A stretch of 64,000 nt of DNA, taken from the NCBI GenBank assembly GCA_001873435.1, contig MNZB01000004.1, positions 14,030-78,029 on the forward strand. The letters are read 5' to 3'. A program made the position numbers and the translations under genes. This DNA comes from Candidatus Pacebacteria bacterium CG2_30_36_39. Lineage in GTDB: Bacteria > Patescibacteriota > Microgenomatia > UBA1400 > PJMF01. Positions 1 to 64,000 of the stretch are shown here, in pieces; within the stretch, counting starts at the first letter, position 1; each line of letters opens with the position of its first letter. The notes under the pieces are model-generated. The model made no database searches. It saw only the letters and a program-made list of their open reading frames with translations, and was not told where the DNA came from.

Positions 1-817
1 CTCTAAAATAAAAAAATATTCAGCAATAACCTCGGCGCTCATCTCCTCTGTCATGGAAAAATTCTCCCAAACCTTTATTGCTTGCTCTTTTTGTGCTTTA
101 GTAAGTCTTTGCCATGAGGTTAGCGGCAAATGGGGATCATTTATTTCTACTTTTTCCCAAATAAAATATGTAGTTTTATCTTTTTCTTTTGACTGATAAC
201 CATCTGAACTATATGCCCTTGGATCAATCAACCAAGTATAGTGATATTCTCTTGAATGATTTTCCAACCCAGGAAAACTAGGTACATAATTTGACTCTTC
301 ATCAACAACATGTTTAATTACTTCCATATCAATACGAAAAAACGGATAACGCGGTATTAAAGATATGTCTTCATTTTGAATAGCAAAAATTTCTGGCAAC
401 TCCTCTTTTAAACCCCTCAATAAAGCAGCATTATATCCCTCAATCTTCACTTCCAATTTTTCTCTGAATGAAGCTCCACCAAGTTTGCGACGACGCTCGC
501 GACCATCATTAAAAACTTGTTTTTCTTCCCTAAGCAAAAAAGTCTCTCCGTCTTCATTTTGAGTATAGAGATAAGCACCAACTTGCTCGATACGACGAAC
601 TAATTTTCCCTCACTAGTAACATATAATTCTGCATCACCTTTTTGTATTTCTAAAAAAAGTCTTTCAATTGGCTTAGAACCAGAGGTAATACCCCATTGA
701 GAAAAATCAATTCCATATTGAGTTAAACAAGCTTTCAGATCTTCTAAAGTATTAATTGTGGGAGCAAATTCTCCAACCTCCTTATGATCTCCTTGTAATA
801 ATTCAGTTGCTACCATA
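1..817 (-). CDS. hypothetical protein, N-terminal part (start codon at 817; gene continues beyond the window start)
   Basis: Own translation of the minus strand from the ATG at 817 gives an uninterrupted frame (MVATELLQGDHKEVGEF...FREKLEVKIEGYNAALLRGLKEELPEIF...) running off the window. No family recognised. Confidence 0.4.
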
Positions 818-834
818 TGTTAATTCTAATCTAA

Positions 835-1791
835 TTACTTCAAATATTCAGCCAAATCCCATTGAGCCAAACCCTTTTCCTCAAACAAACGCTGCATCTC
901 AATATTCCAATCTTTTAAAGATAATTCTTGTCTTTTACTAAGAATTGGATGTTCAGAAGGAATTAAAATATTTCCATTTTGAGAAAAACGCTCTCTTAAT
1001 TTTTCTAATTTTAGTTCAGATGGAAACAGGATAATTGCTCTAGTTGAAAAATCATTTTTCCTAGGACAAGTCAAATATTTATTAATCTGATCAAAATCAG
1101 CGGTTCTATTTTTCCCATCCCAAATACTATCACCACGGCGATTAGCTACATCAGAATAAATTACTTTATCAGCAGACATTCCATGCAATATCTCAATATG
1201 TTTTCCAGGAGATAAATTATTTAGTCCCAATTCAGGAACAACTACATCACGAATAAAAAAATTATCCAAAGAAATAAGAACTATCCCGCCCAATTTTATT
1301 AAATCAGTCACAAAACTAGCATCAGAAAAATTAGTTAAAACCAATCCATCTAAACCAAATCTTCTAGCCAAAGAAATAATATATTGATGATATGCTTCAC
1401 CAGATTCATAATGGAAAGAAGGCAAACCCTTTTTGAAGTCACCATTAACAATATCACCAGAATCATTTAAATGACTCAAAACACCAGTTAGATAAAAATC
1501 AGCCTGAGTTAAAGCTTCATTGCCAAAACCAAAAGTTCTTTTTCCAAGCAAAATATTAATGGCAACCATTGCTGCAGTAGGCAAACAATTAATTCTGGCC
1601 AACATATCATCTGGAGTTTCTTTTAACTTTTGTAAGCCACGACTCTCCAATAATTTAATATCAAGATCGGCGACAACTTTACCAAAATCATCCTTTGCTT
1701 CAAACTGACAAATATATAGAGATGGGTCTAAAAATCTTCCAACAAATTCATTTGTGTAAACTAATTCTGTTGGCAGATCCTCTTTAATCAT
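835..1791 (-). CDS. peptidase C39-like (BtrH/C39_2-like) domain protein
   Basis: Motif NCLPTAAMVAINILLG resembles the catalytic-Cys block of C39-like peptidases (nCGp.s.aM.l.y.g). A later His block (HQYIISL) follows. Family assignment is by motif only. Confidence 0.45.
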   Translation of the reverse strand: MIKEDLPTELVYTNEFVGRFLDPSLYICQFEAKDDFGKVVADLDIKLLESRGLQKLKETPDDMLARINCLPTAAMVAINILLGKRTFGFGNEALTQADFYLTGVLSHLNDSGDIVNGDFKKGLPSFHYESGEAYHQYIISLARRFGLDGLVLTNFSDASFVTDLIKLGGIVLISLDNFFIRDVVVPELGLNNLSPGKHIEILHGMSADKVIYSDVANRRGDSIWDGKNRTADFDQINKYLTCPRKNDFSTRAIILFPSELKLEKLRERFSQNGNILIPSEHPILSKRQELSLKDWNIEMQRLFEEKGLAQWDLAEYLK

Positions 1792-1797
1792 AGTTTT

Positions 1798-2355
1798 CTA
1801 GCTTCTCTTAAAAAATTTATCAGGACTTTTCTCAACTTCTCTAGCAAAAAATAGTGCTAACTCAAAATTCTCCTGCTCCGCTGCTGGCATCTTAGACATA
1901 AAAACAGGCCTACCAGCCAACAAAAGTTCTTTGGAACCAGCTCTATCATTTTCCCAAGCAATATAACGCAAAGCTAGTCTGAATAAATCACCACTAATAC
2001 TAAGAGGCAATTCAATATATGAACCATCTTTGAAACTAACTCTCTCATGCTCCTTACTTCTATCTAAATCTGCCAATAATTTTCTTCCAGCCCCTAGGGT
2101 TAATTCTAAAGATAAAAATATATCTGTTGATCCAGATGAAATAGGTAATTCTTTTCCAACCTGATCATGGGTATAAACCATGGCCCGATAACCCTGCTCG
2201 TCTGGTCTAGTTCCATTGGTTGATAAAACAGTGACTTTCCAAGGAACCATATAATGATATTTTCCAGTTTCCTGAAGATTAGTAAGTGCCTCTATTGGCC
2301 TAACTCTACCGGAATTAAAAAGAAATTTTTCTGGTTTTTCTTGAGCTGAATTCAT
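1798..2355 (-). CDS. hypothetical protein
   Basis: 185-aa ORF immediately downstream of the C39-like gene and probably co-transcribed. No recognisable motif. Confidence 0.4.
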   Translation of the reverse strand: MNSAQEKPEKFLFNSGRVRPIEALTNLQETGKYHYMVPWKVTVLSTNGTRPDEQGYRAMVYTHDQVGKELPISSGSTDIFLSLELTLGAGRKLLADLDRSKEHERVSFKDGSYIELPLSISGDLFRLALRYIAWENDRAGSKELLLAGRPVFMSKMPAAEQENFELALFFAREVEKSPDKFFKRS

Positions 2356-2383
2356 AGAACTATATTATATCCCATATTTCAAA

Positions 2384-3445
2384 TTATATGTTCAAAATAT
2401 TACTTATTACCTCAATAAACTTTTTATTTATCTTTCTAGTCCTAGGACTCACTCTAACAAAATCATTACCCAAAACTGGAAAAGCCGTACCATTCACCAC
2501 TGAAACATTTAAATCAGCTAATTTTTCAACAAAATCATTAGAAGAAAGAAATAATGGTGTAACTTTTACCAATAAATTATTTGCCTCAGAATCAACAACC
2601 TCAAAGCTCATTTTTTTTAATTCTCTTGTTAAAAAACATCTTTCTTTAACCATAAATTTTCTTGTTTTATTCATAAACACTTGGTCATTTAAAGCAGCTA
2701 TCACTGCTTTCTGAGCAAATTTGTTAACCGCAAAAGGCTGGGCTATCATCTGCAACAAATTAACTCCTTGTGGGTTAGCAACACAAAAGCCAACTCTCAG
2801 ACCAGCTAAGCCAAAACCTTTAGAAAAAGTTCTTAAAACAATTAGATTATCAAAATTAGCTACTTCACTAATTACCGATTCACCACCAAATTCGATATTA
2901 GCCTCATCTACTATTACAAAGGCTTTGGTATTTTTAACTAATTGCAAAATATCTTTTTTAGCTAACAATTTACCAGTTGGATTATTGGGGTTACAAAGAA
3001 ATATTATTTTTGTCTCCTTAGATATTTTTTCTTTTATATCAATTAAATCTATAGAAAAATCACTCGTCATTGGTGATTGAATAACAATTCCACCAGCCAA
3101 AGCCACTGACTTCTCAAACATTGGAAAAGTTAGAACTGGAACAATAGCTTCTTCTCCTTTTGACATAAGAACTCTAGGTAAAAGCTGAATCAACGACTCA
3201 GAACCATTGCTAATAAAAAAGTTTTTTAAAGAAAGCTTAAATCTTTGAGCCAAATCAACCCTGATTAGATTACTATCTGGATCTGGGTAATCAAAACAAT
3301 CTATTTGAGTTATTTCTTTCATAACCCTAATTACTTCTAAAGAGCAACCAAGTGGATTTTCACTCAAAGAAAGATCAATAGCTTGTTTGTTGCCAAAAGC
3401 ATAAAGAGTTCTAAAACTAGCTGGAGGGAGAATAAGGTTTTTCAT
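2384..3445 (-). CDS. hisC: class I/II PLP-dependent aminotransferase, histidinol-phosphate aminotransferase-like
   Basis: Motifs ENPLG, FLCNPNNPTG, VIVDEA and RTFSKGFGLAGLRVGF (PLP-lysine region) are typical of HisC-type aminotransferases. The ORF track starts at a TTG (3457); the in-frame ATG at 3445 (MKNLILPP...) is preferred here. Confidence 0.7.
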   Translation of the reverse strand: MKNLILPPASFRTLYAFGNKQAIDLSLSENPLGCSLEVIRVMKEITQIDCFDYPDPDSNLIRVDLAQRFKLSLKNFFISNGSESLIQLLPRVLMSKGEEAIVPVLTFPMFEKSVALAGGIVIQSPMTSDFSIDLIDIKEKISKETKIIFLCNPNNPTGKLLAKKDILQLVKNTKAFVIVDEANIEFGGESVISEVANFDNLIVLRTFSKGFGLAGLRVGFCVANPQGVNLLQMIAQPFAVNKFAQKAVIAALNDQVFMNKTRKFMVKERCFLTRELKKMSFEVVDSEANNLLVKVTPLFLSSNDFVEKLADLNVSVVNGTAFPVLGNDFVRVSPRTRKINKKFIEVISNILNI

Positions 3446-3454
3446 ATTTTTCCA

Positions 3455-3480
3455 CAAAAAAACCTCCCTTAGGGAGGTTA
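3455..3480 (-). terminator. hairpin ACCTCCC-TTA-GGGAGGT with flanking A/T runs (terminator-like on the minus strand), just upstream of the aminotransferase start
   Basis: Perfect 7-bp GC-rich stem at 3462..3478 preceded by an A-run on the plus strand, which reads as a U-run on the minus strand. No obvious upstream minus-strand gene for it to terminate. Confidence 0.3.
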
Positions 3481-3610
3481 AATAATCTTGAAAATGGTTT
3501 TAAACTTTATGCCACCACAAAACTACCTAGCTCCCGAGGAGAGGTATACCACCAATGATATTGGACGGTAGTTTGGCTACACATAATATTCAGTATTATA
3601 TCCCAAATAC

Positions 3611-4273
3611 TTGATGTTACAATGTTTACCTATGGCAAATAATAATATTGGATTCAAACAAACAATTGAATGGTACGAAGCACACGCTGAAGAATATGCA
3701 CAAAAGGTAGCAGACAAACGCGATAGCTTCTTACTTGATAGATTTACAAAGAAACTCCCAGCTAAAGCCAAAATTTTAGATGCTGGTTGTGGAGCTGGAA
3801 GAGACTGCATGGCTTTGGCTGAAAAAGGTTTAATACCAACTGGCTTAGACCTTGCTGGTAACTTAATCAAACTGGCTAAAAAACACCAGCCAAAACTAAA
3901 TTTTATCAAAGGCAATTTTCTAGATCTGCCATTCCCAGACAATAGCTTTGATGGTGTTTGGGCCAATGCTTCCTTGGTTCATTTGGAAACAATTAAAGAA
4001 GTTAAACAAGCCTTAAAAGAATTTAGAAGAGTAATGAAACATAATGGCATTGCCCATATCTTTGTCAAACAACAACCTGGCGAGAAAAAAACAGAAGTTG
4101 TTGCTCACGGTCATTCTGATGATGTAGCTCTATTCTTCCGTTGGTTTACCAAAGCAGAATTAAAGAAACTCTTACAAGAATCTGGTTTTACAATTTTAAG
4201 CATTGAAGATAATTATTCCAGAAAAGGTGGACGCAAAAACATCAAATGGATTGCGGCCCTAGTACAGAAGTAG
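3611..4273 (+). CDS. class I SAM-dependent methyltransferase
   Basis: Motif I ILDAGCGAGRD, an acidic post-I residue, and a Methyltransf_11/25-like layout. Start could be a later Met (3632). Confidence 0.8.
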   Translation: MMLQCLPMANNNIGFKQTIEWYEAHAEEYAQKVADKRDSFLLDRFTKKLPAKAKILDAGCGAGRDCMALAEKGLIPTGLDLAGNLIKLAKKHQPKLNFIKGNFLDLPFPDNSFDGVWANASLVHLETIKEVKQALKEFRRVMKHNGIAHIFVKQQPGEKKTEVVAHGHSDDVALFFRWFTKAELKKLLQESGFTILSIEDNYSRKGGRKNIKWIAALVQK

Positions 4274-4284
4274 TCTTTAAAAAA

Positions 4285-5034
4285 TTAAATAACTAATCTA
4301 GCAAATATTGGTAAGTGATCAGAAACATCTGTTTCAATTATTTTTATTTCTTCTACCACAATGTTTTTTGTGCCAAAAATATAATCAAGTCTCCAGTTGA
4401 GCTCATTTTCTGCAAAACCATCTTTATCAAAAGGCTTGGTGGTCCAAGTTTTCTCAGAAAAATCTGGACCAAGATGTTTTAAATTATTTAAATTATTTAT
4501 TGAATTTATCAAAAAAGAATCTGGAGCAGCATTGAGATCTCCTGTAAAAATAAAGCTTTGTTTTTTCTTTTTCAAAATTTCTAATAAATTATTTGCTTCA
4601 TTCTTTCGCTGTTCAGTCATTTCAAAAAAAGGCGTATAAGACAAATGAGTTGTGCTAAAAATAATTCGTTTCCCTTCTTTTTCAACTGTTAGTTCAACAT
4701 AAACCCTACCTTCTTCAGCTGCATTAACAGGATTAGTTTTGGGTGGTTGAATATATTCGAATCTCTTATTTACAATTGGTAGTTTGGAAAAAATAGCATT
4801 ACCCTGAGTTTCTTTTTCTGGTCTATTTGTCCAACTTTCTGAAACTTGAAAAAAATATTTATAGCTCAATTTATCAGCAATATATTTTGCAGTATCCAAT
4901 GGAGGTTGAAGTTTTGAATGCTGAATAAATTCCTGAGCACAAATTACATCAGGATTTAATTCTTTGATTAATTGAATAATTTTATCAGGGTCCTCTTTGT
5001 ACCAAACATTCCATTGTAAAAGCGATATTTGCAT
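4285..5034 (-). CDS. endonuclease/exonuclease/phosphatase (EEP) family protein
   Basis: N-terminal LQWNVW, DVICAQEF, internal TGDLNAAPDS and C-terminal SDHLPIFARL are EEP hallmarks. Confidence 0.8.
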   Translation of the reverse strand: MQISLLQWNVWYKEDPDKIIQLIKELNPDVICAQEFIQHSKLQPPLDTAKYIADKLSYKYFFQVSESWTNRPEKETQGNAIFSKLPIVNKRFEYIQPPKTNPVNAAEEGRVYVELTVEKEGKRIIFSTTHLSYTPFFEMTEQRKNEANNLLEILKKKKQSFIFTGDLNAAPDSFLINSINNLNNLKHLGPDFSEKTWTTKPFDKDGFAENELNWRLDYIFGTKNIVVEEIKIIETDVSDHLPIFARLVI

Positions 5035-5102
5035 AATTTATATTTTAACAAAACTAAAAAAACTAATTTTCTCTTCACTCAACACACTTATCATAGCAAA
5101 AT

Positions 5103-6467
5103 TTACTCATCAATAACTGAAGTACTTATCTCTGGAAGTTGTAAAATATCAGCAAACATCTCATCCAAATACTCTCCTGTATGAGGATTTATTGCATTAT
5201 GCAATTCATTTTTAACTGTTTGCAACATTTCATTTGCCTCCACTGTTAAACCAGCATCTCGCAAATGCTCTAAAGCCTGCCTAACAAATAACATATTTAT
5301 TCTCCCAGAAGTACCTGGACTATCAAAAAAGGTGCCACAGCTAATCATTGCTGCCATAGCTGATGCCTTGGCAGCCAATAAAGAAGTTTCTGGATCACTA
5401 CTACCACCTTGATACATAAAAATATGTTCAAAATCATCAATTAACTTACTATTATAGTCATCTACTTCCATACTTATTATTCTCGTCATAACCTCATTTA
5501 ACTGACTTACTGCACTAGAAAAATTTGCTTTCCAACTACCATTGAAACCAGCATCACAAGGACAAGCACCATGCCACCTTATCAAATCTCCATGAGGACA
5601 ACTCCAAGCTGTTCTTTCCCGTAAATTACCTTCCAAAAAATCTCCTTCACCCCAGACACTCATTGCCTCATTAATACCCAACATTGCTACTCCAGCTTCT
5701 GGCAAAGCAGTCTCCATTAAATATCTCAAAAACATATCACCAAATTTAAAATGATGACCAAAAGTTTCTCCGTCCGTAAAAGCTATCATTGGCAAAGTGG
5801 CTGGTAAATTATCTAGTCTAGGAAATATCACTTCATCTGCAAACTGATTTGCATTTTCTTTTTTATGGTGAGCTAAAGCAGAAGAAACTGGTCGATCAAA
5901 AGCTAATAATAAAAACTGCTTACCATTGGGAAGAGGAATTTTCACTGGCCGATCATCAATCTCTTTATTGGGAACATCGATTTGTTCAGGAGCACATATT
6001 ACTCCGATATAACCAAATTCAGAAAGAACTTCTAATGTTTCCATATCCAAAGCCGTCTCTGGTGCCCAAAACCATTGTGGCAATTGCCCTGCTTGTTCAG
6101 CAAATAATTTTGCTCCAGCACCAATTAAAATCTGTTTGTCTCCATAAGAAAGATCTGGCAACAATACATGAAGATAGGGATCTCCAACTCCTCTTTCTTT
6201 CAAAGCTGATTCTAAATCAGGCAAAGATTCTGGAGATATATTTTCCATTTCTTTACGCATAGTCGCAAAGAAATCAAATGAAGAAAGCTCTAATAAGCCA
6301 GCTTGAATCTGTGGAACATAGCTTTCTCCAGCAATTACTCTATTCCAATCAACACCATATGGATCTGTCTGAATAGATTTAACCCGTTCGTGAGCTCCTT
6401 TTCTAGGAGGTTGATAAAAGTGCTCACCGAGAATCATGAAACGTTCTTGATTGTATCGAGCCATCAA
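5103..6467 (-). CDS. glycoside hydrolase family 57-like protein
   Basis: GEHFYQPPR (GH57 region I HQP-type), WAPETAL (WxPE nucleophile region) and TDGETFGHH (DGE acid/base region). Also a Cys cluster CPHGDLIRWHGACPC. Confidence 0.65.
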   Translation of the reverse strand: MMARYNQERFMILGEHFYQPPRKGAHERVKSIQTDPYGVDWNRVIAGESYVPQIQAGLLELSSFDFFATMRKEMENISPESLPDLESALKERGVGDPYLHVLLPDLSYGDKQILIGAGAKLFAEQAGQLPQWFWAPETALDMETLEVLSEFGYIGVICAPEQIDVPNKEIDDRPVKIPLPNGKQFLLLAFDRPVSSALAHHKKENANQFADEVIFPRLDNLPATLPMIAFTDGETFGHHFKFGDMFLRYLMETALPEAGVAMLGINEAMSVWGEGDFLEGNLRERTAWSCPHGDLIRWHGACPCDAGFNGSWKANFSSAVSQLNEVMTRIISMEVDDYNSKLIDDFEHIFMYQGGSSDPETSLLAAKASAMAAMISCGTFFDSPGTSGRINMLFVRQALEHLRDAGLTVEANEMLQTVKNELHNAINPHTGEYLDEMFADILQLPEISTSVIDE

Positions 6468-6506
6468 AAATCAAGCATATATTTATTTGAAACAATTTAA
6501 AAGAGG

Positions 6507-7778
6507 TTAATGCTTTAAAGCTTCTCTTTGTTCAATGCTGTGAAAAATTAAGATCACCAAAATCAAAGGAAAAAATGCCATTAAAGCAGTTTTATGTGAA
6601 CCAAAATTATCCAAAGCAAAACCAATAGCTGGAAACAATACAATAGAAATAATATTGCGCACAAGACTCTCCAAAGAACCAAGAGTAGCACGCATATTCT
6701 TTTGATAAAAATATTGTTTGAATGGACTCATGATTGGAGAAATTAATGAACTAAATGAGAAATAAACTACAAAAAATATTAAACCAGCAATAGGACCAGA
6801 AACAACAAATAAAGATGTTAAAACTAATAATCTAGCAACCATCATGATTTCCAAATATTTTTTTTCTGAAGAAAATTTCTTACTAAAATATTTAGGTACC
6901 AAACTAAAAACTGCCCCCATCAAAGAACCCAAGGCAACCATAATAGGTAAATTTCTTACATCCAATTTAAGATCCAATAAAAATGATTGATAAACTACAT
7001 CTGAAAAAAATAGGTTTACCACTTCACTAAAAATACCAACAAATAATAATTTTTTAACAACTGGATGAGAACTTGTATATTTAATTGCTTGTTTAGAAAT
7101 TTTAACTGTATCAGCAAAATTCTTTTTTAAAGAAAAAGTAACTTTTCTGGTTTTTTCTTTCAAACCAGAAAGAATCATGGCACCAACAAAATAACCCACA
7201 CAACCAGTTAACCACAAAAAATCTAAACCCTGGTGACTCTGACCAAAAACAAAATATTGAGTAGTAGCACCAACTAAGTACAAAAAGATAATTGCATTTA
7301 AATTTGAAAAAGCAGTAGCAAATTGATAAACAAACTCAAAGGTTGAATAAAACTTATTAATCAAATCTTCTCTTTTAGCTTTTTTGGCAATGTCGTAAGG
7401 TAAAGACTCAAAAGCTCCAGAACTAAATGTATAAGCAATTCCCTTTAAACTAAAAAGAAACCACATCATCCAAGGCTCAGTAATAAAGAAAAATAAGCCA
7501 AAAATTAAAGACTGCATCAACCAACTAACTTGAACAGATTTTCTTTTGCCATATAAATCTGCAAAAACTCCAGTTGGAATTTCTGCGATTAATAAAAATA
7601 ATGATTGCAAAGACAAACCAATACCAACCTGAGTTGCTGAAAAACCTTTGGCAAAAAAGAAGGCCATAATAACCATATCAATATCTGGAATAGAAACACC
7701 TGTTCCTAAACCTAAATAAATAGGGTTAAAAAGCTGCCATTCTTTTTGCTTAAAATAATTTTTTAGCTTCTTAAACAT
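6507..7778 (-). CDS. MFS-type transporter (host-like composition), last gene of the atypical operon
   Basis: About 12 hydrophobic segments. MFS loop motif GVFADLYGKRKS (GxxxDrxGrR-like). Only a 7-nt gap to the upstream gene. Confidence 0.65.
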   Translation of the reverse strand: MFKKLKNYFKQKEWQLFNPIYLGLGTGVSIPDIDMVIMAFFFAKGFSATQVGIGLSLQSLFLLIAEIPTGVFADLYGKRKSVQVSWLMQSLIFGLFFFITEPWMMWFLFSLKGIAYTFSSGAFESLPYDIAKKAKREDLINKFYSTFEFVYQFATAFSNLNAIIFLYLVGATTQYFVFGQSHQGLDFLWLTGCVGYFVGAMILSGLKEKTRKVTFSLKKNFADTVKISKQAIKYTSSHPVVKKLLFVGIFSEVVNLFFSDVVYQSFLLDLKLDVRNLPIMVALGSLMGAVFSLVPKYFSKKFSSEKKYLEIMMVARLLVLTSLFVVSGPIAGLIFFVVYFSFSSLISPIMSPFKQYFYQKNMRATLGSLESLVRNIISIVLFPAIGFALDNFGSHKTALMAFFPLILVILIFHSIEQREALKH

Positions 7779-7785
7779 AAGATTC

Positions 7786-8226
7786 TTATCTTACACAAAT
7801 TCGAGCAAAATGAATAATCATTTCCATTTCTTCAGTAAGCTCTAAGCCTTCTCTAGTTTTAACAGCAAATCTATCATCTTCGGCAACAATTGAAATAATT
7901 TCTAAAGTAGCAGTAGTGAAAAACTCACAACCAACTCCATTTACTAAGTATTCCAAAATATCCCAAAGTCTAATATTTCTCTTATCCCATTCCAAATCTT
8001 GGCCAGCCAAAAAATCTTCCTCTGCTAAAGCTAAAACATCTCTAGCTCCTTCACTTAATTGACCTGATTTGTTTTTTAACTGATAAATAATCAGCATGGC
8101 TGCAGCGCAACTAGCGGTATCAGTTGTGAGCATATGACCACATACATGATAAAGCAAATCGCAGTTACATTCCTCTGCTTGTTCTTCTGTTTCTAGAAGA
8201 TGTTTTGGTTTTTTTTCGTCAGACAT
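7786..8226 (-). CDS. hypothetical acidic Cys/His-containing protein
   Basis: 146 aa, acidic. EECNCDLLYHVCGHM could be a metal-binding cluster. Same strand and tight spacing with the operon genes. Confidence 0.4.
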   Translation of the reverse strand: MSDEKKPKHLLETEEQAEECNCDLLYHVCGHMLTTDTASCAAAMLIIYQLKNKSGQLSEGARDVLALAEEDFLAGQDLEWDKRNIRLWDILEYLVNGVGCEFFTTATLEIISIVAEDDRFAVKTREGLELTEEMEMIIHFARICVR

Positions 8227-8237
8227 AATATCCTTTA

Positions 8238-10151
8238 TTATTCTTTTTCTTGCTCATTAATAAAAAGTGCTACAGCACAGCTATCAGAATCAGCCGCTAA
8301 AGCCTGGGCACATAATTTTTCTAGTTCATTTAATTGAGAAGTTTGAATTCCTTCGTTTAATTCTTCGTCAGTAACATAAGTTGGAAAACTCATTGGTTCA
8401 GTTAGCATGAATCTTTCAGTATGAGTACTTTCGATTGGTTGAAAAATTTCTTCTGGACTTTGCAAATCTTTAAGCATTGCCTGCAAAATCTGCATCGGAC
8501 CTTCATGAGTAGAAACAACAACCTTCATTGATCTACCAGTCTCCTGATAAAACTGATTAACTGTTTCTAGTAAATCAATCATAAAAGACAAAGCTTTGAG
8601 ATGTACAAATGAGAAATTTTCACCACCAGCTATGGCATTAGAAAATGAATGCAAAACTTCTTCACCATATTCACTAGCTTTGTGTCCAACTCCAACTCCG
8701 AATGAACGCTCATTTAAACGCCAATCTCTAACAATAGCTGAAACTGGGAACGGCTCACCAATTGACCATAAAGCAACATCAATAGTTGCTAACGAAGAAG
8801 TTCTACCTGATGAAATTACTAAATCTGGAGCAGTAGTATCCCAAAGCTGAGTAGCAATATCATATGAACGTTGAGCACTTCTCTTGGCAATAGTGTCGTC
8901 AAGAATTCCATCGTTGGTATTAATTACACCAGGAAGTTTGCCAGCTCTTTGAGGAGTACTGTCGCCATTGCGAACTAAAAGCAAGTCCAAACCTGCTCCA
9001 TAATTCCAATTAGCTAATAATTCTTGATAACGAGTTCTAAGTTCATCAATACTTGGAATTAGTTCAAGAATTTCTGCTTTTTCTGGATTACTAGCAGTAA
9101 CAAAACTTGGTTCAGAAACTAATCTACCCAACTTACTAGGATCTCTTTGATTAACCCTATCTTTAACATATCCAGCTTGAGTTTCTTCATCCGCATTTTG
9201 AGCAGAAACAGAAACATCCTGAGTTAAACGATTGGTTTCCCAAAGTTTGAGAGCTCTTTTTTGATCTTCAGTTGGTTGATAATCTGGTTTTTCAACTGTA
9301 TGAGCACTCATAATACTTTCTACTTCGATACCATTTGGAAAAGAAAGTACACCAGTAGCATTAATAATAGGAGTAACCTCAGTTTGAAAATATCTAGTAC
9401 CATATTCTTGTGCCCAATAAAGCAAACCTGAAGTAAAAATTAAACGAGTGCCTGGTTTTAATTTGGCATCTTTATAAACTTCATGTTCAAGTAAAACTTT
9501 CTCTAGATCTTCACGCCAATTACGAGCTAATTTTTCGATTTCAGCTGGAAATGATTCCACACGACGAGCATCACCTGCTACATCATCAGCTTTAATACCT
9601 TCTATTTGAGCATTGAGTTGAGCACCATTAAAATCATCCCAGCCATCTATTTCAACCCACATGGGACTCATACCAGCAACTGGACCACTACCCCATACTT
9701 TGCCAGCTGGAGAAACATCTCTATTAGAAATGTCTTGATAAACTCCGGCGTGAGTGATTTTTATTCCACCATCTTCGGTAACTACAGCCATAATAGCTGT
9801 TTCACCTTCAATAGCGTATTTAACACCATGCAAAAGCTCTAAGTCGTTAAGATCTAGTCTTCCTTTTGAATTTGGTACTAATGACCAATCTGGAGGAAGT
9901 GGATCTTCATAATAGGTACCATCTGGAAGAGTTGTAGGAGCTGAATTCCATTTCAAAGTAAAAACATGATCTGGAGTCCATTCACTAAGAGGCATGACTT
10001 CTTTGATCTCGCCATCTTTTGCCACTGCAGCTACTAAGCCTTTTTGTCGCAACTCTGCTTCAAAAGCTCTTTTTTCTTCTTTGTTTGTCCAATCTACTCT
10101 TTCGAGAGAAAGATCAAATTCTTGACGTAATCTACTTATTTTTTCTGCCAT
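8238..10151 (-). CDS. hypothetical two-domain protein; C-terminal phosphoglycerate-mutase-like (histidine phosphatase superfamily) domain with RHG to RNG substitution
   Basis: C-terminal region aligns block by block with dPGM: LLLVRNGDSTPQ vs LVLVRHGESQWN, SSGRTSSLAT vs TSVLKRAIHT, PVSAIVRDWRLNERSFGVGVGHKASEYGEEV vs [33 protein letters not shown], and VVVSTHEG vs IIAAHGNS. The N-terminal 380 aa are unassigned. Confidence 0.55.
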   Translation of the reverse strand: MAEKISRLRQEFDLSLERVDWTNKEEKRAFEAELRQKGLVAAVAKDGEIKEVMPLSEWTPDHVFTLKWNSAPTTLPDGTYYEDPLPPDWSLVPNSKGRLDLNDLELLHGVKYAIEGETAIMAVVTEDGGIKITHAGVYQDISNRDVSPAGKVWGSGPVAGMSPMWVEIDGWDDFNGAQLNAQIEGIKADDVAGDARRVESFPAEIEKLARNWREDLEKVLLEHEVYKDAKLKPGTRLIFTSGLLYWAQEYGTRYFQTEVTPIINATGVLSFPNGIEVESIMSAHTVEKPDYQPTEDQKRALKLWETNRLTQDVSVSAQNADEETQAGYVKDRVNQRDPSKLGRLVSEPSFVTASNPEKAEILELIPSIDELRTRYQELLANWNYGAGLDLLLVRNGDSTPQRAGKLPGVINTNDGILDDTIAKRSAQRSYDIATQLWDTTAPDLVISSGRTSSLATIDVALWSIGEPFPVSAIVRDWRLNERSFGVGVGHKASEYGEEVLHSFSNAIAGGENFSFVHLKALSFMIDLLETVNQFYQETGRSMKVVVSTHEGPMQILQAMLKDLQSPEEIFQPIESTHTERFMLTEPMSFPTYVTDEELNEGIQTSQLNELEKLCAQALAADSDSCAVALFINEQEKE

Positions 10152-10152
10152 A

Positions 10153-11139
10153 TTATTTGCCCAATTTTTCAGCGTTTAAATTTGTAAAGTAGGTAAAATA
10201 ATCACCATCCAAAGGAGCATTGGTAGGAACAAAAGTTTCCTCAGTTCTAGCCACAGTCTTTCCAGGAATAACTGTCTCAACAACTTTATTTTCAGCTAAC
10301 TTCATTACACTTCTGGCAGTGAAACTTGGCATAATAGCTGGATCGATTGATCTAGCACCATCATCTTCAAGTAAAATTTGACCTGTTGATAATAAAAATG
10401 GCTTGCCTTCAACAATTCCTAGTTTGGCTAATTTTTCTGGAGAATAATTACCAACCCATTTGCCTAAGCGTTCACCCCAAAGCTTTAAAGAATTAACTTG
10501 AGCATTTGGAGTATGTAAAGCAACTTCACCTGTTTGGTCATAAACCCAATATTCCATTTCGATTTCGGCAATTTCTGACCAATCATTTACTTGAACCCAA
10601 GTAGTAGATAAACCAGAAGATCCTCCATTTTCAATACCACTAGTCCATGTTTTATATGTTCTGCCGGTATCATCTAAACGAGGAGTTCTATCACCAAAAT
10701 CAACCAAGGTACCAATATATAAAGGCTTCATTACTCCATTTTCTAGAACACCAACCACAGCTGCCTCAGCCTCTAAAACGTATTGTTTTTGACCCTCAAT
10801 CATACAAAGAGCTTCTGTTGAAGCAGTATCGTGAGCTTTTGGCAAAGGCTCGATATGAGGATTTGGTTTTGAAGTAGCAATATTAAAATGCATTAAATAT
10901 CCATGCTCTGGCAAAAATTCACCTCGAGTTTGATATTGCAAAGAATCATCACTACCTACCACCAAAACTATATCTAATGGCTTAAGCAACTCTTCTAATC
11001 TGCGATGTAAATCTGGTCTAGAAAATAGTTGAGTAGCTTTTAAATGAGATAAATCAATTTCTTTGGAAATTAAATCTATTCCAGATAATTTTTCATCTTT
11101 TTCTAGAAATTCTAAATCGATAATGATTGTTTCTTTCAT
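10153..11139 (-). CDS. hypothetical protein (acidic, Trp-rich)
   Basis: 328-aa ORF with a 1-nt gap to the downstream gene, in the operon. No recognisable motif. Confidence 0.45.
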   Translation of the reverse strand: MKETIIIDLEFLEKDEKLSGIDLISKEIDLSHLKATQLFSRPDLHRRLEELLKPLDIVLVVGSDDSLQYQTRGEFLPEHGYLMHFNIATSKPNPHIEPLPKAHDTASTEALCMIEGQKQYVLEAEAAVVGVLENGVMKPLYIGTLVDFGDRTPRLDDTGRTYKTWTSGIENGGSSGLSTTWVQVNDWSEIAEIEMEYWVYDQTGEVALHTPNAQVNSLKLWGERLGKWVGNYSPEKLAKLGIVEGKPFLLSTGQILLEDDGARSIDPAIMPSFTARSVMKLAENKVVETVIPGKTVARTEETFVPTNAPLDGDYFTYFTNLNAEKLGK

Positions 11140-11163
11140 ATAATCGTTCCTTTTAAGAATTCT

Positions 11164-12795
11164 TTAATGAGTTCCTGAGGCGACTCTTTGAGCGTGAACA
11201 GCCATTGTGTCGCTAGAATTTTGTAATGAACCAACTACGTTTACGTACTCTGGCAATCTCATTCCATCTCTGTGTCTATCAACATCGTGGAGAGTACCAA
11301 TAATACGACCACCTGGTTTAACTAACCTACTGGCTTCCTCAAAAATCTTACAAACTTGATGTCCACCTTCACAACAATCAGCAGCTGATGTTTGAACAAC
11401 TACCATGTCATAAAGTGGTTCTTCATAAAATTCACCAATTGGAATATTACCCAAGTCTTCAACGTTGCGGAAACGAACGTTCATAGCACGCATACCATTT
11501 AGAGCCTGCATGATGAAAGCTTGCTTACCTCTACCATGACTCATGATGTCAATACGACGAAGTGGATTTTTACCATCCTTGGCATTAGCAGCAGATAAAA
11601 TATTTGCTTCTTTATGACAACCAATGAATAAAACTCTTTGACGAGGATTTTCTCTTAGTTCGGCTAGAGCTTCAGCAATATTAGAGTCAGGAGTATGATC
11701 TTGTTTTCTCCATTCCTCATACTTTTCTTGGAAGAGAGATTCTACTTTATTCCAATCTAAAGATAGAACTTCAGCAGTATCTCTAATTCCTAAGGCACCT
11801 AAAACAAAAGCTTTTAATGGATAAAAGGTATTGTGACCAGCATCAGTCACTAAACTATAATCTCCAACCCAACTATTTACTTTAGCTTGAGCTGCAATTA
11901 CTGATCCCTCTCCAACATACATAGTTCTATAAAGAACTTTGGCTTCTTTAGCTACCCAAGCCCAATCACCAATAGTGACACCTGGGAAACTAGTATATTG
12001 ACGGACACGAGCAAGTTGAGAAGGTAGATCGGCTGGATGTTCTTGAGTAATAAAGTAGGCTTTTTGACCAACCCAAGCATTATCACCAATTTTTAAAGTT
12101 TCACCACCTTGTACGTTAAAGGCACCGCCAATACGAGCATAGCGACCAATAGAAACTCTAGGAATAGCACTCATTGGACCCATTGAAGAATCCATTTCTG
12201 GATGAGCAGAAGTGTTGTAACCAGAACTCTGAAAATGAGTAGGAAGAATAGCTTCAAAACCACGGCCAACATCAGTTGGAAGCATTTGTGAGCCACCTCT
12301 TAGCATATCAAAACTTAATGGATTGCCACTTGGACTAATTGTTTTTCCAGATTCTTCCAAAGGATGGACATGTAAAATAGGACCAGTAGTATCAATATAA
12401 AAATGTTCTTCTGGTAAGTTAAAAGCTGCTCTGAGTTCTCCGAGTTTTTCTTTCCAAAGAGCTGCCATGGCAATTTCATCGGTAAAGGTTTTAGCTTTGC
12501 TACCAATTTTCTTTAAATCAGCACAGATCATGGCCCAAGCATAGGCTGGGGTCATGTCACCCAAATGCAAAGCACCTTGAACAAACATTGCTACTTCAGC
12601 ATCAAATGGACGAGTGTATTCTGCCGGTTGATGCTCTTCAAAAACTACTGGTCTAGTAAGACCAAGTTCTTGAGCTAATTTCATTTGGTTGGAGGGATCA
12701 CGGTCGATAATTTGACCCGCAGGATTAATAGCCAGGACTTCACCTTGGCCTAATCGTCTATGAACTTCTTCTGTGTGTTCTGCCTTTTTTGCCAT
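11164..12795 (-). CDS. hypothetical multi-domain protein: N-terminal unknown domain, central left-handed beta-helix (hexapeptide-repeat) region, C-terminal class-I methyltransferase-like fold
   Basis: Hexapeptide-like periodicity in SIGRYARIGGAFNVQGGETLKIGDNAWVG...VTIGDWAWVAKEAKV...VGEGSVIAAQAKVN. The C-terminus has VLFIGCHKEA (degenerate motif I), YDMVVVQTSAAD (motif II-like) and LVKPGGRIIG (motif III). Start taken at ATG 12795 (MAKKAEH); the track starts at an upstream TTG. Confidence 0.5.
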   Translation of the reverse strand: MAKKAEHTEEVHRRLGQGEVLAINPAGQIIDRDPSNQMKLAQELGLTRPVVFEEHQPAEYTRPFDAEVAMFVQGALHLGDMTPAYAWAMICADLKKIGSKAKTFTDEIAMAALWKEKLGELRAAFNLPEEHFYIDTTGPILHVHPLEESGKTISPSGNPLSFDMLRGGSQMLPTDVGRGFEAILPTHFQSSGYNTSAHPEMDSSMGPMSAIPRVSIGRYARIGGAFNVQGGETLKIGDNAWVGQKAYFITQEHPADLPSQLARVRQYTSFPGVTIGDWAWVAKEAKVLYRTMYVGEGSVIAAQAKVNSWVGDYSLVTDAGHNTFYPLKAFVLGALGIRDTAEVLSLDWNKVESLFQEKYEEWRKQDHTPDSNIAEALAELRENPRQRVLFIGCHKEANILSAANAKDGKNPLRRIDIMSHGRGKQAFIMQALNGMRAMNVRFRNVEDLGNIPIGEFYEEPLYDMVVVQTSAADCCEGGHQVCKIFEEASRLVKPGGRIIGTLHDVDRHRDGMRLPEYVNVVGSLQNSSDTMAVHAQRVASGTH

Positions 12796-12853
12796 AATTC
12801 TCTCTTTTCTCCCCAATTAGTAATATTTGAGCAGTGCGAGAAGAAAAAAAAGG

Positions 12854-12898
12854 ATTATAGTCCTTTCATAATGAATTGTCAATACTTTATATAGGATA
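12854..12898 (-). promoter_or_regulatory. near-consensus sigma70 promoter (TTGACA-17-TATAAT) with upstream TATCCTATA element; drives the 11164..6507 operon
   Basis: Minus strand reads TATCCTATATAAAGTATTGACAattcattatgaaaggacTATAATcc. The -35 is at 12877..12882, the -10 at 12854..12859 and TATCCTATA at 12890..12898. Confidence 0.55.
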
Positions 12899-13233
12899 TA
12901 TATATTATCAATACCAGATCTGAAAAAAACATAAAAATAAATTATTACAAGATCTTTGAAAGACTAATAGTAATGTTTTTATTAAAATATAAGTCTATCA
13001 ATTATTTGTAAATAACAAAATAAAGGCCCATAATGAGAGTGTTAAATGTTTTCTACAGTAGCGTTCGCACTCGCTTATGGAATCATCTAACAAAATCCCT
13101 GCCTCATGGCAAGAAAGGAGACCATCATTGGAAAACTTCATTTGTCACCAATCTTTGCTTCTTGGTAATCCAAAACAAATCAATTCAGCATGCATGGGAG
13201 AGAACACAACGCCTCCCCCTATTTTCATATAAC

Positions 13234-14349
13234 TCAACTATTTATTATTTTTTCCCAACTATATTTTTCATTACCAAAATGCCCATAAACAGCAGTCTGC
13301 TTATAAATTGGTTGTTTTAAATTTAAATAATTAATTGTTCCAGCCACAGACAAATCAATTAGTTCTTTGGCAAATTTTTCTATTTTTTTATCACTAACTT
13401 TGGCTGTGCCAAAAGTCTCTATCTCCAACATAACTGGTTTTTGTGCTCCAATAAAATATGCCAAACGTACTTCAGCTTTTTTAGCTAAATTATTTCCAAC
13501 AATATTTTTAGCAATAAACCTAGCTGCATAAGCACCAGATCTATCAACTTTACTAGGATCTTTACCAGAAAATGCTCCCCCACCTACCCTGGCAAAACCA
13601 CCATATGTATCTACCACTATTTTTCTTCCAGTTACTCCAGTATCTGAGGCTGGACCACCTATATACCAAGCCCCAGTACCATTAACTACTAATTGATTTT
13701 TATTAATTGAAAAACCATAAAATTCTAATACTGGCAAAACTACTTGTTGATATAAATCATTTTTTACATCTACAAGTTTCATACTCTTTTGGTGCGGTAC
13801 AGCCAAAACTACTTGGACAATACCAACTGGTTTATCATTTTCATATTGAACACTAACTTGAGTTTTTCCATCTGGCCTAAGATATGAAAGTTGCTTACTT
13901 TCTCTAACACAATCTATTTTTTCAGCCAATTTATGTGCTAACTCTATTGGAAGTGGCATAAGATTTTTTGTGTCCTGACAAGCATAGCCAAACATCATTC
14001 CCTGATCTCCAGCTCCAGCACTATCAACTCCTATGGCAATTTCTGGAGACTGATTGTGAATATAGACATTTATTGGAGATAAATTAGTAAAACCAAGGAA
14101 CCACTTAGTAAATCCAAGTCTCTTGATTTCTTCTCTGGCAATTAATTCATAATTTGGTTTTTCACCAAGACAAGTAACTTCTCCAGCCATCACCACTTGA
14201 TTTGCTGTTACTAGGGTTTCTACAGCAACCCTTCCATTAGGATCCTGCTTAAGAACAGCATCAACTACTGCATCAGATATTTGATCACAGATCTTATCAG
14301 GGTGACCAGCACAGACTGATTCTGAAGTAAAAATATATGATTGTGGCAT
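13234..14349 (-). CDS. metK: S-adenosylmethionine synthetase
   Basis: GHPDKICDQISDAVVDA and other MetK blocks. Start taken at MPQSY (14349) because GAGGAG lies 9 nt upstream; the upstream in-frame Met at 14367 lies inside the RBS. Confidence 0.95.
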   Translation of the reverse strand: MPQSYIFTSESVCAGHPDKICDQISDAVVDAVLKQDPNGRVAVETLVTANQVVMAGEVTCLGEKPNYELIAREEIKRLGFTKWFLGFTNLSPINVYIHNQSPEIAIGVDSAGAGDQGMMFGYACQDTKNLMPLPIELAHKLAEKIDCVRESKQLSYLRPDGKTQVSVQYENDKPVGIVQVVLAVPHQKSMKLVDVKNDLYQQVVLPVLEFYGFSINKNQLVVNGTGAWYIGGPASDTGVTGRKIVVDTYGGFARVGGGAFSGKDPSKVDRSGAYAARFIAKNIVGNNLAKKAEVRLAYFIGAQKPVMLEIETFGTAKVSDKKIEKFAKELIDLSVAGTINYLNLKQPIYKQTAVYGHFGNEKYSWEKIINS

Positions 14350-14351
14350 AA

Positions 14352-14503
14352 AAAAAACTCCTCTCAATAATTAAGGAGGAGTTACTTATTTTTTTTGCCT
14401 ATTTCGGCCACATCATTCCCCCTTAAGCGAACTAGCACCGTATCCTTTGCCAAAAGGCTCGGTTGCTGGACAATGTATAAACATTGCCACTCTTGATGTT
14501 GAG
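14352..14503 (-). promoter_or_regulatory. SAM-I-clan (S-box-like, possibly SAM-I/IV variant) riboswitch leader with terminator hairpin overlapping the metK RBS and start codon
   Basis: Minus-strand RNA CUCAACAUCAAGAGUGGCAAUGUUUAUACAUUGUCCAGCAACCGAGCCUUUUGGCAAAGGAUACGGUGCUAGUUCGCUUAAGGGGGAAUGAUGUGG contains the S-box signatures AUCAAGAG, GCAACC and GGUGCUA plus a closing P1 (CAACAUC/GAUGUGG). It is followed by AACUCCUCC-uuaauuauuga-GAGGAGUU-UUUUUUUU(AUG). P2 is a simple hairpin without the classic GGAGGGA/GGCCC kink-turn, so the subtype is uncertain. Confidence 0.55.
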
Positions 14504-14538
14504 AAAAATTATATCAGACTAATATTTATTTGCACAGC

Positions 14539-15762
14539 TTAGTGCTGAAGAACGTTATGAATTTTTGCTTTAACCTGCTCGATTAAACTAGGATCTTTGA
14601 GATATCTGGCTGCAAATATAGCTGTCAAAATTAAGGTAATTGCTCCAAATAAATATGGTGACTGAGCACCAAGCTCTGCATAAATAATAGTACCGACAAT
14701 AGGACCAATCATACGAGCAATACTACCAACAGATTGACTAATACCCATAATGTTTCCTTGCTCATCGTCTGGTGAAAGTTTAGAAACCAAACCAGCAAGA
14801 ATTGGATTAGAAATACCATTAGCAAAAGCAAGTAAGGTAATGGCAACTAATAAAAATGGAATATTACCACCAAATGCTACCAATAATAGAGATATTGCCA
14901 TCATTAATATTCCTATTACTACTATCTTATTTTCTGGAATTAAACGAATTATTCTCTTGAGTAAAAATAGCTGGATAATTATTCCAACCAAACCAAGATA
15001 AGCAAAAAGATAACCATTTTGTTCTGCAGATAAATGCAGAGTATGTTCGGTAAATAAAGCAAATGTTCCTTGCAATAAAGAAAATGCTAACATCATAAAA
15101 AAGCTGATAGTGACAACTATGCCAACGTTGGGATGAGTTAAAACCTCATAGATTTCTTTAAAACTAAAAAATGCTCTTCTCTTTTTTTGAGGCAATATAC
15201 CTAAAATCTTTTTTTCTTTAATTGATTCTGGCAAGTAGAAATATGTTAGAACTGTGGCTATTAATGAAACCCCAGCAGCAACATAAGCAGGGACTGAATA
15301 ACCAAAACGAGACAGCAAGCCACCGGTAGCCGGACCAAGAATAAAACCCAAGCTCAATGCCGCCATTAAAAAACCCATTCCTTGGGTGCGATTCTCTTTA
15401 GAGGTAATATCTGCTACGTATGCTTGAGCAGTAGAAATGTTTCCACCAGAAGCACCATCAATAATGCGAGAAATAAATAATAGTGGTAGTGACTTGGCTA
15501 AACCCAAAAGAATAAATGAGATAGTAGTTCCGGCAAGAGAAAAAATAAGAATTGGTCTACGACCTACTTTATCTGAAAGCTCACCTAATATAGGTGCTGC
15601 CAACAACTGAAAAAGTGAGTATGTAGCAGATAATAAACCGATAGCAATAACTCCAGCACCCAAACTTTCAACATAATATGGGAGTAACGGCAAAATAATT
15701 CCAAAACCCAAAAAGTTGGTAAAAACAATTAAAAAAATAATCCACATTCTTTTATCAAGCAT
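14539..15762 (-). CDS. MFS multidrug-efflux-type transporter (DHA1/TetA-like)
   Basis: The N-terminus LGFGIILPLLPYYVESLGAG...LFQLLAAPILGELSDKVGRRPIL is the classic MFS motif A. Twelve predicted TM helices. Confidence 0.85.
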   Translation of the reverse strand: MLDKRMWIIFLIVFTNFLGFGIILPLLPYYVESLGAGVIAIGLLSATYSLFQLLAAPILGELSDKVGRRPILIFSLAGTTISFILLGLAKSLPLLFISRIIDGASGGNISTAQAYVADITSKENRTQGMGFLMAALSLGFILGPATGGLLSRFGYSVPAYVAAGVSLIATVLTYFYLPESIKEKKILGILPQKKRRAFFSFKEIYEVLTHPNVGIVVTISFFMMLAFSLLQGTFALFTEHTLHLSAEQNGYLFAYLGLVGIIIQLFLLKRIIRLIPENKIVVIGILMMAISLLLVAFGGNIPFLLVAITLLAFANGISNPILAGLVSKLSPDDEQGNIMGISQSVGSIARMIGPIVGTIIYAELGAQSPYLFGAITLILTAIFAARYLKDPSLIEQVKAKIHNVLQH

Positions 15763-15865
15763 ATGTTTCTCTAAAAATAAGTTTTCGGAAAATAATAAAT
15801 CTTAGGTAAGTTGATCCGAAGACAGCATTATACAGCGTCTATATTTGTAAAAATAGTGATTAAGA

Positions 15866-16657
15866 TTACCATTTAATTTTAATTAAATCAGATAATTCTT
15901 TTTTTGATTCTTTTGATGTTAGATCAAGACTCACTGGAGTAACTGAAATGCGTTCATTTTCCAAGGCATTAAGATCTGTGCCATTTGGATATCCCTTGGT
16001 ATTGGGTGGGGAACCTATATGTCTATATTTTTCTCCTTGCTTTGCAAAGAGCTTGCCATACTTATCTCTAGCAATATCAGTAACTTCACAAGGAGTATTC
16101 ATATCAGCTGCAAAAGGAATGTTGACTGAAATTAAATCAACATCATCCTTTAAATTTGCATTAATAGTAATTTCAACTAATTTGGCAGTGATCTTGGCTG
16201 GATTTTCATAAATATGATAAAAAGCTCGATCAAAATAATTAATTTCTTTATCATGATCCCAGGTTAAATGCAGTGATGATGCCAAGGCTTTTGTACCATC
16301 AATGGCTGCTTCCATTGCAGCTCCGGCAGTTCCAGAACTTAATATTCTTCCATGTCCAGCATTAAGACCAATGTTTATTCCTGAAACAACAAATTTTGGT
16401 CTACTAGGAGCTAAATCATAAAGACCAAGCTGTACGCAATCAGCTGGAGTACCACTAACTGCATATACTTCAAATTCTTCTAGTTTAACCTTATTTACTT
16501 CAAGGTCGTTGTAGCAAGTGATTGCCTTTCCCTGCCAACTTCTCTTGCGATCTGGAGCAACAGCAATTACATTAAATTTTTTTGCTAATTCCCTGAGTAA
16601 AGGATAAAAACCTATAGCTTGATATCCATCATCGTTAGTTAAAAGTATGTCGATCAT
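15866..16657 (-). CDS. surE: 5'/3'-nucleotidase SurE
   Basis: N-terminal MIDILLTNDDGY is the SurE signature. Length about 260 aa. Confidence 0.9.
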   Translation of the reverse strand: MIDILLTNDDGYQAIGFYPLLRELAKKFNVIAVAPDRKRSWQGKAITCYNDLEVNKVKLEEFEVYAVSGTPADCVQLGLYDLAPSRPKFVVSGINIGLNAGHGRILSSGTAGAAMEAAIDGTKALASSLHLTWDHDKEINYFDRAFYHIYENPAKITAKLVEITINANLKDDVDLISVNIPFAADMNTPCEVTDIARDKYGKLFAKQGEKYRHIGSPPNTKGYPNGTDLNALENERISVTPVSLDLTSKESKKELSDLIKIKW

Positions 16658-16677
16658 AATTAAATTATAGTCTAAGT

Positions 16678-17346
16678 TTATTTGATAATAGTTAATAAAT
16701 CAGTAAAAATTAAATTAATAATCTGTTTTTTTTGTTCATTAGTACTGTGAGTTGGAATTTCTGGAACCAACATTCTTTTTCCAGGTTTATATAGTTGTAC
16801 ATATTCGCTTAAACACCCCATGGCTTCTTTGAAACCAGGTTTATTAGTTGAAAAATATCCATTTACAAACTCAGTTCCAAGTTCTGGATCTTTTGGGTCA
16901 TCAATTCCATTTAAAACATTAATATTAAAATCATTTAACTTTTCAACAAAAGATTGCCACTTACTATTTTCTATCTCTCCATTGTCATATAAATAAAAAT
17001 CCTTATATTCAACGTCCTCATGAATAGATAAAAATGTTTTGAAATCAAATTGATTTATTATTAAAAGATTATCAATAGCTTCTTGTTCTGTTGCATTTTT
17101 TAAAAATTGACGGTTAAGATCTAAATTATTAATATTTCTTCTGGTTTTTTTCTCAACGGCAGAAGGACTTACTTTGGCTACATAAATAAAATCTGGAAGT
17201 TCTTTATAATGATTTTCAATATACTCCATAGTTGGCTCAATAACTCTCCATTCATCTCCATGTGTACCAGTATGAATAAGCAGCTCAGGATTTTCACCTT
17301 TTTGCCAATATGTAATCAGTCCAAGTTGTTTATTTTGTAGTTCCAC
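16678..17346 (-). CDS. M14-like zinc carboxypeptidase / AstE-AspA family hydrolase
   Basis: HTGTHGDEW (HxxE zinc ligands) and NLDLNRQF (DxNRNF-type signature). Confidence 0.6.
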   Translation of the reverse strand: MELQNKQLGLITYWQKGENPELLIHTGTHGDEWRVIEPTMEYIENHYKELPDFIYVAKVSPSAVEKKTRRNINNLDLNRQFLKNATEQEAIDNLLIINQFDFKTFLSIHEDVEYKDFYLYDNGEIENSKWQSFVEKLNDFNINVLNGIDDPKDPELGTEFVNGYFSTNKPGFKEAMGCLSEYVQLYKPGKRMLVPEIPTHSTNEQKKQIINLIFTDLLTIIK

Positions 17347-17367
17347 TTTTTATGTTTCTTTCAATTT

Positions 17368-17664
17368 TTATAAAGCCAAACCAAAGCTTGGATCTTTCGC
17401 ATAACGATAGGCAATTGATTTTACTTGATCTGTTGTGTCGGCGACTGTTGCCACCCACTTAGGCCAAATTCTAATATTTGGATTTAATCTAGAAGTTCTT
17501 CTATTAAATTCTTCCTCAGGAAATTCTCCTATTAATTTGACAATAATTCTGTTGCCTATTATCCCATCTGGAACAATGTTTTCAGTAAAACCAATTTCTC
17601 GTAATAACCTAATTAGTTCTTCAGTTTTATGATTAACTATTTCTGGATTATAAGTTTCTAACAT
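17368..17664 (-). CDS. hypothetical protein
   Basis: 98-aa ORF in the co-directional gene run. No motif recognised. Confidence 0.4.
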   Translation of the reverse strand: MLETYNPEIVNHKTEELIRLLREIGFTENIVPDGIIGNRIIVKLIGEFPEEEFNRRTSRLNPNIRIWPKWVATVADTTDQVKSIAYRYAKDPSFGLAL

Positions 17665-17697
17665 TAATTAATTTATTCTAATAAAATATTAAATATT

Positions 17698-18144
17698 TTA
17701 CTGCCTTAAATATTCACGATAAGCAGCTATTATTTTTGGTTGATCAAACGGTAAATCATCTAGTCTTGGATCATCTAGATCAACCCAAGCATAATCACCA
17801 ACATATTTGGGATTCATTCTAACTTCTTCTGTAGTTTTTGCTTTACATGAAAAAGCAACTGTTTCATCAACTAATTTATCATCGCTGATGGGAATTCTGA
17901 CTAATGGCTTAACATCTTCAATATTTAAACCAGTATCTACTTTGACTTCATCATAAACACCTTCTTCTGGTGTTTGACCAAATTTTGCAGAAGCACCAGT
18001 GCCACTAGGAAAAGCCCAACCAGGATTTCTTTTAATTCTATAAACCAATAAAATTTTACCCTCGTCATTTCTCACCACAGCAGCAATAACCTTAAATTTT
18101 TTATTTTCAGTTTCTTTATCTTTGATTTGTACAAATTTTTCCAT
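17698..18144 (-). CDS. NUDIX-like hydrolase (divergent Nudix box)
   Basis: VIAAVVRNDEGKILLVYR...GWAFPSGTGASAKFGQTPEEGVYDEVKVDTGL resembles GX5EX7REuXEExGu, with substitutions. Confidence 0.45.
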   Translation of the reverse strand: MEKFVQIKDKETENKKFKVIAAVVRNDEGKILLVYRIKRNPGWAFPSGTGASAKFGQTPEEGVYDEVKVDTGLNIEDVKPLVRIPISDDKLVDETVAFSCKAKTTEEVRMNPKYVGDYAWVDLDDPRLDDLPFDQPKIIAAYREYLRQ

Positions 18145-18149
18145 ATTTT

Positions 18150-19019
18150 TTAACCAGTCTTTTCTTCAATATCTTTTTCTTTTGCCTTAATCATATAACC
18201 ACCAAACAAACCAACCGCCCAACGCTTTAAAAAATCCTTTACTGACATTGTTTTAGACATACCTCCATTATGATTACTGGTCTCAGGATCATCATAGGTA
18301 ACTATACCATCTTTTACTCCAGTTAAAATAATTTCATGGAGAGTATTTTTGAGAAGACTGGATTCAACAAAACAAACAACAAAACAAGCAAATTGATCTT
18401 GTGTTTCTCTAGCTACTTCTTGCATCATCTTTACTAAATCAACAAAGTCACAACCCATAAATTCTTGACTGGAAAAATCTATTTCTGGAAATTGAGAAGC
18501 AAAAGATGAAGTGTTAACTAGTTTTAAAAAATTAATAAAATCATAGTCTCTTTCTCCTACAGCAATTTTTGATTTTTCTGTTTTACCAACATGAATAAGA
18601 GAAGACGAAAGCTGATGTTCAGAAATATTTACTTCATCGGTCAAACAACCTAAGAAAGTAGTTGCGTTAGCTACAGAACAAGATCTTGGTTCTTCTTGAG
18701 TAAAAATTCTTTCTGGAACTAAAATACCGTCTTCTTCCCCAATAGTTTCTTCACTAACTCTTGCTACTAGCTCAGCATCTTCACCAACTATTCTCATTCT
18801 GTTTAAGAAATCATTTCTTTGGGCATGTGGATTTGCTTCAATTTCTTTAATAATTCTGGGAAGCAACGATCCATTGTGACGTGGAGTCTGGATGACTTGA
18901 TCTATTTCTTTGGCAGCAGATAATAACCAATTTGGTATATCAACTTCTGCCAGAGGCTCTCTAGCTTTCACTATTTTAATTACTATTTCACCAGCATTCA
19001 TATGTTTATCATAAGACAT
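18150..19019 (-). CDS. C39-like (C39_2/BtrH-like) peptidase domain protein
   Basis: Cys block PRSCSVANATTFLGCL and His block HEIILTGVKDGIVTYDDPE (compare GHyvvvtGyd...DP). Confidence 0.45.
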   Translation of the reverse strand: MSYDKHMNAGEIVIKIVKAREPLAEVDIPNWLLSAAKEIDQVIQTPRHNGSLLPRIIKEIEANPHAQRNDFLNRMRIVGEDAELVARVSEETIGEEDGILVPERIFTQEEPRSCSVANATTFLGCLTDEVNISEHQLSSSLIHVGKTEKSKIAVGERDYDFINFLKLVNTSSFASQFPEIDFSSQEFMGCDFVDLVKMMQEVARETQDQFACFVVCFVESSLLKNTLHEIILTGVKDGIVTYDDPETSNHNGGMSKTMSVKDFLKRWAVGLFGGYMIKAKEKDIEEKTG

Positions 19020-19059
19020 TTTAGAAGCTGATCAACAATGAAGATTTTTTATCAATAAA

Positions 19060-20112
19060 CTATTTTGAATTAATATGAGCAACACTCTCACCTTGGGCAG
19101 CTAGCGAAGCAATTGTGAACTGTGCCTTATTCTGAAATTCTTTTATATTCTTTGCTCCAACATATGACATTGCACTGCGCAAGCCACCGACTAAATCATT
19201 TATAACCCATTCTGCTGATCCCTTATATGGAACCATGGTCATAATACCTTCTGCACTACGGAATTCACCCACTTTAGAACCGTTATCTTTCATGTAGTCT
19301 TCAGAGGCTTGGCCACGAGCTTTTTTAACTCCACCCTCAACCTCACCAGGAGTTTCTCCGGTGCCAGCGAGCATAGACCCAATCATAATTACTCTAGCAC
19401 CAGCGGCCATGGCTTTGGCAAAATCAGCTGGCTTTTTGATTCCACCATCAGCAATTATTTCTAATCCAGAGGATACAGTTTCAAAAACTGCTGATAATTG
19501 CGGAAAACCAGCTCCGGCTACCAAACGAGTGATACACATGCCGCCACCGCCAACACCAACTCTGGCAATTTTGAGTCCTGCTTTTTTGTAGGACATAGCT
19601 TGATCGTAACTCACAATATTTCCAGCTATAACAGTAATTTTTAATTTACTTTGAATTTCAGCAGCTGTTTCTACAATGTTTTTCATTCCACCATGAGCAA
19701 CATCCAGAAGAAGAGCTTTGACACCTAATTTTTTAAATTGTGTTGCATCATTTAAAGCATTTTTAAGACCTATGGAATAAATAGCTTCAATTTTATCTTT
19801 TTGCAAACGACTACAAGCTTCCAGTGCTTCATTTATAAAAACTCTTGGCATAAAAGTTAAACCACCCAATCGGTGCATTAAACGTGCCATTTTTTCACCA
19901 CTTATGGTATCCATTGGTGCAGTAACAATCGGTTTTTGTAAATTGAATGGACCAAATTTTACAGATATATCCGTTTCTCTTCTAGAATCAATCTCAGTTA
20001 AAGTTTGAGGAACTAATAGAACATCATCATAAGTAAGACTTGCTGGATGTGTACCACTCAGCTTTGGCCAAGTTTCAGTTTTTCCTAGTGAATGATAAAA
20101 ATTTAAAGACAC
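19060..20112 (-). CDS. IMP dehydrogenase / GMP reductase family enzyme (no CBS insert)
   Basis: TIM-barrel IMPDH blocks: catalytic Cys loop GVGGGGMCITRLVAG, GGIKKPADFAKAMAAGARVIMIGSMLAGTGETPGE. At 350 aa with no CBS pair, it is GuaC-like or a CBS-less IMPDH. Confidence 0.85.
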   Translation of the reverse strand: MSLNFYHSLGKTETWPKLSGTHPASLTYDDVLLVPQTLTEIDSRRETDISVKFGPFNLQKPIVTAPMDTISGEKMARLMHRLGGLTFMPRVFINEALEACSRLQKDKIEAIYSIGLKNALNDATQFKKLGVKALLLDVAHGGMKNIVETAAEIQSKLKITVIAGNIVSYDQAMSYKKAGLKIARVGVGGGGMCITRLVAGAGFPQLSAVFETVSSGLEIIADGGIKKPADFAKAMAAGARVIMIGSMLAGTGETPGEVEGGVKKARGQASEDYMKDNGSKVGEFRSAEGIMTMVPYKGSAEWVINDLVGGLRSAMSYVGAKNIKEFQNKAQFTIASLAAQGESVAHINSK

Positions 20113-20373
20113 TAAAATTTAGTATAAAGGAAATTAATTACTAATGTAAACACAAGTATTTTTTACTCGTAAAAATAATAATAAGACAGTATAATAATCA
20201 AAGTATATGAGAAAAAAGAAATCAAGAAAAGCCAACGAGCCAAATAAAAATAAAACAACTGATAATAGTAATTCTTCTTTACCTCAATTTAATCAAAAAA
20301 TTAATCAAAGAAACTTTAGAGCAGCAAGCATTTTTATGCCTCGCAGACCAAAATAGAGTCTCAAAAATAAATT

Positions 20374-20760
20374 ATGTCTAGCCAAGACCTAATAAAAAAA
20401 GTAAAGGGCGGGTTGCTGATTACCATCGGTTTTATTCTTTCGCCCCTATCATGGTGGAATGATTTGGTTGTTAATTTCCCTCTTTCATATATTATTGCTT
20501 TACCAATTGGTTTAATTAACCAATCATTTTTCTTACCTGCGTTTATTGCTGCATACTGGCTAACAAATATATTGGGACTGTTGTTTATTCACTTGGGCAG
20601 TAAAAAAATTGTTGAAACTAATGAACAAAAAAATCAGTTCAATGTAGAAGTCAAAAAAACATTATTCTGGAGTTTTCTTTACACAATATTAATTGTTGTT
20701 TTAATTCTAACCGGAATTTTAACAGTTCCCACAGAATTGCTAGATAAAATAAGTAAATAA
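20374..20760 (+). CDS. small integral membrane protein
   Basis: 128 aa with three to four hydrophobic helices. No family recognised. Confidence 0.45.
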   Translation: MSSQDLIKKVKGGLLITIGFILSPLSWWNDLVVNFPLSYIIALPIGLINQSFFLPAFIAAYWLTNILGLLFIHLGSKKIVETNEQKNQFNVEVKKTLFWSFLYTILIVVLILTGILTVPTELLDKISK

Positions 20761-20766
20761 AAAAAA

Positions 20767-21045
20767 TTATTTACGCTTGCCCCATTGCCAACGTGGTTTT
20801 TCACCAGTTTCATAAGTAATGTATATTAATAACAAAGTAAGCAAAATAATTGGTAATAACAAACCAAAAAAACCCTTACTATAAACGACTTCATTGTCTA
20901 ATAATAAAGTTAATAAAAATATCAAAAGCATATAAACTGCTAAAACTAACCAGCCCTGCCAGGTTATTGGAAACCAACCCCAACCATATAATTTTCTTCT
21001 AAACCATAATTTCTTTTTTGGAGCAAGTTTTTTGCTTTTGGACAT
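20767..21045 (-). CDS. small membrane protein, basic termini
   Basis: 92 aa with two hydrophobic helices flanked by K/R/W-rich ends. Confidence 0.4.
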   Translation of the reverse strand: MSKSKKLAPKKKLWFRRKLYGWGWFPITWQGWLVLAVYMLLIFLLTLLLDNEVVYSKGFFGLLLPIILLTLLLIYITYETGEKPRWQWGKRK

Positions 21046-21159
21046 TTTTTAATTATAGCAATATTTCAATCAAAAATTGTTATACCTATTTTTTCTTCTA
21101 ATTGTAATGAAATTGCTTGATACTAGGCTTAATTTCTTTTCAAGGTATAATATTGCCAG

Positions 21160-22140
21160 ATGGAAGGCACTAAAAGAAATCAAAACAATCCAGAAAATAA
21201 AGCAAGTGATTTAAGTAGAAAAGACTTTTTAAAACTGATAGCTGCTTTAGCCGCCGGTACTGCTGGTGCTTTTTTATTTTCTAATCTTCCTGATACAAGA
21301 AAATTTGATGTTTGGGAGAACGATTTGCCAGAACCAATTTTGGGAGCAAAAAGATTCTTATTAATTGGTGATGTTCACGCTGGAGATACTAATGATAGTG
21401 TCAGACAAACAAATACTAGATCTGCTGAAAATCTACAAAATGTAATTGACCATCTTGGAAACTATCCATTTGACCTACTCATTCAAATGGGCGATGTAAT
21501 CAAAGAAGGTAAAAATGAAGCTAGAAATATAGAAAATTACGAAACAGTAATTGATATATTGAAACAATTTCCACATCAAACAATTAATCTTTTAGGAAAC
21601 CATGATTTATGGGGAATTTCCCCTGAAAATATAAGTGCTATTTATGGAAGAAATAACTTGAACTCTCCTTACGGTGTACAGCAATTTGATGATTTTCAAA
21701 TTGTCTGGCTCGATGTCATAGCAGAAAAAAATATTCATGGTCTGCTTCCAGAAGAAAGAATTGATTGGTTGAAATCTATTATTTTTAGAGATACTCCAAC
21801 ATTTATTTTTTCTCATTATGCTCTGTTACCACAAGACATTTCTGAAAGTTATTATTTTGGAGGTGACTCAGCACAGACGGCATTTGGAAATGGTGAAAAA
21901 GTTTGGCGAGCTTTAGAGGGATTACCAGTTCATGGATTTATAAATGCTCATATTCATGAAGGAAAATATTCTAAAGTCAATAATACTCACATGATTACAA
22001 TTCCAGCTTTCGTAGAAAATACATTTGCAAATACCAATGAAAATTCTGGAGCATATTCAATTATGGAAATAACTTCCCCATACGAATGGTCTCTTAAGTC
22101 ATATTTGGGCAATACCTGCTTAATGGATATCACTATATGA
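21160..22140 (+). CDS. calcineurin-like metallophosphoesterase with Tat-like (RK variant) signal
   Basis: LSRKDFLKLIAALAAGTAGA signal; LLIGDVHAGD, MGDVI and LGNHD metallophosphoesterase motifs. Confidence 0.75.
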   Translation: MEGTKRNQNNPENKASDLSRKDFLKLIAALAAGTAGAFLFSNLPDTRKFDVWENDLPEPILGAKRFLLIGDVHAGDTNDSVRQTNTRSAENLQNVIDHLGNYPFDLLIQMGDVIKEGKNEARNIENYETVIDILKQFPHQTINLLGNHDLWGISPENISAIYGRNNLNSPYGVQQFDDFQIVWLDVIAEKNIHGLLPEERIDWLKSIIFRDTPTFIFSHYALLPQDISESYYFGGDSAQTAFGNGEKVWRALEGLPVHGFINAHIHEGKYSKVNNTHMITIPAFVENTFANTNENSGAYSIMEITSPYEWSLKSYLGNTCLMDITI

Positions 22141-22166
22141 CCAAAAAAAATAATGAAAACTATTAT

Positions 22167-22691
22167 TTAATTTTGGCGATATCTATCGGCGACAATTTTA
22201 AGTTCTTTTAATAATGATTCAATTGGTTGTTTATGGTTTTTCAAAAATGTTATTGATAATGAGTGAGCGCTATATTGAATTAAGCTAGATTTATCTATTG
22301 CAGATTCACCGTGTAATTCACGTCTATACTTAATTACTTTTTTTTCAGCTCTTTCTTTTAATTCCAGCCATGCTAATTTACCAGCATCTTCTGAAGATCT
22401 AACTGAGCCCCAAAGCTTTCCAATAATTGGAAACTTCATCACCGCATCCAAAAAGCCTTCAGAAATTTCTTGACTATGAAAAGCCTCAGCTGCCCAATAC
22501 ATCGCAAAATATGCTTGCCAAAGATCTTTTTCTCCATCAGCAAATCCTGTTAAATTGGTAATATCAAATTTTTCATCGAATTTTTTTGCTTCACTAATTG
22601 CTGAAGATTTAAACCAATCAGCTTTAGCTCTATCAATATCAGATGGCTTTAAGATCGATTCTGGTTGATTTTCTTTTTTCAATGACATCAA
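22167..22691 (-). CDS. hypothetical protein
   Basis: 174-aa ORF. No recognisable motif. Confidence 0.4.
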   Translation of the reverse strand: MMSLKKENQPESILKPSDIDRAKADWFKSSAISEAKKFDEKFDITNLTGFADGEKDLWQAYFAMYWAAEAFHSQEISEGFLDAVMKFPIIGKLWGSVRSSEDAGKLAWLELKERAEKKVIKYRRELHGESAIDKSSLIQYSAHSLSITFLKNHKQPIESLLKELKIVADRYRQN

Positions 22692-22737
22692 CTCAATTAT
22701 ATCTTAAGTTTAATAATATCCATTCTAAATAAGTTAA

Positions 22738-24690
22738 TTAGTCAATTTTAACTGGAAGAACTTCAATCGAAAGTTTTATATCTTTACCTAAGTCCAAATA
22801 TTCATCTGCTGATTTAGAGTTTTGATACATCAAGTGATAAAAACGAGCTTTGATTTTTAGAAGTAAGCTAATGGGAGGCGTAATAAAAAGTTTTTTTCTA
22901 GTTACATGAACCAACCAATTTTTTTGATTATTATCAATCTGGATATCATCGCGCAAAGAAAGTGCCTGTAAAGATTTTTCTACATTTCTCTCTTCCATAA
23001 AACCATAATTTATTCGTACTGCAATAATGCTACCTTGCTTTTTATCATCATAAAATCTGCGAATAGTAAAGCGATCTTCCTTGTAATAAGGAACAGAATG
23101 ATTATCAACTGTAACAAAAACAATATGATGAGGTAATAGTCCATAGCGATCAAGCAAAACATCAAATAATAAAGAAATTTTATGCTCTAATTTTTTAGGA
23201 CCAAATGGAGTCATAATAATAAAAGATTTTGGCATTTGTTGTTCAGCTTTTTCTTTCATACTAATTAACTGGTTGATTGTCATAGAAGAATATTTTTTGT
23301 ATTGTTGGTAGCTCATTTTTTTACCCCAATGCCATGTATTCATGATTACCATAAAACCGGCACCAATTAATAAAGGAATATAACCACCATCTAATATTTT
23401 TATTGAATTAGTAATTAGAAAAACCAAATCAATTAAGCCTAGCGGTAAAAAAATAAAAAATGTTTTAATAATAGACCAATTCCATAAATTACGAGCAATA
23501 TAAAAAATAGCAATTGTCGTTATCAACATTACATAAGAAACTGCTAGTCCATAGGCAGAAGCAAGGTTTGAGCTAGATTTAAAAATCAAAACTAATAACA
23601 AACAACCAATTAATAGAAACTGATTTACTAGAGGTAAATAAATTTGACCACTATGTGCTCTATGCGTATGAATAACTTTAAGATATGGGATATATCCCAA
23701 AGCAATCCCTTGGGCTACTAAGGAAAAGGCTCCTGTAATCAGTGCTTGAGAAGCAATAATTGCAGCCATAGTAGCGATAACTACCATAGGAATTAAGCCC
23801 CATTCTGGAACCATACTAAAAAATACATTGTGATTAATGAGAGGTTTGTTTCCAAGTAAAAAAGCACCCTGTCCCAAATAGTTAATGATTAATGCTGGAA
23901 AAGTTAAGCCAAACCAACCAAGCCTAATTGGTAATTTACCAAAATGTCCCATATCGGCATAAAGAGCTTCTCCACCAGTTACAACCAAAATAACAGAACC
24001 TAAAACTAAGAAAATAGTATGTAAATTATGAGAAAATAAAAATTTAATTGCATGGTAAGGGTTGAATGCTTGCAAAATTTCAGGGTGAATGAATATCTGT
24101 TTGAATCCAAGTAGCATTAAAGAAAAAAACCATACTGCAATAATCGGACCAAAAAGATTACCTATCTTAGCAGTTCCCTTTTGTTGAATCATAAATAAAG
24201 CTAATAAAATTGTGATAGTAATAGGCACTATATATGGTTCAAAGGCAGTAGTAACAATTCCCAAGCCTTCGATTGCTGAAATAACTGAAATGGCTGGAGT
24301 AATAATGCCGTCTCCCAATAAAAATCCCACAGCCAATAAAAGAAGAAAGCTTGTGGCTGCAATTCCCTTTTTGCCGATTCCTTTAACCAAGGAAAGTAAA
24401 GCAAAAACCCCACCCTCTCCCTCATTATCAGCTCTTAAAACTAAGACAATATATTTAAAGGCTATAATAATTATTAAAGCCCAAATAACTAAGCTGATAT
24501 AACCTAAAACGTTAACCAAATCTCTTCCAGATTCTCCCAAATGGTGATTTATTTCTTTAATAGCATAAAGAGGGGAAGTTCCAATATCACCAAAAACAAC
24601 GCCCAATGCTCCTAAAGAAAGAAGAACCGTATTTAACGATTTATTACGAATGAATTTAAACATAAAAAAAAATAAAAAAATAATTAACAA
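22738..24690 (-). CDS. kup: KUP/HAK/KT potassium uptake transporter
   Basis: The N-terminal LGALGVVFGDIGTSPLYA is the Kup signature. Twelve TM helices plus a C-terminal cytoplasmic domain. Length 650 aa. Confidence 0.9.
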   Translation of the reverse strand: MLIIFLFFFMFKFIRNKSLNTVLLSLGALGVVFGDIGTSPLYAIKEINHHLGESGRDLVNVLGYISLVIWALIIIIAFKYIVLVLRADNEGEGGVFALLSLVKGIGKKGIAATSFLLLLAVGFLLGDGIITPAISVISAIEGLGIVTTAFEPYIVPITITILLALFMIQQKGTAKIGNLFGPIIAVWFFSLMLLGFKQIFIHPEILQAFNPYHAIKFLFSHNLHTIFLVLGSVILVVTGGEALYADMGHFGKLPIRLGWFGLTFPALIINYLGQGAFLLGNKPLINHNVFFSMVPEWGLIPMVVIATMAAIIASQALITGAFSLVAQGIALGYIPYLKVIHTHRAHSGQIYLPLVNQFLLIGCLLLVLIFKSSSNLASAYGLAVSYVMLITTIAIFYIARNLWNWSIIKTFFIFLPLGLIDLVFLITNSIKILDGGYIPLLIGAGFMVIMNTWHWGKKMSYQQYKKYSSMTINQLISMKEKAEQQMPKSFIIMTPFGPKKLEHKISLLFDVLLDRYGLLPHHIVFVTVDNHSVPYYKEDRFTIRRFYDDKKQGSIIAVRINYGFMEERNVEKSLQALSLRDDIQIDNNQKNWLVHVTRKKLFITPPISLLLKIKARFYHLMYQNSKSADEYLDLGKDIKLSIEVLPVKID

Positions 24691-24812
24691 TATATGGTTG
24701 TATAAAGATACAAATCAATTATAGAAATTGTATAGAAAAGCTAACCAATAAGTTTTTATTGTATCAAATTAAAAATAAAAAAACTATTGTAACCAAAAGT
24801 TTCAATTAAAAT

Positions 24813-25286
24813 TTATGAAAAATTTGCAACTAAACGACCAACAAAATTGGTTATTATAATAACCAAAAAACTAATAAATAAGTGTTCGCTAATTACTTTA
24901 ATTGGATTTTCATTTTGTTCTTTTGCTAAAAAATAATTGAAAATAATCAAAGAAAATACTCCCCACAAAATACAAATTGCCACGGCATAAAATAGTGGAA
25001 GAAATAAGAATGGAAGAATAAAGATCAAAGCAGAAATAAATTTAGCAAAAAATGTGTAATAAGTAGTTAACCAAATTTCTTTATTTGTGTGTACATTTTC
25101 TGATTCTTCAGAAATATGAATACCCAATGCATCTGAAAATGCGTCAGCTATGGCAATGGTTAAAATACCACCAAGAATAGTCATTCTCGTTGCTGATCCA
25201 GCATGCAAACCAACAATTAAACCCAGAGTAGTAATTATTCCTGAAGTCAAACCAAAGCTTAAACCAGTTTTAAATGAATGGGTCAT
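24813..25286 (-). CDS. VIT1/CCC1-family-like membrane protein (short form)
   Basis: GLSFGLTSGIITTLGLIVGL and AIADAFSDALGIHISE resemble the G..DGLVS and AGA.SMA.GEYVS blocks of VIT-family transporters. Tentative. Confidence 0.4.
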   Translation of the reverse strand: MTHSFKTGLSFGLTSGIITTLGLIVGLHAGSATRMTILGGILTIAIADAFSDALGIHISEESENVHTNKEIWLTTYYTFFAKFISALIFILPFLFLPLFYAVAICILWGVFSLIIFNYFLAKEQNENPIKVISEHLFISFLVIIITNFVGRLVANFS

Positions 25287-25412
25287 ATAAACACATTGTA
25301 AATTACCATATAAAAAAAATTAGTACCAACTGGTTGAGTTGTTAAAATTTAATACTAATGAATAATTAAGATTATTTATATATACTTTATATAAGTTAAA
25401 GGATAGGTTGCT

Positions 25413-26408
25413 ATGCAAGAAACACTCAATGAAAATATTCCACTCTCTGAAAGATTAACTCCACCTGACTATAATCAGCATTTTCAATCATTGGTCGATT
25501 TATCCCCTAATTATGGTAAAAAACCAGATAAAATGTGGGCTAGAGTTCTTAGTATTTTTGGTGCTGAAGATCCAGAGTTAACCAAAGATAGATTAGATAG
25601 AATTTCAACTTTTTGGCAAGAATATGAGAAACATGTCGATGTTGCTCTCAGACTTGAACACGCTATTTCTTTACCAGGAATACCAGATGGTGAAAAAAGA
25701 GTGGCTAAAGCATATTTAGATGATTATGTAGCAGCTTTAGAACCAGCTATTTTAGCTTTACAAGCATTTGTTAAGGCTAAACCAGAAGAAAGAACTTGGG
25801 AAGATAATTGTTTGCCTATTAGCCAAGCAATTATTGATTTTAAAGATGCTGATTGCGGTTATTATGAAGAATCAATTATTGCTCTACTAGAAGCTATTTC
25901 TAATCACCCAAAGAGATTGGATGCCAGTGCAATAATGAGAAAAATAGCTCAAAATGCAATTATTGAGATCTGGGAAACTGTCAATTACTACCAATTAACT
26001 CAACAAGTGGAATATGAGAGTGATGATGAAGAAGATGTTTTAGAACTTGGTGATACTACATTAGATGATTTAGAGATGGAAAAAAATGAGTTTGTTGCTG
26101 GTTTGAACAAAAAAAATTGGAATGAAAAAACTCTTAAGGACAATCGCAAAGCTCTATTGAGACTAAAGAGAGCTATGGATGATGAGGATTTTACTGATGA
26201 GGTAAAGTTGATTTGGGCAGCTGTTCAGGGGAAGACTAAGAGAATTATTTTGGAGGATGATAGTACTAGAAAATCTAACGCTATTGATGTTGTTATTGCT
26301 GCAGAAGAAATTTTTCAATCTCTAAAAAGTGAAGGTGTTATTGACTGGGAGCCAGATGAAGAAGAGTCTGATGAAGACGATGACATGGATGATCCAGAGG
26401 ATGAGTAA
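25413..26408 (+). CDS. hypothetical acidic protein with poly-D/E C-terminal tail
   Basis: 331 aa. The C-terminus is EPDEEESDEDDDMDDPEDE. No family recognised. Confidence 0.45.
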   Translation: MQETLNENIPLSERLTPPDYNQHFQSLVDLSPNYGKKPDKMWARVLSIFGAEDPELTKDRLDRISTFWQEYEKHVDVALRLEHAISLPGIPDGEKRVAKAYLDDYVAALEPAILALQAFVKAKPEERTWEDNCLPISQAIIDFKDADCGYYEESIIALLEAISNHPKRLDASAIMRKIAQNAIIEIWETVNYYQLTQQVEYESDDEEDVLELGDTTLDDLEMEKNEFVAGLNKKNWNEKTLKDNRKALLRLKRAMDDEDFTDEVKLIWAAVQGKTKRIILEDDSTRKSNAIDVVIAAEEIFQSLKSEGVIDWEPDEEESDEDDDMDDPEDE

Positions 26409-26410
26409 GA

Positions 26411-26965
26411 TTAAATTCTTAGTGAACCACGAAATCCTCTGACTCCATAGTAAGATTGAGCTCCATTATGATAGATGAAAACATGGTTGTAGCGTCGATC
26501 AGCAAAAATGGCACCACCTAGTTTTCTGATTTCCTCAGGTGTCCTTAGCCAGCTAGATGTTTTTAGGTCAAAGTTTCCTAGTTTTTGCAGTTCTCTATAT
26601 TTCTCTTCTGTTAAAATTTCTATACCCATGTTCTTTGCCATGTTAATGGCGCTGTCTTTTGGTTTGTGTTCTTTTCTTGCATCAAGTGCTTCTTGGTCAT
26701 AGCAGATGTTTCTTCGTTCTTTGGGTGTTTCTTCTGAACAATCACAATATATGTATTCATTGGTTTTTTTATCGTATCCAATAACGTCTGGTTCTCCACC
26801 TGTTATTTCCATTTCATTGAGTGACCATAGTTTTGTTGGGTTGGCTTCAAATTTTGTTTGTACTTTGGACCATTCAATTTTTTGATGGCGATGGATGTTT
26901 TTTTCAAAGCGTATTTGCAGTGTTTTGAGTAGTTCTTTAGTTTGTTCTAGATCTAGTTTTGACAT
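26411..26965 (-). CDS. hypothetical protein (DUF4256-like, tentative)
   Basis: 184 aa, EITGGEPDVIGYDKKTNEYIYCDCSEE. Recalled resemblance to a DUF family only. Confidence 0.4.
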   Translation of the reverse strand: MSKLDLEQTKELLKTLQIRFEKNIHRHQKIEWSKVQTKFEANPTKLWSLNEMEITGGEPDVIGYDKKTNEYIYCDCSEETPKERRNICYDQEALDARKEHKPKDSAINMAKNMGIEILTEEKYRELQKLGNFDLKTSSWLRTPEEIRKLGGAIFADRRYNHVFIYHNGAQSYYGVRGFRGSLRI

Positions 26966-26985
26966 AATATTTAATCAATATTTTA

Positions 26986-27954
26986 CTACTTACACTGATA
27001 AGGATCATTTTCATTGACCATGGTCATGCAAACACAACCTAATGATAAGCAAACTGCTTTTTGCAATTGGGGCTGTTTCTCTATAATCAAAGAGTTGTTC
27101 ATTACTGCTGATAAGCCAACCTCAAAAACATTTCCATAATTTATATCTTCTCTGGAAAAACAAGGATTCAACTCACCCTTTGGATTAAGAACAAAATGAG
27201 TGGTTCCCATGTCACAGTTAATATTAGTAACTTTTTTGCCTGTAATAAGATCTAAACAGGCTTGGACATATAATGATAAAGAAGGTTTTTTTAATTTATC
27301 AATCCAATAGCTGAATCCATCAGTCATAACCTGTTTTTCATCTTCGCTCATAAGAGTTAAATCTAAAGGTTTAACTCTTGAAATATTGGGGTTTATTTCT
27401 GCTGGATCAAGCCATAGATTGAGGTTATTGTCATAACAAAAATCTACCATTTCGCGAATAGAGGAAATGTTTTTTCTAGTGACTGTCATCATTATTTCAA
27501 TTGCCATTGTTGGAGATTTCATTTTTAATAAACGATTTATTCCTTCTATAACACTAGTTGTTTTTCCTCTTAGGTAATCATTGGTTTGTTCGTCCAAAGA
27601 ATCCAAAGAAATAGAGACGCAATCCACTCCCAAACTAATTATTTTTTGGCAGTTTTCTGTTGTTAATAAAACACCATTGGATAATAAATCAACTTTAAGT
27701 CCTTGTTTTTTAGCAGCTGCAATTAAAGTAAATATGTCTGGATCAGTTAAAGCTTCTCCGCCAGTAAAAACAATTTCATCAAAGTATTCTGGAATTGAAT
27801 TGAATAATTCTAGTTTTTTTTCAATGGGAATTTCTATGGTTTTAGTTTTTTGCTTTAATGCTGTGTTGTAGTAACAGTATCTGCATCCGAGATTACATTT
27901 CTCAGTTTCTACCCAATATAGTTTTCTGAGTTTTTTTGGGTTGTTTGCGGGCAT
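26986..27954 (-). CDS. radical SAM enzyme with C-terminal SPASM/twitch-like Cys cluster
   Basis: CNLGCRYCYY (CxxxCxxC) near the N-terminus and GGEALTDPD. The C-terminus has CLSLGCVCMTM...CK and CDMG...NPC cysteines. Confidence 0.8.
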   Translation of the reverse strand: MPANNPKKLRKLYWVETEKCNLGCRYCYYNTALKQKTKTIEIPIEKKLELFNSIPEYFDEIVFTGGEALTDPDIFTLIAAAKKQGLKVDLLSNGVLLTTENCQKIISLGVDCVSISLDSLDEQTNDYLRGKTTSVIEGINRLLKMKSPTMAIEIMMTVTRKNISSIREMVDFCYDNNLNLWLDPAEINPNISRVKPLDLTLMSEDEKQVMTDGFSYWIDKLKKPSLSLYVQACLDLITGKKVTNINCDMGTTHFVLNPKGELNPCFSREDINYGNVFEVGLSAVMNNSLIIEKQPQLQKAVCLSLGCVCMTMVNENDPYQCK

Positions 27955-28108
27955 TATATAATTTTGAATTATATAGAAATAGATAAATTAAAACCAATGT
28001 AAAACAAAAAAATATATATTAATAAACTATTAAAATAACTTTTTTTAAGATATATTTAAACACAGTTTTAGTTGCTAATAAGGTTTAATTAAATAAGAAA
28101 GAAAAATC

Positions 28109-29068
28109 ATGAGACATCTTATTTCACTCAAAGAAAATTCTGCTGCTGAACTATTAGAGATCCTGTCTATTGCCGAAAAACTTAAGAAGCTTGGGAATGC
28201 TGGTAAAAAAATAGATTTACTTAAAAACCAAACTTTGATTATGTTATTTCAAAAGAGCTCTACTAGAACCAGGCTTTCTTTTGAAGCGGCCATGACTGAG
28301 CTTGGTGGTCACGCGATTTTTCTTGATGCAAAAACAACTCAATTTAGCTTAACTGACTTTAAAGATGAGATTAAGGCTGTAATGCGCTATGGCAGTGTTC
28401 TTATGTTTAGAGCTATGAAAGTAGCTGATGTGGAATTGGCAGCTAAACAAAATCAAATTCCAGTAATTGATGCTTGTAGTGAGAAATATCATCCTTGCCA
28501 AGCTTTGGGTGATTTATTAACTATGAGTGAAGTGGTTGGTGGGTTGAAGAAACTGAAAAAAATTGCCTGGCTTGGAACAGAAAATAATGTTTCTAATACT
28601 TTGAAGTTGGCTTGTGCTAAGTTGGGTGTTCAAGTTAGTTTGATTGCTCCGGAAATTAATCAAGCTAGTGTGGACCAAGAACTCAATGAGTTGGCCGAAA
28701 AAACTGGTTTAATTACTCATACCACTGATTTAGAAACTGGTTTGACTGATGTGCAGTTCATCCACACTGATACCTGGATGGATATGGAGTTTTTTGATCA
28801 GGGTAAGGTTAGAGCAGAATTTCAAACTGAGTATGAGCGTAGAAAAAAGGTGTTATTGCCATTTCAAGTGAATAAAAAATTGCTTGATACTTATTGCCCT
28901 CAAGCCAAGATTATGCACTGCATGCCTTGTCACGTTGGCTATGAGATTAGTAGAGATGCTATTGATCATCCTAACTCAGTTATTTTTGATCAAGCTGAAA
29001 ATCGTTTGCATATTCAAAAGGCTATTATTATTTGGTTGTTGGGATTAGAAAATTTGGTTTGTGTTTAA
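28109..29068 (+). CDS. ornithine-carbamoyltransferase-family (ATCase/OTCase) protein
   Basis: SSTRTRLSFEAA (STRTR), HPCQALGD (HPxQ), HTDTWMDME (compare TDVWVSMG) and MHCMPC (HCLP-like). Confidence 0.75.
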   Translation: MRHLISLKENSAAELLEILSIAEKLKKLGNAGKKIDLLKNQTLIMLFQKSSTRTRLSFEAAMTELGGHAIFLDAKTTQFSLTDFKDEIKAVMRYGSVLMFRAMKVADVELAAKQNQIPVIDACSEKYHPCQALGDLLTMSEVVGGLKKLKKIAWLGTENNVSNTLKLACAKLGVQVSLIAPEINQASVDQELNELAEKTGLITHTTDLETGLTDVQFIHTDTWMDMEFFDQGKVRAEFQTEYERRKKVLLPFQVNKKLLDTYCPQAKIMHCMPCHVGYEISRDAIDHPNSVIFDQAENRLHIQKAIIIWLLGLENLVCV

Positions 29069-29120
29069 AAAATATCTTATGCTTGTTGCTGATAAAAGCA
29101 AAATGTTATGATCGCTACAT

Positions 29121-29519
29121 ATGATTGAACATAGAAAAAAACGAAGAGAAGAAATTCCAGGTAAAGTCCAACAGGCTTTTGATAGGTTTTTTGAGATGGG
29201 AGTTGAAGCTCAAGACTTAGCACTGCCTTTAATTGAGGAGGCCACCATTCAAAGAGGCAGATTTTTTCCCAAGGGAGAAAGAGGTGTTGCCAATTTTAGA
29301 GCTGAACGAGCTGAGGGTTTGTGGGAACAATATATTTTGAGTTTGGGTGATAAACTAGCCAAACAACTTGACTCCTCATACTGGCCGGGTCATGGTGCTA
29401 ATAGTGAAGCAACTAATAGAAGTAGAAATATGTTGATTTTGATGCTCAAGGGTCAAACTGGTGATACGTTATTACAAACAAAAGAGCTGATTGAGCTTGT
29501 GCTTGATAGAAGAAGCTAA
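29121..29519 (+). CDS. hypothetical protein
   Basis: 132-aa ORF. No motif recognised. Confidence 0.4.
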   Translation: MIEHRKKRREEIPGKVQQAFDRFFEMGVEAQDLALPLIEEATIQRGRFFPKGERGVANFRAERAEGLWEQYILSLGDKLAKQLDSSYWPGHGANSEATNRSRNMLILMLKGQTGDTLLQTKELIELVLDRRS

Positions 29520-29551
29520 GTTTTTAAATAAAAAATAATTGATAAATTAAT

Positions 29552-29875
29552 CTAGATTTTTCCTAAAAAAAGTAAGGCTAAAATTACAGCTGTAATAATT
29601 GCAAAGATGCCAACTGTTTTGGCAAAGAAATCAACTGCTTGCTTTTTCTTTCCTTCAATAAAAAGCTGAAGTGGTTGGTAAAAAAATAGAAATGCCATCA
29701 CTGCAACTGAGAGAGTAAGCATAAATAGCATCATGATTGGAGCAAAAAAGGTGTCTGGCTTATCTCTTAATGGCTGGGTTACCAAGGTCATGACCGTAAC
29801 AACTAAGATGATATATGCCGAGGCGCATAGGGCGTTGATAAGTGGTTTTTTAGTCATACTTTGATTATACGCCAA
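29552..29875 (-). CDS. small integral membrane protein
   Basis: 107 aa with three hydrophobic helices. Confidence 0.45.
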   Translation of the reverse strand: MAYNQSMTKKPLINALCASAYIILVVTVMTLVTQPLRDKPDTFFAPIMMLFMLTLSVAVMAFLFFYQPLQLFIEGKKKQAVDFFAKTVGIFAIITAVILALLFLGKI

Positions 29876-29910
29876 TACTCATTTGATATTTTGTTTGAGT
29901 AAAAAAAACG

Positions 29911-30717
29911 TTGATATATAATAGCAACCTCAAATATATGTCTATTACAAAAGATCAATTGCGATATGTAGCATTAGATGATCAGGGTGCTGGCAGATGT
30001 GGCATTGGAGAAGCAGCTCTTGGTCATTTTTTGGGTGAGAAAAACACTGATTCTCCACCTAGTTTGGTTAGTCCAAATCTATATTCAAATATTATTAGGG
30101 CTGGGGTGAGACCACCGGAGTCTGGAAGAGCAGATTTACATCCCCTAGTAACTGACTTAATAAGGAATCGGTTGGGTATTGAGTTTATTGATAAAAAAAT
30201 TCACTTGCTTCAAGAAGCTGATATTAGCGCAAATACAATTGTTTTGGTTTTAACTACTGAGCTAAATTCAATTCCAGATTATGTGTTGCAACAAGCCTAC
30301 GATGTACTTCATGCTCCAATTATGGATCCATTTCCAAATTTGGAAAATGATTTAGGATCAGTGGCTACTCAAATCTATTTTTATGCTTTGTTGCTTTCGT
30401 ATGTTGTTGAGAATCATTTTGAGGAGTTGGGAGTGTCTAGGGATGAGAATGGAAAAATACTTCCTCGTGCTTTATTGGGTTTTCATCCAAAAGAATGGGA
30501 ACAAGAGTTTTTTGCAGATGTATTTGGAAGGGGTTCATTTAGATTTCCAGCTTCAGGAATGATAGTTCCATTGGAGTCTCAAGGGGTTGGCGCTGAATTT
30601 GATTATACTTTGGGCAAAGTTCCGCCAGAGCAAAGGAGCAGATCTTTTTTTGAGGATGAATGGGGTGAGACTCCGTCCATGCTTAAGCCATACTCTGTTA
30701 TGTCTCAAAGGTTTTAG
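29911..30717 (+). CDS. hypothetical protein
   Basis: 268-aa ORF. No motif recognised. Confidence 0.4.
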   Translation: MIYNSNLKYMSITKDQLRYVALDDQGAGRCGIGEAALGHFLGEKNTDSPPSLVSPNLYSNIIRAGVRPPESGRADLHPLVTDLIRNRLGIEFIDKKIHLLQEADISANTIVLVLTTELNSIPDYVLQQAYDVLHAPIMDPFPNLENDLGSVATQIYFYALLLSYVVENHFEELGVSRDENGKILPRALLGFHPKEWEQEFFADVFGRGSFRFPASGMIVPLESQGVGAEFDYTLGKVPPEQRSRSFFEDEWGETPSMLKPYSVMSQRF

Positions 30718-30800
30718 GTCGGTTTAATAAATAAAATATTTTTGGTAATTTTTAAAGTTAAATAATATTAATTCATTTTCTAAGGTAGAATTACTCTCTT

Positions 30801-32423
30801 ATGTTGCTTGATGCTTCTAATCTATCAAAATCAATTGGTGCAAAATATCTTTTTAAAGATATTTCATTTAGTATTACTCCTGGAAAGAAGGTTGCTTTAA
30901 TTGGTAGGAATGGGAATGGAAAGACTACTCTCCTGAAAATATTGAATAATGAAGATCATGATTTTGAGGGAAACATAATTACTGCCAAAGGGATTAGGAT
31001 TACTTTAACAAAGCAAGAACATATTCACAATTTAGATCAGTCTCCCCTTGATTATGTTATTAGTAGTGTCCCCAATTATTTTGAGTACAAAAAGATTATA
31101 GAGGACTATGAAAATGGTCTTGGCACAGATCTTAATAGGTATCTAAAAATATTGGAGTATTTTACAGAAAAAAAATTATTTAATCTTCCAGAGGCAGTGC
31201 TTAGTACTTTGTCTGACTTTAATATTCCACTTGAGTCTTCTCATCAGCCATTAGGGAATCTTTCTGGTGGTCAAAAACGATATGTGGAGATGACTCGCCT
31301 GATGTTCTCACAATCAGATTTGTTGTTGATTGATGAGCCTACCAATCATTTGGATTATCTTGGTAAGGAACGTTTCATTTCTTGGATGAGGGGTCTTAAG
31401 CAGACTGTTGTTGTTGTGACTCATGACAGGGATGTTCTTAGGTATGTTAATAAGATTTATGAGATAAAAGATAAGAGGCTTGAGACTTTTAATGGAAATT
31501 ACGATCACTATATTTCTAGGAATTCTTCAGAAACACTAAGTTCTGTTAAGGACTATACCAATCAGCTAAATCGGTTGAAGGAAGCAAAGAAAAAAGTGGA
31601 ATGGGGTTTGCAGATGCGTGCTAAAAGTAAGGCTTGGAAGACTCGCTACGATCATTGGTCGAAGGATTATGAAAAGATTAAGGCTGAGACTGTTAAACCT
31701 TCTTTTTGGATTGATCAGAGTTCTGTTGAGAATCTCGATAAAAAGGTTGTTGATTCTTATGATAAGTATAAGGAGAAGAATATTAAGATTAATATGGTTA
31801 CCCAGAGAGAGCGTGGTGCTGGGAGGTTGATGATTAGAGATTTGTCGTTGGGTTATGATAGGCCGATTTTTTCTGGTTTAAATTTTTCTTTAAGAGACAA
31901 TGATCGTGTTTTGATTAAGGGTGTGAATGGGGCTGGGAAAAGTTCTTTGGTTAAGACAATTTTGTCTTTAGCTAAAAATGAGGTGCCTGTGGCTAGTATT
32001 TTCCAAGGTCAGATTGTTCTTTCAGATCATGTTAGGATTGGTGAGTATCAGCAGGAGATAGATAAGAGATATTTGTCATTGCCTTTGGCAGAGGCTGTTA
32101 GATCTGCTTATCAAGAGAAAAATGTGTTGATAGCAGAGCAAGAAATAAAGAGTTTGTTGGCTCAGTATTTGTTTAATCCGACTTTGGATTCTCAGCAGTT
32201 GATAATGAATTTGTCTGGTGGGCAAAAGGCTCGTTTTCAAATAATTAAGATGTTGGTTGATAAGCCTAATTTATTGATTCTTGATGAGCCAACTAACCAT
32301 TTGGATTTGCCTTCTATTGAGGAGTTGGAGAATGCTTTGGTTAAGTTTGAAGGTTCTATTCTTTATATTTCGCATGATACTTATTTTATTAAAAAAATAG
32401 GCGGGAAGATGGTTGAGATATAG
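30801..32423 (+). CDS. ABC-F family ATPase (two tandem ABC domains, no transmembrane domain)
   Basis: Walker A GRNGNGKTT and GVNGAGKSS, signatures LSGGQKRYVE and LSGGQKARFQ, Walker B LLLIDEPTNHLD and LLILDEPTNHLD. Confidence 0.9.
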   Translation: MLLDASNLSKSIGAKYLFKDISFSITPGKKVALIGRNGNGKTTLLKILNNEDHDFEGNIITAKGIRITLTKQEHIHNLDQSPLDYVISSVPNYFEYKKIIEDYENGLGTDLNRYLKILEYFTEKKLFNLPEAVLSTLSDFNIPLESSHQPLGNLSGGQKRYVEMTRLMFSQSDLLLIDEPTNHLDYLGKERFISWMRGLKQTVVVVTHDRDVLRYVNKIYEIKDKRLETFNGNYDHYISRNSSETLSSVKDYTNQLNRLKEAKKKVEWGLQMRAKSKAWKTRYDHWSKDYEKIKAETVKPSFWIDQSSVENLDKKVVDSYDKYKEKNIKINMVTQRERGAGRLMIRDLSLGYDRPIFSGLNFSLRDNDRVLIKGVNGAGKSSLVKTILSLAKNEVPVASIFQGQIVLSDHVRIGEYQQEIDKRYLSLPLAEAVRSAYQEKNVLIAEQEIKSLLAQYLFNPTLDSQQLIMNLSGGQKARFQIIKMLVDKPNLLILDEPTNHLDLPSIEELENALVKFEGSILYISHDTYFIKKIGGKMVEI

Positions 32424-32461
32424 ATTAAGTATAAATAACAAATTTATAACTTACTTTTCTT

Positions 32462-33148
32462 TTAATTATTGATATTTGAGAAATCCCTTTTTAAATGCTC
32501 TGGGAAATTAGGAATCTGTCTCCAAACTGTCCACTGACCCTCTGGATCATCCAATTTAATCGGACGTTTTTTAATAAAAGTTGTTATCTTATCAAGTTCA
32601 AATTTCCATTTAACATGCTGAATTACATCGCTGCCAATGTCTTTACTTCCGTCTCCACTTAAACGACATTTGTTAACTCTGCAATCATTTGGAACAATAT
32701 CTAAAATATCTTGAGCCATTTGTTCTGCTCTAAGATTATAAAAAAGCGTCGTAAGATTATTGATCTTATTTTCTTTATTTATAATTACGTGCATCCTCAT
32801 TTCTCCATCAGCAAATATTTCAACGCCTTCCAATAGCTGGAGTAGTTCTCCATGGTTGCTTACCCCAAAACCCATCCAGCCCCTCCCTTCATATTCAACA
32901 ACACAGATTCTATCACTGGCTCTAGCAATTCGTTGCCACTCCTCAGCTGTTATTTTACTTCCAGGACCATAAATCTTAACTTCTTTAGAGAACTCACTAG
33001 AAAGTGGTATTTCAAATTGAAGCTCTAAGCCATTTTGAGAAGAACTTACTAGTTTTGCATCATTAGATCCTTCTGGAACAATAAAACCCTGTTCAGCTTT
33101 GGTGTCTCTCATGTTTTGTGTTTCTTCAGGAGCCGTTGTTTCTAACAT
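32462..33148 (-). CDS. hypothetical protein
   Basis: 228-aa ORF. No motif recognised. Confidence 0.4.
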   Translation of the reverse strand: MLETTAPEETQNMRDTKAEQGFIVPEGSNDAKLVSSSQNGLELQFEIPLSSEFSKEVKIYGPGSKITAEEWQRIARASDRICVVEYEGRGWMGFGVSNHGELLQLLEGVEIFADGEMRMHVIINKENKINNLTTLFYNLRAEQMAQDILDIVPNDCRVNKCRLSGDGSKDIGSDVIQHVKWKFELDKITTFIKKRPIKLDDPEGQWTVWRQIPNFPEHLKRDFSNINN

Positions 33149-33273
33149 ATGAAGAACACTATCTCAAATATTAGTAATAAAAAGCAACTAGAAAGAAAAT
33201 GATGGTTATAAGATAAAAATATCTATTAGCCACGACAGAATCAAGGAGAATAACAATAATTGATAAAACAATT

Positions 33274-33924
33274 TTATGGTTGGATATAAGCAAAATATTT
33301 AACAGCTATTAAATTTAGATCATTATCAACTAACCAATTAGTAAACATATCAGTTGAACTATTTGGTTTGACCAAAACATTAAAAAGTCTGGTCTTGCTA
33401 TTGTATTCTAATTTAAAAGACTCTGTTTCGACAGGCGCTATGCGTCTGAGCTCCCAAATTTGATCCCACATCATCATTTCTTCAGCTGTTGTGCCAAACC
33501 CAAGGATTGCTCCTGTTGAAATGGGTAGTGCTGGAGTAGGTGTTGCAATGCTGGTCGGTTGTACAGTGGGAATAGCAGTTGGAACAGCGGTTGGAGTTAG
33601 TGCTGGTGTTGGTGTAATGGTCGGAACAACAGTTTGCACCGTTACAATCGCTAATGTTGGAGTAACTACATTTATGGGAGTTGGGGTAATCACAGAAATG
33701 GTTGGGGTAGCTTCTAGGTTTTTAGAATTGACCAAAAGTGTGGATAACTTGCCGCCTTCTATATTATTTTTTTGTGGTTTATCAAGAATTGATAATTCAA
33801 TTTCTTTTTCAGTATCTTGTGGTTGGTCTGGCTTTTTTTCAAACACAAAATAAATAAACAATAATGTAGTAATAATTGCGCATGAAATAATTAAAAATAG
33901 TCCTAGTTTTTTTTGATTATTCAT
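33274..33924 (-). CDS. membrane-anchored/secreted protein with Thr/Pro-rich low-complexity linker
   Basis: N-terminal hydrophobic anchor. About 80 aa of TPT/PTP/AIPT repeats. Confidence 0.5.
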   Translation of the reverse strand: MNNQKKLGLFLIISCAIITTLLFIYFVFEKKPDQPQDTEKEIELSILDKPQKNNIEGGKLSTLLVNSKNLEATPTISVITPTPINVVTPTLAIVTVQTVVPTITPTPALTPTAVPTAIPTVQPTSIATPTPALPISTGAILGFGTTAEEMMMWDQIWELRRIAPVETESFKLEYNSKTRLFNVLVKPNSSTDMFTNWLVDNDLNLIAVKYFAYIQP

Positions 33925-33925
33925 T

Positions 33926-35035
33926 TTAAATACTATCAGCTCCTTGCGATGGAGGTACTACAACATAAACATCATTCTTTTGATTGCCCAAATCAAAACT
34001 GTAAGTTACGTTGTCTTTGCCAAGACAGTCATAGCCTTGAGAGTTGTTTCCCTTTGAAACGCATTCATCAATGCCAAAGTATGAGTCAACTACTTCAATT
34101 TTAGTTTGTGATGGTGATCCGTCTGGATTAAATTGGATAGGCGTTATATCAGTAATAGCAATGTAATGTGCAACACCGCCATTTGCCCCAAAGTTAGTTC
34201 CAACAAATAGTACTTCTCCATTTTCCAATAATTCTTCGCCTCTCCAAATGAGGTTGTTGTTGGTTGGTTCAAAAGTATAACCTAATTGATTTAATACTGA
34301 TTCATTCTTAAGAATATTTGTATCTTGATTGAAATATTCTCCATTTTCAAAATAATACTCACCATAATAAGTTTCTAAAAATGCTACTGGATTAATATTT
34401 GGGTTTTGTTGTTGAGCAATATATAAGGCTACCATAGCTCCACAGCTATGGTTCTCTGTCCATTCAGATCCCCACAATGGACTTGTTTGGTCAGGAACAC
34501 ACTTGCCTTCAACAGCCATAAAGGGTGCGACACAGTTTCCTGATGAGATGCCAGTGATTGTCGGAAGAACATAGGTGGTGGGGTTTGGTGAAACACTAGT
34601 GATGTCCACTGTCGTATCACTATTTCCTAAAACAGTTTGCTTGATTAGATTGGCCTGTTCTACTGGTACTAAAGAGCTAAAGCCTAAATCATTGTATTCT
34701 CCAGGCACTACCATATGAGTTCCACCTGGAAGAACTTCCCAATCTAAATAACAAACATTATTTACCCAAGCCCCTTTACCAGCACAGTTGCCTTGGGTTG
34801 TTGGTCTATTAAGATTTTCTTGATTGCCTAAATAAACGTTGTCTGTTGCTTGTTGACGTATGTCCTGATTTTTATTTAGCAATAAGATTGCAGTAATAAA
34901 AGAGGTTATGATAAATAAAAAGGAAAATACACCAAATATTATTTTTTTATTTAAGTTTAAATCACGAATATTTTCTTCTTCTTGATAAGAAGATGGGTTG
35001 GATCGATGGTCATTAGCTATTTGTGAATCAGGCAT
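33926..35035 (-). CDS. membrane-anchored extracytoplasmic C39-like peptidase domain protein
   Basis: N-terminal TM helix. Cys block NHSCGAMVALYIAQ and His block GVAHYIAITDI...VVDSYFG. Possibly co-transcribed with 33274..33924. Confidence 0.55.
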   Translation of the reverse strand: MPDSQIANDHRSNPSSYQEEENIRDLNLNKKIIFGVFSFLFIITSFITAILLLNKNQDIRQQATDNVYLGNQENLNRPTTQGNCAGKGAWVNNVCYLDWEVLPGGTHMVVPGEYNDLGFSSLVPVEQANLIKQTVLGNSDTTVDITSVSPNPTTYVLPTITGISSGNCVAPFMAVEGKCVPDQTSPLWGSEWTENHSCGAMVALYIAQQQNPNINPVAFLETYYGEYYFENGEYFNQDTNILKNESVLNQLGYTFEPTNNNLIWRGEELLENGEVLFVGTNFGANGGVAHYIAITDITPIQFNPDGSPSQTKIEVVDSYFGIDECVSKGNNSQGYDCLGKDNVTYSFDLGNQKNDVYVVVPPSQGADSI

Positions 35036-35133
35036 GGTTAAAGCAAATTAATTCTATAGAAAAAGTAAATTAAGAGCAATGATAATAATAGTTTGTCAAA
35101 AAATAAAAAGCGATGAGTTTGAGTAAGAAATGG

Positions 35134-35208
35134 ATGGCTCCCCCGGTAGGATTCGAACCTACAACCTTGTCGTTAACAGCGACCTGCTCTGCCATTGAGC
35201 TACAGGGG
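35134..35208 (-). tRNA. tRNA-Asn (anticodon GTT), CCA encoded
   Basis: Minus strand TCCCCTGTAGCTCAATGGCAGAGCAGGTCGCTGTTAACGACAAGGTTGTAGGTTCGAATCCTACCGGGGGAGCCA. 7-bp acceptor stem, anticodon loop CTGTTAA, T-loop GGTTCGAATCC. Confidence 0.85.
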
Positions 35209-35235
35209 ATTATATAAAGAACCTCAGTATTATAT

Positions 35236-36552
35236 CTATTCTAAGAAGTCTTGCAACTTCTTTCTGCGAGAAGGATGCTTAAGCTTTCTAAGAGCCTTAG
35301 CCTCAATTTGACGAATACGCTCACGAGTCACACCAAACTTCTTGCCCACCTCTTCAAGAGTCATAGTCTTATTACCCTGCAAACCAAAACGCATCTTCAA
35401 AACCTTGGCCTCACGATCTGACAAAGCACTAAGCACTTCCTCAATATTCTCACGCAACATCTGCTTACTAGTAGACTCATATGGAGAGATCTGCTTATCA
35501 TCAGCAATAAAATCACCCAAAATACTATCATCCTCACCATCACCCACTGGAGTCTCAAGAGAAGTAGTATTTTGTGAAATCTTTAGAATCTCACGAACCT
35601 TATCAGGCTCCATCTCCATCTTCTCACCAATCTCCTCGGGACTTGGCTCACGACCAAGATCTTGCATCAATCTTCTAGAAGTCCTCATCAACTTATTAAT
35701 GGTCTCAACCATATGAACTGGAATACGAATAGTTCTAGCCTGATCAGCAATAGAACGAGTAATAGCCTGACGAATCCACCAAGTAGCATAAGTAGAAAAC
35801 TTAAAACCCTTAGTCCAATCAAACTTCTCCACAGCACGAATCAAACCCTTATTACCCTCCTGAATCAAATCAAGAAAAGTCATACCACGACCAATATATT
35901 TCTTAGCAATAGAAACCACCAAACGCAAATTAGCATCAATCAACTGCTGCTTTGCCTCTGCACTACCAGCCTCAACTTCCTGAGCCAAACGAATTTCTTG
36001 CTCACGATTCAACAAAGGAATACGTCCAATTTCTTTCAAGTACATACGAACAGGATCTGCCACACCAGTACTCTTCATGCTACTAAGCATGTCTAGCTCT
36101 TGTTGTAACTCACCATCAACAACCTCTTCTTTTTCCTCAGAAACAGCCTCAAAAACATCGATATCAGCAACTACAATTTGATCGTAAAAATCATCAATCT
36201 GCTCTAAATAAAGTTCTGGCTCAACAAAAACATCAAGAATCTCTTCTTGAGTAACATAACCCTGTTTCTTAGCCTTAATAAACAAAGCATCAACCTGCTC
36301 TTGAGTTCTAGCAGGCAACTTCTTTTCTTCTTGTTGAGGACGAATCACAAAAGGCAAATCATTAGCAGCAGCCCTAACCTCTTCTTTAGTAGCAGGAGCC
36401 TGTTCTTCGATCTGCTCTGCCTGAAGCCTTGCCTCTTCTACCAATTTTTTACTAATCTTAGTTTTCTTGACTACTTCAGCAACCTTCTTAGGTTTTTTAG
36501 CTGCTTTATCAATATCTTTTTTATTAGTTTTGGGAGAAGATTTTGCGGTCAT
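35236..36552 (-). CDS. rpoD: RNA polymerase sigma-70 factor RpoD
   Basis: Regions 2 to 4 ([27 protein letters not shown], -35 recognition HTH near the C-terminus). Start taken at MTAKSS (36552). The longer ORF-track N-terminus is hydrophobic and is probably upstream read-through. Confidence 0.9.
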
Positions 36553-36605
36553 GAGATGTATAATTATACACATAAAAATCAATAGCGCCAGACTAAAAAT
36601 AGATA

Positions 36606-37613
36606 TTGTCAAATTCCCACAGAAACAGCCATATATACTTGTTTTTAATAACAAAACTACTGTTTAATAGACAAGTGCTAAAAAAAATCTGGTCACTTAT
36701 TCACCAACACGAACTACTCATTGGATTAACAGGATTTATTCTTAGCTTCCTCTACTATTGGTATAACCCAAACAAACCAATAACCTTATCTCACGCCATC
36801 CCTGGCCTTATCAATTGGTTCTGCGTCTTCCTCATCGGAGATTGGACCAACAGAATCCTAGGAGAAGGCTATGTTCTACCTCGTTATTGGCGCCAATACT
36901 TTAACTTTAAAGAAATTGTCTTAGCCAGCTTTATCATGAACCTCATCTCCGACATCACCGGCTCATGGCTCTTAAAACTCTGGTACTACCCACTATTCGA
37001 CAACCCATTACTCTACCTGCTCATTTTGGCCCCACTAGGCTATGTCCTCTTTGGCTTCATCCTTTATGTATTCTATCGAGCCATCAAACATCACTTTGAT
37101 TTTGCCATGAAAAAAGGTAGACTAAAAAAATCTCAACACCTTCTCTTTAAATTTTTAATTCATCTACAACTAATAGCAGGAATAATAGGCTTTGCTCTTA
37201 GCACCCAATACTATTACAACTTTGTGCAAAACAACCAAATTATTTGGTCAGCCTTCCACCAACCAATTAATGCTCCAGTACAAATCCAGTTCTTCATCAT
37301 GCTTTGGTTTAGTCTTTTCTGGATCTTCGAATACCTATGTTATAGAAACAAAAAAGAAACCCTAACCAGAGACCTAATAAGGGGAAATTGGTTACCAATC
37401 TGGGCAATCCTAGTTTCAAGCGCAGTCTGCATCAGCCTAGTAGAATTTGTAAACGCCCCATTCCAAATCTGGATTTTCACCAACTGGCCCTTCCAGGCAG
37501 CCAACTTCTTACACATCCCATTAGTAGCCTACTTAGTTTGGCCAACCCAATACCTACTGCTCCTATCCCTAATCAGACTCTTTGATAAAAATAATAGTGA
37601 AAACGTTTGGTAA
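36606..37613 (+). CDS. polytopic integral membrane protein, function unknown
   Basis: Many aromatic-rich TM segments. The track start is TTG. A downstream GTG (MLKKIW...) is an alternative start. Confidence 0.5.
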
Positions 37614-38393
37614 TTAACGAACTAAAGACCAATCCATAGTAGGAGTTAAAATCTCAGCATTCTTCTTACCAACCAAAACCATATACTCAAACATCACAGA
37701 ATTAGAACCATCCTTAGTTCTAACAGACCAACCATCTTGATCAGTGTAAAGATCGTTATCTCCAGCAATCACCTGAGCCTCCACACAAATCACCATACCC
37801 TCTTTAAGCTTTTGACCACGCCCTGGATCACCCCAAGCTGGAATCTGTGGCTCATCATGAAGAGTATGGCCAATACCATGACCAACATATTGCTCTGCCA
37901 CAGTAAAACCTTGCTCAAGACAAGTACTTTCCATTGCATCACCCAAATCTCCAGTAGTCTTACCCACCTTAGCCATACGAGCAGCCTTCAAAACAGCTGC
38001 CTTACCAGTTTCCATCAACAACTTATCTCCTACTGACAAATAATCTCCAATTACAACCGTAAAACAATGGTCAGTGTTATAACCATCTTTTTCCAAACCA
38101 AAATCCACTTTCACCAAATCACCTTTTTTCAAAGGAACATCCTTAGGCACACCATGAACCACCGTATCATTAACAGCAATACAAGTTGCATGTTTAAAAG
38201 GATTACGAGGACCACCTACACCAATAAAATTAGGTCTAACACCTGCTCCTGCACATAACTTTCTAGCCAAAGCATCGATCTCCAACGAAGTAACCCCTTC
38301 TTTAGTAAATTGATGGAGCTGCTTCAAGATCCCTGTCGATAAAAGACAGATCTCTTTATATTGATTAATTTCTGCTGGTGAACGCAAGATCAT
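37614..38393 (-). CDS. map: methionine aminopeptidase type I
   Basis: Pita-bread fold motifs (VCHGIP-like VVHGVP, HGIGHTLHDEPQIPAWG, metal ligands D/D/H/E/E). Confidence 0.9.
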   Translation of the reverse strand: MILRSPAEINQYKEICLLSTGILKQLHQFTKEGVTSLEIDALARKLCAGAGVRPNFIGVGGPRNPFKHATCIAVNDTVVHGVPKDVPLKKGDLVKVDFGLEKDGYNTDHCFTVVIGDYLSVGDKLLMETGKAAVLKAARMAKVGKTTGDLGDAMESTCLEQGFTVAEQYVGHGIGHTLHDEPQIPAWGDPGRGQKLKEGMVICVEAQVIAGDNDLYTDQDGWSVRTKDGSNSVMFEYMVLVGKKNAEILTPTMDWSLVR

Positions 38394-38402
38394 AAAGGTA
38401 TT

Positions 38403-39614
38403 TTACACCGTAAACATACCATCACGGTAAATAACCTTACTAGAACCATCCGCTAGGTATGCTGTAACAACCCGATCAGTAGTAGAAACCATATCTGTGT
38501 GTTCTGCAGAATTATTATATCCAAGCTCCTGCCATTCAACATCAGTTAATTTACTAGGATCTTCTAAGAAACAATCACGATAAGAATTACCAATAGCCAC
38601 ATGAGTATTGCCAAAAGGACCACCGATATTCTCATCAAACAAAGTCTCAGCCATAATATGAGTAATGCGAGAAGTACGTTTGTCTGTTAAAGAAAACTCA
38701 CCCAACTTATCAGCATTATTACTCTTTAACATCTCTTGTAAAAACTCATTACCCCTCTTGGCTGAAGCACTAACCACATGACCACGCTCAAATTTCATAG
38801 AAATATTATTCACAATATGACCATAACGATAGAGAGGTTGATTAAAATTCACCCAACCCTCTGTTCCACGCCAATCTGGAGAAGTAAAAATTTCAAAACT
38901 AGGAATATTACGTCCTTCACCACCCTTCCACTTACGTTTTTCACCAATCCTCACTCGCAAATCAATATCATCACCTTTAACAGTGACATACTCAATTTTC
39001 ATATCATCCAAAGCATGTTTAACTCTCTTTTGAAACTGAGCGATATTGCGCCATTCCTGAATTGGATCTGCCTTATCAAGGTAGCAAGCTTGAATAATTT
39101 GATCCCAATAATCTTCTAAACTCAAACCCACTTCCTTAGCCTTAGCCTCTACACCCCACAAGCCAATAGTCCAGGTATATTTACCAGCTTGTTCTTTGGC
39201 ATCCAACCAATCACGCAAAGCCTTTTTTGAATCACGAGCAGTAATGATTTTCTTAGGATTAACCCCAGCAAGCTCATCGGGATCTGGATCGGCTAAAATA
39301 CCCAAAGTATGGTCTATTAACTCCACTTGATTCTGATGATATTTTTTAGGAAAAAAACTCAATTGATCCTCATTAGCCAAGTTATAGAAATCGCGATCAA
39401 AACCAGTAGGTAAAAACTTCATCATTGGATGAGCACCTGCCTTTAACACCGCATTTTGCAATTCCAAACCAAGAGCCTTAGCAACATCTGGAACCACCAA
39501 TCTAACTACTTCTCCCGACTTAACTCCATTCCCAGAATTAAGCGCAAAATTTACTAATAAATCAGCATATTTCCTCAATATTTCCTGTGATAAAAATGGT
39601 GGTTTTGCAAACAT
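38403..39614 (-). CDS. M29-family aminopeptidase (AmpS/PepS-like)
   Basis: N-terminal LLVNFALNSGNGVKSGEVVRLVVPD and overall Peptidase_M29 architecture. 10-nt gap to map, so an aminopeptidase operon. Confidence 0.75.
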   Translation of the reverse strand: MFAKPPFLSQEILRKYADLLVNFALNSGNGVKSGEVVRLVVPDVAKALGLELQNAVLKAGAHPMMKFLPTGFDRDFYNLANEDQLSFFPKKYHQNQVELIDHTLGILADPDPDELAGVNPKKIITARDSKKALRDWLDAKEQAGKYTWTIGLWGVEAKAKEVGLSLEDYWDQIIQACYLDKADPIQEWRNIAQFQKRVKHALDDMKIEYVTVKGDDIDLRVRIGEKRKWKGGEGRNIPSFEIFTSPDWRGTEGWVNFNQPLYRYGHIVNNISMKFERGHVVSASAKRGNEFLQEMLKSNNADKLGEFSLTDKRTSRITHIMAETLFDENIGGPFGNTHVAIGNSYRDCFLEDPSKLTDVEWQELGYNNSAEHTDMVSTTDRVVTAYLADGSSKVIYRDGMFTV

Positions 39615-39707
39615 TACTAACCTCTCTCGTGTGTTACACTATGGCAGGGATTTTACCACGTAACAACCTAGAAAAAATGTAGTCATTTATACTAGAAAGA
39701 TCAGCAA

Positions 39708-40322
39708 ATGACCTCTGTCAAAAATATTTTTCAACCAACAACAGAAAATGAAATAGCTCCAGGCATTCATCGCACTAGCATTGATGGCCTCTTATATATT
39801 CAAAACAAACAATTCATTGACGATCGTGGCTTCTTTGCTGATATCACCGGATTAAAAAATCTAGAAAAAATTATTGGCAAACGCATGGAAATTAAACAGC
39901 TAAACCTAGCCTATTCACATACCAATGTCATTCGTGGCCTACATGCAGAGGGCTGGAACAAACTAGTAACCACATTTACTGGTAAAGCCTTTTCTGCTCT
40001 CGCAGATATACGTCAAACCTCACCAACTTTTGGCAAAGTAGAATACTTTATGTTTGAACCAGAACCAAATAAAGACCTCAGAACTAGTCTCTATGTACCA
40101 ATGGGTGTTGCTAATTCTGTTTGTGTCATTGAAGGCCCAGTATTTTACCATTACGCAGTCGATGCTTTTTATGATGAGCGAGACGTTTCTGGAGACAAAG
40201 CTCTTTCTTTATTTGACCCAGATCTTGCTATTGAATGGCCAATTCCTCGTGAACAAATGATTTTATCTCAAAGAGATGTAGATAGTTTGAGCCTCAAGGA
40301 AATGATTGCTCAAAAAAACTAA
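39708..40322 (+). CDS. rfbC: dTDP-4-dehydrorhamnose 3,5-epimerase (RmlC cupin)
   Basis: FIDDRGFF, RGLHAEGW, and the His/Tyr catalytic pair YHYAVDAFYD. Confidence 0.8.
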   Translation: MTSVKNIFQPTTENEIAPGIHRTSIDGLLYIQNKQFIDDRGFFADITGLKNLEKIIGKRMEIKQLNLAYSHTNVIRGLHAEGWNKLVTTFTGKAFSALADIRQTSPTFGKVEYFMFEPEPNKDLRTSLYVPMGVANSVCVIEGPVFYHYAVDAFYDERDVSGDKALSLFDPDLAIEWPIPREQMILSQRDVDSLSLKEMIAQKN

Positions 40323-42064
40323 TTAATTATTGGTTTCAAAATAGCTAATTCCTGAAATATTTCTGAAAAATTAAATTGTTGATAAAACTTTAAAAGCAAA
40401 TCCAAGTGATTGTCGTAACGAGAATATTTCTCTTGAATTTCAGTGGTTTTTAAAACATCAACATCTTTCGTAATTCTATCTTTTGCCAATGGAGTAATTT
40501 TCTGTACTAAAAAATATTCATTAAGCTTATTTAAAAAACTTTCCCAAATATTTTTATATTCTATTGAACTAGAATTATTTTTTTCAAAATTAAGCTCAAT
40601 TATTTGTGAACCAAAATTATTTTCTATTTGATGATCAATTAAATGAATGGTTGGCTCAGCATCTTGGGTATAAGTATAAAGACTGGATTCTAATAATTCT
40701 CCATCAAAATCACTAGTAATAAACTCAATTGAATATTTTCCTACTTCTGGTTTTTCAATAACCGTAAAAGCCATTGATTTGGCAGTAGAAATATTTTCTT
40801 CCCATTCTTTAGTCTCAATGAGTGTTTGTTCCTCATTATAAAATTTAACCAATACACTTGGATCATGAACAACAACAATGGCACTCAAATCAGTAAAACT
40901 TGGCTGAAAAACTCTTATTGATTGGATCGGTTCATGCTCATGTTCATATTTTTTTTCGAATAAGGGATCTAACAATTTGAACTCATTCAAAACCTGATCA
41001 AAACCATTTAGTACAAAAAAGTGACCAGGTATTTGTGCAATCACTGGCTGCTTAGCTGCTAAAAAAACCTGAGCAGCTTCCCGCCATCCCTGCTTAAGAA
41101 AAGAAAATTCCAGTTTTGGTAGAAGCACTGACTGAGCTTGATCACTTAATATTCTAGTTAGACGTGTGATCGCCCACCAATTAACCAAACCTTCTCCTAA
41201 ATATCCATCTTGCTGATCTATTAACCATTTATTTAAACTAGCTGGATTTAATTCTTCTCCAGAAAGAAATTCTGAAAATCCATGAAAACGCAAAACCATA
41301 GCAGCAGAAGTTAAAGCACATCCCCAACGACTAATTGTTGGCCTATCATTACCAACCCAAAGAGAGGCGCTATCATAAATATCATCACTCCAAAAAGGGT
41401 CATTTTGCCAAAAGTGAATGAGTGAAATTGACTCATCAGCTTCTTTATTTATTTGATTATTTTTTAAAATTGTCTTAACAGGAAAAACACTGCCAGGAGA
41501 CATTTTTATTCCCCAACTACCCACGCTAGCAATTTCATCATAGGTCCAGTCATAAAAATGAAACACTTCAACATTATCAACTAAGATACTCAACAGCCCA
41601 TTCTTTCTAGAAATACTTATCAAATAACTTTGCCCAATATTCCAATTAAAATTAATACCTCTTGCCAACATTTCTTGACCACCAATAAAATGATTTACCC
41701 ACAAAGCTCCAGCCGAGAAATGTAATTGATAATAGTTTTTGTTATCCACAAACCCCCAGACCAAATTATGATCAACACCAAACTGAGGAATTAAATCAAA
41801 CTGCCAAATAAAATCTTTAGTTGGTAAAAAATATTCTGCCTTTGTAATTAAAAAAGTTGGAGGAGTTACCTGGTCAGCTCTACCAGAAACAACTTCATTC
41901 TCGCTTCCTTCATTGCTCAACTCCCAAAACACACTAGGACTTAAATTAAATTCAGACCATTGAGTAAAAGCAAATATTCTTTCCGTAGAAAAAATAAATA
42001 TTAATAAATAAAAAATAAATACTTTAATAAAAAAATAAAATCTTTGCACCAAACAATTAAACAA
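40319..42064 (-). CDS. secreted C39-like peptidase domain protein (581 aa)
   Basis: N-terminal signal/TM. Cys block RWGCALTSAAMVLRFHG and His block IPGHFFVLNGFD...DP. Confidence 0.55.
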   Translation of the reverse strand: MFNCLVQRFYFFIKVFIFYLLIFIFSTERIFAFTQWSEFNLSPSVFWELSNEGSENEVVSGRADQVTPPTFLITKAEYFLPTKDFIWQFDLIPQFGVDHNLVWGFVDNKNYYQLHFSAGALWVNHFIGGQEMLARGINFNWNIGQSYLISISRKNGLLSILVDNVEVFHFYDWTYDEIASVGSWGIKMSPGSVFPVKTILKNNQINKEADESISLIHFWQNDPFWSDDIYDSASLWVGNDRPTISRWGCALTSAAMVLRFHGFSEFLSGEELNPASLNKWLIDQQDGYLGEGLVNWWAITRLTRILSDQAQSVLLPKLEFSFLKQGWREAAQVFLAAKQPVIAQIPGHFFVLNGFDQVLNEFKLLDPLFEKKYEHEHEPIQSIRVFQPSFTDLSAIVVVHDPSVLVKFYNEEQTLIETKEWEENISTAKSMAFTVIEKPEVGKYSIEFITSDFDGELLESSLYTYTQDAEPTIHLIDHQIENNFGSQIIELNFEKNNSSSIEYKNIWESFLNKLNEYFLVQKITPLAKDRITKDVDVLKTTEIQEKYSRYDNHLDLLLKFYQQFNFSEIFQELAILKPIIN

Positions 42065-42088
42065 TAAAAAACTGACTTTAATTAGAAA

Positions 42089-45000
42089 TTATTCAGCAGC
42101 CTCTTCATCAATAAAATCACCTGACTCAACCTTGATCTTTTTATCTTTTCTCTTCAAAACAGACACCAACAAAAACAACGTCGTTATTAACACAACAACA
42201 AAAGCTACCAAAGTAATCAACTCAGGCAAATAGAAAACAACCAATGTCCCCTTACCACTAACTTGCCACAGATTAGCCCAATTATTTAAACGATAGTGAG
42301 GTAAAAATTCATTACCACCCTTTACAAAACCCAACCATAAATCATCATAAGTCTGATCTAATCCCAAGTAACATTTTTCTCCCAAACATTGAAATGACAC
42401 TTCATGAATAGCATCGAAAGAAAGCTTATCTTCACCAACCTTAATCCTATTTAAAACAGCTTCTTGACCAATCAAACTAAGCTTTAATTGAGCCAACTGA
42501 TTGAGAGCTAATGGTTGTAAATAAATACCATCTATTTCATTCACACTCTCTTTGCCAAAAGACCTTGTTTCCCAATTTAAATAAAAGGAAGAAAAAGAAT
42601 CTTTACTAACCTGATTTAAAGTAATATACGAATCAAATACTTCATCCTGCTCCAAATAATCCTCGGCTAAAACATTAGAATCTCCATAATTAATAAAAAA
42701 CTTAGTTCCCCGACCACGATAGTTTTTCCCCATCAACCTCATCACATAAGAGTAGGAAGATGAAATATCCTTAAAACTATAACCATTGCAATTTACGGCT
42801 CTTGAATCAGCCTCATAAATTGCTCGACCATTTTCAAATTTAGTTTTTATCTCTCCTACTTGGTGATTAACACAATTAACTGAAGGATTTTGAGCCAAAT
42901 CCAACTTAATCACAGGGAAATATGAAATCAAACCAAGCTGCTCAATTTCAGGGGTTCGCAACACCAAATCTCTTTGAATAATCGCCCAATCTGGATCTAA
43001 TTCAGCAACTTCTATTGAATCGAATGAAGAACCTTTTGCCATTCCATTTTCATAAGAAATTTCGGTGGGCTTAGCAGCATATTCAATTTTAATTTTTTCT
43101 CCAACAACCAAATCCAAAACTGGATAAATAGGTTGGTTTTTATCAACAATAACCCCAAAGTTATTAAAGAAAATTACTATGCTATCAGCAACAAAGTTAT
43201 CTTCTAATTTAAACTCAAAATTCTCTAACTGAGGCAACTTAAGACTTTGCTCTCCCAAGACCAAAGTTGATTGAGGAAAATCCACAGACACCTTACCATC
43301 AGTATATTTTATGGCAGCTGGCACAAGATAAGAACTATCCTTATATCCTGGCATTAACAGCTCATACACAGCCCTAGGAACTTTGTTTACAACCTTAACC
43401 CCCAAATCATCAAATTGAAGATTTTTGGGATAGTGAGTCATTAATTCAGAAAAAGGAAACACAACATTTGGTGATTCACTGGTTAAAACATAATCACCCT
43501 CTTGTTGATATAAATAGTCTGTTCTAGTTCTATTATTATTAGCTTCAGCAAATTGAACCTTATTCGGCACCAAAATCTCTGTTTCTTTGTCAATAGCATT
43601 ACGCTCATAAATACTTAGAAAGTCCTTAGACCAAAGCTCTGAAAAGCCAGCTGCATGCAACAAAGCATGGTCAACAGCAAAGTCATGTTGGCGACTAGGA
43701 TCCATCCTAGTTTCATCTACAATCACCAAATCCACATTATATTTTTTAGCAATTTGAGCAAAATGATTGGCATTATAAGTATCAAGAGAAGTTTTTAATT
43801 CATAATAGAAAAAATCATTAGTTTCTATCCAACGATCAAAATCTCTCATTAGCAATGGTTGAGGGAAACCAAAAAAATTAAAACCCATACCTTGATAGCC
43901 ATTACCCTCACGTAAAAACTGCCAATCATAATATTCCCAACCAGCATGAGTAAATTGTGGTAACTGTAAAACTCTCAAGTCTTTGTCTAGAGTATTCATG
44001 TAATCAAACATTTCCTGATACTGAGATGGATATTTAATTTGTAGTTTTTCACTTAAAAAATGACCTTGGAATGAAGGCAATGAAATATAGATTATGATCA
44101 AAAATAAGCCGCCAATTATTGTGTTGGCAGCAAACAACCAAAGCTTTACTATTTTTTTACGAGAACACAAAAATATAGTAATTTTTTCAATTATTCCAAT
44201 AAATAATAAAATCGAAACAAAAGAATAAAGAATTGATAGCTTAGTAAATGGATTGCGAAAAGCCTCACGAAATGTAGCTGATTTATACAGCTTGTCGAGA
44301 ATTACGCTGGTAGGCAATAAATCTACCCAAATAAAAATTAGACAAAAAATATACATCAATAAAACAGCCCAGCGTTTCCAGTTTTTTTCTCGATCAAAAA
44401 TAATAGATAAACTACCTAGAATTGTTAAAATTCCCAAACCCTGCATTAAATATCTGACTAAAGATTTGTTTAAATGACTATCCCATTCATTAAAAATAAG
44501 ATCAAAGTTCTTGTTTTTAAAAGAATAATCCATCCAATTAAATAAATATTGAGTACCAGCAGTTAGGTTCTCAATAGTTCCAGATTCGCGAACACTCCAA
44601 ACAGACTCTGGTGCAAACAACTGATTATCACGGCTTTCTTGAACGTAGCGAGCGTTGTGAGAAACATAATATAAATTAGGTAAAATCCAGTAAGCATTAG
44701 CAAAAAAAGTTAGTAAGCCAACAAAAAAACTCATTTGAATCGCTGACCAAAAAGACCTTTTTTGCAGAGAAACAAAAAAGACATAAAGTAAAGAAAAAAC
44801 TACAGCCAAATAAAAAACGGTTTGCGTATGAGCGCTAGGAGCCATTAAAAACTGTAATAAAATAAAAGAAAAAACCGTTTTAATACTTACTTTATTAATT
44901 AAACTATGGAGATTGAGCAATAGAAATGGCAAGAAAGCAAATTGAATCGTAAACATCTCAAAGCTGATATAAAACTGTTGTAAAGTTAAAATATGTAAAA

Positions 45001-45433
45001 GATAAAAAACTGCGCCCAAACTAGCTAACCAATTCTTAAAATTACCAAGCTTATTGCCTAACCAAATTTTAATCAAATAAAAATACATACCAATGCCACC
45101 TAAAAGATACATTGAAAAAATAAAGACATATCTAATCAAATTAGCTGGTAATAAAATTTTTAATAAAAAAATAAACGGTAAACGTAAAATCTCTGCCGAC
45201 TGCCCCTGAGCAGCTGGACCACCCAATCCCTGATGTTCTACCCAGGCACCAAAAAATACTTGGCGAGCATAACGAGGTAAATCAAATTCTGCTTGGATAT
45301 TATCCCAACCAGAATAAATAGAGTTTGGATGGATATTAACTACAGCAATCCACAAAGCCACCACTACCACTAATAGTAGTGGTAATAAACTCAAAATTTT
45401 AGCTAATTTAAATTGCTGAAATAGCTTTTGCAA
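42089..45433 (-). CDS. large polytopic membrane protein with big extracytoplasmic domain and C-terminal TM anchor (possibly a GT-C/YfhO-like glycosyltransferase)
   Basis: About 14 N-terminal TM helices, a roughly 600-aa soluble region and a final TM helix plus acidic tail. TTG start. Family call is speculative. Confidence 0.45.
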   Translation of the reverse strand: MQKLFQQFKLAKILSLLPLLLVVVVALWIAVVNIHPNSIYSGWDNIQAEFDLPRYARQVFFGAWVEHQGLGGPAAQGQSAEILRLPFIFLLKILLPANLIRYVFIFSMYLLGGIGMYFYLIKIWLGNKLGNFKNWLASLGAVFYLLHILTLQQFYISFEMFTIQFAFLPFLLLNLHSLINKVSIKTVFSFILLQFLMAPSAHTQTVFYLAVVFSLLYVFFVSLQKRSFWSAIQMSFFVGLLTFFANAYWILPNLYYVSHNARYVQESRDNQLFAPESVWSVRESGTIENLTAGTQYLFNWMDYSFKNKNFDLIFNEWDSHLNKSLVRYLMQGLGILTILGSLSIIFDREKNWKRWAVLLMYIFCLIFIWVDLLPTSVILDKLYKSATFREAFRNPFTKLSILYSFVSILLFIGIIEKITIFLCSRKKIVKLWLFAANTIIGGLFLIIIYISLPSFQGHFLSEKLQIKYPSQYQEMFDYMNTLDKDLRVLQLPQFTHAGWEYYDWQFLREGNGYQGMGFNFFGFPQPLLMRDFDRWIETNDFFYYELKTSLDTYNANHFAQIAKKYNVDLVIVDETRMDPSRQHDFAVDHALLHAAGFSELWSKDFLSIYERNAIDKETEILVPNKVQFAEANNNRTRTDYLYQQEGDYVLTSESPNVVFPFSELMTHYPKNLQFDDLGVKVVNKVPRAVYELLMPGYKDSSYLVPAAIKYTDGKVSVDFPQSTLVLGEQSLKLPQLENFEFKLEDNFVADSIVIFFNNFGVIVDKNQPIYPVLDLVVGEKIKIEYAAKPTEISYENGMAKGSSFDSIEVAELDPDWAIIQRDLVLRTPEIEQLGLISYFPVIKLDLAQNPSVNCVNHQVGEIKTKFENGRAIYEADSRAVNCNGYSFKDISSSYSYVMRLMGKNYRGRGTKFFINYGDSNVLAEDYLEQDEVFDSYITLNQVSKDSFSSFYLNWETRSFGKESVNEIDGIYLQPLALNQLAQLKLSLIGQEAVLNRIKVGEDKLSFDAIHEVSFQCLGEKCYLGLDQTYDDLWLGFVKGGNEFLPHYRLNNWANLWQVSGKGTLVVFYLPELITLVAFVVVLITTLFLLVSVLKRKDKKIKVESGDFIDEEAAE

Positions 45434-45535
45434 AACATCTCATTGTAGAACAATATTGAGTAAGTTTTGTAGGCTCATTTTATTTTACAAACCAAAAGAA
45501 ACAAAAATTATTAATAATTATTACCTTTGGTTTGT

Positions 45536-45556
45536 TGGGGCGGTCTAGGACCGCCC
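45536..45556 (-). terminator. perfect GC-rich palindrome GGGGCGGTC-TAG-GACCGCCCC downstream of the GC-rich lipoprotein gene (no U-tract)
   Basis: 9-bp perfect stem 28 nt past the stop of 45584..46414. Confidence 0.4.
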
Positions 45557-45583
45557 CAACATGGGTATAACAAGGTGAGAAAA

Positions 45584-46414
45584 TTACGGAGCAACAACGT
45601 TGCTGGCAACCAAGGTCCATCCCGTCGCGTTTGTATGGCGAAGAATGGTCCAGGCGCCGTTGTTCACATCGAAGAAAACGACGTAAACAACTTTGCAACC
45701 CTGAAGTCCGCAGTTGTACAAGTGGCTGTTCGCCGCTTGCTGATAGATGTACGGCTGATCCATGAAGCCGCCAGCATTCTCTTTGACCTGATATTGCGTC
45801 ACCGTGGTTGCGCCAGGGTGATATCTGGAGAAGTTAACATCCAGATTCAGGTCTCCGGGTCCAGAATTGCGACCGCGGAGATAGATTTGCCATTCCACAT
45901 CCGGCTGGGGATTGGCGACAATCGAGTAGTTGCCAAACTTCATGACAACTCCAGCAGTAGTAGTCAGCTGGTAACCGCCTTCGTGAACGAATTTGGTTGC
46001 GGTGGCATTTTCCAACGACTCTTGCGAGTCAGGAGAAATGAGAGCCGCACTCGGATTGGCTTTGCGTTCGGCTTCGGTTTCGACGCCGACGACGCCGGGT
46101 TTGCCGCAGAAATCTTTACCGCCGGGAAGTGTGCAGACGTTTTCGTTGAAAACGCCATCTGCCCAACGATAAGCGGTGACCTTATAAGGGGCACCTTTGA
46201 TTTCGTAGCTCGGAGGTTGGATCTTGGCATTGCTTTGAGAAGGGCTGTCGTTTGATGGACCGCCTTGACCGGTGGAAACCGATTGAGTCGGGGCTACCGC
46301 AGTCACAGCAGGCTGTTCGCCGCCAGACATGTGGAAGTTACCGATATCAATGTTCCAGGGAGCGCAAGCGCTCAAAAGCACGGTCAACAACACTAGGGTT
46401 AGGGTCTTTTTCAT
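45584..46414 (-). CDS. lipoprotein, compositionally atypical (high GC, E. coli-like codon usage), function unknown
   Basis: MKKTLTLVLLTVLLSAC lipobox. RBS AAGGAG. GC-rich codons (CTG, GCG, CCG). A plus-strand shadow ORF overlaps it. Confidence 0.6.
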   Translation of the reverse strand: MKKTLTLVLLTVLLSACAPWNIDIGNFHMSGGEQPAVTAVAPTQSVSTGQGGPSNDSPSQSNAKIQPPSYEIKGAPYKVTAYRWADGVFNENVCTLPGGKDFCGKPGVVGVETEAERKANPSAALISPDSQESLENATATKFVHEGGYQLTTTAGVVMKFGNYSIVANPQPDVEWQIYLRGRNSGPGDLNLDVNFSRYHPGATTVTQYQVKENAGGFMDQPYIYQQAANSHLYNCGLQGCKVVYVVFFDVNNGAWTILRHTNATGWTLVASNVVAP

Positions 46415-46772
46415 CTTTCGTTACTCCTTGAGAGGTTTGATAGCAGTTTCGCCGCTCTAGTCCACGCTGGACTAGAGTCAGTTCACGCAATTAAAAACCA
46501 TATAAAAAGTTTCTAATTGCGCGAACCGATGGCTCAACTTCAAACTTCAAAAGAAGTAAAATTTCTCACTTGTTAAAGAGCGACTGAATTAACAGTCACC
46601 GTTGCTAAAAAGTATTTCGCTTAGAACATTCGTAGTGAATGAGTAGCGAGCAAGCTCTTCAGCCAAAAATCTTTTTATAAAAAACAAGACTTTTGGCTAA
46701 AGATCTGAAAGCAAAAAATTATTTTAATTAACTAATACTCTTGGTATATATATGTTTTTTTACACCAGGCTT

Positions 46773-46813
46773 AAGTATAGCACTAAAAGACCATTTTGTC
46801 AATGTTATAGGAT
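46773..46813 (-). promoter_or_regulatory. sigma70 promoter TTGACA-17-TATACT with upstream TATCCTATA element (drives 45584..46414 through a ~350-nt structured leader)
   Basis: Minus strand TATCCTATAACATTGACAaaatggtcttttagtgcTATACTtaagcctgg. Confidence 0.55.
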
Positions 46814-46845
46814 ATATTTTGGCTTATTTTATAATTAAAAGTTTC

Positions 46846-46875
46846 AGATCCCTGCCCATGTAAATGGACAGGGAT
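46846..46875 (-). terminator. hairpin GATCCCTG-N14-CAGGGATC downstream of 46892..47320
   Basis: 8-bp stem 17 nt after the stop. On the minus strand it is followed by TGAAACTTTT. Confidence 0.4.
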
Positions 46876-46891
46876 CTTGGCCAATTACGGC

Positions 46892-47320
46892 CTATGGAGT
46901 TGGTGTTGGGGTTGGAGTAAGAGTAAACACCGGCGTGAGCGTCGGTGGTGGTGTGGGTGTCCAAGACTGAGCAGTTGCAGTTTTTGCTGCCACCGCTATT
47001 GCCTTGTTCTCTGCCTCGATCTTTTTATCGATCTCGGAGATATCACCTTCAACCTTTTCGAGTTGAGCCTTTCCTTCTTCGATTTTTGCTTCGATCTCAA
47101 CTTTGCTGTCAAGCAAAATCAATTTCTGACAAATCAGAGGAAGTTCATCCTCTGGCATACTGGTGATTGAACCGAATTCATTTTCTCGGCCAATCACTTT
47201 TAATGCATCGTAGCAGGAGGCTGCCGCTTTTTCCTTTTCAGTTGCGAAAAGGCCGGAGCAGCTGCTCAACACAAAAATCCCTACTACTGCCAACAACAGG
47301 AAGATGTGAATCTTCTTCAT
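46892..47320 (-). CDS. small lipoprotein with coiled-coil segment and C-terminal Thr/Pro repeat tail, compositionally atypical (higher GC)
   Basis: MKKIHIFLLLAVVGIFVLSSC lipobox. A/E/K-rich heptad-like stretch. C-terminal TPTPPPTLTPVFTLTPTPTPTP. RBS GGAG. Confidence 0.6.
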   Translation of the reverse strand: MKKIHIFLLLAVVGIFVLSSCSGLFATEKEKAAASCYDALKVIGRENEFGSITSMPEDELPLICQKLILLDSKVEIEAKIEEGKAQLEKVEGDISEIDKKIEAENKAIAVAAKTATAQSWTPTPPPTLTPVFTLTPTPTPTP

Positions 47321-47403
47321 TGTTGCTCCGTCACTCCATGAGATTTAGATCCGTCACAGCGCAAGCGCTGTAACGATCCCCCTTCTAGAGAAGTGACCTG
47401 GTA

Positions 47404-47444
47404 AGTATAACAAAATAGATCAAAATAGTCAATGTTATAGGATA
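47404..47444 (-). promoter_or_regulatory. sigma70 promoter TTGACT-17-TATACT with upstream TATCCTATA element (drives 46892..47320)
   Basis: Minus strand TATCCTATAACATTGACTattttgatctattttgtTATACTtaccagg. The leader contains the palindrome ACAGCGC-AA-GCGCTGT. Confidence 0.55.
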
Positions 47445-47450
47445 AAAAAA

Positions 47451-48854
47451 CTATTTTCTTTTTAACTCATAGCCATATAAATGGCGTAAAAAGATAGCAG
47501 GAGGATCTTCTAATAAAAACTGCTGAAACTCTTGATAAAGGGCTTTGCGTTCTTCTTGATCCAAAGTGGTTCTAGCTTTCTCCAATAAACTATCAATACG
47601 AGTATTCTTGTAATTAGTAAAATTTGTTGATTGACCAGAATGCCAAAGGAAATATTGATCTGGATCAACTGGTGATTCCTGACCTATTAAGAGTAACTGA
47701 AAATCATTTGTATCTGGAAAACTACTAACTTTTAAGTTAACCTTAATTTCTAGAAAACCACAAAGTTCTTTTTCTTTTACAGCACTAGATTTCTGACAAT
47801 CGGCAACAGCTTTTTTACCTAGCTCAGTCCACTGTTGAACAATGCTTTCAGCATCTTTCTCAAAAGTTTGAGTCGTAGTTAAATAAAGCTCTAGTGGTTG
47901 TCTAGGCATATCGTCAAAAAAACGTTCTGTAGCTCTATTTAAATCTTTTTCATAATTCTTCCCACCCTCAAGATATGCCCATGAAGTTGGATCTATTGGA
48001 CCTCTAGCTTGAGTGCCATCGCGTGGACTCTCTAGACCGTAAGATAAGGCCTGTCTCACAGATTTGGTCATCAAAGGATCGGCATTATTAAAAAATACAG
48101 CCAAATATCTATCAGTATGAAGAATTGGAGTGCTTTCAACATTTTTCCAATCTTTTAGATCTGCAGGATCAGCTATATCTGGAATAATATCTATCTCTCC
48201 CTTTTTGAAAGCATTAATTAAATCAGTTTCTGTTAGATAAAAACGATAAACAAGCTTTTTATCTGGAGTTTCCACCACAAGCTCACTTAAACGATTACCT
48301 TTTTTAGTGTAATCTGCAATTCTATTTGGCCCAATACCAATAAGGGTTTGTCTAGAAAAAAACCATAGATATTTTTCAGTTCCTTGACGAAATACTGGTT
48401 CTGATAGCACAGATGGAAATGGAGAAAATGCGTCTGGTAATTTAAAAACTAAGTCATTGGGTGTTGCCACAGTTTCAACATCAACAAATTGATATTTAAT
48501 ATCTGCTGGCTCAACTTCTTTACCATCCTGCCAAACAACATCCTTTTTTAAAACAAAACGATATTGTTTACCATCATCTTCCACCACCCAGCGTTGAGCT
48601 AAATATGGTTTCGCTTCTTTGGTTTCGGTTATTTGAGTTAAGCCTACACTTAACTGATTTTTAATAGTCTGGGGTAAAGTATTGAGAGTGAAACTACCAA
48701 TCATCCCAATATATTCTTTTTTCTTGAAATTAAGACGATCTACTAGGAATGGAATAAAAAGAGAGAAAATAATAATTGCTCCAACTAATGAAGTAATTAA
48801 AATCGGGCCATGTTTTTTGGCATAAGCAGTTAGATACCAGTACAAACGTCTCAT
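47451..48854 (-). CDS. ABC transporter substrate-binding protein, family 5 (peptide/nickel type), membrane-anchored
   Basis: SBP_bac_5-like blocks (RFVLKKDVVWQDGKEVEPADIKYQF, PDQYFLWHS). N-terminal TM anchor. Confidence 0.7.
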   Translation of the reverse strand: MRRLYWYLTAYAKKHGPILITSLVGAIIIFSLFIPFLVDRLNFKKKEYIGMIGSFTLNTLPQTIKNQLSVGLTQITETKEAKPYLAQRWVVEDDGKQYRFVLKKDVVWQDGKEVEPADIKYQFVDVETVATPNDLVFKLPDAFSPFPSVLSEPVFRQGTEKYLWFFSRQTLIGIGPNRIADYTKKGNRLSELVVETPDKKLVYRFYLTETDLINAFKKGEIDIIPDIADPADLKDWKNVESTPILHTDRYLAVFFNNADPLMTKSVRQALSYGLESPRDGTQARGPIDPTSWAYLEGGKNYEKDLNRATERFFDDMPRQPLELYLTTTQTFEKDAESIVQQWTELGKKAVADCQKSSAVKEKELCGFLEIKVNLKVSSFPDTNDFQLLLIGQESPVDPDQYFLWHSGQSTNFTNYKNTRIDSLLEKARTTLDQEERKALYQEFQQFLLEDPPAIFLRHLYGYELKRK

Positions 48855-48918
48855 CTATCTCCTATTCTAGGGCAGAAACAATGATTTTGCCAAGAGAAAT
48901 AATAAGCTAGAAATTTAT

Positions 48919-49131
48919 TTATGCTATGGCAGCAATAGAAACAGCTGCAAAAAGAACAATGGCTACTATAGTTAAAATGAAAACCACTCGCTCTACACCT
49001 CGACGGGTGTGATAAGTTTCTCCACCACCACCCCAGGTTGAGCCTAGTCCACTACCTTGTGCTTGTAAGAGTATAAAAGCAGTAATTATTATTGCTAAGA
49101 TAATTTGGATTACCAATAAAGCACTATTCAT
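48919..49131 (-). CDS. secG: preprotein translocase subunit SecG
   Basis: 70 aa, two TM helices. Central LLQAQGSGLGSTWGGGGETYHTRRGVE matches the SecG Gly-rich loop. Confidence 0.8.
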   Translation of the reverse strand: MNSALLVIQIILAIIITAFILLQAQGSGLGSTWGGGGETYHTRRGVERVVFILTIVAIVLFAAVSIAAIA

Positions 49132-49199
49132 TTTTTCCTTTATTTTTTATCTTGCTGCCAGCCCAAATATTTTACAATTCAAACTGGCAGTCTAATTAG

Positions 49200-50798
49200 C
49201 TATTTTGTTTTTACTTCAGCTCTATTTTCTCTAATAACAGTAACTCTAACACTACCAGGAACCATAACTTTCTCCTGGATCTCGTCGCGAATTTTGACTG
49301 CTAAAACCTCCACATCATCATCTTTAGATTTTTCTGCTTCTAGTAAAACGCGTAATTCACGTCCTGCTTGAACAGCATAAGCCTGTTTAACTTCTGGATA
49401 TGAAGTAGCAATTAATTCTAGGTCTTCTAGACGTTTAATATATTCTTCATGGTTCTCATAACGAGCACCTGGTCTAGCGCCAGAGATAGCATCAGCTACA
49501 TAAACAGCCATTTGTTCTGGACCAGTAAAAGGTTCGTCTTCATGGTGTTGAGCGATACAATCAACTACTGCCTGTGGCATACCAAATTTTTTGGCAATAC
49601 GTACACCCAGAGCAATATGGTTATCATCTGGATCTTCAGCTACTTTACCAATATCGTGTAGCAAACAACCCAATTTAACTATATTTACATCTAAACCAAG
49701 TTCATGAGCAACTTTAGTACCGATTTTAGTTTCCTCCATGGTGTGAGTAATCATGTTTTGACCATAAGAAAAACGATATTTAAAGCGACCCAACATAGCA
49801 ATTAAGCCAGAGGGAAGATTATAAACACCCACAGCATGACAAAGTTGTTTACCAGCTTCAAAAATTACCTTTTCAATTTCTTTTTCGACTTTATCAACAA
49901 CTTCTTCAATGCGAGTTGGTTGAATGCGACCATCTTTAACTAGTCTTTCCAAAGAAATTCTAGCAATTTCACGACGAACTGGGTCAAAACAAGAAAGTTT
50001 TACTTCTGTTGGTGAAGCATCAAGATCCACATCAACACCAGTGCGACGTTCAAATGAGTGAATGTTTCTACCACTCTTGCCAATGATTTTGCCTTTGATT
50101 TCTTCAGAGGGGATATCTACGACTGATACTGTGTATTCTGCTACGTTATCAGTGGCACCATATTTCATAGCGTCAATTAAGATTTGAGCAGCTTTATCGT
50201 CAGCTTCTTGCTTGGCTACTTCTTCTTGTTCACGGATGTACTTAGCCATTTCACTGGCCATTTTCTTTTCCAAACCATCCATGAGCATTCTCTTGGCTTC
50301 ATCTTGAGATAGTTTTGAAACTTTTTGAAGATTTTCTAAGATTTTTTCTTTAGTTTTTTCAATTTCCAATTTGGTATTGGCAATTTTTTCTTTTTCTTGC
50401 TCTAGATAGTCTTCTTTGCGCTCTAGGCCAGAGAGACGGTCATCTAGGCGATCTAATTTATTTTCCAAAAACTTTTGTTGTTCTTCCAATTGTTTTTCAA
50501 TTTTGCGAGCTTTTTTCTCAGCTTCAGTATGAATAGCCATTGCTTCATCTTTGGCTTCAACAATAATTTCTCGAGCTTTTGCTTGAGCTTCACGAAGAGC
50601 AACCTGATTATCAACGCTTAGTTGAATAGGTCTAACTACCGGTTGAGCTTGTGGGGCAACTGGATTTTTGCTTTTAGCTGGCTTTGCCTTTTCAGGTTTT
50701 TTAGCTAATTTGAGTTGTGGTGCGTTTGCCTGAGGAGCTTTTGCTCCACTAGGAAGCTGTTCACCAAACAGCCTAGATAGATTATTAAAAAATGACAT
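49200..50798 (-). CDS. rny: ribonuclease Y
   Basis: N-terminal TM and coiled-coil, KH domain (GKIIGKSGRNIHSFERRTGVDVDLD), HD domain (LLHDIGK...HH). RBS AAGAGG. Confidence 0.9.
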   Translation of the reverse strand: MSFFNNLSRLFGEQLPSGAKAPQANAPQLKLAKKPEKAKPAKSKNPVAPQAQPVVRPIQLSVDNQVALREAQAKAREIIVEAKDEAMAIHTEAEKKARKIEKQLEEQQKFLENKLDRLDDRLSGLERKEDYLEQEKEKIANTKLEIEKTKEKILENLQKVSKLSQDEAKRMLMDGLEKKMASEMAKYIREQEEVAKQEADDKAAQILIDAMKYGATDNVAEYTVSVVDIPSEEIKGKIIGKSGRNIHSFERRTGVDVDLDASPTEVKLSCFDPVRREIARISLERLVKDGRIQPTRIEEVVDKVEKEIEKVIFEAGKQLCHAVGVYNLPSGLIAMLGRFKYRFSYGQNMITHTMEETKIGTKVAHELGLDVNIVKLGCLLHDIGKVAEDPDDNHIALGVRIAKKFGMPQAVVDCIAQHHEDEPFTGPEQMAVYVADAISGARPGARYENHEEYIKRLEDLELIATSYPEVKQAYAVQAGRELRVLLEAEKSKDDDVEVLAVKIRDEIQEKVMVPGSVRVTVIRENRAEVKTK

Positions 50799-50886
50799 AG
50801 TTTACCTCTTTCATATAAGTACTAACATATTTCTTTTCTCAAAAAAACATTTGAGAGAAAAGAGTTAACTTAGGATTTTGATATGG

Positions 50887-51103
50887 AAAAACTAGAGGAG
50901 TTTCCTCTAGACAGACGCGAAGAGCGATCGGGGACCGACAGGCTGATTTATTGCATTACTGCGAGTCATAATATTAATAAGTTTGTCCGATATATTCGAT
51001 AATTCTGTTTGCGTTTTTTCCATTTAGACTTAAATTTTTTCAAACTCAAGTCACTTCGCAAGTTACTGGCTGAGATTATATGCCCTCTTGGCACTTTAGT
51101 CAA
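50887..51103 (-). ncRNA. candidate ~180-nt sRNA or terminator-attenuated rny leader: consensus promoter (TTGACT-17-TATAAT) followed by intrinsic terminator
   Basis: Minus strand TTGACTaaagtgccaagagggcaTATAAT (-35 at 51098..51103, -10 at 51075..51080). About 180 nt downstream lies CTAGAGGA-aac-TCCTCTAG followed by TTTTTCC (50887..50910), 90 nt before the rny start. Confidence 0.35.
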
Positions 51104-51176
51104 TGAAAAACATTTTCAATAACTTAAAGTATAGGACTATATATCAATCCTTTTGGCACTTTTACACCTAATTTGG

Positions 51177-52235
51177 CTATTTTTTAGCTGCTTCCTCGCT
51201 ATTTTGGATAGATTCCCAGATTTTTTTCTCAATTTCTTTGCATAAAGGGTGATCTTCTATCAAGCGCTGTTTAGCAGCCTCTCTGCCTTGAGCAAGAACT
51301 TCTCCATTGTATTTAAAGAAGCTTCCTGATTTTTCAATCACTCCCTTTTCTACACCAATGTCTACCACATCTCCTTCTCTGGAAATACCGTTTACATCCA
51401 TATCAAATTCAGCAGCTTTAAAAGGTGGGGCCATTTTGTTTTTCTTGACCTTCACACGATGGCGGCTACCTACAATATTCTCACCTTCTTGGATATTACC
51501 AATTTTACGAATATCCAAACGCAATGAAGCATAAAATTTCAAGGCATTGCCACCAGTAGTAGTTTCTGGACTACCGAACATAACTCCAATCTTCATACGA
51601 ATTTGATTGGTGAAAATCATTAAGGTATTGGTTTTGCTTAGAGCTGCAGTTAATTTGCGCATAGCTTGAGACATTAAACGAGCCTGGGTACCCATTTGAT
51701 GATCACCCATGTCTCCTTCTATTTCAGATTTAGGAACTAAGGCTGCCACTGAATCAACAACAACTATATCAACTCCACCAGATCTGACTAGGGTTTCTGC
51801 AATTTCCAATGCTTGCTCACCATAGTCTGGTTGAGAAATTAATAATTCATCTAAATTGACACCAATTTTTTCTGCACGAACTGGATCCAAAGCATGTTCA
51901 ACATCAATAAAAGCTGCTACTCCGCCATGTTTTTGAACTTCAGCGATGGCATGCAAACACAAAGTGGTTTTACCAGAGGCTTCTGGACCATAAATTTCAA
52001 CAATTCTTCCCCTAGGAAAACCTCCTACGCCTAAGGCCATATTCAAAGCTAAAGAACCAGTAGAAACTACTGGGATTTTGGGCATATTTTTTAAAGATTC
52101 ACCCATTTTCATGATTGAACCCTTGCCAAATTGATGTTCAATTTGTTGCATGGCAATGCCAACAGCTTGATTTTTTCCATCTTGAGTACTGGTTAGATTA
52201 TCATTTTCTGAAGAAATGGATTTTTTTCGTGCCAT
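51177..52235 (-). CDS. recA: recombinase RecA
   Basis: Walker [11 protein letters not shown]1/L2 loops, IDVEHALDP, 352 aa. Unmistakable RecA. Confidence 0.97.
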
Positions 52236-52435
52236 ATTTTTCTTTCTATACTAATTGCGTATACCCACACATTACCCCAAACAATATGTCATAGCAAGTC
52301 GTGAATTATTGACTTGGAGAAGAATGTTTACTAACAAGAGTCTATAGGTAAAAAATAACAACTATATGACACGTTAAATAAACTTGTTATTAGTTTTCAG
52401 TAAGTTTTGATACAATCAGGGCACCCTAAAAAAAA

Positions 52436-52509
52436 CGGAGAGTGGCGCAGATGGCTAGCGCGCGCGCATGGGGTGCGCGAGGTCGCAGGTTCGAGTCCTG
52501 TCTCTCCGA
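52436..52509 (+). tRNA. tRNA-Pro (anticodon GGG), C1:G72 acceptor, no encoded CCA
   Basis: CGGAGAG-TG-GCGC-AGATGGCTA-GCGC-G-CGCGC-ATGGGGT-GCGCG-AGGTC-GCAGG-TTCGAGT-CCTGT-CTCTCCG-A. Cloverleaf is consistent. Anticodon loop AUGGGGU. Confidence 0.85.
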
Positions 52510-54143
52510 CAATCAGAAAAAAAGCCCTTTTTCTCAAAAGTAGCGAATGGTTCTTCTAATTGATACTTCGCTACTTTTTTGTTATTCACACGTAGGTTCG
52601 AGAAGATTTTTTCAATCAAATAATTTTTTCTACTTAGAGATTTGGTTTTGACGATCTCATCGGGCAATTTCTTAACTTGTTCGGTGAATTTAGAAAATGT
52701 CAAAATACTTGATTTGTTATTCTCAATCTGTTTTTCAATCTCAATTAATGCTGATTCAAATTCTTTGAGCTTTTTTCTATTTTCTTTCAGCTCTGATTCA
52801 TAATCTTCTCGTAGCTCTCGATCAGATATATCAAGTAGATACTTTTTGATTTTGATATTTTGCTGATTTAGACCAGCTTTTTGCGTAACAATTGATTTTT
52901 GTTCTACCCTGAGTAAAGCTAACCTATCTTTTTGAACCCTTTTAGACTCCTCTACATAATGCTCATATACCTCTTTTGTGGCAATGTTGGTATTTTTAAG
53001 AAAATCAACAACAAAATCTACTAAAACTCTAGCTCTAACGTGGTGTTGAACTTTTTTACCTGAGATATTTTTAAAAGAACATTTTTTGTTGTCACATCTA
53101 AAATAAAACTTGTTACCTTTGCTTGGTGAAGTGATTGAAACATACATTGTTTCACCACAATGATCACAAATAACTCGACCATTAAGTAGTCTACCCTTAA
53201 CATTCTTTTTCACTCTCTTGTCATATCTCCTCAAGAATGATTCTCTGTTTTTCTTAGTAATATTATTGATCTTGAAAAAGTGAGCAGGGCTAACTACTGG
53301 CACGAAATCAAATATCTCCATCAAATTAATAACCTTATCGCCATATCGCATTACCCCTGCATAAATTGGATCTGAAAACATTTCACTCAGACGTTTTTGA
53401 TCAAATGAATAGGGTTTTCTTTGATTTATCTTATTCGTTACTGGCTTAGTAAAATTATGTGTGTTGAGATACTCCTCAATTTCTCTATATATAGCCCCCT
53501 CAAACCTCATTTTCCAAGCTTCCCTGATCAAGACATAGTTATCACCATCGGGCTGTAATCGGTGCATATCGTCTTTAAAATAACCGTGTTTTGGTACTGT
53601 TAGCCAACCACCCTCTTCGGCTCTCTTATGAAGCCCTCTTTTTACATCTTTACTCAGAGCATCTGAATATTGTTTTGATAAAACAAAAGTAATGCCCAAC
53701 ATCACCTTGCCTGATTCATTATTTTCAAAGGAAAAAGAGGGAAATTTTAGATCCTTGATAATTCCTTTATCAAGCAGATCAATAATTTCACCTGCTTCTT
53801 TCATATTTCGAGCTAAACGATTTGGATGCCAAGCTAAAATACCTTGATACTTACCAGCCTTTACATCTTCAATCATTTTTCTAAACTTAGGACGAATATC
53901 AGGGTCTTTAGCACTCTCTTTTTCCTGAATATATGGCTCTATAACAATGAGCTTCTCTTTTCGAGCAAAGTTAAGGCACTCATCAATCTGGTCTGGAAGT
54001 GATTTCTCTTGTTTATCTTTGTCTTTTGTTGATCTTCGAGCATACAAAACATACTTGTATGATTTTGGATCATCTTCAACAATGGTATCTGCTTTTAAAT
54101 TTTTGAAGTATTCAAAAAAATCTTTTTGAGTAATATCAACCAT
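52455..54143 (-). CDS. large serine recombinase (resolvase/invertase catalytic domain + recombinase domain + zinc ribbon + coiled coil)
   Basis: N-terminal YARRSTKDKDKQEKSLPDQ (catalytic Ser), zinc ribbon CDHCGETMYVS...FRCDNKKC, 562 aa. The 3' 55 nt overlap the tRNA-Pro on the opposite strand. Confidence 0.85.
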   Translation of the reverse strand: MVDITQKDFFEYFKNLKADTIVEDDPKSYKYVLYARRSTKDKDKQEKSLPDQIDECLNFARKEKLIVIEPYIQEKESAKDPDIRPKFRKMIEDVKAGKYQGILAWHPNRLARNMKEAGEIIDLLDKGIIKDLKFPSFSFENNESGKVMLGITFVLSKQYSDALSKDVKRGLHKRAEEGGWLTVPKHGYFKDDMHRLQPDGDNYVLIREAWKMRFEGAIYREIEEYLNTHNFTKPVTNKINQRKPYSFDQKRLSEMFSDPIYAGVMRYGDKVINLMEIFDFVPVVSPAHFFKINNITKKNRESFLRRYDKRVKKNVKGRLLNGRVICDHCGETMYVSITSPSKGNKFYFRCDNKKCSFKNISGKKVQHHVRARVLVDFVVDFLKNTNIATKEVYEHYVEESKRVQKDRLALLRVEQKSIVTQKAGLNQQNIKIKKYLLDISDRELREDYESELKENRKKLKEFESALIEIEKQIENNKSSILTFSKFTEQVKKLPDEIVKTKSLSRKNYLIEKIFSNLRVNNKKVAKYQLEEPFATFEKKGFFSDCRRDRTRTCDLAHPMRAR

Positions 54144-54160
54144 ATCATCATTTTAAACCT

Positions 54161-54640
54161 TTAAGATGGTGGTGTAAGAGTGTAACCCATATTATCTAGT
54201 ATTCTTTGATACGCACCTAGTAAGTTATTAATTGTTTTTGGATCATTTTTAACACTCTCTATTGCTTGATTTTCGGCTTCTTTGATCTCATCTCGACTGA
54301 ACTCTTCCTTTGTTGCTCTGCTGTTTGTTGCAACCCATTGAATGAACTTGATCTGATCTCTGGTAAGTCCAGAGCCACCTGCTTGTTTGGTTTTAATCAA
54401 TTCTAATTCGTTGCTAACAATCTCGGCTACTACTATTGACAGGTGGTTTTGGGCTACCTCAATTCTTTCCGCAAATTCTGAATTTTCAGATTGCAAATCA
54501 TAGATGGTTGACTTTGGTATTTGGGCTTTAAGACAGGCTTTATTGATACTCAAACCAGCCTTTAAGTATGGTTCTAGTTTTCGGAAGAGTGTATCAACTT
54601 GTTTATCACTTAGGGCTGGTCTGCCTATATTTTGACTCAT
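54161..54640 (-). CDS. HTH DNA-binding protein resembling phage terminase small subunit N-terminus (tentative)
   Basis: GRPALSDKQVDTLFRKLEPYLKAGLSINKACLKAQIPKSTIYDL follows the GRP...e.i...G.s...c...gis..T pattern of TerS-type HTH domains. Confidence 0.4.
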   Translation of the reverse strand: MSQNIGRPALSDKQVDTLFRKLEPYLKAGLSINKACLKAQIPKSTIYDLQSENSEFAERIEVAQNHLSIVVAEIVSNELELIKTKQAGGSGLTRDQIKFIQWVATNSRATKEEFSRDEIKEAENQAIESVKNDPKTINNLLGAYQRILDNMGYTLTPPS

Positions 54641-54707
54641 ACTTTAATTATAAAAGAAATAAATCAGATTTTTCTGTTTTTGATGTGTTTATAATGCGTT
54701 ATAAAGA

Positions 54708-54740
54708 ATGCAAAAAGGGCTAATGTTTAATTAGCCCTTT
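54708..54740 (-). terminator. intrinsic terminator AAAGGGCTAAT-gttta-ATTAGCCCTTT plus U-run, after the Ltp gene
   Basis: Perfect 11-bp stem followed by TTTTTGCATTC on the minus strand. Confidence 0.6.
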
Positions 54741-54767
54741 AGTATTCGATTAAACAGATTGGTGATG

Positions 54768-55316
54768 TTATAAACCTACAGCATCAGCTCCATAACTGGC
54801 TTGTTCTGTTGTAAAGCCTTCAAACTCTAATTGATTTATTAAGCTTTCTCTTGAATAACCAGAAATATCTAGGTACGACTTAGCCTTTTTTGAGGCTTGT
54901 TCATTCCAATCAGCCCCAACTGCATCAACTGCATAAGTAGCATCTTCTGTAGAGAACTTTTCAAACTCTAGTTGTTTTATTAAGCCACTTCTTGAATAGC
55001 CTGAAATACTCAAATATGACTTTGCTTTTCTAACAGCATTTTTTTGAGATACAGTTTCGGAAGCATTACTATCTTCCGATTTGGTTGTGTCACTTTCTTC
55101 AATGACTTCTGTATTAGGTGATATGGTATTAGATTGGCTAGTTGGTGTATCACTACCACCAGAACTAGCTCCAATTACAATAAAGAGAAGGATAATTCCT
55201 AGAATACCAGTTAATATCGGGTGACGTTGTGCCCAATTACCCTGCTTTTCTTGACAATACGGACATTTTTTTGCTTTGTTATCGATTTCTTTTTGACAGC
55301 TACGACATTTTTTCAT
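54768..55316 (-). CDS. Ltp-family (host cell surface-exposed lipoprotein) superinfection-exclusion-like protein with N-terminal zinc ribbon and TM anchor
   Basis: CRSCQKEIDNKAKKCPYCQ ribbon, TM helix, Ser/Thr-rich linker, then two copies of AKSYL.ISGYSR.GLI.QLEFE.F..E.A.Y..DAVG (the Ltp repeat known from TP-J34-like prophages). Confidence 0.7.
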   Translation of the reverse strand: MKKCRSCQKEIDNKAKKCPYCQEKQGNWAQRHPILTGILGIILLFIVIGASSGGSDTPTSQSNTISPNTEVIEESDTTKSEDSNASETVSQKNAVRKAKSYLSISGYSRSGLIKQLEFEKFSTEDATYAVDAVGADWNEQASKKAKSYLDISGYSRESLINQLEFEGFTTEQASYGADAVGL

Positions 55317-55358
55317 AGGGTAACCCTTTCGTTGTTCTAATCTTGTGGTTAATTATAT

Positions 55359-55405
55359 AGCAAATTGGGTGTTTACAACATAACTAATCCAATGTCTACA
55401 ACGTG
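55359..55405. promoter_or_regulatory. operator-like repeat cluster between divergent Ltp and XRE genes
   Basis: GTGTTTACAACATAACTAATCCAATGTCTACAACGTGGTGTAAACAT: imperfect inverted repeat (GTGTTTACA / TGTAAACAt) and direct repeat TACAAC. Confidence 0.35.
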
Positions 55406-55438
55406 GTGTAAACATAGGAATGGCACAACAATTAGAAT

Positions 55439-55711
55439 GTGTCATCTGCTAAATATAAACCATCATTGTCTAAACCTGAACAAGATAAATTAAGAAAACA
55501 ATTTACTCGAAAATTAGCAATTCATCTCAGGTCTGTTAGAGAGGAAAAAGGTCTTACTCAGGAAGACTTGGCTTTTAAAGCTGGAATCAACACAGCTTAT
55601 TACAGCCATTTAGAGCGTGGTGTTTATAGTCCAACTATGTTTGTAATTTGGAAAATAGCAGAAGCTCTTAAAATTGATTTAGAAAATTTTATGAAAGGTT
55701 TTGACTATTAA
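55439..55711 (+). CDS. XRE-family (Cro/CI-type) HTH transcriptional regulator
   Basis: LRSVREEKGLTQEDLAFKAGINTAYYSHLERG is the canonical HTH_XRE. Confidence 0.8.
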   Translation: MSSAKYKPSLSKPEQDKLRKQFTRKLAIHLRSVREEKGLTQEDLAFKAGINTAYYSHLERGVYSPTMFVIWKIAEALKIDLENFMKGFDY

Positions 55712-55752
55712 GTAGCAAATACATAATTAATTCGGTGAGATTAATGTAGATA

Positions 55753-55890
55753 TTAATAGTCTAAGGTAATAACATCACCATCGTCACTTATAGCCTGATC
55801 ATCATCCAAATCTTGGCTGGGTTCATTATCTTGGTTGTCATTATCAACCTCATCAACTAAATCGGTTAAATAATCTTTTTGTGAGTTCAT
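55753..55890 (-). CDS. 45-aa highly acidic small protein (own ORF call, below the track size cutoff)
   Basis: Own translation MNSQKDYLTDLVDEVDNDNQDNEPSQDLDDDQAISDDGDVITLDY. Inside the integrative element. Confidence 0.3.
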   Translation of the reverse strand: MNSQKDYLTDLVDEVDNDNQDNEPSQDLDDDQAISDDGDVITLDY

Positions 55891-56133
55891 ATCACTATTA
55901 TAGCGTGATTGCTTGATATTTTTCTTCACTAATTTTTACATTTCCCTTGAAGTAATCTGTATAGTAATCAACAACTATTGATAATTCTGGTAGTTGAGAG
56001 ATGATGGTATCATAGAGAAGTTCGGGATAGCTTTCCCGTTTTCGACAAAACTTTTTAATCATATAGTTTTCATCCAATAAATTAGCTTTGGCTGGGTAAA
56101 AAGAGCTATAATGTCTTTTTTAAAGAAAAAAAT

Positions 56134-57897
56134 ATGATCTCTGTATTCAAACGTCTCTACCACTTCATTTGGCAACGCAAATGGCCATTCATTCTTGGCA
56201 CCATCCCAATGATGTCTTCTATGTGTCTATATAATTTGGCGCCATTTTTTGTCAAGTGGCTTACTCAAGCAGTACAAGATAACTCAATGGATCATGCTTT
56301 CCAATTAGTTCTTTTTTTTGGCTTAATTCTTTTTATCAGCAATCTATTGGAAAACATTGGTTACTATGTCACCGATAAAAATATGGTTGGTACCTCAAAT
56401 GACATTTCCAAAGCTGTTCTAACTCATATCCACAATCTAGACTTTGCTTATCACACCAACAAGAGCTCTGGCAAACTAATTAGCTTAATGAAAAGAGGTG
56501 ACGACGCTTTTTTTGCTTACTACGACATTATCAATCGCCAGTTTTTAAACTTAGCCATTAGTTTTGCAGTGATGTTCTTTGCCTTTGCTAGACTACGTTT
56601 TGACTACTTACTCTTTGTCATTTCGCTCATCGCCATTACTATTTTTGTTGCTTACTTTTTAATCAAATTCAATATTAAAAGACGTCAAGAATTCAATGAC
56701 GCTGACGACAATGTTTCTTCAGCTAGAGTCGATAATTTAGTTAATTTTGATACTGTCAAATACTTTGCTAATGAAAAATTTGAGCAGACTCGTTTTTCCA
56801 ATCTCCTCGCAATTTGGAATAAAAAGTTACAAGGCTATTTCTTCACCTTCCGTTATTTTGATGGCATTGTTGGCAATCTAATTAATTTTGCTTTGGTAGG
56901 AATTATGTTTCTTGCTGTTAGAGACCTGCAAAACCAACAAATTGTTTTGGCAGATTTCATGCTTGTAGTCACTTTTTCAATGACTCTTTTCCCAAAAATG
57001 ATGCAGCTACTTTTTAACTTGCGTGAACTTGCTAAAAAAAGCACCGACATCAGCACATATCTTGATTTGTTAGATGAAAAAATAACTGTTCCAGATCCAG
57101 ATCAACCACAAAAGATACAAAATATTAAAGGAGAGATTTCTTTCAATGAAGTTGGTTTTTCCTACGAAAACAAACAATCTGTTCTAAAAGATTTTTCTCT
57201 TAAAATAGAAAGTGGTGAGGCCATTGCTTTGGTTGGTTTTTCAGGAGCCGGAAAAACTACCATTGCTAAACTAATAATGCGTATGTATGACCCAACTAGT
57301 GGTCAAATTTCAATTGATGGCGTTGCTATTAATAAATTGCTCAAAAATGATTTGCGTAAAATAGTTGGAGTAGTTCCTCAAGATCCGCTGTTGTTCAACA
57401 ACACTGTTTACTTCAATATTGCCTATGCCAACCAAAAAGCCACTAAAGAAGAGGTTTTGGCAGCCGCTAAAGCAGCTCAAGTAGATGTTTTTATCAAAGA
57501 CCTACCAAATGGCTATGAAACCATAGTTGGTGAACGTGGTATTAAATTATCAGGTGGTCAAAGACAACGTCTAGCTATTGCTAGAATGCTTCTAGAAAAG
57601 CCTAAAGTTATTATCTTGGATGAAGCTACTAGCTCGTTGGATAGTGCCTCAGAGCAAATAATTCAAAAAGCTTTTTGGGACCTAGTTAGAGATCGAGAAA
57701 ATCCTCGTACCAGCATTATTATTGCTCACCGTCTTTCTACTATCATCCAGACCGATCGCATTGTTGTTATGAATGAAGGTCAAATCGCAGAGATCGGAAC
57801 GCACGAAGAATTGATTGAAAAAGATGGTGGTATTTACCAAAGACTTTGGTCTCTACAGCGCAATGGCTTTATTGGTGATGGAGAAAGTGATCAATAA
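56134..57897 (+). CDS. ABC exporter, fused permease and ATPase (MsbA/type-I exporter-like)
   Basis: Six N-terminal TM helices, Walker A GFSGAGKTT, signature LSGGQRQRLAIAR, Walker B IILDEATS, H-loop AHRL. Confidence 0.9.
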   Translation: MISVFKRLYHFIWQRKWPFILGTIPMMSSMCLYNLAPFFVKWLTQAVQDNSMDHAFQLVLFFGLILFISNLLENIGYYVTDKNMVGTSNDISKAVLTHIHNLDFAYHTNKSSGKLISLMKRGDDAFFAYYDIINRQFLNLAISFAVMFFAFARLRFDYLLFVISLIAITIFVAYFLIKFNIKRRQEFNDADDNVSSARVDNLVNFDTVKYFANEKFEQTRFSNLLAIWNKKLQGYFFTFRYFDGIVGNLINFALVGIMFLAVRDLQNQQIVLADFMLVVTFSMTLFPKMMQLLFNLRELAKKSTDISTYLDLLDEKITVPDPDQPQKIQNIKGEISFNEVGFSYENKQSVLKDFSLKIESGEAIALVGFSGAGKTTIAKLIMRMYDPTSGQISIDGVAINKLLKNDLRKIVGVVPQDPLLFNNTVYFNIAYANQKATKEEVLAAAKAAQVDVFIKDLPNGYETIVGERGIKLSGGQRQRLAIARMLLEKPKVIILDEATSSLDSASEQIIQKAFWDLVRDRENPRTSIIIAHRLSTIIQTDRIVVMNEGQIAEIGTHEELIEKDGGIYQRLWSLQRNGFIGDGESDQ

Positions 57898-57928
57898 TAA
57901 GAATTTGTGTATATTTACTAGAAAATAA

Positions 57929-57970
57929 TATCCTATAACTATTGATTAATTACATATTTTGTTATACAAT
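57929..57970 (+). promoter_or_regulatory. sigma70-like promoter TTGATT-17-TACAAT with upstream TATCCTATA element; ~195-nt leader to the GC-rich small membrane protein gene
   Basis: Plus strand TATCCTATAACTATTGATTaattacatattttgttaTACAAT. Fourth occurrence of the TATCCTATA-N3..7-(-35) arrangement. Confidence 0.5.
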
Positions 57971-58170
57971 GATAGATTCTGCAAAATAAATAAAGTTGTG
58001 TTATCGCAACACTTATTTTTGTTTAGTCTGCAGTAAGTTCTTTAAAAAAACTTGTTGTAATTATTCTTTGGCGATCAGCACTCAAGATATCTATTTTGGT
58101 ATTTTGAGCGCTGTTCACCAAGAATGGCCATCTTACCCATTCCGGGTGAGACGTAGATTTGGAGGAAGTT

Positions 58171-58380
58171 ATGAACTTCGCAATCCTATTCTTTGGCGGG
58201 TTATTGCTGATTGTGGTGGGCTTTGTGCTCATCTTGATCAACATGGCTAAAGCCAGAAAACGCGAGTCAACCGGTAAAACTATCGGCGGACACTGCGGCG
58301 GCATGGCAATTATGTTCGTAGGAATTGTCGTTACCCTCTCGGGAACGATTGGTTGGCTCATCGCCAACTTTCCTTTCTAA
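58171..58380 (+). CDS. 69-aa two-TM small membrane protein, compositionally atypical (higher GC)
   Basis: MNFAILFFGGLLLIVVGFVLILINMAKARKRESTGKTIGGHCGGMAIMFVGIVVTLSGTIGWLIANFPF. RBS GGAGG 5 nt upstream of the ATG. The track start is an upstream TTG. Confidence 0.55.
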   Translation: MNFAILFFGGLLLIVVGFVLILINMAKARKRESTGKTIGGHCGGMAIMFVGIVVTLSGTIGWLIANFPF

Positions 58381-58403
58381 CGAATTGCTCAACAAGTTAT
58401 TCA

Positions 58404-58436
58404 AAGCGCCGGGTTCTGCCTGGCGCTTTTTTTATT
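58404..58436 (+). terminator. canonical intrinsic terminator AAGCGCCgGG-ttctg-CCtGGCGCTT plus T8
   Basis: GC-rich stem followed by TTTTTTTATTT, 24 nt after the stop of the small membrane protein gene. Confidence 0.6.
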
Positions 58437-58514
58437 TCAACAATCAGAGATATAATGTAAGTATTAACAATAATCATAGCTTTTTTTGATATAGCTTGAT
58501 ATAATATAGGACAT

Positions 58515-58952
58515 ATGAACATTGAAAGTTCCTCAAAAACCTGGGCTGTAATTTTTGCAGTCTTAGTATTAGGTATCGTCGGTTATTTTGGCTACAAATT
58601 CTATTTTCCTCGCGAAGAAGAAATTGTATTTGAAAAAACCACAGAACCAACCCCTACCCCAGCTCCATTCCGTTGGGATAAATATCTTGGTGGCGATGAA
58701 GCAACAAAGAGTGGTGAAGTAGAAATTACCACCAAAGGTGGCGTAGCTGAAAAAGGTGCTTCAACAACTAAAGAAGTAAGTGTTACAGAGCCAGCAACCA
58801 CTAAAAAAGAAACTACTGTTACCGTAACTACTTCTACTAGTGAAAATGGTCAAAAGACAACCGAAACCAAGACATACTCTACAACTGATGAAAATTGGTC
58901 AATTGAAGTTAAGGCCGAAGCTCACGCTGAGTCTTCAAGTTCTTCAAACTAA
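58515..58952 (+). CDS. membrane-anchored Thr/Glu/Lys-rich low-complexity protein
   Basis: N-terminal TM helix, then a TTKE/TTE-rich region. 145 aa. Confidence 0.45.
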   Translation: MNIESSSKTWAVIFAVLVLGIVGYFGYKFYFPREEEIVFEKTTEPTPTPAPFRWDKYLGGDEATKSGEVEITTKGGVAEKGASTTKEVSVTEPATTKKETTVTVTTSTSENGQKTTETKTYSTTDENWSIEVKAEAHAESSSSSN

Positions 58953-58960
58953 TTAATTCA

Positions 58961-58992
58961 TAATTACTTTGTTAAATTCAAAAACCGTAAGC
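58961..58992 (+). terminator. intrinsic terminator (AAAACCGTAAGC-TTGC-TTGCGGTTTT plus T-run)
   Basis: Hairpin plus TTTTTTG right after 58515..58952. Confidence 0.5.
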
Positions 58993-59035
58993 TTGCTTGC
59001 GGTTTTTTGTTTCACAAACCTGTTACACTGATTAC

Positions 59036-59509
59036 ATGTTAAAAATAGATCAAATTGCTCCATTAGATGTTAAAGTCCTCAATCAATCTGGAGAAACGAC
59101 TTCATTGCGCTCGCTTTTAGGCAAATATATTGTGTTGTATTTTTATCCAAAAGATAATACTCCGGGATGTACTGTTGAAGCCTGTGGTTTTCGCGATGTC
59201 AATCAAGAAATTACAAAGATGGGAGCTACTGTGATAGGTATCAGCAATGACTCAGAAGATACTCATAATAAGTTTTCTGAAAAACACCAGCTGAACTTCC
59301 CATTATGGTCTGATCAAGAACATACTTTACTGGAAGCTTTTGGTGCTTGGGGAGAAAAAAATCGCTTTGGCAAGCTATACATGGGTATTATTCGCTCAAC
59401 ATTTATTATTGATCCAAGTGGAAAAATAATTAAGACTTGGGAAAAAGTTAAGCCAGAAAACCATCCAGAAGAAGTTTTAACATTCTTAAAAGAATATTTA
59501 AAAAAATAG
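59036..59509 (+). CDS. bcp: thiol peroxidase Bcp (peroxiredoxin, AhpC/TSA family)
   Basis: YFYPKDNTPGCTVEACGFRD (peroxidatic Cys in the TPGCT context plus a resolving Cys 5 aa later, Bcp-type). Start taken at MLKIDQ; the track start is an upstream Met. Confidence 0.85.
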   Translation: MLKIDQIAPLDVKVLNQSGETTSLRSLLGKYIVLYFYPKDNTPGCTVEACGFRDVNQEITKMGATVIGISNDSEDTHNKFSEKHQLNFPLWSDQEHTLLEAFGAWGEKNRFGKLYMGIIRSTFIIDPSGKIIKTWEKVKPENHPEEVLTFLKEYLKK

Positions 59510-59513
59510 AAAA

Positions 59514-60158
59514 TTATTCTAGAGGAAATTTTTCCTGTATCCATTTAGCAATTTTTTCAAAAGAACTCAATGGTGGTTTTTGTTGCAATAAAACCTCAGA
59601 TAGAATCTCAGATACAACCTCTTTTTTGTCTTTTGGCAAAACTAAGATTAGTCTGCCTGGGAAACGAATGGTCTCTATCATCAATAAAGTTGAGTCATGT
59701 TTTGTATCAAACCAAAATCTTCCTAGCTCTTCCCAATAATAAAGATTTCCCTCGACATTAATACCAAATGTAGTAATACGATGAGAAACTTCTGGTGGTG
59801 GAACAACAGCCAAAACATAATTGAGAAAGACTACTGAAAATACCATGGCAATTGGTAGAAATTGACCAGAGAAAAACAAAATTAAAGAAATTAATAAGGC
59901 TATAACTAAAACAGTAGTAAAAAACTGGCGATTTCTTTTACGAAATGGCCTACTAAGAGCCATCCATTCGTAAATCATTTTTTCAGGTACAGGTTTATAC
60001 ATTCCAGGAGCAATTTTGGACATTTCTGGCTCTGATCCACCAGAAAAACTTGGTTCTTCATTATCAAATTGAGCGTTTGGATCAAAATTCTCTACATCGG
60101 CTGTAGCTGAATTCTTACCACGTAAAAAATCTCGAACAATTCCCTGTGCTTTTTCCAT
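59514..60158 (-). CDS. hypothetical membrane protein
   Basis: 214 aa with two central TM helices. No family recognised. Confidence 0.4.
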   Translation of the reverse strand: MEKAQGIVRDFLRGKNSATADVENFDPNAQFDNEEPSFSGGSEPEMSKIAPGMYKPVPEKMIYEWMALSRPFRKRNRQFFTTVLVIALLISLILFFSGQFLPIAMVFSVVFLNYVLAVVPPPEVSHRITTFGINVEGNLYYWEELGRFWFDTKHDSTLLMIETIRFPGRLILVLPKDKKEVVSEILSEVLLQQKPPLSSFEKIAKWIQEKFPLE

Positions 60159-60233
60159 TGCTATTAATATACACCAATTTGCTGTTGCACTGAAAGTAGC
60201 ACCAGATGGTACAATTACTACCTAACATCTCTA

Positions 60234-60319
60234 GGAAGGGTCGCATAGTGGTTCATTGCACAGGTCTTGAAAACCTGCGGCTCACGCCATCGCGGGTTCG
60301 AATCCCGCCCCTTCCGCCA
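60234..60319 (+). tRNA. tRNA-Ser (anticodon TGA), long variable arm, CCA encoded
   Basis: GGAAGGG-TC-GCA-TAGTGGTTCAT-TGC-A-CAGGT-CTTGAAA-ACCTG-CGGCTCACGCCATC-GCGGG-TTCGAAT-CCCGC-CCCTTCC-G-CCA. Confidence 0.85.
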
Positions 60320-60336
60320 AATAAATAGGATTTTAA

Positions 60337-60797
60337 TGCGCATTTGGAGTATTCATCCCAGTTATTTAGATATCAAAGGCTTGGTCGCGGTTTGGCGAGA
60401 GGGCTTGTTAGCTCTTCATGTTTTATCTGGGAAAACAACTGGTTACACCAAACACCCTCAATTACAAAGATTTAAGGAACACTGTGCTCCAGTAGAAGTA
60501 ATAACTGCTTATTTACACGCCATTGTCGATGAAGCAGAAAAAAGAAATTATAAATTTAATCGTCAAAAACTCCAACCAATTAAGAAAGTAAATAAAATTA
60601 CTGTAACTCGTGATCAATTGGAATATGAAACAAAGCACTTAAAAGAAAAGCTGAAAAATAGAGATCCGCAAAAATTTATTGCATTAGAGCAACAGCTGAT
60701 CTTCTCTGTTCATCCTCTTTTTGAATTAGTAGATGGACCAGTTGCTAGTTGGGAAAAAATTGTTGTATACAAAAAAACAGAAAAAATATTTGAGTAA
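60337..60797 (+). CDS. pyrimidine-dimer DNA glycosylase-like protein (T4 endonuclease V/DenV family), tentative
   Basis: MRIWSIHPSYLDIKGLVAVWREGLLALHVL resembles the N-terminal block of bacterial DenV-like proteins (..HP.YLD..GL.A.WRE.LLA). Start chosen after the tRNA; the track ORF reads through the tRNA. Confidence 0.4.
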
Positions 60798-60842
60798 AAA
60801 TACTTTTTTTGCTTTAATTTTTTGTCATTACTGACAAAAATA

Positions 60843-61838
60843 TCAAATCGCATTAAATAAATAACCCATAAAAATAATGCCAATGATAGTAATGCCAAAG
60901 AAAACTATTAGTAGTTCTTTTTTCATTAATTTAGCTAGCATCAAACCAGAAGGAATCGATAGTGTGGTTGAAGCAGTCATAAAGGCAAGAGCAGTGCCCA
61001 TTGGCACACCTTTATTAATTAAGGCTTCTACCACGGGAATAACACCAATTGAATTAGTGTACAAAGGGGTACCAATTAGGACTGCTATTGGTACCACCCA
61101 CCAAGCTTTACTAGATAAATAATTAGCAACTAATGACTCTGGTACAAAGCCATGAATTAAGGCACCAATTCCAACTCCAAGTAGTACGTAAGGAAAAACT
61201 GTTTTGGTAATTGTCCAAACCTGACCTTGCCATAACTTTACTAGATCTTTAAAAGGGACTTTTGCATTTTCATACTCAGCTTCCACTTGCTTTCTTGATT
61301 TAAGCTTCAAAAATTCAGGTCTAATATATTTTTCCATGTTCATTTTTTGAATCAACATGCCTCCCAACATGGCAATTAGAATTCCTACAACGTTATAAAG
61401 CAAAGTCACTTGCAAACCAAAGATACTGGGAAACAAATACAGCGAAGCTTCATTGATTAGAGGTGAACTAATTAAGAAAGCAAAGGTCACACCTAGCGGA
61501 ATCTTCGCTGAAATGAAGCCTATGAATAGTGGAATGGATGAACAAGAACAAAAAGGAGTAACTACTCCAAGTAGAGCAGCTACTAAATAATCTAAACCAT
61601 AGAGACGACGCTTAGTGAGAATATCTCGCACCTTTTCCATGGGGAAATAATATTCTGTAATCGTCACGACAGTGTTAATCACAAACATCAACAAACCTAT
61701 CTTAATGACGTCATAAATAAAGAAGTTGACACCGTCTCCCAAATAAGTCTGAGCAGTAATTCCTAACCATTGATAAGTAACTAGATCTGTAAATTGTTGA
61801 ATGGGTGTGAAGATACTCATCCTAACAATTTTCTCCAC
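60843..61838 (-). CDS. predicted permease (DUF318/PF03773-type, CSC motif), ars-like cluster
   Basis: TPFCSCSSIPLFIGF motif, about 8 TM helices in two halves. Typical partner of ArsR plus the thioredoxin-like redox-active disulfide protein. Confidence 0.7.
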   Translation of the reverse strand: MEKIVRMSIFTPIQQFTDLVTYQWLGITAQTYLGDGVNFFIYDVIKIGLLMFVINTVVTITEYYFPMEKVRDILTKRRLYGLDYLVAALLGVVTPFCSCSSIPLFIGFISAKIPLGVTFAFLISSPLINEASLYLFPSIFGLQVTLLYNVVGILIAMLGGMLIQKMNMEKYIRPEFLKLKSRKQVEAEYENAKVPFKDLVKLWQGQVWTITKTVFPYVLLGVGIGALIHGFVPESLVANYLSSKAWWVVPIAVLIGTPLYTNSIGVIPVVEALINKGVPMGTALAFMTASTTLSIPSGLMLAKLMKKELLIVFFGITIIGIIFMGYLFNAI

Positions 61839-62157
61839 AACTGCAGATTTTAACTTTCAAAGATTCTTGGTTATATTCACAATCATCTGAGTATTTGCTG
61901 CCTGCTTTTTTAGTTTTGCCACTAATTAAAGATTTAATTTTTTCAACATCACCATTGAAGCCAGTTATTACGATCTGATCATCGATAGCTAAAACAGGAC
62001 TACTCATAGCTCCTAGCTCCACGATTTTAGTAACACCTTCAGGCCCAGATAGATACTCAACCTGTTTTTCTAAATTGAGTTCCTTAGCTGCTTTAAGTAC
62101 TACTTCATGTAATTTTTGACAGGTTGGACAACCAGAACCTAAAACTTGAATTTTCAT
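61822..62157 (-). CDS. thioredoxin-fold redox-active disulfide protein 2-like, with extra Cys-rich C-terminal tail
   Basis: MKIQVLGSGCPTCQKL (CPTC active site). C-terminal CEYNQESLKVKICSCGENC. Overlaps the permease start by 17 nt. Confidence 0.8.
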   Translation of the reverse strand: MKIQVLGSGCPTCQKLHEVVLKAAKELNLEKQVEYLSGPEGVTKIVELGAMSSPVLAIDDQIVITGFNGDVEKIKSLISGKTKKAGSKYSDDCEYNQESLKVKICSCGENC

Positions 62158-62162
62158 AAAAT

Positions 62163-62483
62163 TTATCTTTCTTCTATTATTTGAAATAATGCACGAGTAA
62201 TATATTGGCCTTTTTTTGATAAAGAGTAATAAACTCTTTGACCTCTTTTTTCATCACTAACCACACCGATATCTTTTAAATCTTTTAAGTGATGAGAGAC
62301 TAAACTTTGAGAAAAATCTACGTGCTCCATGATTTCACAAACACAGTGTTCACCCTTTTTCAAAATACACATTAATTTAAGACGAGATTGTTCAGCTACA
62401 ATTTTAAGAATTGAGGCTAAGTTTTCAACCTGTTTACCTTCTTTGGAAGAATTAGAACAGCATTTGTATGAACTCATATTCAT
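62163..62483 (-). CDS. arsR: ArsR/SmtB-family metalloregulator
   Basis: HTH SQSLVSHHLKDLKDIGVV, metal-site ExCVCE (EHCVCEI), 106 aa. Confidence 0.85.
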   Translation of the reverse strand: MNMSSYKCCSNSSKEGKQVENLASILKIVAEQSRLKLMCILKKGEHCVCEIMEHVDFSQSLVSHHLKDLKDIGVVSDEKRGQRVYYSLSKKGQYITRALFQIIEER

Positions 62484-62610
62484 ATATTATGAACTTGAAT
62501 CGATTGCTGTCAATAAATCAAATACAAAAATATATAAACACTTTAAACAAAAACTGAATATGCTAGGTTAATAGAAAAAACTTAGGTCATACAAAAATTT
62601 CAAGAAAACA

Positions 62611-63513
62611 CTAAGTTCCGTGTGGTAAAAATCCTACCAACTTTGCGGTTTCAATCAAACCAATAATTGCCAAAACTACAAAAGCTAAACTTCCCAAAAA
62701 TGAAATAACTGGCTGCTTAACCGCAGCAATAGTTCTCTTTGGTGATAAAAATAAAAAGATATTCAAGAGCATGTGTCCCAAAAAGACTCCAATAGAAAAT
62801 CCAAAGACATTAACTACATTAAAAAGAGGTATATAACCAGCGAAATCATCTAAACCCAAAATGAAAGGTACTGAAAAAGAAAGGAAAAACAAAGCCTTAA
62901 AACCTGTTTTTAAATCATTATCAGCAATAGAAAGACGTGGCACAATTTTATTCAATACCGGAGCTAAAGCACGATTGAAATTTGATAAATATTTTTCAAA
63001 TAATCTCACAAAACCAAATAATGCGAACCTATAATTTCCTTCAGCATCCTTAACATGATCTAAACCTTCTTCTGCTAGACGAAGCAAAACTAAAGATGCA
63101 ATTAAGATCATTGCTGCCATTAAAAATCTTACTTCACGAAATAAATCCCAAAGCAATAAAATGGCAAATGTACCAAGTGCATTACCAAAGGCCGTCCCTA
63201 TCTCGATCATAATCCTATTCTTCCAACCAGGAAATTTAGACATTAGGCGACCGATGAAAATAGCAAAATCAATTGATGTTTTTAAATAGATTGTCATTCC
63301 CACGGCAATATCAGTCCAAGAAAGATGAATTAAAATTTGTTCTCTAGCAATCACGAAACGATTTAATCCAAAAACCTCTAGAAACAATAGGCCAACCATG
63401 ACAAAAAAAACTACCACAGTAAGAATAAGTGGAATAATTTGATCAGGATAAAACGGCTGTTTTTCTTCAGGCATAACAGGGATTAATCTTAAACTTTTTT
63501 GAAAAATAATCAA
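62611..63513 (-). CDS. polytopic integral membrane protein, function unknown
   Basis: 300 aa with about 8 TM helices. No Cys pairs, so not CcdA/DsbD-like. Confidence 0.4.
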   Translation of the reverse strand: MIIFQKSLRLIPVMPEEKQPFYPDQIIPLILTVVVFFVMVGLLFLEVFGLNRFVIAREQILIHLSWTDIAVGMTIYLKTSIDFAIFIGRLMSKFPGWKNRIMIEIGTAFGNALGTFAILLLWDLFREVRFLMAAMILIASLVLLRLAEEGLDHVKDAEGNYRFALFGFVRLFEKYLSNFNRALAPVLNKIVPRLSIADNDLKTGFKALFFLSFSVPFILGLDDFAGYIPLFNVVNVFGFSIGVFLGHMLLNIFLFLSPKRTIAAVKQPVISFLGSLAFVVLAIIGLIETAKLVGFLPHGT

Positions 63514-63561
63514 GGAAAGTAAATATGTCGTGTTAATAAAACTTTAAAAAACTAGGACTTG

Positions 63562-63598
63562 ATGAGGATCTCCTTACAGAGACCCTCATCAAATTGCC
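63562..63598 (-). terminator. intrinsic terminator after the GC-rich lipoprotein gene (TTGATGAGG-N16-CCTCATCAA plus T-run)
   Basis: 9-bp stem; on the minus strand it is followed by gtcctagTTTTTT. Confidence 0.5.
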
Positions 63599-63616
63599 AA
63601 GTCTTATTCTTCGCTC

Positions 63617-63946
63617 CTACTTTTTGTACCAGTTGTTCACCAGGGTGATTTTGTCCACATGATTCACATCAGTGGTGGCAAATTTCTCCGTGCCATAGAA
63701 AAAGTTCGTGGTGCCTTGAACAACCGACACACAAGTGGAATCTCCACCAGTGTTATCGTTTGTACAGGACCACTCGCCATTTCCGAGGTTCGTCAGCGTC
63801 GCCACGGCGGTGCCGTTGGTGAGCTGGATGCTACTGTTGACAGCAACATCAATGGGAGTGGGAGCAATTGGAGTCGCTGGCGCGCAAGCGGCCAACAACA
63901 AGAGAAAGAGCGAAATGACCAGAATGGTCGGGAAAGGGTGCCTCAT
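63617..63946 (-). CDS. small lipoprotein, compositionally atypical (high GC)
   Basis: MRHPFPTILVISLFLLLLAAC lipobox. RBS AGGAG 6 nt upstream. GC-rich codons. Confidence 0.55.
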   Translation of the reverse strand: MRHPFPTILVISLFLLLLAACAPATPIAPTPIDVAVNSSIQLTNGTAVATLTNLGNGEWSCTNDNTGGDSTCVSVVQGTTNFFYGTEKFATTDVNHVDKITLVNNWYKK

Positions 63947-64000
63947 GAGCTACTCCTAAATTTTATTTGGGAAAGTTTTTTGACAACTCGCCCAGCCTAA

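What the first reader, a model, noticed from the sequence alone, without database searches (positions are those of the whole stretch)
46846..47320. Second higher-GC cassette: coiled-coil lipoprotein with C-terminal (TP)n tail, own promoter and terminator
The 142-aa lipoprotein (lipobox LSSC) has an alpha-helical E/K/A-rich segment and ends in TPTPPPTLTPVFTLTPTPTPTP. A similar Thr/Pro-rich linker occurs in the unrelated secreted protein at 33274..33924, which may indicate a shared cell-surface tethering or glycosylation motif. The gene is flanked by the P3 promoter and a hairpin terminator. It sits directly beside the first lipoprotein cassette, giving a tandem of two independently promoted foreign-looking lipoprotein genes.
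Basis: seen in the sequence. Interest (0 to 1): 0.6.

Follow-up and report, generated by a model that had tools for sequence, protein, structure and literature searches.

The report
Fast-evolving coiled-coil surface lipoprotein gene
This is a real gene for a small membrane-anchored stalk protein with a proline/threonine tail, found only in a narrow group of ultra-small groundwater bacteria; its odd base composition is inherited and actively kept up, so it is not a sign of recent foreign origin.

Summary
ORF 46892..47320 (minus strand) encodes a 142-aa protein with a rule-conforming lipobox (Cys21), an eight-heptad coiled coil and a Thr/Pro tail. It has its own near-consensus extended -10 promoter, a stem-loop 5' UTR and a terminator hairpin. 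GC3 is 0.46 against 0.24 +/- 0.05 for the other window genes.

The "foreign cassette" reading does not hold. The window is a Candidatus Pacebacteria genome from metagenome assemblies. Exhaustive searches find only four full-length relatives, each directly downstream of the SBP_bac_5 gene wherever that flank is on the contig. All have the same GC3 excess, and promoter, UTR stem and terminator are conserved. dN/dS is 0.12-0.17. The protein diverges about four times faster than its neighbour (42% vs 80% identity).

I read it as an expression-optimised, monocistronic gene for an abundant envelope lipoprotein stalk. Its tail probably enters the wall zone and may be O-glycosylated. Function is inferred, not shown. 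It has no member-level match to any described family.

Seen in passing:
- A roughly 240-nt structured leader RNA with strong covariation, absent from Rfam, lies just downstream.
- Near-identical genomes have swapped the module of second lipoprotein plus giant membrane protein.

The parts
47404..47444 (-). Promoter of the small lipoprotein gene. It comprises the upstream conserved 17-mer TATCCTATAACATTGAC (47444-47428, overlapping the -35), -35 TTGACT (47432-47427), a 17-nt spacer with the extended -10 TG, and -10 TATACT (47409-47404).
   Evidence: Found by the consensus scan. The identical 17-mer occurs only twice in the window; the other copy heads the next cassette. The same element, some copies with a 1-nt insertion, sits right after the SBP stop codon upstream of the small gene in L011, L013, L094, L095, L014 and L015. 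It ranks among the best sigma-70-like sites in the 64 kb.
47321..47398 (-). 5' UTR that forms a long nested stem-loop starting near the predicted 5' end. The GGAG ribosome-binding site is left free just before the ATG.
   Evidence: MFE -33.3 kcal/mol, z = -5.2. The outer stem is conserved in four homologous loci, with both-side changes at 5 of its 7 pairs.
46892..47320 (-). Coding sequence of the 142-aa pre-lipoprotein (stop codon 46892-46894).
   Evidence: ORF list. It is 100% identical to a protein annotated as hypothetical in Candidatus Pacebacteria metagenome-assembled genomes. There are four full-length homologues. dN/dS is 0.12-0.17.
47258..47320 (-). Signal peptide with lipobox VLSS|C (residues 1-21; the Cys21 codon is 47260-47258).
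   Evidence: The PROSITE-type lipobox rule (recalled from memory) is met in all five family members. Pfam LPAM_1 is sub-threshold at 13 vs 20 bits. It is the only hydrophobic segment in the protein.
47141..47257 (-). N-proximal helical head (residues 22-60). It contains the invariant Cys36. The invariant PL.CQ motif with Cys64 begins at residue 61, at the start of the coiled-coil part.
   Evidence: Alignment A6 invariant columns C36, P61, L62, C64, Q65. AF2 helices 28-42 and 46-52. A disulfide between Cys36 and Cys64 is inferred, not tested.
46967..47140 (-). Coiled-coil stalk, residues 61-118, about eight heptads, ending in the conserved TATAQ motif.
   Evidence: AF2 gives a single helix over 57-119, with block-mean pLDDT 90-96 over residues 71-110. 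The same heptad register holds in all five members.
46895..46966 (-). Pro/Thr-rich C-terminal tail (residues 119-142), predicted disordered.
   Evidence: Translation. pLDDT is below 55 with no secondary structure. A P/T-rich tail is present in every homologue. At DNA level there is only a short 4-copy hexamer array.
46846..46877 (-). Terminator hairpin of the small gene (14-bp stem, 4-nt loop).
   Evidence: Inverted repeat I5. The 62-nt stretch containing it folds at -28.7 kcal/mol, z = -6.2. Homologous hairpins followed by T-runs occur in L011, L013, L094 and L095, with CCCCG/CGGGG in place of CCCTG/CAGGG.
46774..46814 (-). Neighbouring unit: the paralogous promoter (same 17-mer, TTGACA-17-TG-TATACT) that drives the leader RNA and the 276-aa lipoprotein gene.
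   Evidence: It is conserved with at most 3 mismatches in L008, L011, L014, L015, L016, L017 and L086.
46477..46714 (-). Neighbouring unit: a structured leader RNA of about 240 nt between that promoter and the 276-aa gene.
   Evidence: Covariance model R1 finds it in 7 distinct loci. Of the cells, 93.7% are paired and 31 of 72 pairs show compensatory changes, against 4-10 in slid controls. There is no Rfam match.
45584..46414 (-). Neighbouring unit: the 276-aa lipoprotein gene (lipobox LLSAC), GC 0.53 and GC3 0.58. Its terminator hairpin is at 45533-45561.

Best explanation
**Shown**
- The gene is real and under purifying selection.
- It is inherited vertically within a narrow Pacebacteria (Microgenomatia-type) sub-clade.
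- It was added there as a complete unit (promoter, structured 5' UTR, coding sequence, terminator). The insertion point lies between the SBP_bac_5 gene and an older promoter, whose sequence its own promoter duplicates.

**Inferred: what the protein does**
- It has three parts: a small helical head, probably stapled by a Cys36-Cys64 disulfide; a coiled-coil stalk of about 9 nm; and a stiff Pro/Thr tail of about 24 residues that reaches into the wall or S-layer zone.
- I read it as an abundant envelope spacer or tether, or a surface-coat protein.
- It would work like Braun's lipoprotein or like Gram-positive lipoproteins with glycosylated disordered tails, without being related to them.

**Inferred: why the composition is odd**
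- Several features fit a design for high, stable expression: a near-consensus extended -10 promoter, a stem-loop at the 5' end of the mRNA, a free GGAG site and a strong terminator. So does codon use shifted to C-ending codons (NNC fraction 0.53 vs 0.18).
- I take the raised GC to be a selected property of the genes in this slot, not a trace of a foreign donor.
For: **Anatomy**
- ORF, lipobox, helix, heptads and tail.

**Real gene**
- dN/dS is 0.12-0.17 in three pairs.
- Cys21, Cys36, Cys64 and the PL.CQ motif are invariant.

**Vertical descent and clade restriction**
- Only P0007, P0009, P0010 and P0011 turn up among 1.8 billion and 5.8 billion proteins.
- P0007 (L011) and P0009 (L013) lie directly downstream of the SBP_bac_5 gene; the short contigs carrying P0010 and P0011 have a partial upstream ORF in the same position.
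- The gene is absent where the SBP stop codon is followed within 42-86 nt by the ancestral promoter (L008, L016, L017). It is also absent in L086.

**Maintained composition**
- GC3 is 0.44-0.54 in every homologue against 0.18-0.31 in flanking genes, although SBP dS between the window and L011 is 1.7.
- The shift is mainly NNC over NNT.
- The other Thr/Pro-rich protein has normal codon usage.
- In the swapped module only the lipoprotein gene is GC-rich.

**Expression signals conserved**
-.

**Fast protein evolution, typical of exposed envelope proteins**
- Identity is 42% against 80% for the SBP, and dN is 0.62 against 0.14.

**Envelope and glycan context**
- Nearby lie a roughly 1,100-aa polytopic membrane protein with invariant acidic residues in its first loop, a GT2 gene in L011 and L014, a C39-like protein and RmlC.

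**Precedent**
- C-terminal Ser/Thr-rich disordered tails of streptococcal lipoproteins are O-glycosylated by a GT-A plus GT-C enzyme pair, and this protects them from proteolysis (PMC11092751).
Against: - No expression, lipidation or glycosylation data exist for this organism.
- No ribosomal-protein or elongation-factor genes lie in the window. So I could not test whether C-ending codons mark highly expressed genes here.
- The oligomeric state of the coiled coil is unknown.
- The large membrane protein has no detectable family or solved relative, so its role in glycosylation is conjecture.
- In L014 vs L015 the small gene has three times the synonymous divergence of the SBP gene (0.42 vs 0.13). 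This hints at allele exchange at the locus, which would complicate a purely vertical history.
Confidence: 0.5

Rival explanations
1. Exchangeable surface-antigen cassette. The locus would be a recombination hot spot where lipoprotein alleles are swapped between related strains, using the conserved promoter and terminator sequences as homology handles. The payoff would be escape from phages or altered host contact. The odd composition would then reflect a shared allele pool rather than expression.
For: - L014 and L015 have 98% identical SBP proteins. Their second lipoproteins are unrelated and their large membrane proteins are only 28% identical.
- The leader upstream of the second lipoprotein gene aligns closely in both genomes up to its start codon.
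- The small gene of that pair has dS 0.42 against 0.13 for the SBP gene.
- Three unrelated protein families occupy the second slot in different genomes.
- The whole stretch from the small gene to the C39-like gene diverges far more than the housekeeping flank.
Against: - The small gene itself is not replaced by an unrelated family in any genome seen.
- Its phylogenetic spread matches the SBP sub-clade.
- dN/dS is well below 1.
- A shared pool inside an AT-rich clade still needs selection to stay GC-rich.
- No size or sequence variants were recorded in the sampled population: the only other member of the 90% cluster is also 142 aa.
Confidence: 0.2
2. Recently acquired foreign cassette. This is the first reader's view: the gene came by horizontal transfer from a higher-GC donor and has not yet taken on the host's composition.
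For: - GC is 0.46 against 0.35 and GC3 is 0.46 against 0.24, with sharp boundaries.
- The unit is self-contained, with its own promoter and terminator.
- A serine-recombinase element lies about 5 kb away.
Against: - Homologues directly follow the SBP_bac_5 gene in related genomes and show the same anomaly.
- No homologue exists outside the clade or in viral contigs.
- The promoter is a copy of a clade-wide native promoter.
- There are no flanking repeats or integrase at the cassette.
- Synonymous sites are saturated between lineages, yet the composition persists.
Confidence: 0.06
3. Accessory partner of the adjacent SBP_bac_5 protein. The stalk lipoprotein would hold or space the membrane-anchored solute-binding protein encoded just upstream.
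For: - The gene is always immediately downstream of the SBP gene.
- The tail motif TATAQSWTPTP resembles the seven N-terminal TATAxxWTDTPTPT repeats that precede an SBP_bac_5 domain in the unrelated protein P0008. This is a fusion-type hint.
Against: - The two genes are separate transcription units with very different evolutionary rates (80% vs 42% identity).
- Relatives with a well conserved SBP lack the small gene (L008, L016, L017, L086, L018).
- The P0008 match is confined to low-complexity sequence.
Confidence: 0.1
4. Not a functional gene: a chance ORF in a GC-rich intergenic stretch.
For: There is no family annotation. Antisense ORFs of 68-97 aa overlap it.
Against: - The reading frame is conserved in five lineages, with invariant Cys residues and heptads.
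- dN/dS is 0.12-0.17.
- Promoter, ribosome-binding site and terminator are conserved.
Confidence: 0.02

Closest known systems
Braun's lipoprotein Lpp of Escherichia coli (Pfam LPP)
   Same: It is a small lipobox lipoprotein whose mature part is mostly one coiled-coil helix. It is a monocistronic gene with a strong promoter, a stable structured mRNA and a strong terminator. Its proposed role is an abundant envelope spacer or tether. (The properties of Lpp are from general knowledge.)
   Different: - No sequence or profile similarity.
- The host is a candidate-phyla-radiation bacterium, generally regarded as having a single membrane (general knowledge, not tested here).
- There is no C-terminal Lys for peptidoglycan linkage; the protein ends in TPTPTP.
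- It has an extra two-Cys helical head and a Pro/Thr tail.
- It is twice as long.
Streptococcal membrane-associated proteins with Ser/Thr-rich disordered tails (for example the lipoprotein PrsA), glycosylated by GtrB plus the YfhO-family GT-C enzyme PgtC2 or by the Pgf system (PMC11092751)
   Same: It is a lipid-anchored extracytoplasmic protein that ends in a hydroxy-amino-acid-rich disordered tail. Related loci carry a GT2 gene next to a large polytopic membrane protein. That is the gene pair such a pathway needs.
   Different: - The tail is Pro/Thr rather than Ser/Thr.
- There is no foldase domain.
- The window itself has no adjacent GT2 gene.
- The large membrane protein gave no YfhO or other GT-C family hit at E up to 5.
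- Glycosylation is untested.
Mycoplasma variable surface lipoproteins (Vlp, Vsa and similar)
   Same: The promoter, 5' UTR and signal-peptide region are conserved while the mature region diverges fast. The C-terminus is extended and low in complexity. The proposed role is a surface coat. (The properties of Vlp/Vsa are from general knowledge.)
   Different: - No multigene family and no long tandem repeat array; only four hexamer copies.
- No homopolymer or invertible switch.
- No size variants in the population.
- No sequence similarity.
Cbp1-family collagen-binding glycoprotein adhesin lipoproteins of Bacteroides (NCBIfam NF052320; PMC3949742)
   Same: This is the best library hit. Residues 5-110 align to profile positions 2-106 (E = 0.0019). 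Both are lipoproteins, and Cbp1 is a glycoprotein.
   Different: The score is 17.7 bits against a cut-off of 90. The match covers the signal peptide plus a generic helical region, and the rest of the 286-position profile is missing. It is not a member.
Pro/Thr-rich spacer modules of extracytoplasmic proteins, as in window ORF 33274..33924 and the TATAxxWTDTPTPT repeats of protein P0008
   Same: The composition is the same and the sequence is predicted to be extended and disordered. It lies directly after a membrane anchor or helix.
   Different: In those proteins the stretch links an anchor to a globular domain. Here nothing follows it, in any of the five family members.

Membership tests
Bacterial lipoproteins (Lgt/LspA substrates) | N-terminal signal peptide with positive n-region, hydrophobic core and lipobox [LVI][ASTVI][GAS]C, with Cys within about the first 35 residues. 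| tested here: met
   MKKIHIFLLLAVVGIFVLSS|C. The PROSITE-type rule (recalled from memory) is met in the window protein and all four homologues. It is the only hydrophobic segment. Pfam LPAM_1 is only 13 bits against a cut-off of 20.
Bacterial lipoproteins (Lgt/LspA substrates) | Actual diacylglyceryl modification and signal peptidase II cleavage, with Lgt and LspA present in the genome. | not testable with these tools
   Lgt and LspA were not found among the window ORFs that were scanned.
Braun lipoprotein Lpp (Pfam LPP) | Sequence membership in the LPP family. | tested here: not met
   No LPP hit in Pfam or NCBIfam at E up to 1. No PDB sequence or fold match.
Braun lipoprotein Lpp (Pfam LPP) | C-terminal Lys that is cross-linked to peptidoglycan. 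| tested here: not met
   The C-terminus is ...TPTPTPTP. None of the five family members ends in Lys.
Braun lipoprotein Lpp (Pfam LPP) | Mature protein dominated by a heptad-repeat coiled coil. | tested here: met
   AF2 gives a helix over 57-119. The heptad register is shared in all five members. Oligomeric state was not tested.
Cbp1-family adhesin lipoproteins (NF052320) | Score at or above the curated cut-off of 90 bits over the 286-position profile. | tested here: not met
   17.7 bits, covering profile positions 2-106 only.
Variable surface lipoproteins of the Vlp/Vsa type | Long tandem-repeat C-terminal region with size variation, or phase-variable promoter elements. | tested here: not met
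   There is only a 4-copy hexamer array. Both members of the 90% cluster are 142 aa, and all contigs read carry the identical protein. No homopolymer tract lies in the promoter.
O-glycosylated disordered-tail lipoproteins (GtrB plus GT-C pathway) | Extracytoplasmic disordered tail rich in hydroxy amino acids. | tested here: met
   Residues 119-142 are 80% T+P in the best 20-aa window and are predicted disordered.
O-glycosylated disordered-tail lipoproteins (GtrB plus GT-C pathway) | Presence of a GT-A Und-P-sugar synthase and a GT-C transferase, and demonstrated glycan on the tail. | tested here: inconclusive
   A GT2 gene is adjacent in L011 and L014 but not in the window. The 1114-aa protein has 9-10 transmembrane segments and an invariant GWDN..EF first loop, but no family or PDB hit. 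The glycan itself is not testable here.
Sortase or other C-terminal sorting-signal proteins | LPXTG, PEP-CTERM or a similar motif followed by a hydrophobic segment and a basic tail. | tested here: not met
   There is no such motif and no C-terminal hydrophobic segment.

The most novel reading that the evidence does not exclude
The two cassettes are the front end of a hypervariable envelope island that sets a strain-specific surface type in these ultra-small bacteria. In this reading a clade-wide promoter, and for the second gene a new structured leader RNA, drive interchangeable lipoproteins tuned for high expression. Each lipoprotein is matched to a giant GT-C-like membrane enzyme. The Pro/Thr tail of the small stalk lipoprotein is the O-glycosylation substrate. 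The system would then govern attachment to host cells and sensitivity to phages.
Probability: 0.12. Interest if true: 0.7.

Novelty: new variant of a known kind. Interest (0 to 1): 0.4.

Why it matters
Candidate-phyla-radiation bacteria are thought to live attached to other cells, yet their surface proteins are almost all unannotated. This locus gives a concrete candidate for an abundant envelope protein that can be tested.

It also shows that a compositional island need not mean horizontal transfer. Here the GC3 excess is inherited, gene-specific and maintained across species.

The neighbouring structured leader RNA and the swapped lipoprotein/membrane-protein module point to regulated, strain-variable surface architecture. 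That bears on how these organisms recognise hosts and evade phages.

Tried and rejected
- **Library and structure searches on the 142-aa protein.** Pfam, NCBIfam, PDB-sequence and Foldseek-PDB searches gave only sub-threshold coiled-coil noise.
- **Gene-fission idea.** I tested whether the small protein is the detached N-terminal module of the longer second-slot protein of L086. hhalign found only a 7-residue Pro-rich match, so I rejected it for L086; the L017 protein was not compared.
- **The 97-aa proteins of L014 and L015.** They share position and architecture, but only the signal peptide and about 12 further residues align (probability 61%). Homology is unresolved.
- **Metagenome scan for the promoter 16-mer.** Only 13 of the 120 hits also had a -10 box, and none carried the leader RNA.
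- **Viral contigs.** No relatives.
- **The 276-aa neighbour.** AF2 gave a poor model (pLDDT 53) and Foldseek gave nothing usable.
- **The 1114-aa protein.** Pfam on seven homologues, NCBIfam and a profile search against PDB found nothing.
- **Reference set of highly expressed genes.** I looked in the window for one to test codon bias and found none.
- **Repeat-based mechanisms.** Diversity-generating retroelement or repeat-driven hypermutation: there are no template/variable repeat pairs or long arrays near the gene.
- **Rfam.** Nothing for the leader or the UTR.
Full report
**1. The observation**

- Its N-terminus MKKIHIFLLLAVVGIFVLSS|C fits the standard lipobox rule, with Cys at position 21.
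- It is the only hydrophobic segment in the protein.
- AlphaFold2, run on a three-sequence alignment, gives short helices at 28-42 and 46-52. It gives one long helix at 57-119, with block-mean pLDDT 90-96 over residues 71-110, and a disordered tail from residue 120.
- A single heptad register fits residues 61-118 in all five family members. Hydrophobic residues fill 53-71% of a/d positions, and strongly hydrophobic residues only 7-15% of the other positions.
- The tail TPTPPPTLTPVFTLTPTPTPTP is there.
- In the whole window only this ORF and 33274..33924 contain a strongly Thr/Pro-rich stretch.

The expression signals are also real.

- A promoter-like site TTGACT-17-TG-TATACT lies at 47432..47404. 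It and its twin at 46802..46774 are the only sites in the 64 kb that combine a 17-nt spacer, the extended -10 TG and at least 10 of 12 consensus matches.
- The hairpin 46846-46877 has a 14-bp stem; the 62-nt stretch containing it folds at -28.7 kcal/mol (z = -6.2).

The composition is anomalous at synonymous sites. GC3 is 0.46, against 0.236 +/- 0.046 for 56 other genes (z = 4.9). For the neighbouring 276-aa lipoprotein gene it is 0.58 (z = 7.5).

**2. Where it comes from**

The protein is 100% identical to a hypothetical protein of Candidatus Pacebacteria genomes assembled from metagenomes. It is on record on many contigs from groundwater and other metagenome assemblies of one population, always in the same context.

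- A word-indexed search of 5.8 billion proteins found only the protein itself.
- An exhaustive HMMER scan of 1.8 billion representatives added P0007 (42% identity) and P0009 (38%).
- A profile search added P0010 and P0011.
- P0007 (L011) and P0009 (L013) lie directly downstream of the SBP_bac_5 gene, in L011 within the order RecA - RNase Y - SecG - SBP_bac_5. The short contigs carrying P0010 and P0011 have a partial upstream ORF in the same position.
- No relative exists in viral contigs.

Eighty related loci were fetched through the SBP gene. They show that the small gene occurs only in the sub-clade whose SBP is about 80% or more identical to the window's.

- In more distant relatives (L008, L016, L017) the SBP stop codon is followed within 42-86 nt by a conserved promoter. 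That promoter drives the larger lipoprotein gene.
- L086 has an unrelated insert at this position.
- L018 lacks both lipoprotein genes.

The small-gene promoter carries the same 17-mer, TATCCTATAACATTGAC, as that older promoter. So the unit looks like a clade-specific addition that reused a native promoter. It does not look like an import.

**3. It is a functional, fast-evolving gene**

- The family alignment keeps Cys21, Cys36, Cys64, the PL.CQ motif, the heptad Ile/Leu positions, a TATAQ-like motif and a P/T tail.
- dN/dS is 0.12-0.17 in three pairs. The neighbouring SBP gene gives 0.06-0.085.
- Protein divergence is about four times that of the neighbour. Identity between the window and L011 is 42% against 80%, and dN is 0.62 against 0.14.
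- RecA, RNase Y and SecG are 74-86% identical in the same comparison.

**4. The transcription unit is conserved**

- In every homologous locus the promoter sits right after the SBP stop codon.
- The 5' UTR forms a nested stem that ends just before the GGAG site. In the window its energy is -33.3 kcal/mol (z = -5.2), and the outer stem shows both-side changes at 5 of its 7 pairs across loci.
- The terminator hairpin is conserved with compensatory changes. In L011, L013, L094 and L095 it is followed by a canonical T-run.

So "own promoter and terminator" is right. The gene is monocistronic.

**5. Why the GC is high**

The excess is not caused by Thr/Pro codons. The helical part alone has GC3 0.42, and the other Thr/Pro protein has ordinary codon usage.

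The shift is mostly towards C-ending two-fold codons. The C/(C+T) fraction is 0.53 in the small gene and 0.64 in the 276-aa gene, against 0.18 in the background. G-ending codons rise less.

The same excess is seen in every homologue and in whatever gene sits in the second slot:

| Locus | GC3, small gene | GC3, second-slot gene | GC3, flanking genes |
|---|---|---|---|
| L011 | 0.44 | 0.65 | 0.21-0.31 |
| L014 | 0.54 | 0.62 | 0.18-0.26 |
| L015 | 0.49 | 0.57 | 0.22-0.26 |

Synonymous sites between these lineages are saturated (SBP dS 1.7). A fading transfer signal would therefore have vanished, so the composition must be actively maintained.

The excess is also gene-specific. In the module that differs between L014 and L015, the GT2 and large membrane-protein genes are AT-rich, and only the lipoprotein gene is GC-rich.

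Add the strong promoter, the stem at the 5' end of the mRNA, the free ribosome-binding site and the stable terminator. The simplest reading is then selection for high, stable expression.

I could not confirm this, because the window holds no ribosomal-protein or elongation-factor genes to serve as a reference.

**6. What the protein most likely does**

Shown: a lipobox signal peptide, a helical head with two invariant Cys, a coiled-coil stalk of about 58 residues, and a disordered Pro/Thr tail.

Inferred:
- A stalk of about 9 nm.
- An extended tail of up to about 7 nm that reaches into the wall or S-layer zone.

This would work like an envelope spacer or tether such as Braun's lipoprotein. It could also act as a surface coat.

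The tail resembles the Ser/Thr-rich disordered tails of streptococcal lipoproteins. Those tails are O-glycosylated by a GT-A enzyme plus a GT-C enzyme, which protects them from proteolysis (PMC11092751).

The local context is compatible with that:
- A roughly 1,100-aa protein has 9-10 transmembrane segments, a large outside domain and an invariant GWDN..EF first loop.
- A GT2 gene lies next to it in L011 and L014.
- A C39-like protein and RmlC lie nearby.

However, the large protein has no family or PDB match, so the glycosylation link remains a hypothesis.

**7. Comparison with known families**

- No member-level hit exists.
- The best library match is the Bacteroides Cbp1 adhesin lipoprotein family, at 17.7 bits against a cut-off of 90 (PMC3949742).
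- There is no Lpp match and no C-terminal Lys.
- There is no repeat array or size variation of the mycoplasma Vlp type.
- There is no sorting motif.
- Foldseek and PDB sequence searches found nothing.
- The tail motif matches seven N-terminal TATAxxWTDTPTPT repeats that precede an SBP_bac_5 domain in the unrelated protein P0008. This suggests a general helix-plus-Pro/Thr spacer module, although the similarity is low-complexity.

**8. Things found beside the target**

(a) **A structured leader RNA.** About 240 nt of conserved, structured RNA lie between the second promoter and the 276-aa gene (46477-46714, minus strand).
- A covariance model built from five loci also finds it in L094 and L095/L096.
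- Of the cells, 93.7% pair, and 31 of 72 pairs show compensatory changes, against 4-10 in slid controls.
- Rfam has nothing there.

(b) **A swapped module.** L014 and L015 have 98% identical SBP proteins and 91% identical small lipoproteins. Yet their second lipoproteins are unrelated and their large membrane proteins are only 28% identical. The leader upstream of the second lipoprotein gene aligns closely in both up to its start codon, so a module has been swapped from there on.

(c) **A mobile element.** A roughly 3.5-kb serine-recombinase element carrying an Ltp-like lipoprotein sits at the 3' end of tRNA-Pro in the window. It is missing in a population variant.

**9. Verdict**

The gene founds a small, undescribed, clade-restricted family of coiled-coil lipoproteins with a Pro/Thr tail. 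It carries conserved signals that look built for high expression. It sits at the edge of a hypervariable envelope island.

In itself it is a modest novelty. The locus as a whole is more interesting, because of the maintained GC3 excess, the shared promoter, the new leader RNA and the module swapping.

Noticed in passing
window 46477-46714 (minus strand); also L008 7862-8110, L011 8614-8854, L014 8023-8269, L015 8017-8266, L094 1102-1306, L095 1363-1557: A conserved structured RNA of about 240 nt with eight helices, including two hairpins of 21-22 bp. It lies between the conserved promoter and the larger lipoprotein gene. Of the cells, 93.7% are paired, and 31 of 72 pairs show compensatory changes against 4-10 in slid controls. 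There is no Rfam match. It is retained even where the downstream coding sequence belongs to a different family. This is a candidate new cis-regulatory leader or non-coding RNA.
   Followed up: yes
L014 7953-13373 vs L015 7949-12741; the window equivalent is 42089-46414: Two genomes have 98% identical SBP proteins and 91% identical small lipoproteins. They nevertheless carry unrelated second lipoproteins and large membrane proteins only 28% identical, and L014 has an extra GT2 gene. The leader upstream of the second lipoprotein gene aligns closely in both up to its start codon. Two module types recur across the clade.
   Followed up: partly
window 45584-46414 (minus strand): The neighbouring 276-aa lipoprotein gene has the strongest composition anomaly in the window (GC 0.53, GC3 0.58). 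It has only four distinct homologues in 5.8 billion proteins (five matches including the window's own sequence). One of them sits in the same gene order in a genome of 43% GC and is again GC-rich. AF2 gave a low-confidence beta-rich model with no usable fold match.
   Followed up: partly
window 42089-45433 (minus strand): A 1114-aa membrane protein with no Pfam, NCBIfam or PDB match. It has about 9-10 transmembrane segments in the first 450 residues, an outside domain of about 620 residues and a C-terminal anchor. Its first loop contains an invariant GWDN..EF motif. The topology is reminiscent of GT-C glycosyltransferases.
   Followed up: partly
window about 52436-56050: A roughly 3.5-kb element sits at the 3' end of tRNA-Pro(GGG). 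It carries a serine recombinase (52455-54143), a 159-aa ORF and an Ltp-type surface lipoprotein (54768-55316). In population variant L003 the tRNA is joined directly to the ABC-transporter side, so this is a polymorphic integrative element.
   Followed up: partly
window 14381-14504 (minus strand): A SAM-I/IV riboswitch (54.5 bits, above the gathering score) lies directly upstream of the S-adenosylmethionine synthetase gene 13234-14367.
   Followed up: no
window 58051-58450: Another local GC peak (0.47) overlaps a 114-aa ORF (58023-58367, minus strand, GC3 0.50). The ORF has an implausible sequence and no family hit. It may not be a protein gene.
   Followed up: no
protein P0008 (1027 aa, metagenomic; not in the window): An SBP_bac_5 protein with a C-terminal SH3 domain and seven N-terminal repeats of a helix plus TATAxxWTDTPTPT. 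The repeats match the tail region of the small lipoprotein (E = 1.7e-8 over 40 residues). This looks like a reusable helix-plus-Pro/Thr spacer module.
   Followed up: partly
L158 4137-4822 (metagenome contig): The same promoter 16-mer with a good -10 box precedes a 168-aa lipoprotein gene (lipobox LSAC, Ala/Pro/Thr-rich start). Its GC is 0.46 in a 0.38 contig. This hints that the pairing of promoter and GC-rich lipoprotein gene extends beyond the loci studied.
   Followed up: no
window 39708-40322 (plus strand) and 40319-42064 (minus strand): A dTDP-4-dehydrorhamnose 3,5-epimerase gene (RmlC) and a membrane-anchored Peptidase_C39_2-like protein border the variable island. The C39-like protein also diverges fast: 47% identity to L011 and 30% to L008.
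   Followed up: no

What the first reader, a model, noticed from the sequence alone, without database searches (positions are those of the whole stretch)
50887..51103. Consensus promoter to ~180 nt to intrinsic terminator between recA and rny: candidate sRNA or attenuator
TTGACT-17-TATAAT (51075..51103, minus strand) would start a transcript ending at the CTAGAGGA/TCCTCTAG hairpin plus U-run (50887..50910), 90 nt upstream of the rny start codon. This is either an independent sRNA or a premature-termination leader regulating RNase Y. RNase Y is known to be tightly controlled in other bacteria. The unit also contains an unconvincing 38-codon ORF (MEKTQTELSNISDKLINIMTRSNAINQPVGPRSLFASV) with no SD.
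Basis: seen in the sequence. Interest (0 to 1): 0.55.

Follow-up and report, generated by a model that had tools for sequence, protein, structure and literature searches.

The report
Conserved uORF-bearing leader of rny
The promoter-to-hairpin unit between recA and rny is most likely not a free-standing small RNA but the front part of a long, folded leader of the RNase Y messenger, containing a tiny conserved reading frame whose stop codon sits in the terminator-like hairpin; this suggests that these bacteria tie production of their main RNA-degrading enzyme to translation.

Summary
Neither pattern alone beats chance in this AT-rich window; conservation is the evidence. The recA-rny arrangement recurs in Pacebacteria/Microgenomates-type Patescibacteria, and 60 of 67 recA-rny spacers hold a TTGAC[T/G]-17-TA[T/C]AAT promoter 170-330 nt upstream of rny, with no comparable promoter nearer.

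All 114 non-identical leaders contain one short ORF. It is 10-30 codons in 45 of 46 unrelated clusters, against a null fraction of 0.32. It has no SD, one ATG-to-GTG replacement and only in-frame indels. Its peptide is barely conserved.

The hairpin covaries (8 of 8 pairs). Terminator-like hairpins cluster at the uORF stop in about half of the leaders. The 5' end pairs with sequence downstream of the hairpin, so the functional RNA runs past the "terminator". Rfam has no match.

Best reading: a cis-regulatory rny leader with a ribosome-dependent attenuator. The mechanism is inferred. An RNase Y autoregulatory leader without real termination is the main rival. An independent sRNA is unlikely.

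The parts
51098..51103 (-). -35 hexamer TTGACT
   Evidence: TTGAC is invariant in alignment A1. The same promoter is found in 60 of 67 recA-rny spacers.
51075..51080 (-). -10 hexamer TATAAT. The transcription start is inferred at about 51067 (an A, 7-8 nt downstream).
   Evidence: The start site is inferred from spacing and was not mapped.
51060..51067 (-). P0 5' arm (AGUAACUU), at the extreme 5' end of the predicted transcript
   Evidence: In the MFE fold of the full leader it pairs with 50863..50871. The family-wide 5'-3' duplex has mean z -1.86 and Wilcoxon p 9e-17, and z<=-2 in 34 of 66 clusters. In the window alone it is weak (z +1.3).
51009..51061 (-). P1 (UUGCG 51061..51057 with CGCAA 51013..51009), enclosing hairpin P2 (51052..51027, an 11-bp stem)
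   Evidence: Helix 1 of A4 is 83% paired, with 2 pairs showing compensatory changes. P2 appears in the MFE folds. The P2 sequence differs among relatives but stays a hairpin.
51015..51023 (-). PX 5' strand AUGGAAAAA, complementary to the U-run plus CCAU that follows the hairpin
   Evidence: RNAalifold on 7 relatives and the MFE of the window leader. Both strands are conserved but nearly invariant, so there is little covariation.
51004..51008 (-). PY 5' strand ACAGA, pairing with UCUGU at 50915..50911. This helix encloses the uORF start and body.
   Evidence: Helix 2 of A4 is 98% paired, and one position changes AU to CG. Variants ACAGAA/UUCUGU, GCAGAA/UUCUGC and GCAGCA/UGCUGC are visible. The helix is specific to this clade and is not family-wide.
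50970..51003 (-). A/U-rich, G-poor linker that is predicted unpaired and lies upstream of the uORF start
   Evidence: Unpaired in the MFE folds. Family profile: G is 5-10% at -20..-3, T is 69% at -1, and A is 71% at +4.
50907..50969 (-). uORF: ATG at 50969, 20 codons (MTRSNAINQPVGPRSLFASV), stop TAG at 50909..50907.
50914..50929 (-). Small G+C hairpin inside the 3' part of the uORF (GAUCGC UCUUC GCGUC)
   Evidence: Helix 3 of A4 has 3 of 4 pairs with compensatory changes but only 69% of cells paired. Also seen.
50892..50910 (-). P4: the terminator-like hairpin CUAGAGGA-AAC-UCCUCUAG. The uORF stop codon is bases 2-4 of its 5' arm.
   Evidence: Folding energy -10.5 kcal/mol. Helix 4 of A4 has compensatory changes in 8 of 8 pairs.
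50883..50891 (-). U-run UUUUU followed by CCAU. This is a putative termination site and also the 3' strand of PX.
   Evidence: TAGTTTTTCC is kept in six of the seven distinct close relatives; L005 has a longer T-run followed by GCTTTCC.
50863..50871 (-). P0 3' arm AAGUUAACU, located downstream of the hairpin
   Evidence: In relatives the duplex is extended to 20-25 nt, for example L157 at -18.5 kcal/mol, z -4.4.
50833..50862 (-). P5: second hairpin (CUUUUCUCU...GAGAAAAG) between P0 and the rny ribosome-binding site
   Evidence: -10.8 kcal/mol, z -3.1. Relatives carry a hairpin of different sequence at the same place.
50796..50810 (-). rny Shine-Dalgarno AAGAGGU (50810..50804) and start codon ATG (50798..50796)
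49200..50798 (-). rny (RNase Y, 532 aa), the gene served by the leader
51134..51150 (-). Weak hairpin GGAUUGAUAUAUAGUCC after recA, probably the recA terminator. It is not part of the leader but bounds it upstream.
   Evidence: Read from the sequence. L007 has a clearer homologue at the same place: ACTGATAGATCAGT followed by T7.

Best explanation
[quoted passage not shown] It is not a separate gene.

Shown by comparison:
(1) A strong sigma-70-type promoter is conserved 170-330 nt upstream of rny, and it is the only good promoter in the spacer.
(2) The leader always carries one short ORF of 10-41 codons with no SD, sitting behind an unpaired A/U-rich stretch. Its frame, start and length are conserved but its peptide is not.
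(3) The uORF stop codon lies in or next to a hairpin. In the window and in about half of the leaders that hairpin is followed by a U-tract, like an intrinsic terminator.
(4) The 5' end of the leader pairs with sequence downstream of that hairpin.

Inferred mechanism: RNA polymerase starting at about 51067 reaches the hairpin and U-run at 50910..50887. If no ribosome is translating the uORF, the hairpin forms and a fraction of transcripts end there as a roughly 180-nt RNA. A ribosome that has followed the polymerase and sits on the stop codon UAG (50909..50907) covers the 5' arm of the hairpin. This blocks termination and lets transcription run into rny. Read-through transcripts then fold the long-range 5'-3' helix. 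RNase Y synthesis would in this way be coupled to translation of the leader.

A further layer is speculative. The unpaired A/U-rich stretch containing UAUG|A resembles RNase Y's weak cleavage preference, so RNase Y might compete with the ribosome there. That would give autoregulation.
For: - Promoter: at least 10/12 in 60 of 67 recA-rny spacers, and the next-best match in each spacer scores 10/12 or less and sits at no conserved position. TTGAC and TATAAT are invariant in A1.
- uORF, ORF statistics: exactly one ATG at +40..125 in 83 of 114 leaders. In the ATG frame the ORF is 10-29 codons in 82 of 83. In frame +2, 41 of 83 close before 8 codons and the longest is 55. Of 46 blastn-unrelated clusters, 45 have a 10-30-codon ORF against a null fraction of 0.32, binomial P about 1e-21.
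- uORF, start codon: the six apparent exceptions have GTG at the homologous position (L019) or an ATG slightly further upstream.
- uORF, indels: all indels inside it are multiples of three (106 of 106 pairwise runs, about 5 independent blocks), against 51 of 245 upstream.
- Hairpin: 8 of 8 pairs show compensatory changes. For the whole structure, 79.9% of cells are paired against 67.5% in shuffles (0 of 500 reach it).
- Terminator-like hairpins: present in 60 of 114 leaders against 33.8 +/- 3.9 in dinucleotide shuffles, clustered at -13..+16 from the uORF stop in several unrelated subfamilies.
- Long-range 5'-3' pairing. It is present in the window's own MFE fold.
- Non-SD initiation is plausible here: only 12 of 50 long ORFs in the window have a strong SD core.
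- Precedent for a long regulatory rny leader: B. subtilis rny has a 164-nt 5' UTR through which RNase Y autoregulates (PMC10303841).
Against: - No transcript ends were observed. Termination at 50887 and read-through are inferences.
- The U-run is also complementary to an upstream AUGGAAAAA. Its conservation could therefore reflect RNA structure rather than termination.
- About half of the leaders have a hairpin at the uORF stop with no U-tract. Transcription attenuation therefore cannot be the family-wide mechanism.
- Hairpin energies in close relatives are weak (-5.3 to -7.3 kcal/mol).
- No alternative antiterminator pairing was found.
- No regulatory codons or amino-acid bias are present in the peptide.
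- Third-codon-position excess is slight (58/63/80 variable columns).
- The window's own long-range helix is weak by the duplex test (z +1.3).
- The uORF has no SD, and its translation is inferred only from comparative signatures.
Confidence: 0.5

Rival explanations
1. It is a structured rny 5' UTR that controls mRNA stability or translation, without real transcription termination. The hairpin and U-run are simply parts of a folded domain: PY, P4 and PX, closed by the 5'-3' helix P0. RNase Y, possibly with RNase J or RNase III, cleaves the leader, for example in the unpaired A/U-rich stretch around UAUG|A. Ribosomes on the uORF protect or remodel the leader. The result is homeostatic autoregulation like that of B. 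subtilis rny.
For: - The U-run pairs with AUGGAAAAA in RNAalifold and MFE folds.
- Many family members have the hairpin but no U-tract.
- P0 buries the 5' end.
- B. subtilis RNase Y cleaves its own 164-nt 5' UTR, and inactivation depends on ribosome occupancy (PMC10303841).
- The RNase Y preference is G|A in A/U-rich unstructured RNA, with U at -2/-3 and structure downstream (PMC11780869). The conserved UAUGA context fits this.
Against: - An 8-bp hairpin directly followed by U5 is expected to terminate at least partly, whatever its other roles.
- Terminator-like hairpins are enriched roughly 1.8-fold over shuffles and cluster at the uORF stop.
- The RNase Y motif is weak and degenerate, so the match is not diagnostic.
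- ATG-to-GTG replacement, frame conservation and in-frame indels show the AUG is a start codon, not merely a cleavage motif.
Confidence: 0.3
2. It is an independent, trans-acting sRNA of about 180 nt, transcribed from 51067 and terminated at 50887. rny would then be expressed from another start site.
For: - A strong conserved promoter and a terminator-like end.
- The 191-nt stretch folds better than shuffles, z -2.8.
- Internal helices covary.
- Attenuator-derived RNAs can act in trans, for example rnTrpL (PMC6614838), so a secondary sRNA role is not excluded.
Against: - There is no comparable promoter between the hairpin and rny in the window or its relatives.
- Conserved pairing links the 5' end to sequence beyond the hairpin.
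- Many homologous leaders lack a U-tract.
- The element always sits directly upstream of rny, and no second copy is found in 0.97 Mb searched.
- No Rfam family matches.
- It contains a frame-conserved ORF.
Confidence: 0.07
3. It is a small-protein gene (20 aa in the window) with its own promoter and terminator. The peptide itself would be the functional product.
For: The ORF is conserved in presence, frame and approximate length in all 114 leaders. A mid-ORF Gln codon (CAG/CAA) and a C-terminal S/A-L motif are shared by the two closest groups.
Against: - Peptides are unrelated between subfamilies, and length varies from 10 to 41 aa.
- Variable columns by codon position are 58/63/80, which is nearly flat.
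- There is no composition bias or hydrophobic pattern.
- L005 truncates the ORF at 16 codons while keeping the downstream nucleotides.
- There is no Pfam hit.
Confidence: 0.05

Closest known systems
B. subtilis rny 5' UTR (RNase Y autoregulation; PMC10303841)
   Same: Same gene. A sigma-A-type promoter is followed by a long leader: 164 nt there, about 270 nt here. In B. subtilis, control is tied to ribosome occupancy. The leader contains A/U-rich single-stranded stretches next to structure.
   Different: The paper does not report a uORF or a terminator-like hairpin for B. subtilis. Sequence homology was not tested because no B. subtilis sequence was available in these tools. The RNase Y dependence of the present leader is unknown.
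Leader-peptide (ribosome-mediated) transcription attenuators: trp, his and especially pyrBI (own knowledge)
   Same: A short ORF sits in the leader, a hairpin plus U-run lies before the structural gene, and the geometry allows a translating ribosome to prevent hairpin formation. In pyrBI the ribosome physically blocks the terminator; here the stop codon lies inside the 5' arm.
   Different: There are no regulatory codon runs and no identified antiterminator. The regulated gene is an RNase, not a biosynthetic operon. The uORF has no SD. A long-range 5'-3' helix spans the terminator. Half of the family lacks the U-tract.
ilvB-II motif / conserved uORF in Corynebacterium ilvBNC mRNA (PMC10272879)
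   Same: A conserved intergenic element that looked like a structured ncRNA but contains a conserved regulatory uORF.
   Different: It has a different gene and clade, and presumably amino-acid-responsive logic. Only the title and abstract were consulted.
E. coli rne 5' UTR (RNase E autoregulation; own knowledge)
   Same: A long structured leader lets the main decay-initiating endonuclease control its own mRNA.
   Different: The enzyme is unrelated. No uORF or attenuator is known there, and control works through mRNA decay.
Attenuator-derived sRNA rnTrpL (PMC6614838)
   Same: A prematurely terminated leader RNA that contains a small ORF is released as a discrete small RNA.
   Different: There is no evidence here that the short product has trans targets.

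Membership tests
Intrinsic (Rho-independent) terminator | Stable G+C-containing stem-loop immediately followed by a U-tract | tested here: met
   8-bp stem with 4 G-C pairs, 3-nt loop and U5; -10.5 kcal/mol. It is among the 3-5 best such sites in 60 kb.
Intrinsic (Rho-independent) terminator | RNA 3' ends generated at the U-tract | not testable with these tools
   No transcript data are available. The U-tract is also complementary to an upstream A-tract.
Leader-peptide transcription attenuator | Short translated ORF within the leader | tested here: met
   The ORF is conserved in frame, start and length: 45 of 46 clusters, P about 1e-21. There is an ATG-to-GTG replacement and only in-frame indels. 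Translation itself was not observed.
Leader-peptide transcription attenuator | Terminator positioned so that ribosome position decides its formation | tested here: met
   In the window the stop codon is bases 2-4 of the stem. Among terminator-like hairpins found in the leaders, most start -13..+16 from the stop. About half of the family lacks the U-tract.
Leader-peptide transcription attenuator | Mutually exclusive antiterminator structure | tested here: inconclusive
   None was identified by inspection. Folds show only PY/PX/P0 around the hairpin. No dedicated search for alternative folds was run.
Leader-peptide transcription attenuator | Regulatory codons reporting a specific amino acid | tested here: not met
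   No amino acid is enriched more than 1.6-fold over the nucleotide-shuffle null, and there are no codon runs.
Independent trans-acting sRNA | Autonomous unit: own promoter and terminator, with the downstream gene expressed independently | tested here: not met
   A promoter and a terminator-like end are present. But there is no other good promoter before rny, and conserved pairing spans the hairpin.
Known RNA families (6S, SRP, tmRNA, riboswitches and others; Rfam 15) | Covariance-model match | tested here: not met
   Nothing in the spacer reaches the gathering score or E<=10 beyond noise. There are no hits in the spacers of 19 related loci.
RNase autoregulatory 5' UTR (B. subtilis rny type) | Long 5' UTR of the RNase gene from a sigma-A-type promoter | tested here: met
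   The leader is about 270 nt in the window and 170-330 nt in 60 of 67 spacers.
RNase autoregulatory 5' UTR (B. subtilis rny type) | Leader cleaved by the encoded RNase; mRNA level responds to enzyme level | not testable with these tools
   Only a sequence resemblance to the weak RNase Y preference is available: UAUG|A in an unpaired A/U-rich context (PMC11780869).

The most novel reading that the evidence does not exclude
Pacebacteria/Microgenomates-type Patescibacteria share a previously undescribed regulatory leader. In it, translation of a sequence-unconstrained, SD-less uORF decides whether transcription, or the fate of the mRNA, proceeds into rny. The cell's main decay-initiating RNase would then be produced in proportion to translational activity. 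RNase Y itself may compete with the ribosome at the uORF start, closing an autoregulatory loop. To my knowledge this would be the first leader-peptide-type control of a major ribonuclease gene, and one of very few cis-regulatory RNAs defined in the candidate phyla radiation.
Probability: 0.35. Interest if true: 0.7.

Novelty: new variant of a known kind. Interest (0 to 1): 0.58.

Why it matters
How bacteria set the level of RNase Y is known only for B. subtilis, where the enzyme cleaves its own mRNA. This work finds a leader with a frame-conserved uORF abutting a terminator-like hairpin, conserved in all 114 distinct leaders recovered, which fall into 66 sequence-unrelated clusters of uncultivated Patescibacteria. 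That points to a different and testable solution: coupling RNase Y synthesis to ribosome activity. It also gives a concrete cis-regulatory RNA family for a lineage in which almost no regulation has been described. Finally, it is a caution for annotation, because a promoter-to-terminator unit here is a leader and not an sRNA gene.

Tried and rejected
- Rfam gathering and permissive scans of the window spacer and of 19 related loci gave nothing.
- Single-sequence significance fails. Promoters of at least 11/12 occur 4 times against 4.5 in shuffles. Terminator-like sites number 40 against about 35 expected.
- Peptide-level conservation is weak. The codon-position pattern is 58/63/80 variable columns, there is no amino-acid or regulatory-codon enrichment, and the 38-aa ORF has no Pfam hit. 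Functional small protein: rejected as unlikely.
- A helix enclosing the uORF (PY) as a family-wide feature: rejected, mean z -0.05. It holds only in the window's clade.
- The 3' arm of the long-range helix as a sequestor of the rny SD: only a weak trend, mean z -0.5, p 0.0015. Not adopted.
- The covariance model R1 recovered only the two closest groups and found no second copy in the window or elsewhere in 0.97 Mb. The family is therefore held together by architecture, not by sequence.
- UAUGA as purely an RNase Y site: not sufficient, given the start-codon signatures.

Full report
THE OBSERVATION

On the minus strand, TTGACT (51103..51098), a 17-nt spacer and TATAAT (51080..51075) form an 11/12 promoter match, the best in 48000..54000. 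The hairpin CTAGAGGAAACTCCTCTAG (50910..50892) is followed by TTTTT (50891..50887). It folds at -10.5 kcal/mol.

The 532-aa ORF 49200..50798(-) is 100% identical to a protein named ribonuclease Y from Candidatus Pacebacteria bacterium CG10_big_fil_rev_8_21_14_0_10_36_11, with RNase_Y_N, KH and HD domains. The ORF 51177..52235(-) is RecA (Pfam E=7e-130).

The U-run ends 89 nt before the rny ATG. A transcript from about 51067 would be about 181 nt long.

Taken alone, the two motifs are not beyond chance in this AT-rich DNA. Promoter matches of at least 11/12 occur 4 times in the 64-kb window against 4.5 in shuffles. Terminator-like sites number 40 against about 35 expected over 60 kb. The case therefore rests on comparison with related sequences.

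RELATED LOCI

Scans with the RNase Y protein gave 80 genome loci and 80 metagenome loci. Four more came from exact-protein look-ups.

recA lies directly upstream of rny in 67 of the first 80 loci. The spacers are 143-958 nt, mostly 250-450 nt. In 60 of these 67 spacers, a TTGAC[T/G]-17-TA[T/C]AAT promoter (at least 10/12) lies 170-330 nt upstream of the rny start. The next-best match in each spacer scores 10/12 or less and sits at no conserved position. In the alignment of the nearest relatives, TTGAC and TATAAT are invariant.

This clade therefore transcribes rny from a strong promoter through an unusually long leader. Several other long ORFs in the window have TATAAT within 20 nt of their putative ATG, which suggests very short or absent leaders there.

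NOT A KNOWN RNA

Rfam 15 finds only three tRNAs and a SAM-I/IV riboswitch in the window. It finds nothing credible in 50700..51300 even at E<=10, and nothing in the spacers of 19 related loci.

THE SMALL ORF IS REAL, IN ITS SHORTER FORM

Nearly all leaders hold UAUGA 45-118 nt after the -10 box.

- Of 114 non-identical leaders, 83 have exactly one ATG at +40..125.
- In those 83, the ORF in the ATG frame is 10-29 codons in 82. In frame +2, 41 of 83 close within 8 codons and the longest runs 55 codons.
- After collapsing to blastn-unrelated clusters, 45 of 46 have a 10-30-codon ORF against a positional null of 0.32, binomial P about 1e-21. The 10-30 bracket was chosen after seeing the data, but the contrast is large.
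- The six leaders that seemed to lack the ATG have either GTG at the homologous codon or an ATG slightly upstream of my search range. L019 reads GTG TAT AAA TTA GAA where its relatives read ATG TAT AAA TTA GAA.
- In the structure-guided alignment of 13 sequences, every indel inside the ORF is a multiple of three: 106 of 106 pairwise gap runs, from about five independent blocks. Upstream of the ORF the figure is 51 of 245.

The upstream 20 nt are A/U-rich with 5-10% G, so there is no SD. Position +4 is A in 71%. Non-SD initiation seems common in this genome, since only 12 of 50 long ORFs have a strong SD core. That is a crude count.

The peptide itself is hardly conserved.

- Subfamilies have unrelated sequences of 10-41 residues.
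- Variable columns by codon position are 58/63/80.
- No amino acid is notably enriched.

This is the signature of a regulatory uORF, where the act of translation matters, rather than of a functional small protein.

In the window the conserved ORF starts at the internal ATG 50969 (MTRSNAINQPVGPRSLFASV).

THE HAIRPIN AND ITS SURROUNDINGS

The uORF stop, UAG at 50909..50907, is bases 2-4 of the hairpin's 5' arm.

All seven distinct close relatives keep the hairpin, and six of them follow it with UAGUUUUUCC; L005 carries a longer U-run followed by GCUUUCC. The stems differ: GAGGA/UCCUC, GUGAU/AUCAC, GUGCC../..CAC.

A covariance model built from 13 sequences of the two nearest groups realigned them. 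The pair counts are:

| Measure | Observed | Shuffle control (mean) |
|---|---|---|
| Cells paired | 79.9% | 67.5% (0 of 500 reach it) |
| Pairs changed on both sides | 14 | 9.3 (0 of 500) |
| Covariation score | 0.354 | 0.169 |

With the 3' partners slid by one to three columns, the covariation score is 0.06-0.17.

The terminator stem has compensatory changes in 8 of 8 pairs. Note that the alignment was fitted to the structure, which biases these numbers upward.

Family-wide, a hairpin starts between -12 and +16 nt of the uORF stop in 74 of 83 leaders. Terminator-like hairpins, meaning a hairpin plus at least 5 U in 8, occur in 60 of 114 leaders against 33.8 +/- 3.9 in dinucleotide shuffles. 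They cluster at -13..+16 from the stop in several unrelated subfamilies. The rest have the hairpin without a U-tract. Hairpin energies in relatives are modest, -5.3 to -7.3 kcal/mol.

THE UNIT DOES NOT END AT THE HAIRPIN

The first roughly 30 nt of the leaders pair with a segment 20-70 nt upstream of the rny start, which is downstream of the hairpin.

- In the exact-helix test, 20 of 114 leaders beat all 30 shuffles, where about 3.7 would be expected.
- In the duplex-energy test the mean z is -1.86, with 54 of 114 at z<=-2 and Wilcoxon p 9e-17.
- Per cluster, 34 of 66 reach z<=-2, p 1.4e-10.

The paired sequences differ completely between subfamilies. Examples are GUGCUGAGAAG/CUUCUCAGCAC, AUUCGAGUACGU/ACGUACUCGAAU and GUAACUUA/UAAGUUAC, which is covariation at the family level.

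In the window's nearest relatives the duplex spans 20-25 nt (L157: -18.5 kcal/mol, z -4.4). In the window itself it is weak by this test (z +1.3). Even so, the MFE fold of the full leader (279 nt, -60.4 kcal/mol, z -3.0) contains it, pairing 51065..51059 with about 50871..50865. That fold also contains:

- hairpin P2;
- a helix between AUGGAAAAA (51023..51015) and the U-run plus CCAU (50891..50883);
- a helix ACAGA/UCUGU that encloses the uORF;
- the terminator-like hairpin;
- a second hairpin at 50862..50833.

RNAalifold on seven relatives gives the same two flanking helices.

The ACAGA/UCUGU helix is specific to this clade. A family-wide test was negative. The model R1 found a single copy in the window (50883..51070) and no additional homologues in 0.97 Mb of related loci. 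The family is therefore defined by architecture rather than sequence.

INTERPRETATION

Shown: a conserved promoter, a long leader, a frame-conserved uORF, a covarying hairpin at the uORF stop, and pairing that bridges the hairpin.

These facts argue that the element acts in cis on rny, and argue against a free-standing sRNA.

Inferred: the geometry, with the stop codon inside the 5' arm of a hairpin followed by U5, is what one expects of a ribosome-dependent attenuator of the pyrBI type. A ribosome that keeps up with the polymerase and pauses at the stop covers the 5' arm and suppresses termination. Without uORF translation, the roughly 180-nt RNA is released.

There are no regulatory codons. 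The signal would therefore be translation or coupling itself, not a particular amino acid.

The main rival is that the hairpin and U-run are only structural parts of a leader that governs stability or translation. Three facts favour this rival: the U-run is complementary to an upstream A-tract, half of the family lacks U-tracts, and the 5' end is buried in a long helix.

B. subtilis offers the precedent. Its rny has a 164-nt 5' UTR, RNase Y cleaves that UTR and the first 100 nt of the ORF, and inactivation depends on ribosome occupancy (PMC10303841). The weak RNase Y preference is G|A in unstructured A/U-rich RNA, with U at -2/-3 and structure downstream (PMC11780869). This resembles the conserved UAUG|A context. 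RNase Y competing with the initiating ribosome is an attractive idea but remains speculative.

The two readings are not exclusive. I put about 0.8 on a cis-acting rny leader, about 0.75 on a translated uORF, about 0.45-0.5 on real conditional termination, and about 0.3 on RNase Y autoregulation through this leader.

NOVELTY

uORF-dependent attenuators and RNase autoregulatory leaders are both known kinds. The combination found here is not in Rfam, and the papers I could search did not describe it. The combination is:

- located on rny;
- found in Patescibacteria;
- an SD-less uORF whose peptide sequence is unconstrained;
- the stop codon inside the hairpin;
- a 5'-3' helix spanning the hairpin.

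Noticed in passing
window 52436..52509 (+) and 52455..54143 (-): A 562-aa large serine recombinase (Resolvase + Recombinase + Zn_ribbon_recom) ends 55 nt inside a tRNA gene on the other strand. In related loci the same tRNA sits 130-400 nt from recA. This looks like an integrated element that used the tRNA as its attachment site.
   Followed up: no
window 14381..14504 (-): SAM-I/IV riboswitch aptamer, 54.5 bits against a gathering score of 41.1. This shows that this Pacebacterium uses classical riboswitches.
   Followed up: no
window 51134..51150 (-); L007 about 2660..2690: A conserved block just upstream of the rny promoter: an A-tract, an imperfect hairpin (GGAUUGAUAUAUAGUCC in the window; ACUGAUAGAUCAGU + U7 in L007) and a U-rich tail. 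It is probably the recA terminator, and it is weak in the window, so some read-through from recA into the rny leader is possible.
   Followed up: partly
window, e.g. ATG at 21160 (+), 16657 (-), 2355 (-), 22688 (-): Several long ORFs have TATAAT within about 8-12 nt of their first ATG, and only 12 of 50 long ORFs have a strong SD core upstream. This suggests many leaderless or very short-leader mRNAs. It makes the 270-nt rny leader stand out. Start codons were not curated.
   Followed up: no
L004, L006, L007, L008, L084, L085 (leaders, just 5' of the uORF ATG): In the sister group of the window's clade, the sequence UUACAGUA is conserved immediately upstream of the uORF start. The window's clade has UUAUUAAUAU at the same place. 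It may be a non-SD ribosome-binding element or a protein-binding site; this is unexplained.
   Followed up: no
window 48919..49131 (-) and related loci: The gene order tRNA / recA / rny / secG / SBP_bac_5 family protein is conserved. A promoter-like TTGGCA-18-TAGAAT (48893..48864) sits between secG and the next gene.
   Followed up: no
window 12854..12882 (-): The only perfect 12/12 promoter match in the window (TTGACA-17-TATAAT) lies about 59 nt upstream of a 544-aa ORF starting at about 12795.
   Followed up: no
L044, L046, L047, L068, L079 (leaders): In this subfamily the 3' arm of the long-range helix (ACUUCUCUU) overlaps CUCUUUC, which can also pair with the SD-like GAAAGAG just before rny. 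That would make the 5'-3' helix an anti-sequestor of the ribosome-binding site. A family-wide test gave only a weak trend.
   Followed up: partly

What the first reader, a model, noticed from the sequence alone, without database searches (positions are those of the whole stretch)
52436..56130. Mini integrative element at tRNA-Pro: large serine recombinase overlapping the tRNA, TerS-like protein, Ltp exclusion protein, XRE repressor
The recombinase reading frame runs 55 nt into the tRNA-Pro 3' end on the opposite strand, which is the classic attachment-site geometry. The cargo (a TerS-like HTH protein, a superinfection-exclusion lipoprotein and a Cro/CI-type repressor, plus acidic small ORFs) resembles a phage satellite or phage-inducible chromosomal island rather than a full prophage. 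Such elements are barely described in small-genome AT-rich lineages.
Basis: partly seen in the sequence, partly recalled or inferred. Interest (0 to 1): 0.6.

Follow-up and report, generated by a model that had tools for sequence, protein, structure and literature searches.

The report
Mini mobile element splitting its recombinase
A 3.5-kb mobile element sits at the tip of a proline tRNA gene in an ultra-small groundwater bacterium, and its serine recombinase gene is cut by the insertion itself, so the inserted and free forms encode enzymes with different tails; the same design recurs in related recombinases of these bacteria.

Summary
Window 52,513-56,048 is a 3,536-bp integrative element at the 3' end of tRNA-Pro(GGG), bounded by a 6-bp core, CGACAA. 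Contigs with 100% identical flanks lack it, including one from a sample that also holds the occupied form, so the insertion is a current polymorphism.

The recombinase is an intact large serine recombinase (LSR) of a clade found almost only in CPR/Patescibacteria. In 61 of 73 related loci its reading frame runs into an opposite-strand tRNA gene.

The overlap is not the classic tRNA geometry. The crossover lies inside the recombinase gene, 49 codons before its true stop. Insertion replaces a conserved 49-aa tail with 18 residues read from the tRNA antisense strand. The tail-coding piece stays at the far end of the element (55,901-56,047). In 16 of 16 elements from two distant subclades the tail is in frame across the junction, and it is under purifying selection.

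Ltp-domain and XRE calls hold. The "TerS-like" call is weak. The satellite reading is not supported: no replication, capsid or helper evidence, and sister elements carry varied cargo.

Closest precedents, Mx8 and SSV integrases, are tyrosine recombinases. Verdict: new variant of a known kind.

The parts
52436..52510 (+). Host tRNA-Pro(GGG). Its last 3 nt and the 3 nt after it form the crossover core. The gene has the same sequence in occupied and empty sites.
   Evidence: ARAGORN; Rfam 56.5 bits; comparison with the empty site.
52507..52512 (.). attL core CGACAA: the last 2 nt of the acceptor stem, the discriminator A, and CAA.
   Evidence: Occupied versus empty sites L005, L006 and L008.
52513..56048 (.). 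The integrative element, 3,536 bp counting one copy of the core.
   Evidence: BLAST of empty-site contigs: 100% identity up to 52512 and again from 56043.
52455..54143 (-). Large serine recombinase in its inserted form, 562 aa. Residues 1-544 are encoded by the element (52513-54143). The last 18 residues are read from the antisense strand of the host tRNA.
   Evidence: Pfam Resolvase, Recombinase and Zn_ribbon_recom; phrog_95 integrase 2e-60; invariant S38 and four Cys; Foldseek to SPbeta and phiC31 integrases, 1e-17 and 3e-13.
54161..54640 (-). 159-aa all-helical HTH protein, 17 nt upstream of the recombinase gene in an apparent operon. It is 'TerS-like' only weakly. Candidate roles: DNA-binding accessory factor, regulator or small terminase.
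   Evidence: Sf6_terminase 19.1 bits against a cut-off of 27; 28 of 30 homologues hit the same family; AF2 pLDDT 82.6; Foldseek best E 0.5; found next to the recombinase in L093, L094 and L096.
54768..55316 (-). 182-aa membrane protein: N-terminal zinc ribbon, one membrane helix, two Ltp repeats. Probable superinfection-exclusion cargo.
   Evidence: Pfam Lipoprotein_Ltp 3e-28, 2 repeats; phrog_4980 superinfection exclusion 7e-41. No lipobox Cys after the membrane helix (sequence).
55439..55711 (+). XRE/Cro-CI-type HTH regulator, 90 aa from a GTG start or 81 aa from the TTG at 55466. It is divergent from the Ltp gene.
   Evidence: Pfam HTH_3 3.7e-17; phrog_3 repressor; gene calls of 81 and 90 aa.
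55753..55890 (-). Conserved 45-aa acidic protein that starts 7 nt after the stop codon of the tail. In the circular form it would lie directly downstream of the full-length recombinase gene. It is a candidate directionality factor (inference).
   Evidence: Called as a gene in ENA and JGI records; homologues in L093, L094 and L110; dN/dS 0.09; no family match.
55898..56047 (-). Detached 3' end of the recombinase gene, 55901-56047, plus its stop codon TAA at 55898-55900. It has 49 codons, counted from the TGT codon inside the core, and no start codon of its own. In the circular form it is in frame with the recombinase and gives a 593-aa protein.
   Evidence: In-frame join; conserved in L093, L094 and L110; dN/dS 0.23; no internal start codon.
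56043..56048 (.). attR core CGACAA.

Best explanation
SHOWN

1. The element. Window 52,513-56,048 is a 3,536-bp site-specific integrative element in a Pacebacteria-like CPR bacterium from groundwater. It is inserted at the extreme 3' terminus of tRNA-Pro(GGG), and the tRNA stays intact. The insertion is a current polymorphism within one strain population.

2. The enzyme. It is moved by a large serine recombinase (LSR) from a large, almost CPR-restricted clade. Members of this clade lie convergent with, and read into, the 3' end of a tRNA gene (Pro, Val, Leu, Asp, Gln, Glu, Lys, Ser, Ile, Gly).

3. The split gene. The recombination site of the element (attP) lies inside the recombinase gene, at the boundary between the folded body (residues 1-544) and a conserved tail of about 49 aa.
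- Insertion splits the gene.
- The inserted copy encodes the body plus 18 residues read from the tRNA antisense strand.
- The tail-coding segment, which has no start codon, ends up 3.5 kb away at the other end of the element.
- Excision, or a tandem array, rejoins them in frame to give 593 aa.

INFERRED

4. The crossover dinucleotide is probably GT on the recombinase strand, which is A73-C74 of the tRNA. This is the only dinucleotide shared by all cores seen here.

5. The two enzyme isoforms probably differ in activity, or in which direction of the reaction they favour. This would make the DNA state itself part of the integration/excision control, as reported for Mx8 IntP/IntX.

6. The 45-aa acidic gene follows the tail and would be co-transcribed with the recombinase only in the circular form. 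It and the upstream HTH protein are the candidate accessory factors.

7. The Ltp-domain protein and the XRE regulator are cargo in a variable slot, probably for phage exclusion and its control. How the element moves between cells is unknown.
For: Boundaries and activity:
- Empty sites L005, L006 and L008 give attB ...CTCTCCGACAAAACTTTTT... .
- Flanks are 100% identical over 11.3 kb plus 8.0 kb.
- Sample ERZ27293362 holds both the occupied contig L003 and the empty contig L010.

Enzyme:
- Pfam and PHROG matches.
- Invariant S38, R36 and four Cys.
- AF2 model with catalytic, recombinase and zinc-ribbon domains plus a coiled coil. Foldseek hits to SPbeta, phiC31 and LI integrases at 1e-17 to 4e-9.

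Clade-wide tRNA targeting:
- 922 homologues at E < 1e-10. Many C-termini are tRNA-antisense peptides.
- In 61 of 73 loci with a matched C-terminus, the ORF overlaps an opposite-strand tRNA by 11-96 nt.

Split gene:
- The circular join gives an open 593-aa frame.
- The tail is conserved in L093 (64% identity), L094 (48%) and L110 (87%), and is in frame through the shared core GTCG(G).
- A second subclade, about 30% identical as LSRs, has a 51-54-aa tail 3.3-7.7 kb upstream. It is in frame through GGTCG, GGTGG or TGGTCG in 12 of 12 loci.
- Homology between L047 and L063 begins at the core.
- Tandem arrays L063, L087 and L057 contain uninterrupted full-length genes.
- 15 of 16 tails have no start codon in their first 10 codons.
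- dN/dS, window against L110: tail 0.23, body 0.05.

Plausibility of a role for the tail:
- In phiC31 integrase the extreme C-terminus lies at the RDF-binding region (10.1101/2025.05.02.651858).
- Mx8 integration changes the integrase C-terminus and its specificity (PMC6070905).
Against: - No circular form was seen. The attP junction has 0 hits in JGI metagenome contigs. The exact 593-aa protein is absent from the protein collection. A second metagenome scan returned only one inserted copy.
- The polymorphism does not say whether the inserted enzyme can excise the element, or only that insertion was recent.
- The tail is modelled with low confidence (pLDDT 41-64) and without a docking site, so its function is untested.
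- The dN/dS estimate for the tail rests on 16 substitutions.
- The frame test is not 16 independent trials. At least three distinct core contexts are independent.
- Five related loci lack an adjacent tRNA and were not explained (L027, L069, L070, L078, L086).
- L110 shows the same recombinase reading into non-tRNA DNA.
Confidence: 0.8

Rival explanations
1. Phage satellite (PICI/PICMI-like). The element stays repressed by its XRE protein, is induced by a helper phage, and uses its own small terminase to have its DNA packed into helper capsids.
For: - The 159-aa protein and 28 of 30 of its homologues give weak hits to the Sf6 small-terminase family. PHROG small-terminase families match at 5.8e-6.
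- The top fold matches, though not significant, are two phage small-terminase-like rings.
- Ltp and an XRE repressor are typical of phage lysogeny modules.
- The element is very small, as minimal satellites are.
Against: - The terminase match is below Pfam's cut-off (19.1 against 27 bits). The PDB profile gives E about 0.1 and Foldseek E of 0.5 or worse.
- There is no replication, primase, capsid-size or large-terminase gene.
- The sister elements delimited here do not carry this protein. They carry unrelated cargo such as an aaRS with tRNA-Trp and a methyltransferase.
- Only 2 good matches were found in 2.9 million viral contigs. The larger one (L097) showed no clear phage structural genes.
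- No helper phage is known.
Confidence: 0.15
2. Decayed prophage remnant: the leftover lysogeny module (integrase, exclusion gene, repressor) of a once complete phage, with no life of its own.
For: - The gene set is that of a temperate-phage lysogeny module.
- Some relatives do look decayed: L096 lacks the tail and its Ltp gene is called as only 70 aa.
Against: - Presence and absence are precise, with 100% identical flanks, and both states occur in one sample.
- All ORFs are intact and under purifying selection, dN/dS 0.05-0.23.
- The same compact layout (tail, acidic ORF, cargo slot, recombinase; 2.9-7.9 kb) recurs in 14 delimited elements of two distant subclades, with both ends matching in frame.
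Confidence: 0.08
3. The ORF/tRNA overlap and the downstream 'tail' are incidental. The recombinase really ends near residue 544, any read-through is irrelevant, and the tail ORF is an unrelated small gene or noise.
For: - The folded, conserved body ends at about residue 540.
- Homologues in databases are mostly 540-565 aa.
- The tail is modelled at low confidence.
Against: - 16 of 16 tails are in frame across the junction, in at least three different core contexts.
- Tail length is conserved at 49-54 aa, with a shared [EY]P-x-L motif near the junction and a hydrophobic residue plus Leu at the C-terminus.
- 15 of 16 tails have no usable start codon. Several host flanks have none either.
- dN/dS is 0.23.
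- Database lengths of 540-565 aa are explained by the sequences being inserted copies that end inside tRNAs.
Confidence: 0.07
4. A mobilisable transposon of the Tn4451/TnpX type: a small element moved by a large serine recombinase through a circular intermediate into many target sites, and transferred by a co-resident conjugative element.
For: - Small size, a large serine recombinase and an inferred circular intermediate.
- The TnpX catalytic domain appears among the fold matches.
- L110 shows one insertion next to non-tRNA DNA.
Against: - Targeting is strict: 61 of 73 loci lie at a tRNA 3' end.
- No Mob/relaxase gene was detected.
- Similarity to characterised large serine recombinases is low. 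NCBIfam scores are far below all cut-offs.
Confidence: 0.05

Closest known systems
Myxophage Mx8 integrase (IntP/IntX)
   Same: attP lies inside the integrase coding sequence. Integration gives the gene a new 3' end, so the prophage encodes an integrase with a different C-terminus. That integrase is reported as still active but altered in specificity (PMC6070905). From memory, the host target is the 3' end of a tRNA gene.
   Different: Mx8 Int is a tyrosine recombinase in a full-size phage of about 50 kb in a large-genome bacterium. Here the enzyme is a large serine recombinase in a 3.5-kb element in a CPR bacterium. The core is only 4-6 bp.
SSV-type 'suicidal' integrases of archaeal viruses and plasmids
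   Same: The recombination site is inside the integrase ORF. Integration splits the gene into two pieces at opposite ends of the element, and target specificity varies (PMC7253208). From memory, the usual targets are tRNA genes. Tandem or mixed arrays here likewise create hybrid genes (L063).
   Different: SSV-type integrases are tyrosine recombinases of archaea, and the split is described as yielding two inactive pseudogenes. Here the whole conserved enzyme body stays intact and only a 49-aa tail is exchanged.
Phage large serine integrases (phiC31, Bxb1, SPbeta SprA, Listeria A118/LI)
   Same: Same domain architecture and fold. Short att sites with minimal identity. Direction of the reaction is expected to depend on the coiled coil and a small accessory protein.
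   Different: Sequence similarity to characterised members is low. The target is a tRNA 3' terminus, not a protein-coding gene. attP lies inside the enzyme's own gene. No recognisable RDF.
Minimal phage satellites (PICI, PICMI) and tycheposons of Prochlorococcus
   Same: Small cargo-carrying islands at tRNA genes in streamlined genomes. Some tycheposons carry terS and a few use a large serine recombinase (bioRxiv 10.1101/2020.12.28.424599).
   Different: No replication module, no credible packaging gene, no helper. 910 of 937 tycheposon-like elements use tyrosine recombinases.
Engineered integrase-RDF fusions
   Same: A polypeptide attached to the C-terminus of a serine integrase is used to control the direction of recombination (PMC5737554 title and abstract; the fusion construct is described in 10.1101/2025.05.02.651858). 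This shows that this position can control directionality.
   Different: The fusions are synthetic. Here a natural tail is gained or lost through the recombination event itself, and its effect is unknown.

Membership tests
Large serine recombinase (LSR / serine integrase) | N-terminal resolvase catalytic domain with a serine nucleophile | tested here: met
   Pfam Resolvase 86 bits, E 3.2e-24. R36 and S38 invariant in 30 homologues.
Large serine recombinase (LSR / serine integrase) | Recombinase domain, four-Cys zinc ribbon and an inserted coiled coil | tested here: met
   Pfam Recombinase 28.7 bits and Zn_ribbon_recom 37 bits, both above their cut-offs. C326, C329, C350 and C355 invariant. Modelled helices 390-438 and 442-477. 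Full-length Foldseek hits to SPbeta (1e-17) and phiC31 (3e-13) integrases.
Large serine recombinase (LSR / serine integrase) | Short att sites sharing little more than the crossover dinucleotide | tested here: met
   attL and attR share only CGACAA. No longer repeat was found. The exact crossover dinucleotide cannot be tested here.
Classic tRNA-gene genomic island (Islander signature) | Tyrosine-family integrase | tested here: not met
   The only recombinase is of the serine family. Definition as in PMC4383910.
Classic tRNA-gene genomic island (Islander signature) | The element carries a copy of the tRNA 3' part, leaving a displaced tRNA fragment as a direct repeat | tested here: not met
   The 22-nt tRNA 3' end occurs once in the window even with 3 mismatches allowed. 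The repeat is 6 bp.
Integrases with intragenic attP (Mx8 / SSV type) | The crossover site lies inside the integrase ORF, so integration changes or splits the gene | tested here: met
Integrases with intragenic attP (Mx8 / SSV type) | Tyrosine recombinase chemistry | tested here: not met
   Serine recombinase. The resemblance is one of design, not of family.
Phage satellite (PICI / PICMI) | Own replication module (primase/replicase and origin) | tested here: not met
   No such gene among the six ORFs.
Phage satellite (PICI / PICMI) | A gene that redirects helper packaging (small terminase or capsid-remodelling protein) | tested here: inconclusive
   Only the weak Sf6_terminase-like signal of the 159-aa protein.
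Phage satellite (PICI / PICMI) | Induction and packaging by a helper phage | not testable with these tools
   No helper is known. The viral collection holds few relatives.
Small terminase subunit (Pfam Sf6_terminase, PF20901) | Score at or above the family's gathering cut-off | tested here: not met
   19.1 bits against 27. 28 of 30 homologues hit the family at E up to 0.1, best 2.6e-6.
Small terminase subunit (Pfam Sf6_terminase, PF20901) | HTH followed by a long-helix fold that matches solved small terminases | tested here: inconclusive
   The model (pLDDT 82.6) has an HTH followed by a 34-residue helix. The best Foldseek hits are 2ao9 and Sf6 gp1, but with E 0.5-1.7 and TM 0.28-0.39.
Small terminase subunit (Pfam Sf6_terminase, PF20901) | Encoded next to a large terminase gene | tested here: not met
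   In all close relatives its neighbour is the recombinase gene.
Ltp superinfection-exclusion lipoprotein (TP-J34 type) | Ltp repeat domains | tested here: met
   PF07553, 98 bits, two repeats. phrog_4980 at 7e-41.
Ltp superinfection-exclusion lipoprotein (TP-J34 type) | Lipoprotein signal peptide with a lipobox cysteine | tested here: not met
   The N-terminus is CxxC...CxxC followed by one membrane helix (ILTGILGIILLFIVIGASSGG). There is no Cys after it (sequence).
Ltp superinfection-exclusion lipoprotein (TP-J34 type) | Blocks phage DNA injection | not testable with these tools
   Inferred from the domain only.

The most novel reading that the evidence does not exclude
The split gene is a built-in directionality switch for a serine integrase. 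The free circle encodes the full-length enzyme with its tail, which is competent for integration. The inserted copy can only encode the tail-less enzyme with a tRNA-derived end, which has altered (excision-permissive or silenced) activity. The arrangement of the DNA would then do part of the job that a separate directionality factor does in known systems. The same design, together with recognition of the near-universal discriminator/CCA end, would let this clade hop between tRNA species across the CPR.
Probability: 0.25. Interest if true: 0.85.

Novelty: new variant of a known kind. Interest (0 to 1): 0.7.

Why it matters
1. Target choice. Serine integrases were stated not to be known to target tRNA genes (PMC4383910). 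A large survey of their targets never mentions tRNA in its main text (PMC10083194). Here a whole clade, with hundreds of members in CPR genomes, does so.

2. Gene design. Placing attP inside the integrase gene, so that insertion rewrites the enzyme, is known for tyrosine recombinases (Mx8, SSV). I found no description of it for a serine recombinase. The C-terminus is where directionality factors act or can be fused, so this gives a directly testable natural model of state-dependent control.

3. CPR biology. These 3-8-kb elements look like a main vehicle of variable genes (phage exclusion and methyltransferase genes, even a tRNA plus its synthetase) in bacteria with tiny genomes and few known mobile elements.

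4. Possible tools. Compact integrases whose targets are conserved tRNA ends could be useful for genetics in CPR bacteria.

Tried and rejected
- Long direct repeats and a second copy of the tRNA 3' end in the window: none found.
- Exact search for the predicted attP joint in JGI metagenome contigs: 0 hits.
- Exact look-up of the 593-aa rejoined protein: absent from the collection.
- A profile of the three close tails did not reach other subclades. The second tail family came instead from a tandem array.
- Viral-contig scan: only 2 good matches. PHROG search of the 38-kb contig L097 found no clear structural genes.
- Fold and PDB searches for the 159-aa protein: not significant.
- Structure model of the 593-aa protein: the tail has low confidence and no docking information.
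- Promoter and terminator scan: no more sites than in shuffled sequence.
- PADLOC and NCBIfam: nothing for the 159-aa, Ltp-domain, acidic or tail proteins beyond generic HTH hits.
- The idea that the host flank supplies a start codon for the tail, as the ATG in the window suggests: rejected as a general feature, because five of the sixteen flanks offer no start codon.
- Pseudogene status of the recombinase in L007, where no gene was called: rejected, the ORF is identical and intact.

Full report
OBSERVATION

ARAGORN and Rfam place tRNA-Pro(GGG) at 52436-52510 on the + strand. A 562-aa ORF at 52455-54143 (-) overlaps the tRNA's 3' part by 56 nt, stop codon included.

The protein calls are as follows:
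- The 562-aa ORF has Pfam Resolvase (3.2e-24), Recombinase and Zn_ribbon_recom domains, and matches PHROG integrase family phrog_95 at 2e-60.
- The 159-aa ORF (54161-54640, -) gives a weak Sf6_terminase match, 19.1 bits against a cut-off of 27.
- The 182-aa ORF (54768-55316, -) has two Ltp repeats, 98 bits.
- The ORF at 55439-55711 (+) is an XRE-type HTH.

So the described objects exist. Base composition does not set the region apart.

BOUNDARIES AND ACTIVITY

An exact look-up of the neighbouring RecA protein returned contigs from several groundwater assemblies and one NCBI genome. In these, recA and the ABC-transporter gene are about 360 bp apart with only the tRNA between them (L005, L006, L008). 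Other contigs carry the insert (L004, L007, L009).

Aligning the two states gives:
- attB: ...CTCTCCGACAAAACTTTTT...
- attL: ...CTCTCCGACAATCAGAAAA...
- attR: ...GTTTTCGACAAAACTTTTT...

The shared core is 6 bp, CGACAA, at 52507-52512 and 56043-56048. The element is 3,536 bp.

Flanks of empty and occupied contigs are 100% identical over 11.3 and 8.0 kb. Sample ERZ27293362 holds both an occupied contig (L003, which ends 79 and 135 nt outside the element) and an empty one (L010). This is what an assembly-graph bubble from a mixed population looks like. The recombinase ORF is intact in L007, where the gene caller had skipped it. A protein identical to the 159-aa one is named in NCBI as from Candidatus Pacebacteria bacterium CG2_30_36_39.

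WHY THE ORF RUNS INTO THE tRNA

The crossover core covers the last two bases of the acceptor stem, the discriminator A and three bases beyond. The tRNA is therefore wholly host DNA, and the recombinase ORF crosses attL into it. Joining the element's ends as in an excised circle keeps the frame open. Several tests argue against chance.

1. Close relatives. The 49-aa tail is conserved in L093 (recombinase 72% identical, tail 64%), L094 (56% and 48%) and L110 (tail 87% identical; 89% nucleotide identity over the aligned parts of the element). In each it lies at the far end of the element, on the same strand. In each it shares the codon phase of the core (xGT CGx) with the recombinase/tRNA junction.

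2. A distant subclade.
   - In L063, a recombinase that is not next to a tRNA reads on for 50 more codons into the start of a second element.
   - That sequence is homologous to segments lying 3.3-7.7 kb upstream of the recombinase in twelve other Saccharibacteria-type loci.
   - Their recombinases are only about 30% identical to that first recombinase of L063.
   - In 12 of 12 of these loci the core (GGTCG, GGTGG or TGGTCG) is in the same codon phase on both sides.

3. Left boundary in that subclade. L047 and L063 carry 91%-identical elements in different left contexts. Their homology starts at the core.

4. No independent start. 15 of 16 tails have no ATG, GTG or TTG in their first ten codons. 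In five of the sixteen the host flank has none either, so the tail cannot be made on its own.

5. Selection. Between the window and L110, dN/dS is 0.23 for the tail (16 substitutions, mostly in the junction-proximal linker) and 0.05 for the body.

6. Shared features. Tails are 49-54 aa. They share an [EY]P-x-L motif near the junction and end in a hydrophobic residue plus Leu.

An AlphaFold model of the 593-aa protein places the junction (residues 544/545) at the end of the confidently folded body. A disordered linker and three low-confidence helices follow.

THE CLADE

A search with the rejoined protein found 922 relatives at E < 1e-10 among the 8,000 candidates scored. Where sources name them, most names are CPR groups. 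Their lengths cluster at 540-565 aa. Many C-termini are recognisable translations of tRNA T-arm and acceptor antisense (...RGDRTRTCDL......GTRTPNP...).

A scan of one genome per species returned at least 578 relatives, and 80 loci were kept. Counting those, the extra loci fetched by protein look-up (L093-L096) and the viral-contig loci, 73 loci had the recombinase C-terminus matched:
- In 61, the ORF overlaps an opposite-strand tRNA by 11-96 nt. The tRNAs are Pro (most often), Val, Leu, Asp, Gln, Glu, Lys, Ser, Ile and Gly.
- Five are cut by a contig end.
- Two are tandem arrays.
- Five are unexplained.

Within one subclade the target changes between tRNA-Pro, tRNA-Val and tRNA-Gln. For Pro and Val, where both junctions could be read, the core moves with the tRNA's 3' end. 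All cores share GT, which is A73-C74 on the tRNA strand. I infer this to be the crossover dinucleotide.

The fold is that of phage serine integrases: Foldseek gives SPbeta 1e-17, phiC31 3e-13 and LI 4e-9. By sequence the clade is remote from characterised members.

THE REST OF THE ELEMENT

The fixed frame in the window's own subclade is: tail, a small acidic ORF, a variable slot, the HTH protein, then the recombinase.

- Acidic ORF. It is 45 aa (55753-55890) and starts 7 nt after the tail's stop codon. It is conserved, with dN/dS 0.09, and has no family match. Saccharibacteria elements have an analogous acidic ORF at the same position, with a PPQTSxxDTSNW motif. In the circle it would sit directly downstream of the full-length recombinase gene. 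After insertion it is separated from that gene. This placement and its size make it my candidate directionality factor. From memory, small directionality factors of 58-64 aa are known, and SPbeta sprA and sprB lie at opposite ends of the prophage. This is inference.

- 159-aa protein. It is all-helical, an HTH followed by a 34-residue helix, with pLDDT 82.6. Its family consistently but weakly hits the Sf6 small-terminase family: 28 of 30 members, best 2.6e-6. PDB profile hits reach only E about 0.1 and Foldseek only E 0.5 or worse. It is adjacent to the recombinase in L093, L094, L096 and L110. Apart from isolated hits in three other loci (L019, L023, L071), it was not found in more distant elements. 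Of the Saccharibacteria elements checked, several encode an HTH_23 protein and L059 has a DUF5681 protein directly upstream of the recombinase.

- Ltp-domain protein. It is anchored by a membrane helix after a zinc ribbon, not by a lipobox (sequence).

- Slot content in relatives. It includes a 124-aa unknown (L110). L094 carries a class-I aaRS, tRNA-Trp and a Trp-repressor-like gene. Others carry DUF4352 membrane proteins, an excisionase-type HTH (HTH_17) and a methyltransferase. Further cargo was read from sequence motifs only: restriction-like, SET-domain, aldo-keto reductase, MerR-like and metal-resistance-like proteins.

No element examined has replication, capsid, large-terminase or relaxase genes. 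The viral collection has only two good recombinase matches. The 38-kb contig among them shows no clear structural genes.

MECHANISM: SHOWN AND INFERRED

Shown:
- Precise insertion at the tRNA terminus and current presence/absence variation.
- An intact serine integrase.
- attP inside its gene.
- Two alternative C-termini, depending on the DNA state.
- Conservation of this design across distant relatives.

Inferred:
- The two isoforms differ functionally. In support, the phiC31 integrase C-terminus lies at the RDF-binding region and tolerates functional RDF fusions (PMC5737554). In Mx8, the integration-induced change of the integrase C-terminus alters its specificity (PMC6070905).
- Against, or unknown: no circular form was detected. 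The polymorphism does not tell the direction of the event.
- The alternative is that the inserted enzyme is crippled, as in SSV-type 'suicidal' integrases (PMC7253208), and needs a full-length copy in trans. Tandem arrays do regenerate full-length genes.
- The route of transfer between cells is unknown. Packaging by a helper phage is possible but unsupported.

COMPARISON AND NOVELTY

The element works like a minimal integrative island. Its recombinase is a member of the large serine recombinase family (all tested features met). It does not fit the classic tRNA-island definition (tyrosine integrase, displaced tRNA fragment) or the satellite definition (no replication module, packaging gene inconclusive).

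The intragenic attP resembles Mx8 and SSV integrases in design, but those are tyrosine recombinases. The Islander paper states that serine integrases were not known to target tRNA genes. The largest survey of serine-integrase targets does not mention tRNA in its main text. My other literature searches found no description of this clade or design. The library lacks most subscription journals, so prior description cannot be excluded.

I rate it a new variant of a known kind, with interest 0.7.

Noticed in passing
L094:1759-9650 (also L095): A 7.9-kb sister element at tRNA-Pro(TGG) carries its own tRNA-Trp(CCA) gene (4994-5068), a class-I aminoacyl-tRNA synthetase of the Trp/Tyr type (382 aa), a B3_4-domain protein and a Trp-repressor-family protein. 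This amounts to a mobile 'tryptophan decoding' package in a CPR genome.
   Followed up: partly
L063:3429-10454; L087:6695-14124; L057:~650-8644: Tandem arrays of two elements at one tRNA; in L063 and L087 the two recombinases are only about 30% identical. The distal recombinase reads through the internal junction into the tail of the proximal element, giving a hybrid full-length gene. How a serine integrase inserts next to an already occupied site (attP x attL?) is unexplained.
   Followed up: partly
L110:1-4267: A close relative of the window element (89% nucleotide identity over the aligned parts) whose recombinase (586 aa) reads past the core into non-tRNA DNA. A 20-nt fragment of the tRNA-Pro 3' end sits about 180 nt upstream of its tail. 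This is either a secondary-site insertion or a rearranged array.
   Followed up: partly
L093:686-1072: Two weak extra matches to the tail motif lie upstream of the element's real tail. They may be relics of earlier insertions at the same site.
   Followed up: no
L008:~9755-9778 (NCBI GCA_002772855.1, PFDE01000002.1): The public genome with the empty site has a run of N and a duplicated tRNA 5' part at this tRNA. This looks like a scaffolding problem caused by the insertion polymorphism.
   Followed up: no
L038, L040, L041 compared with L042, L049, L059 and others: Within one recombinase subclade (shared ...VSVIKLNPPY... C-terminal region) the target differs: tRNA-Val(GAC), tRNA-Gln or tRNA-Pro(TGG). 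For Val and Pro the core follows the tRNA's 3' end (GGTGG against GGTCG). This indicates recent target switching.
   Followed up: partly
window:14381-14504 (-): A SAM-I/IV riboswitch (54.5 bits) lies upstream of a 377-aa ORF. It is unrelated to the finding.
   Followed up: no
window:54700-54745: A perfect 8-bp GC-containing hairpin (GGGCTAAT...ATTAGCCC) lies between the Ltp gene and the HTH gene. It is likely the terminator of the Ltp gene. The simple terminator scan did not list it.
   Followed up: no
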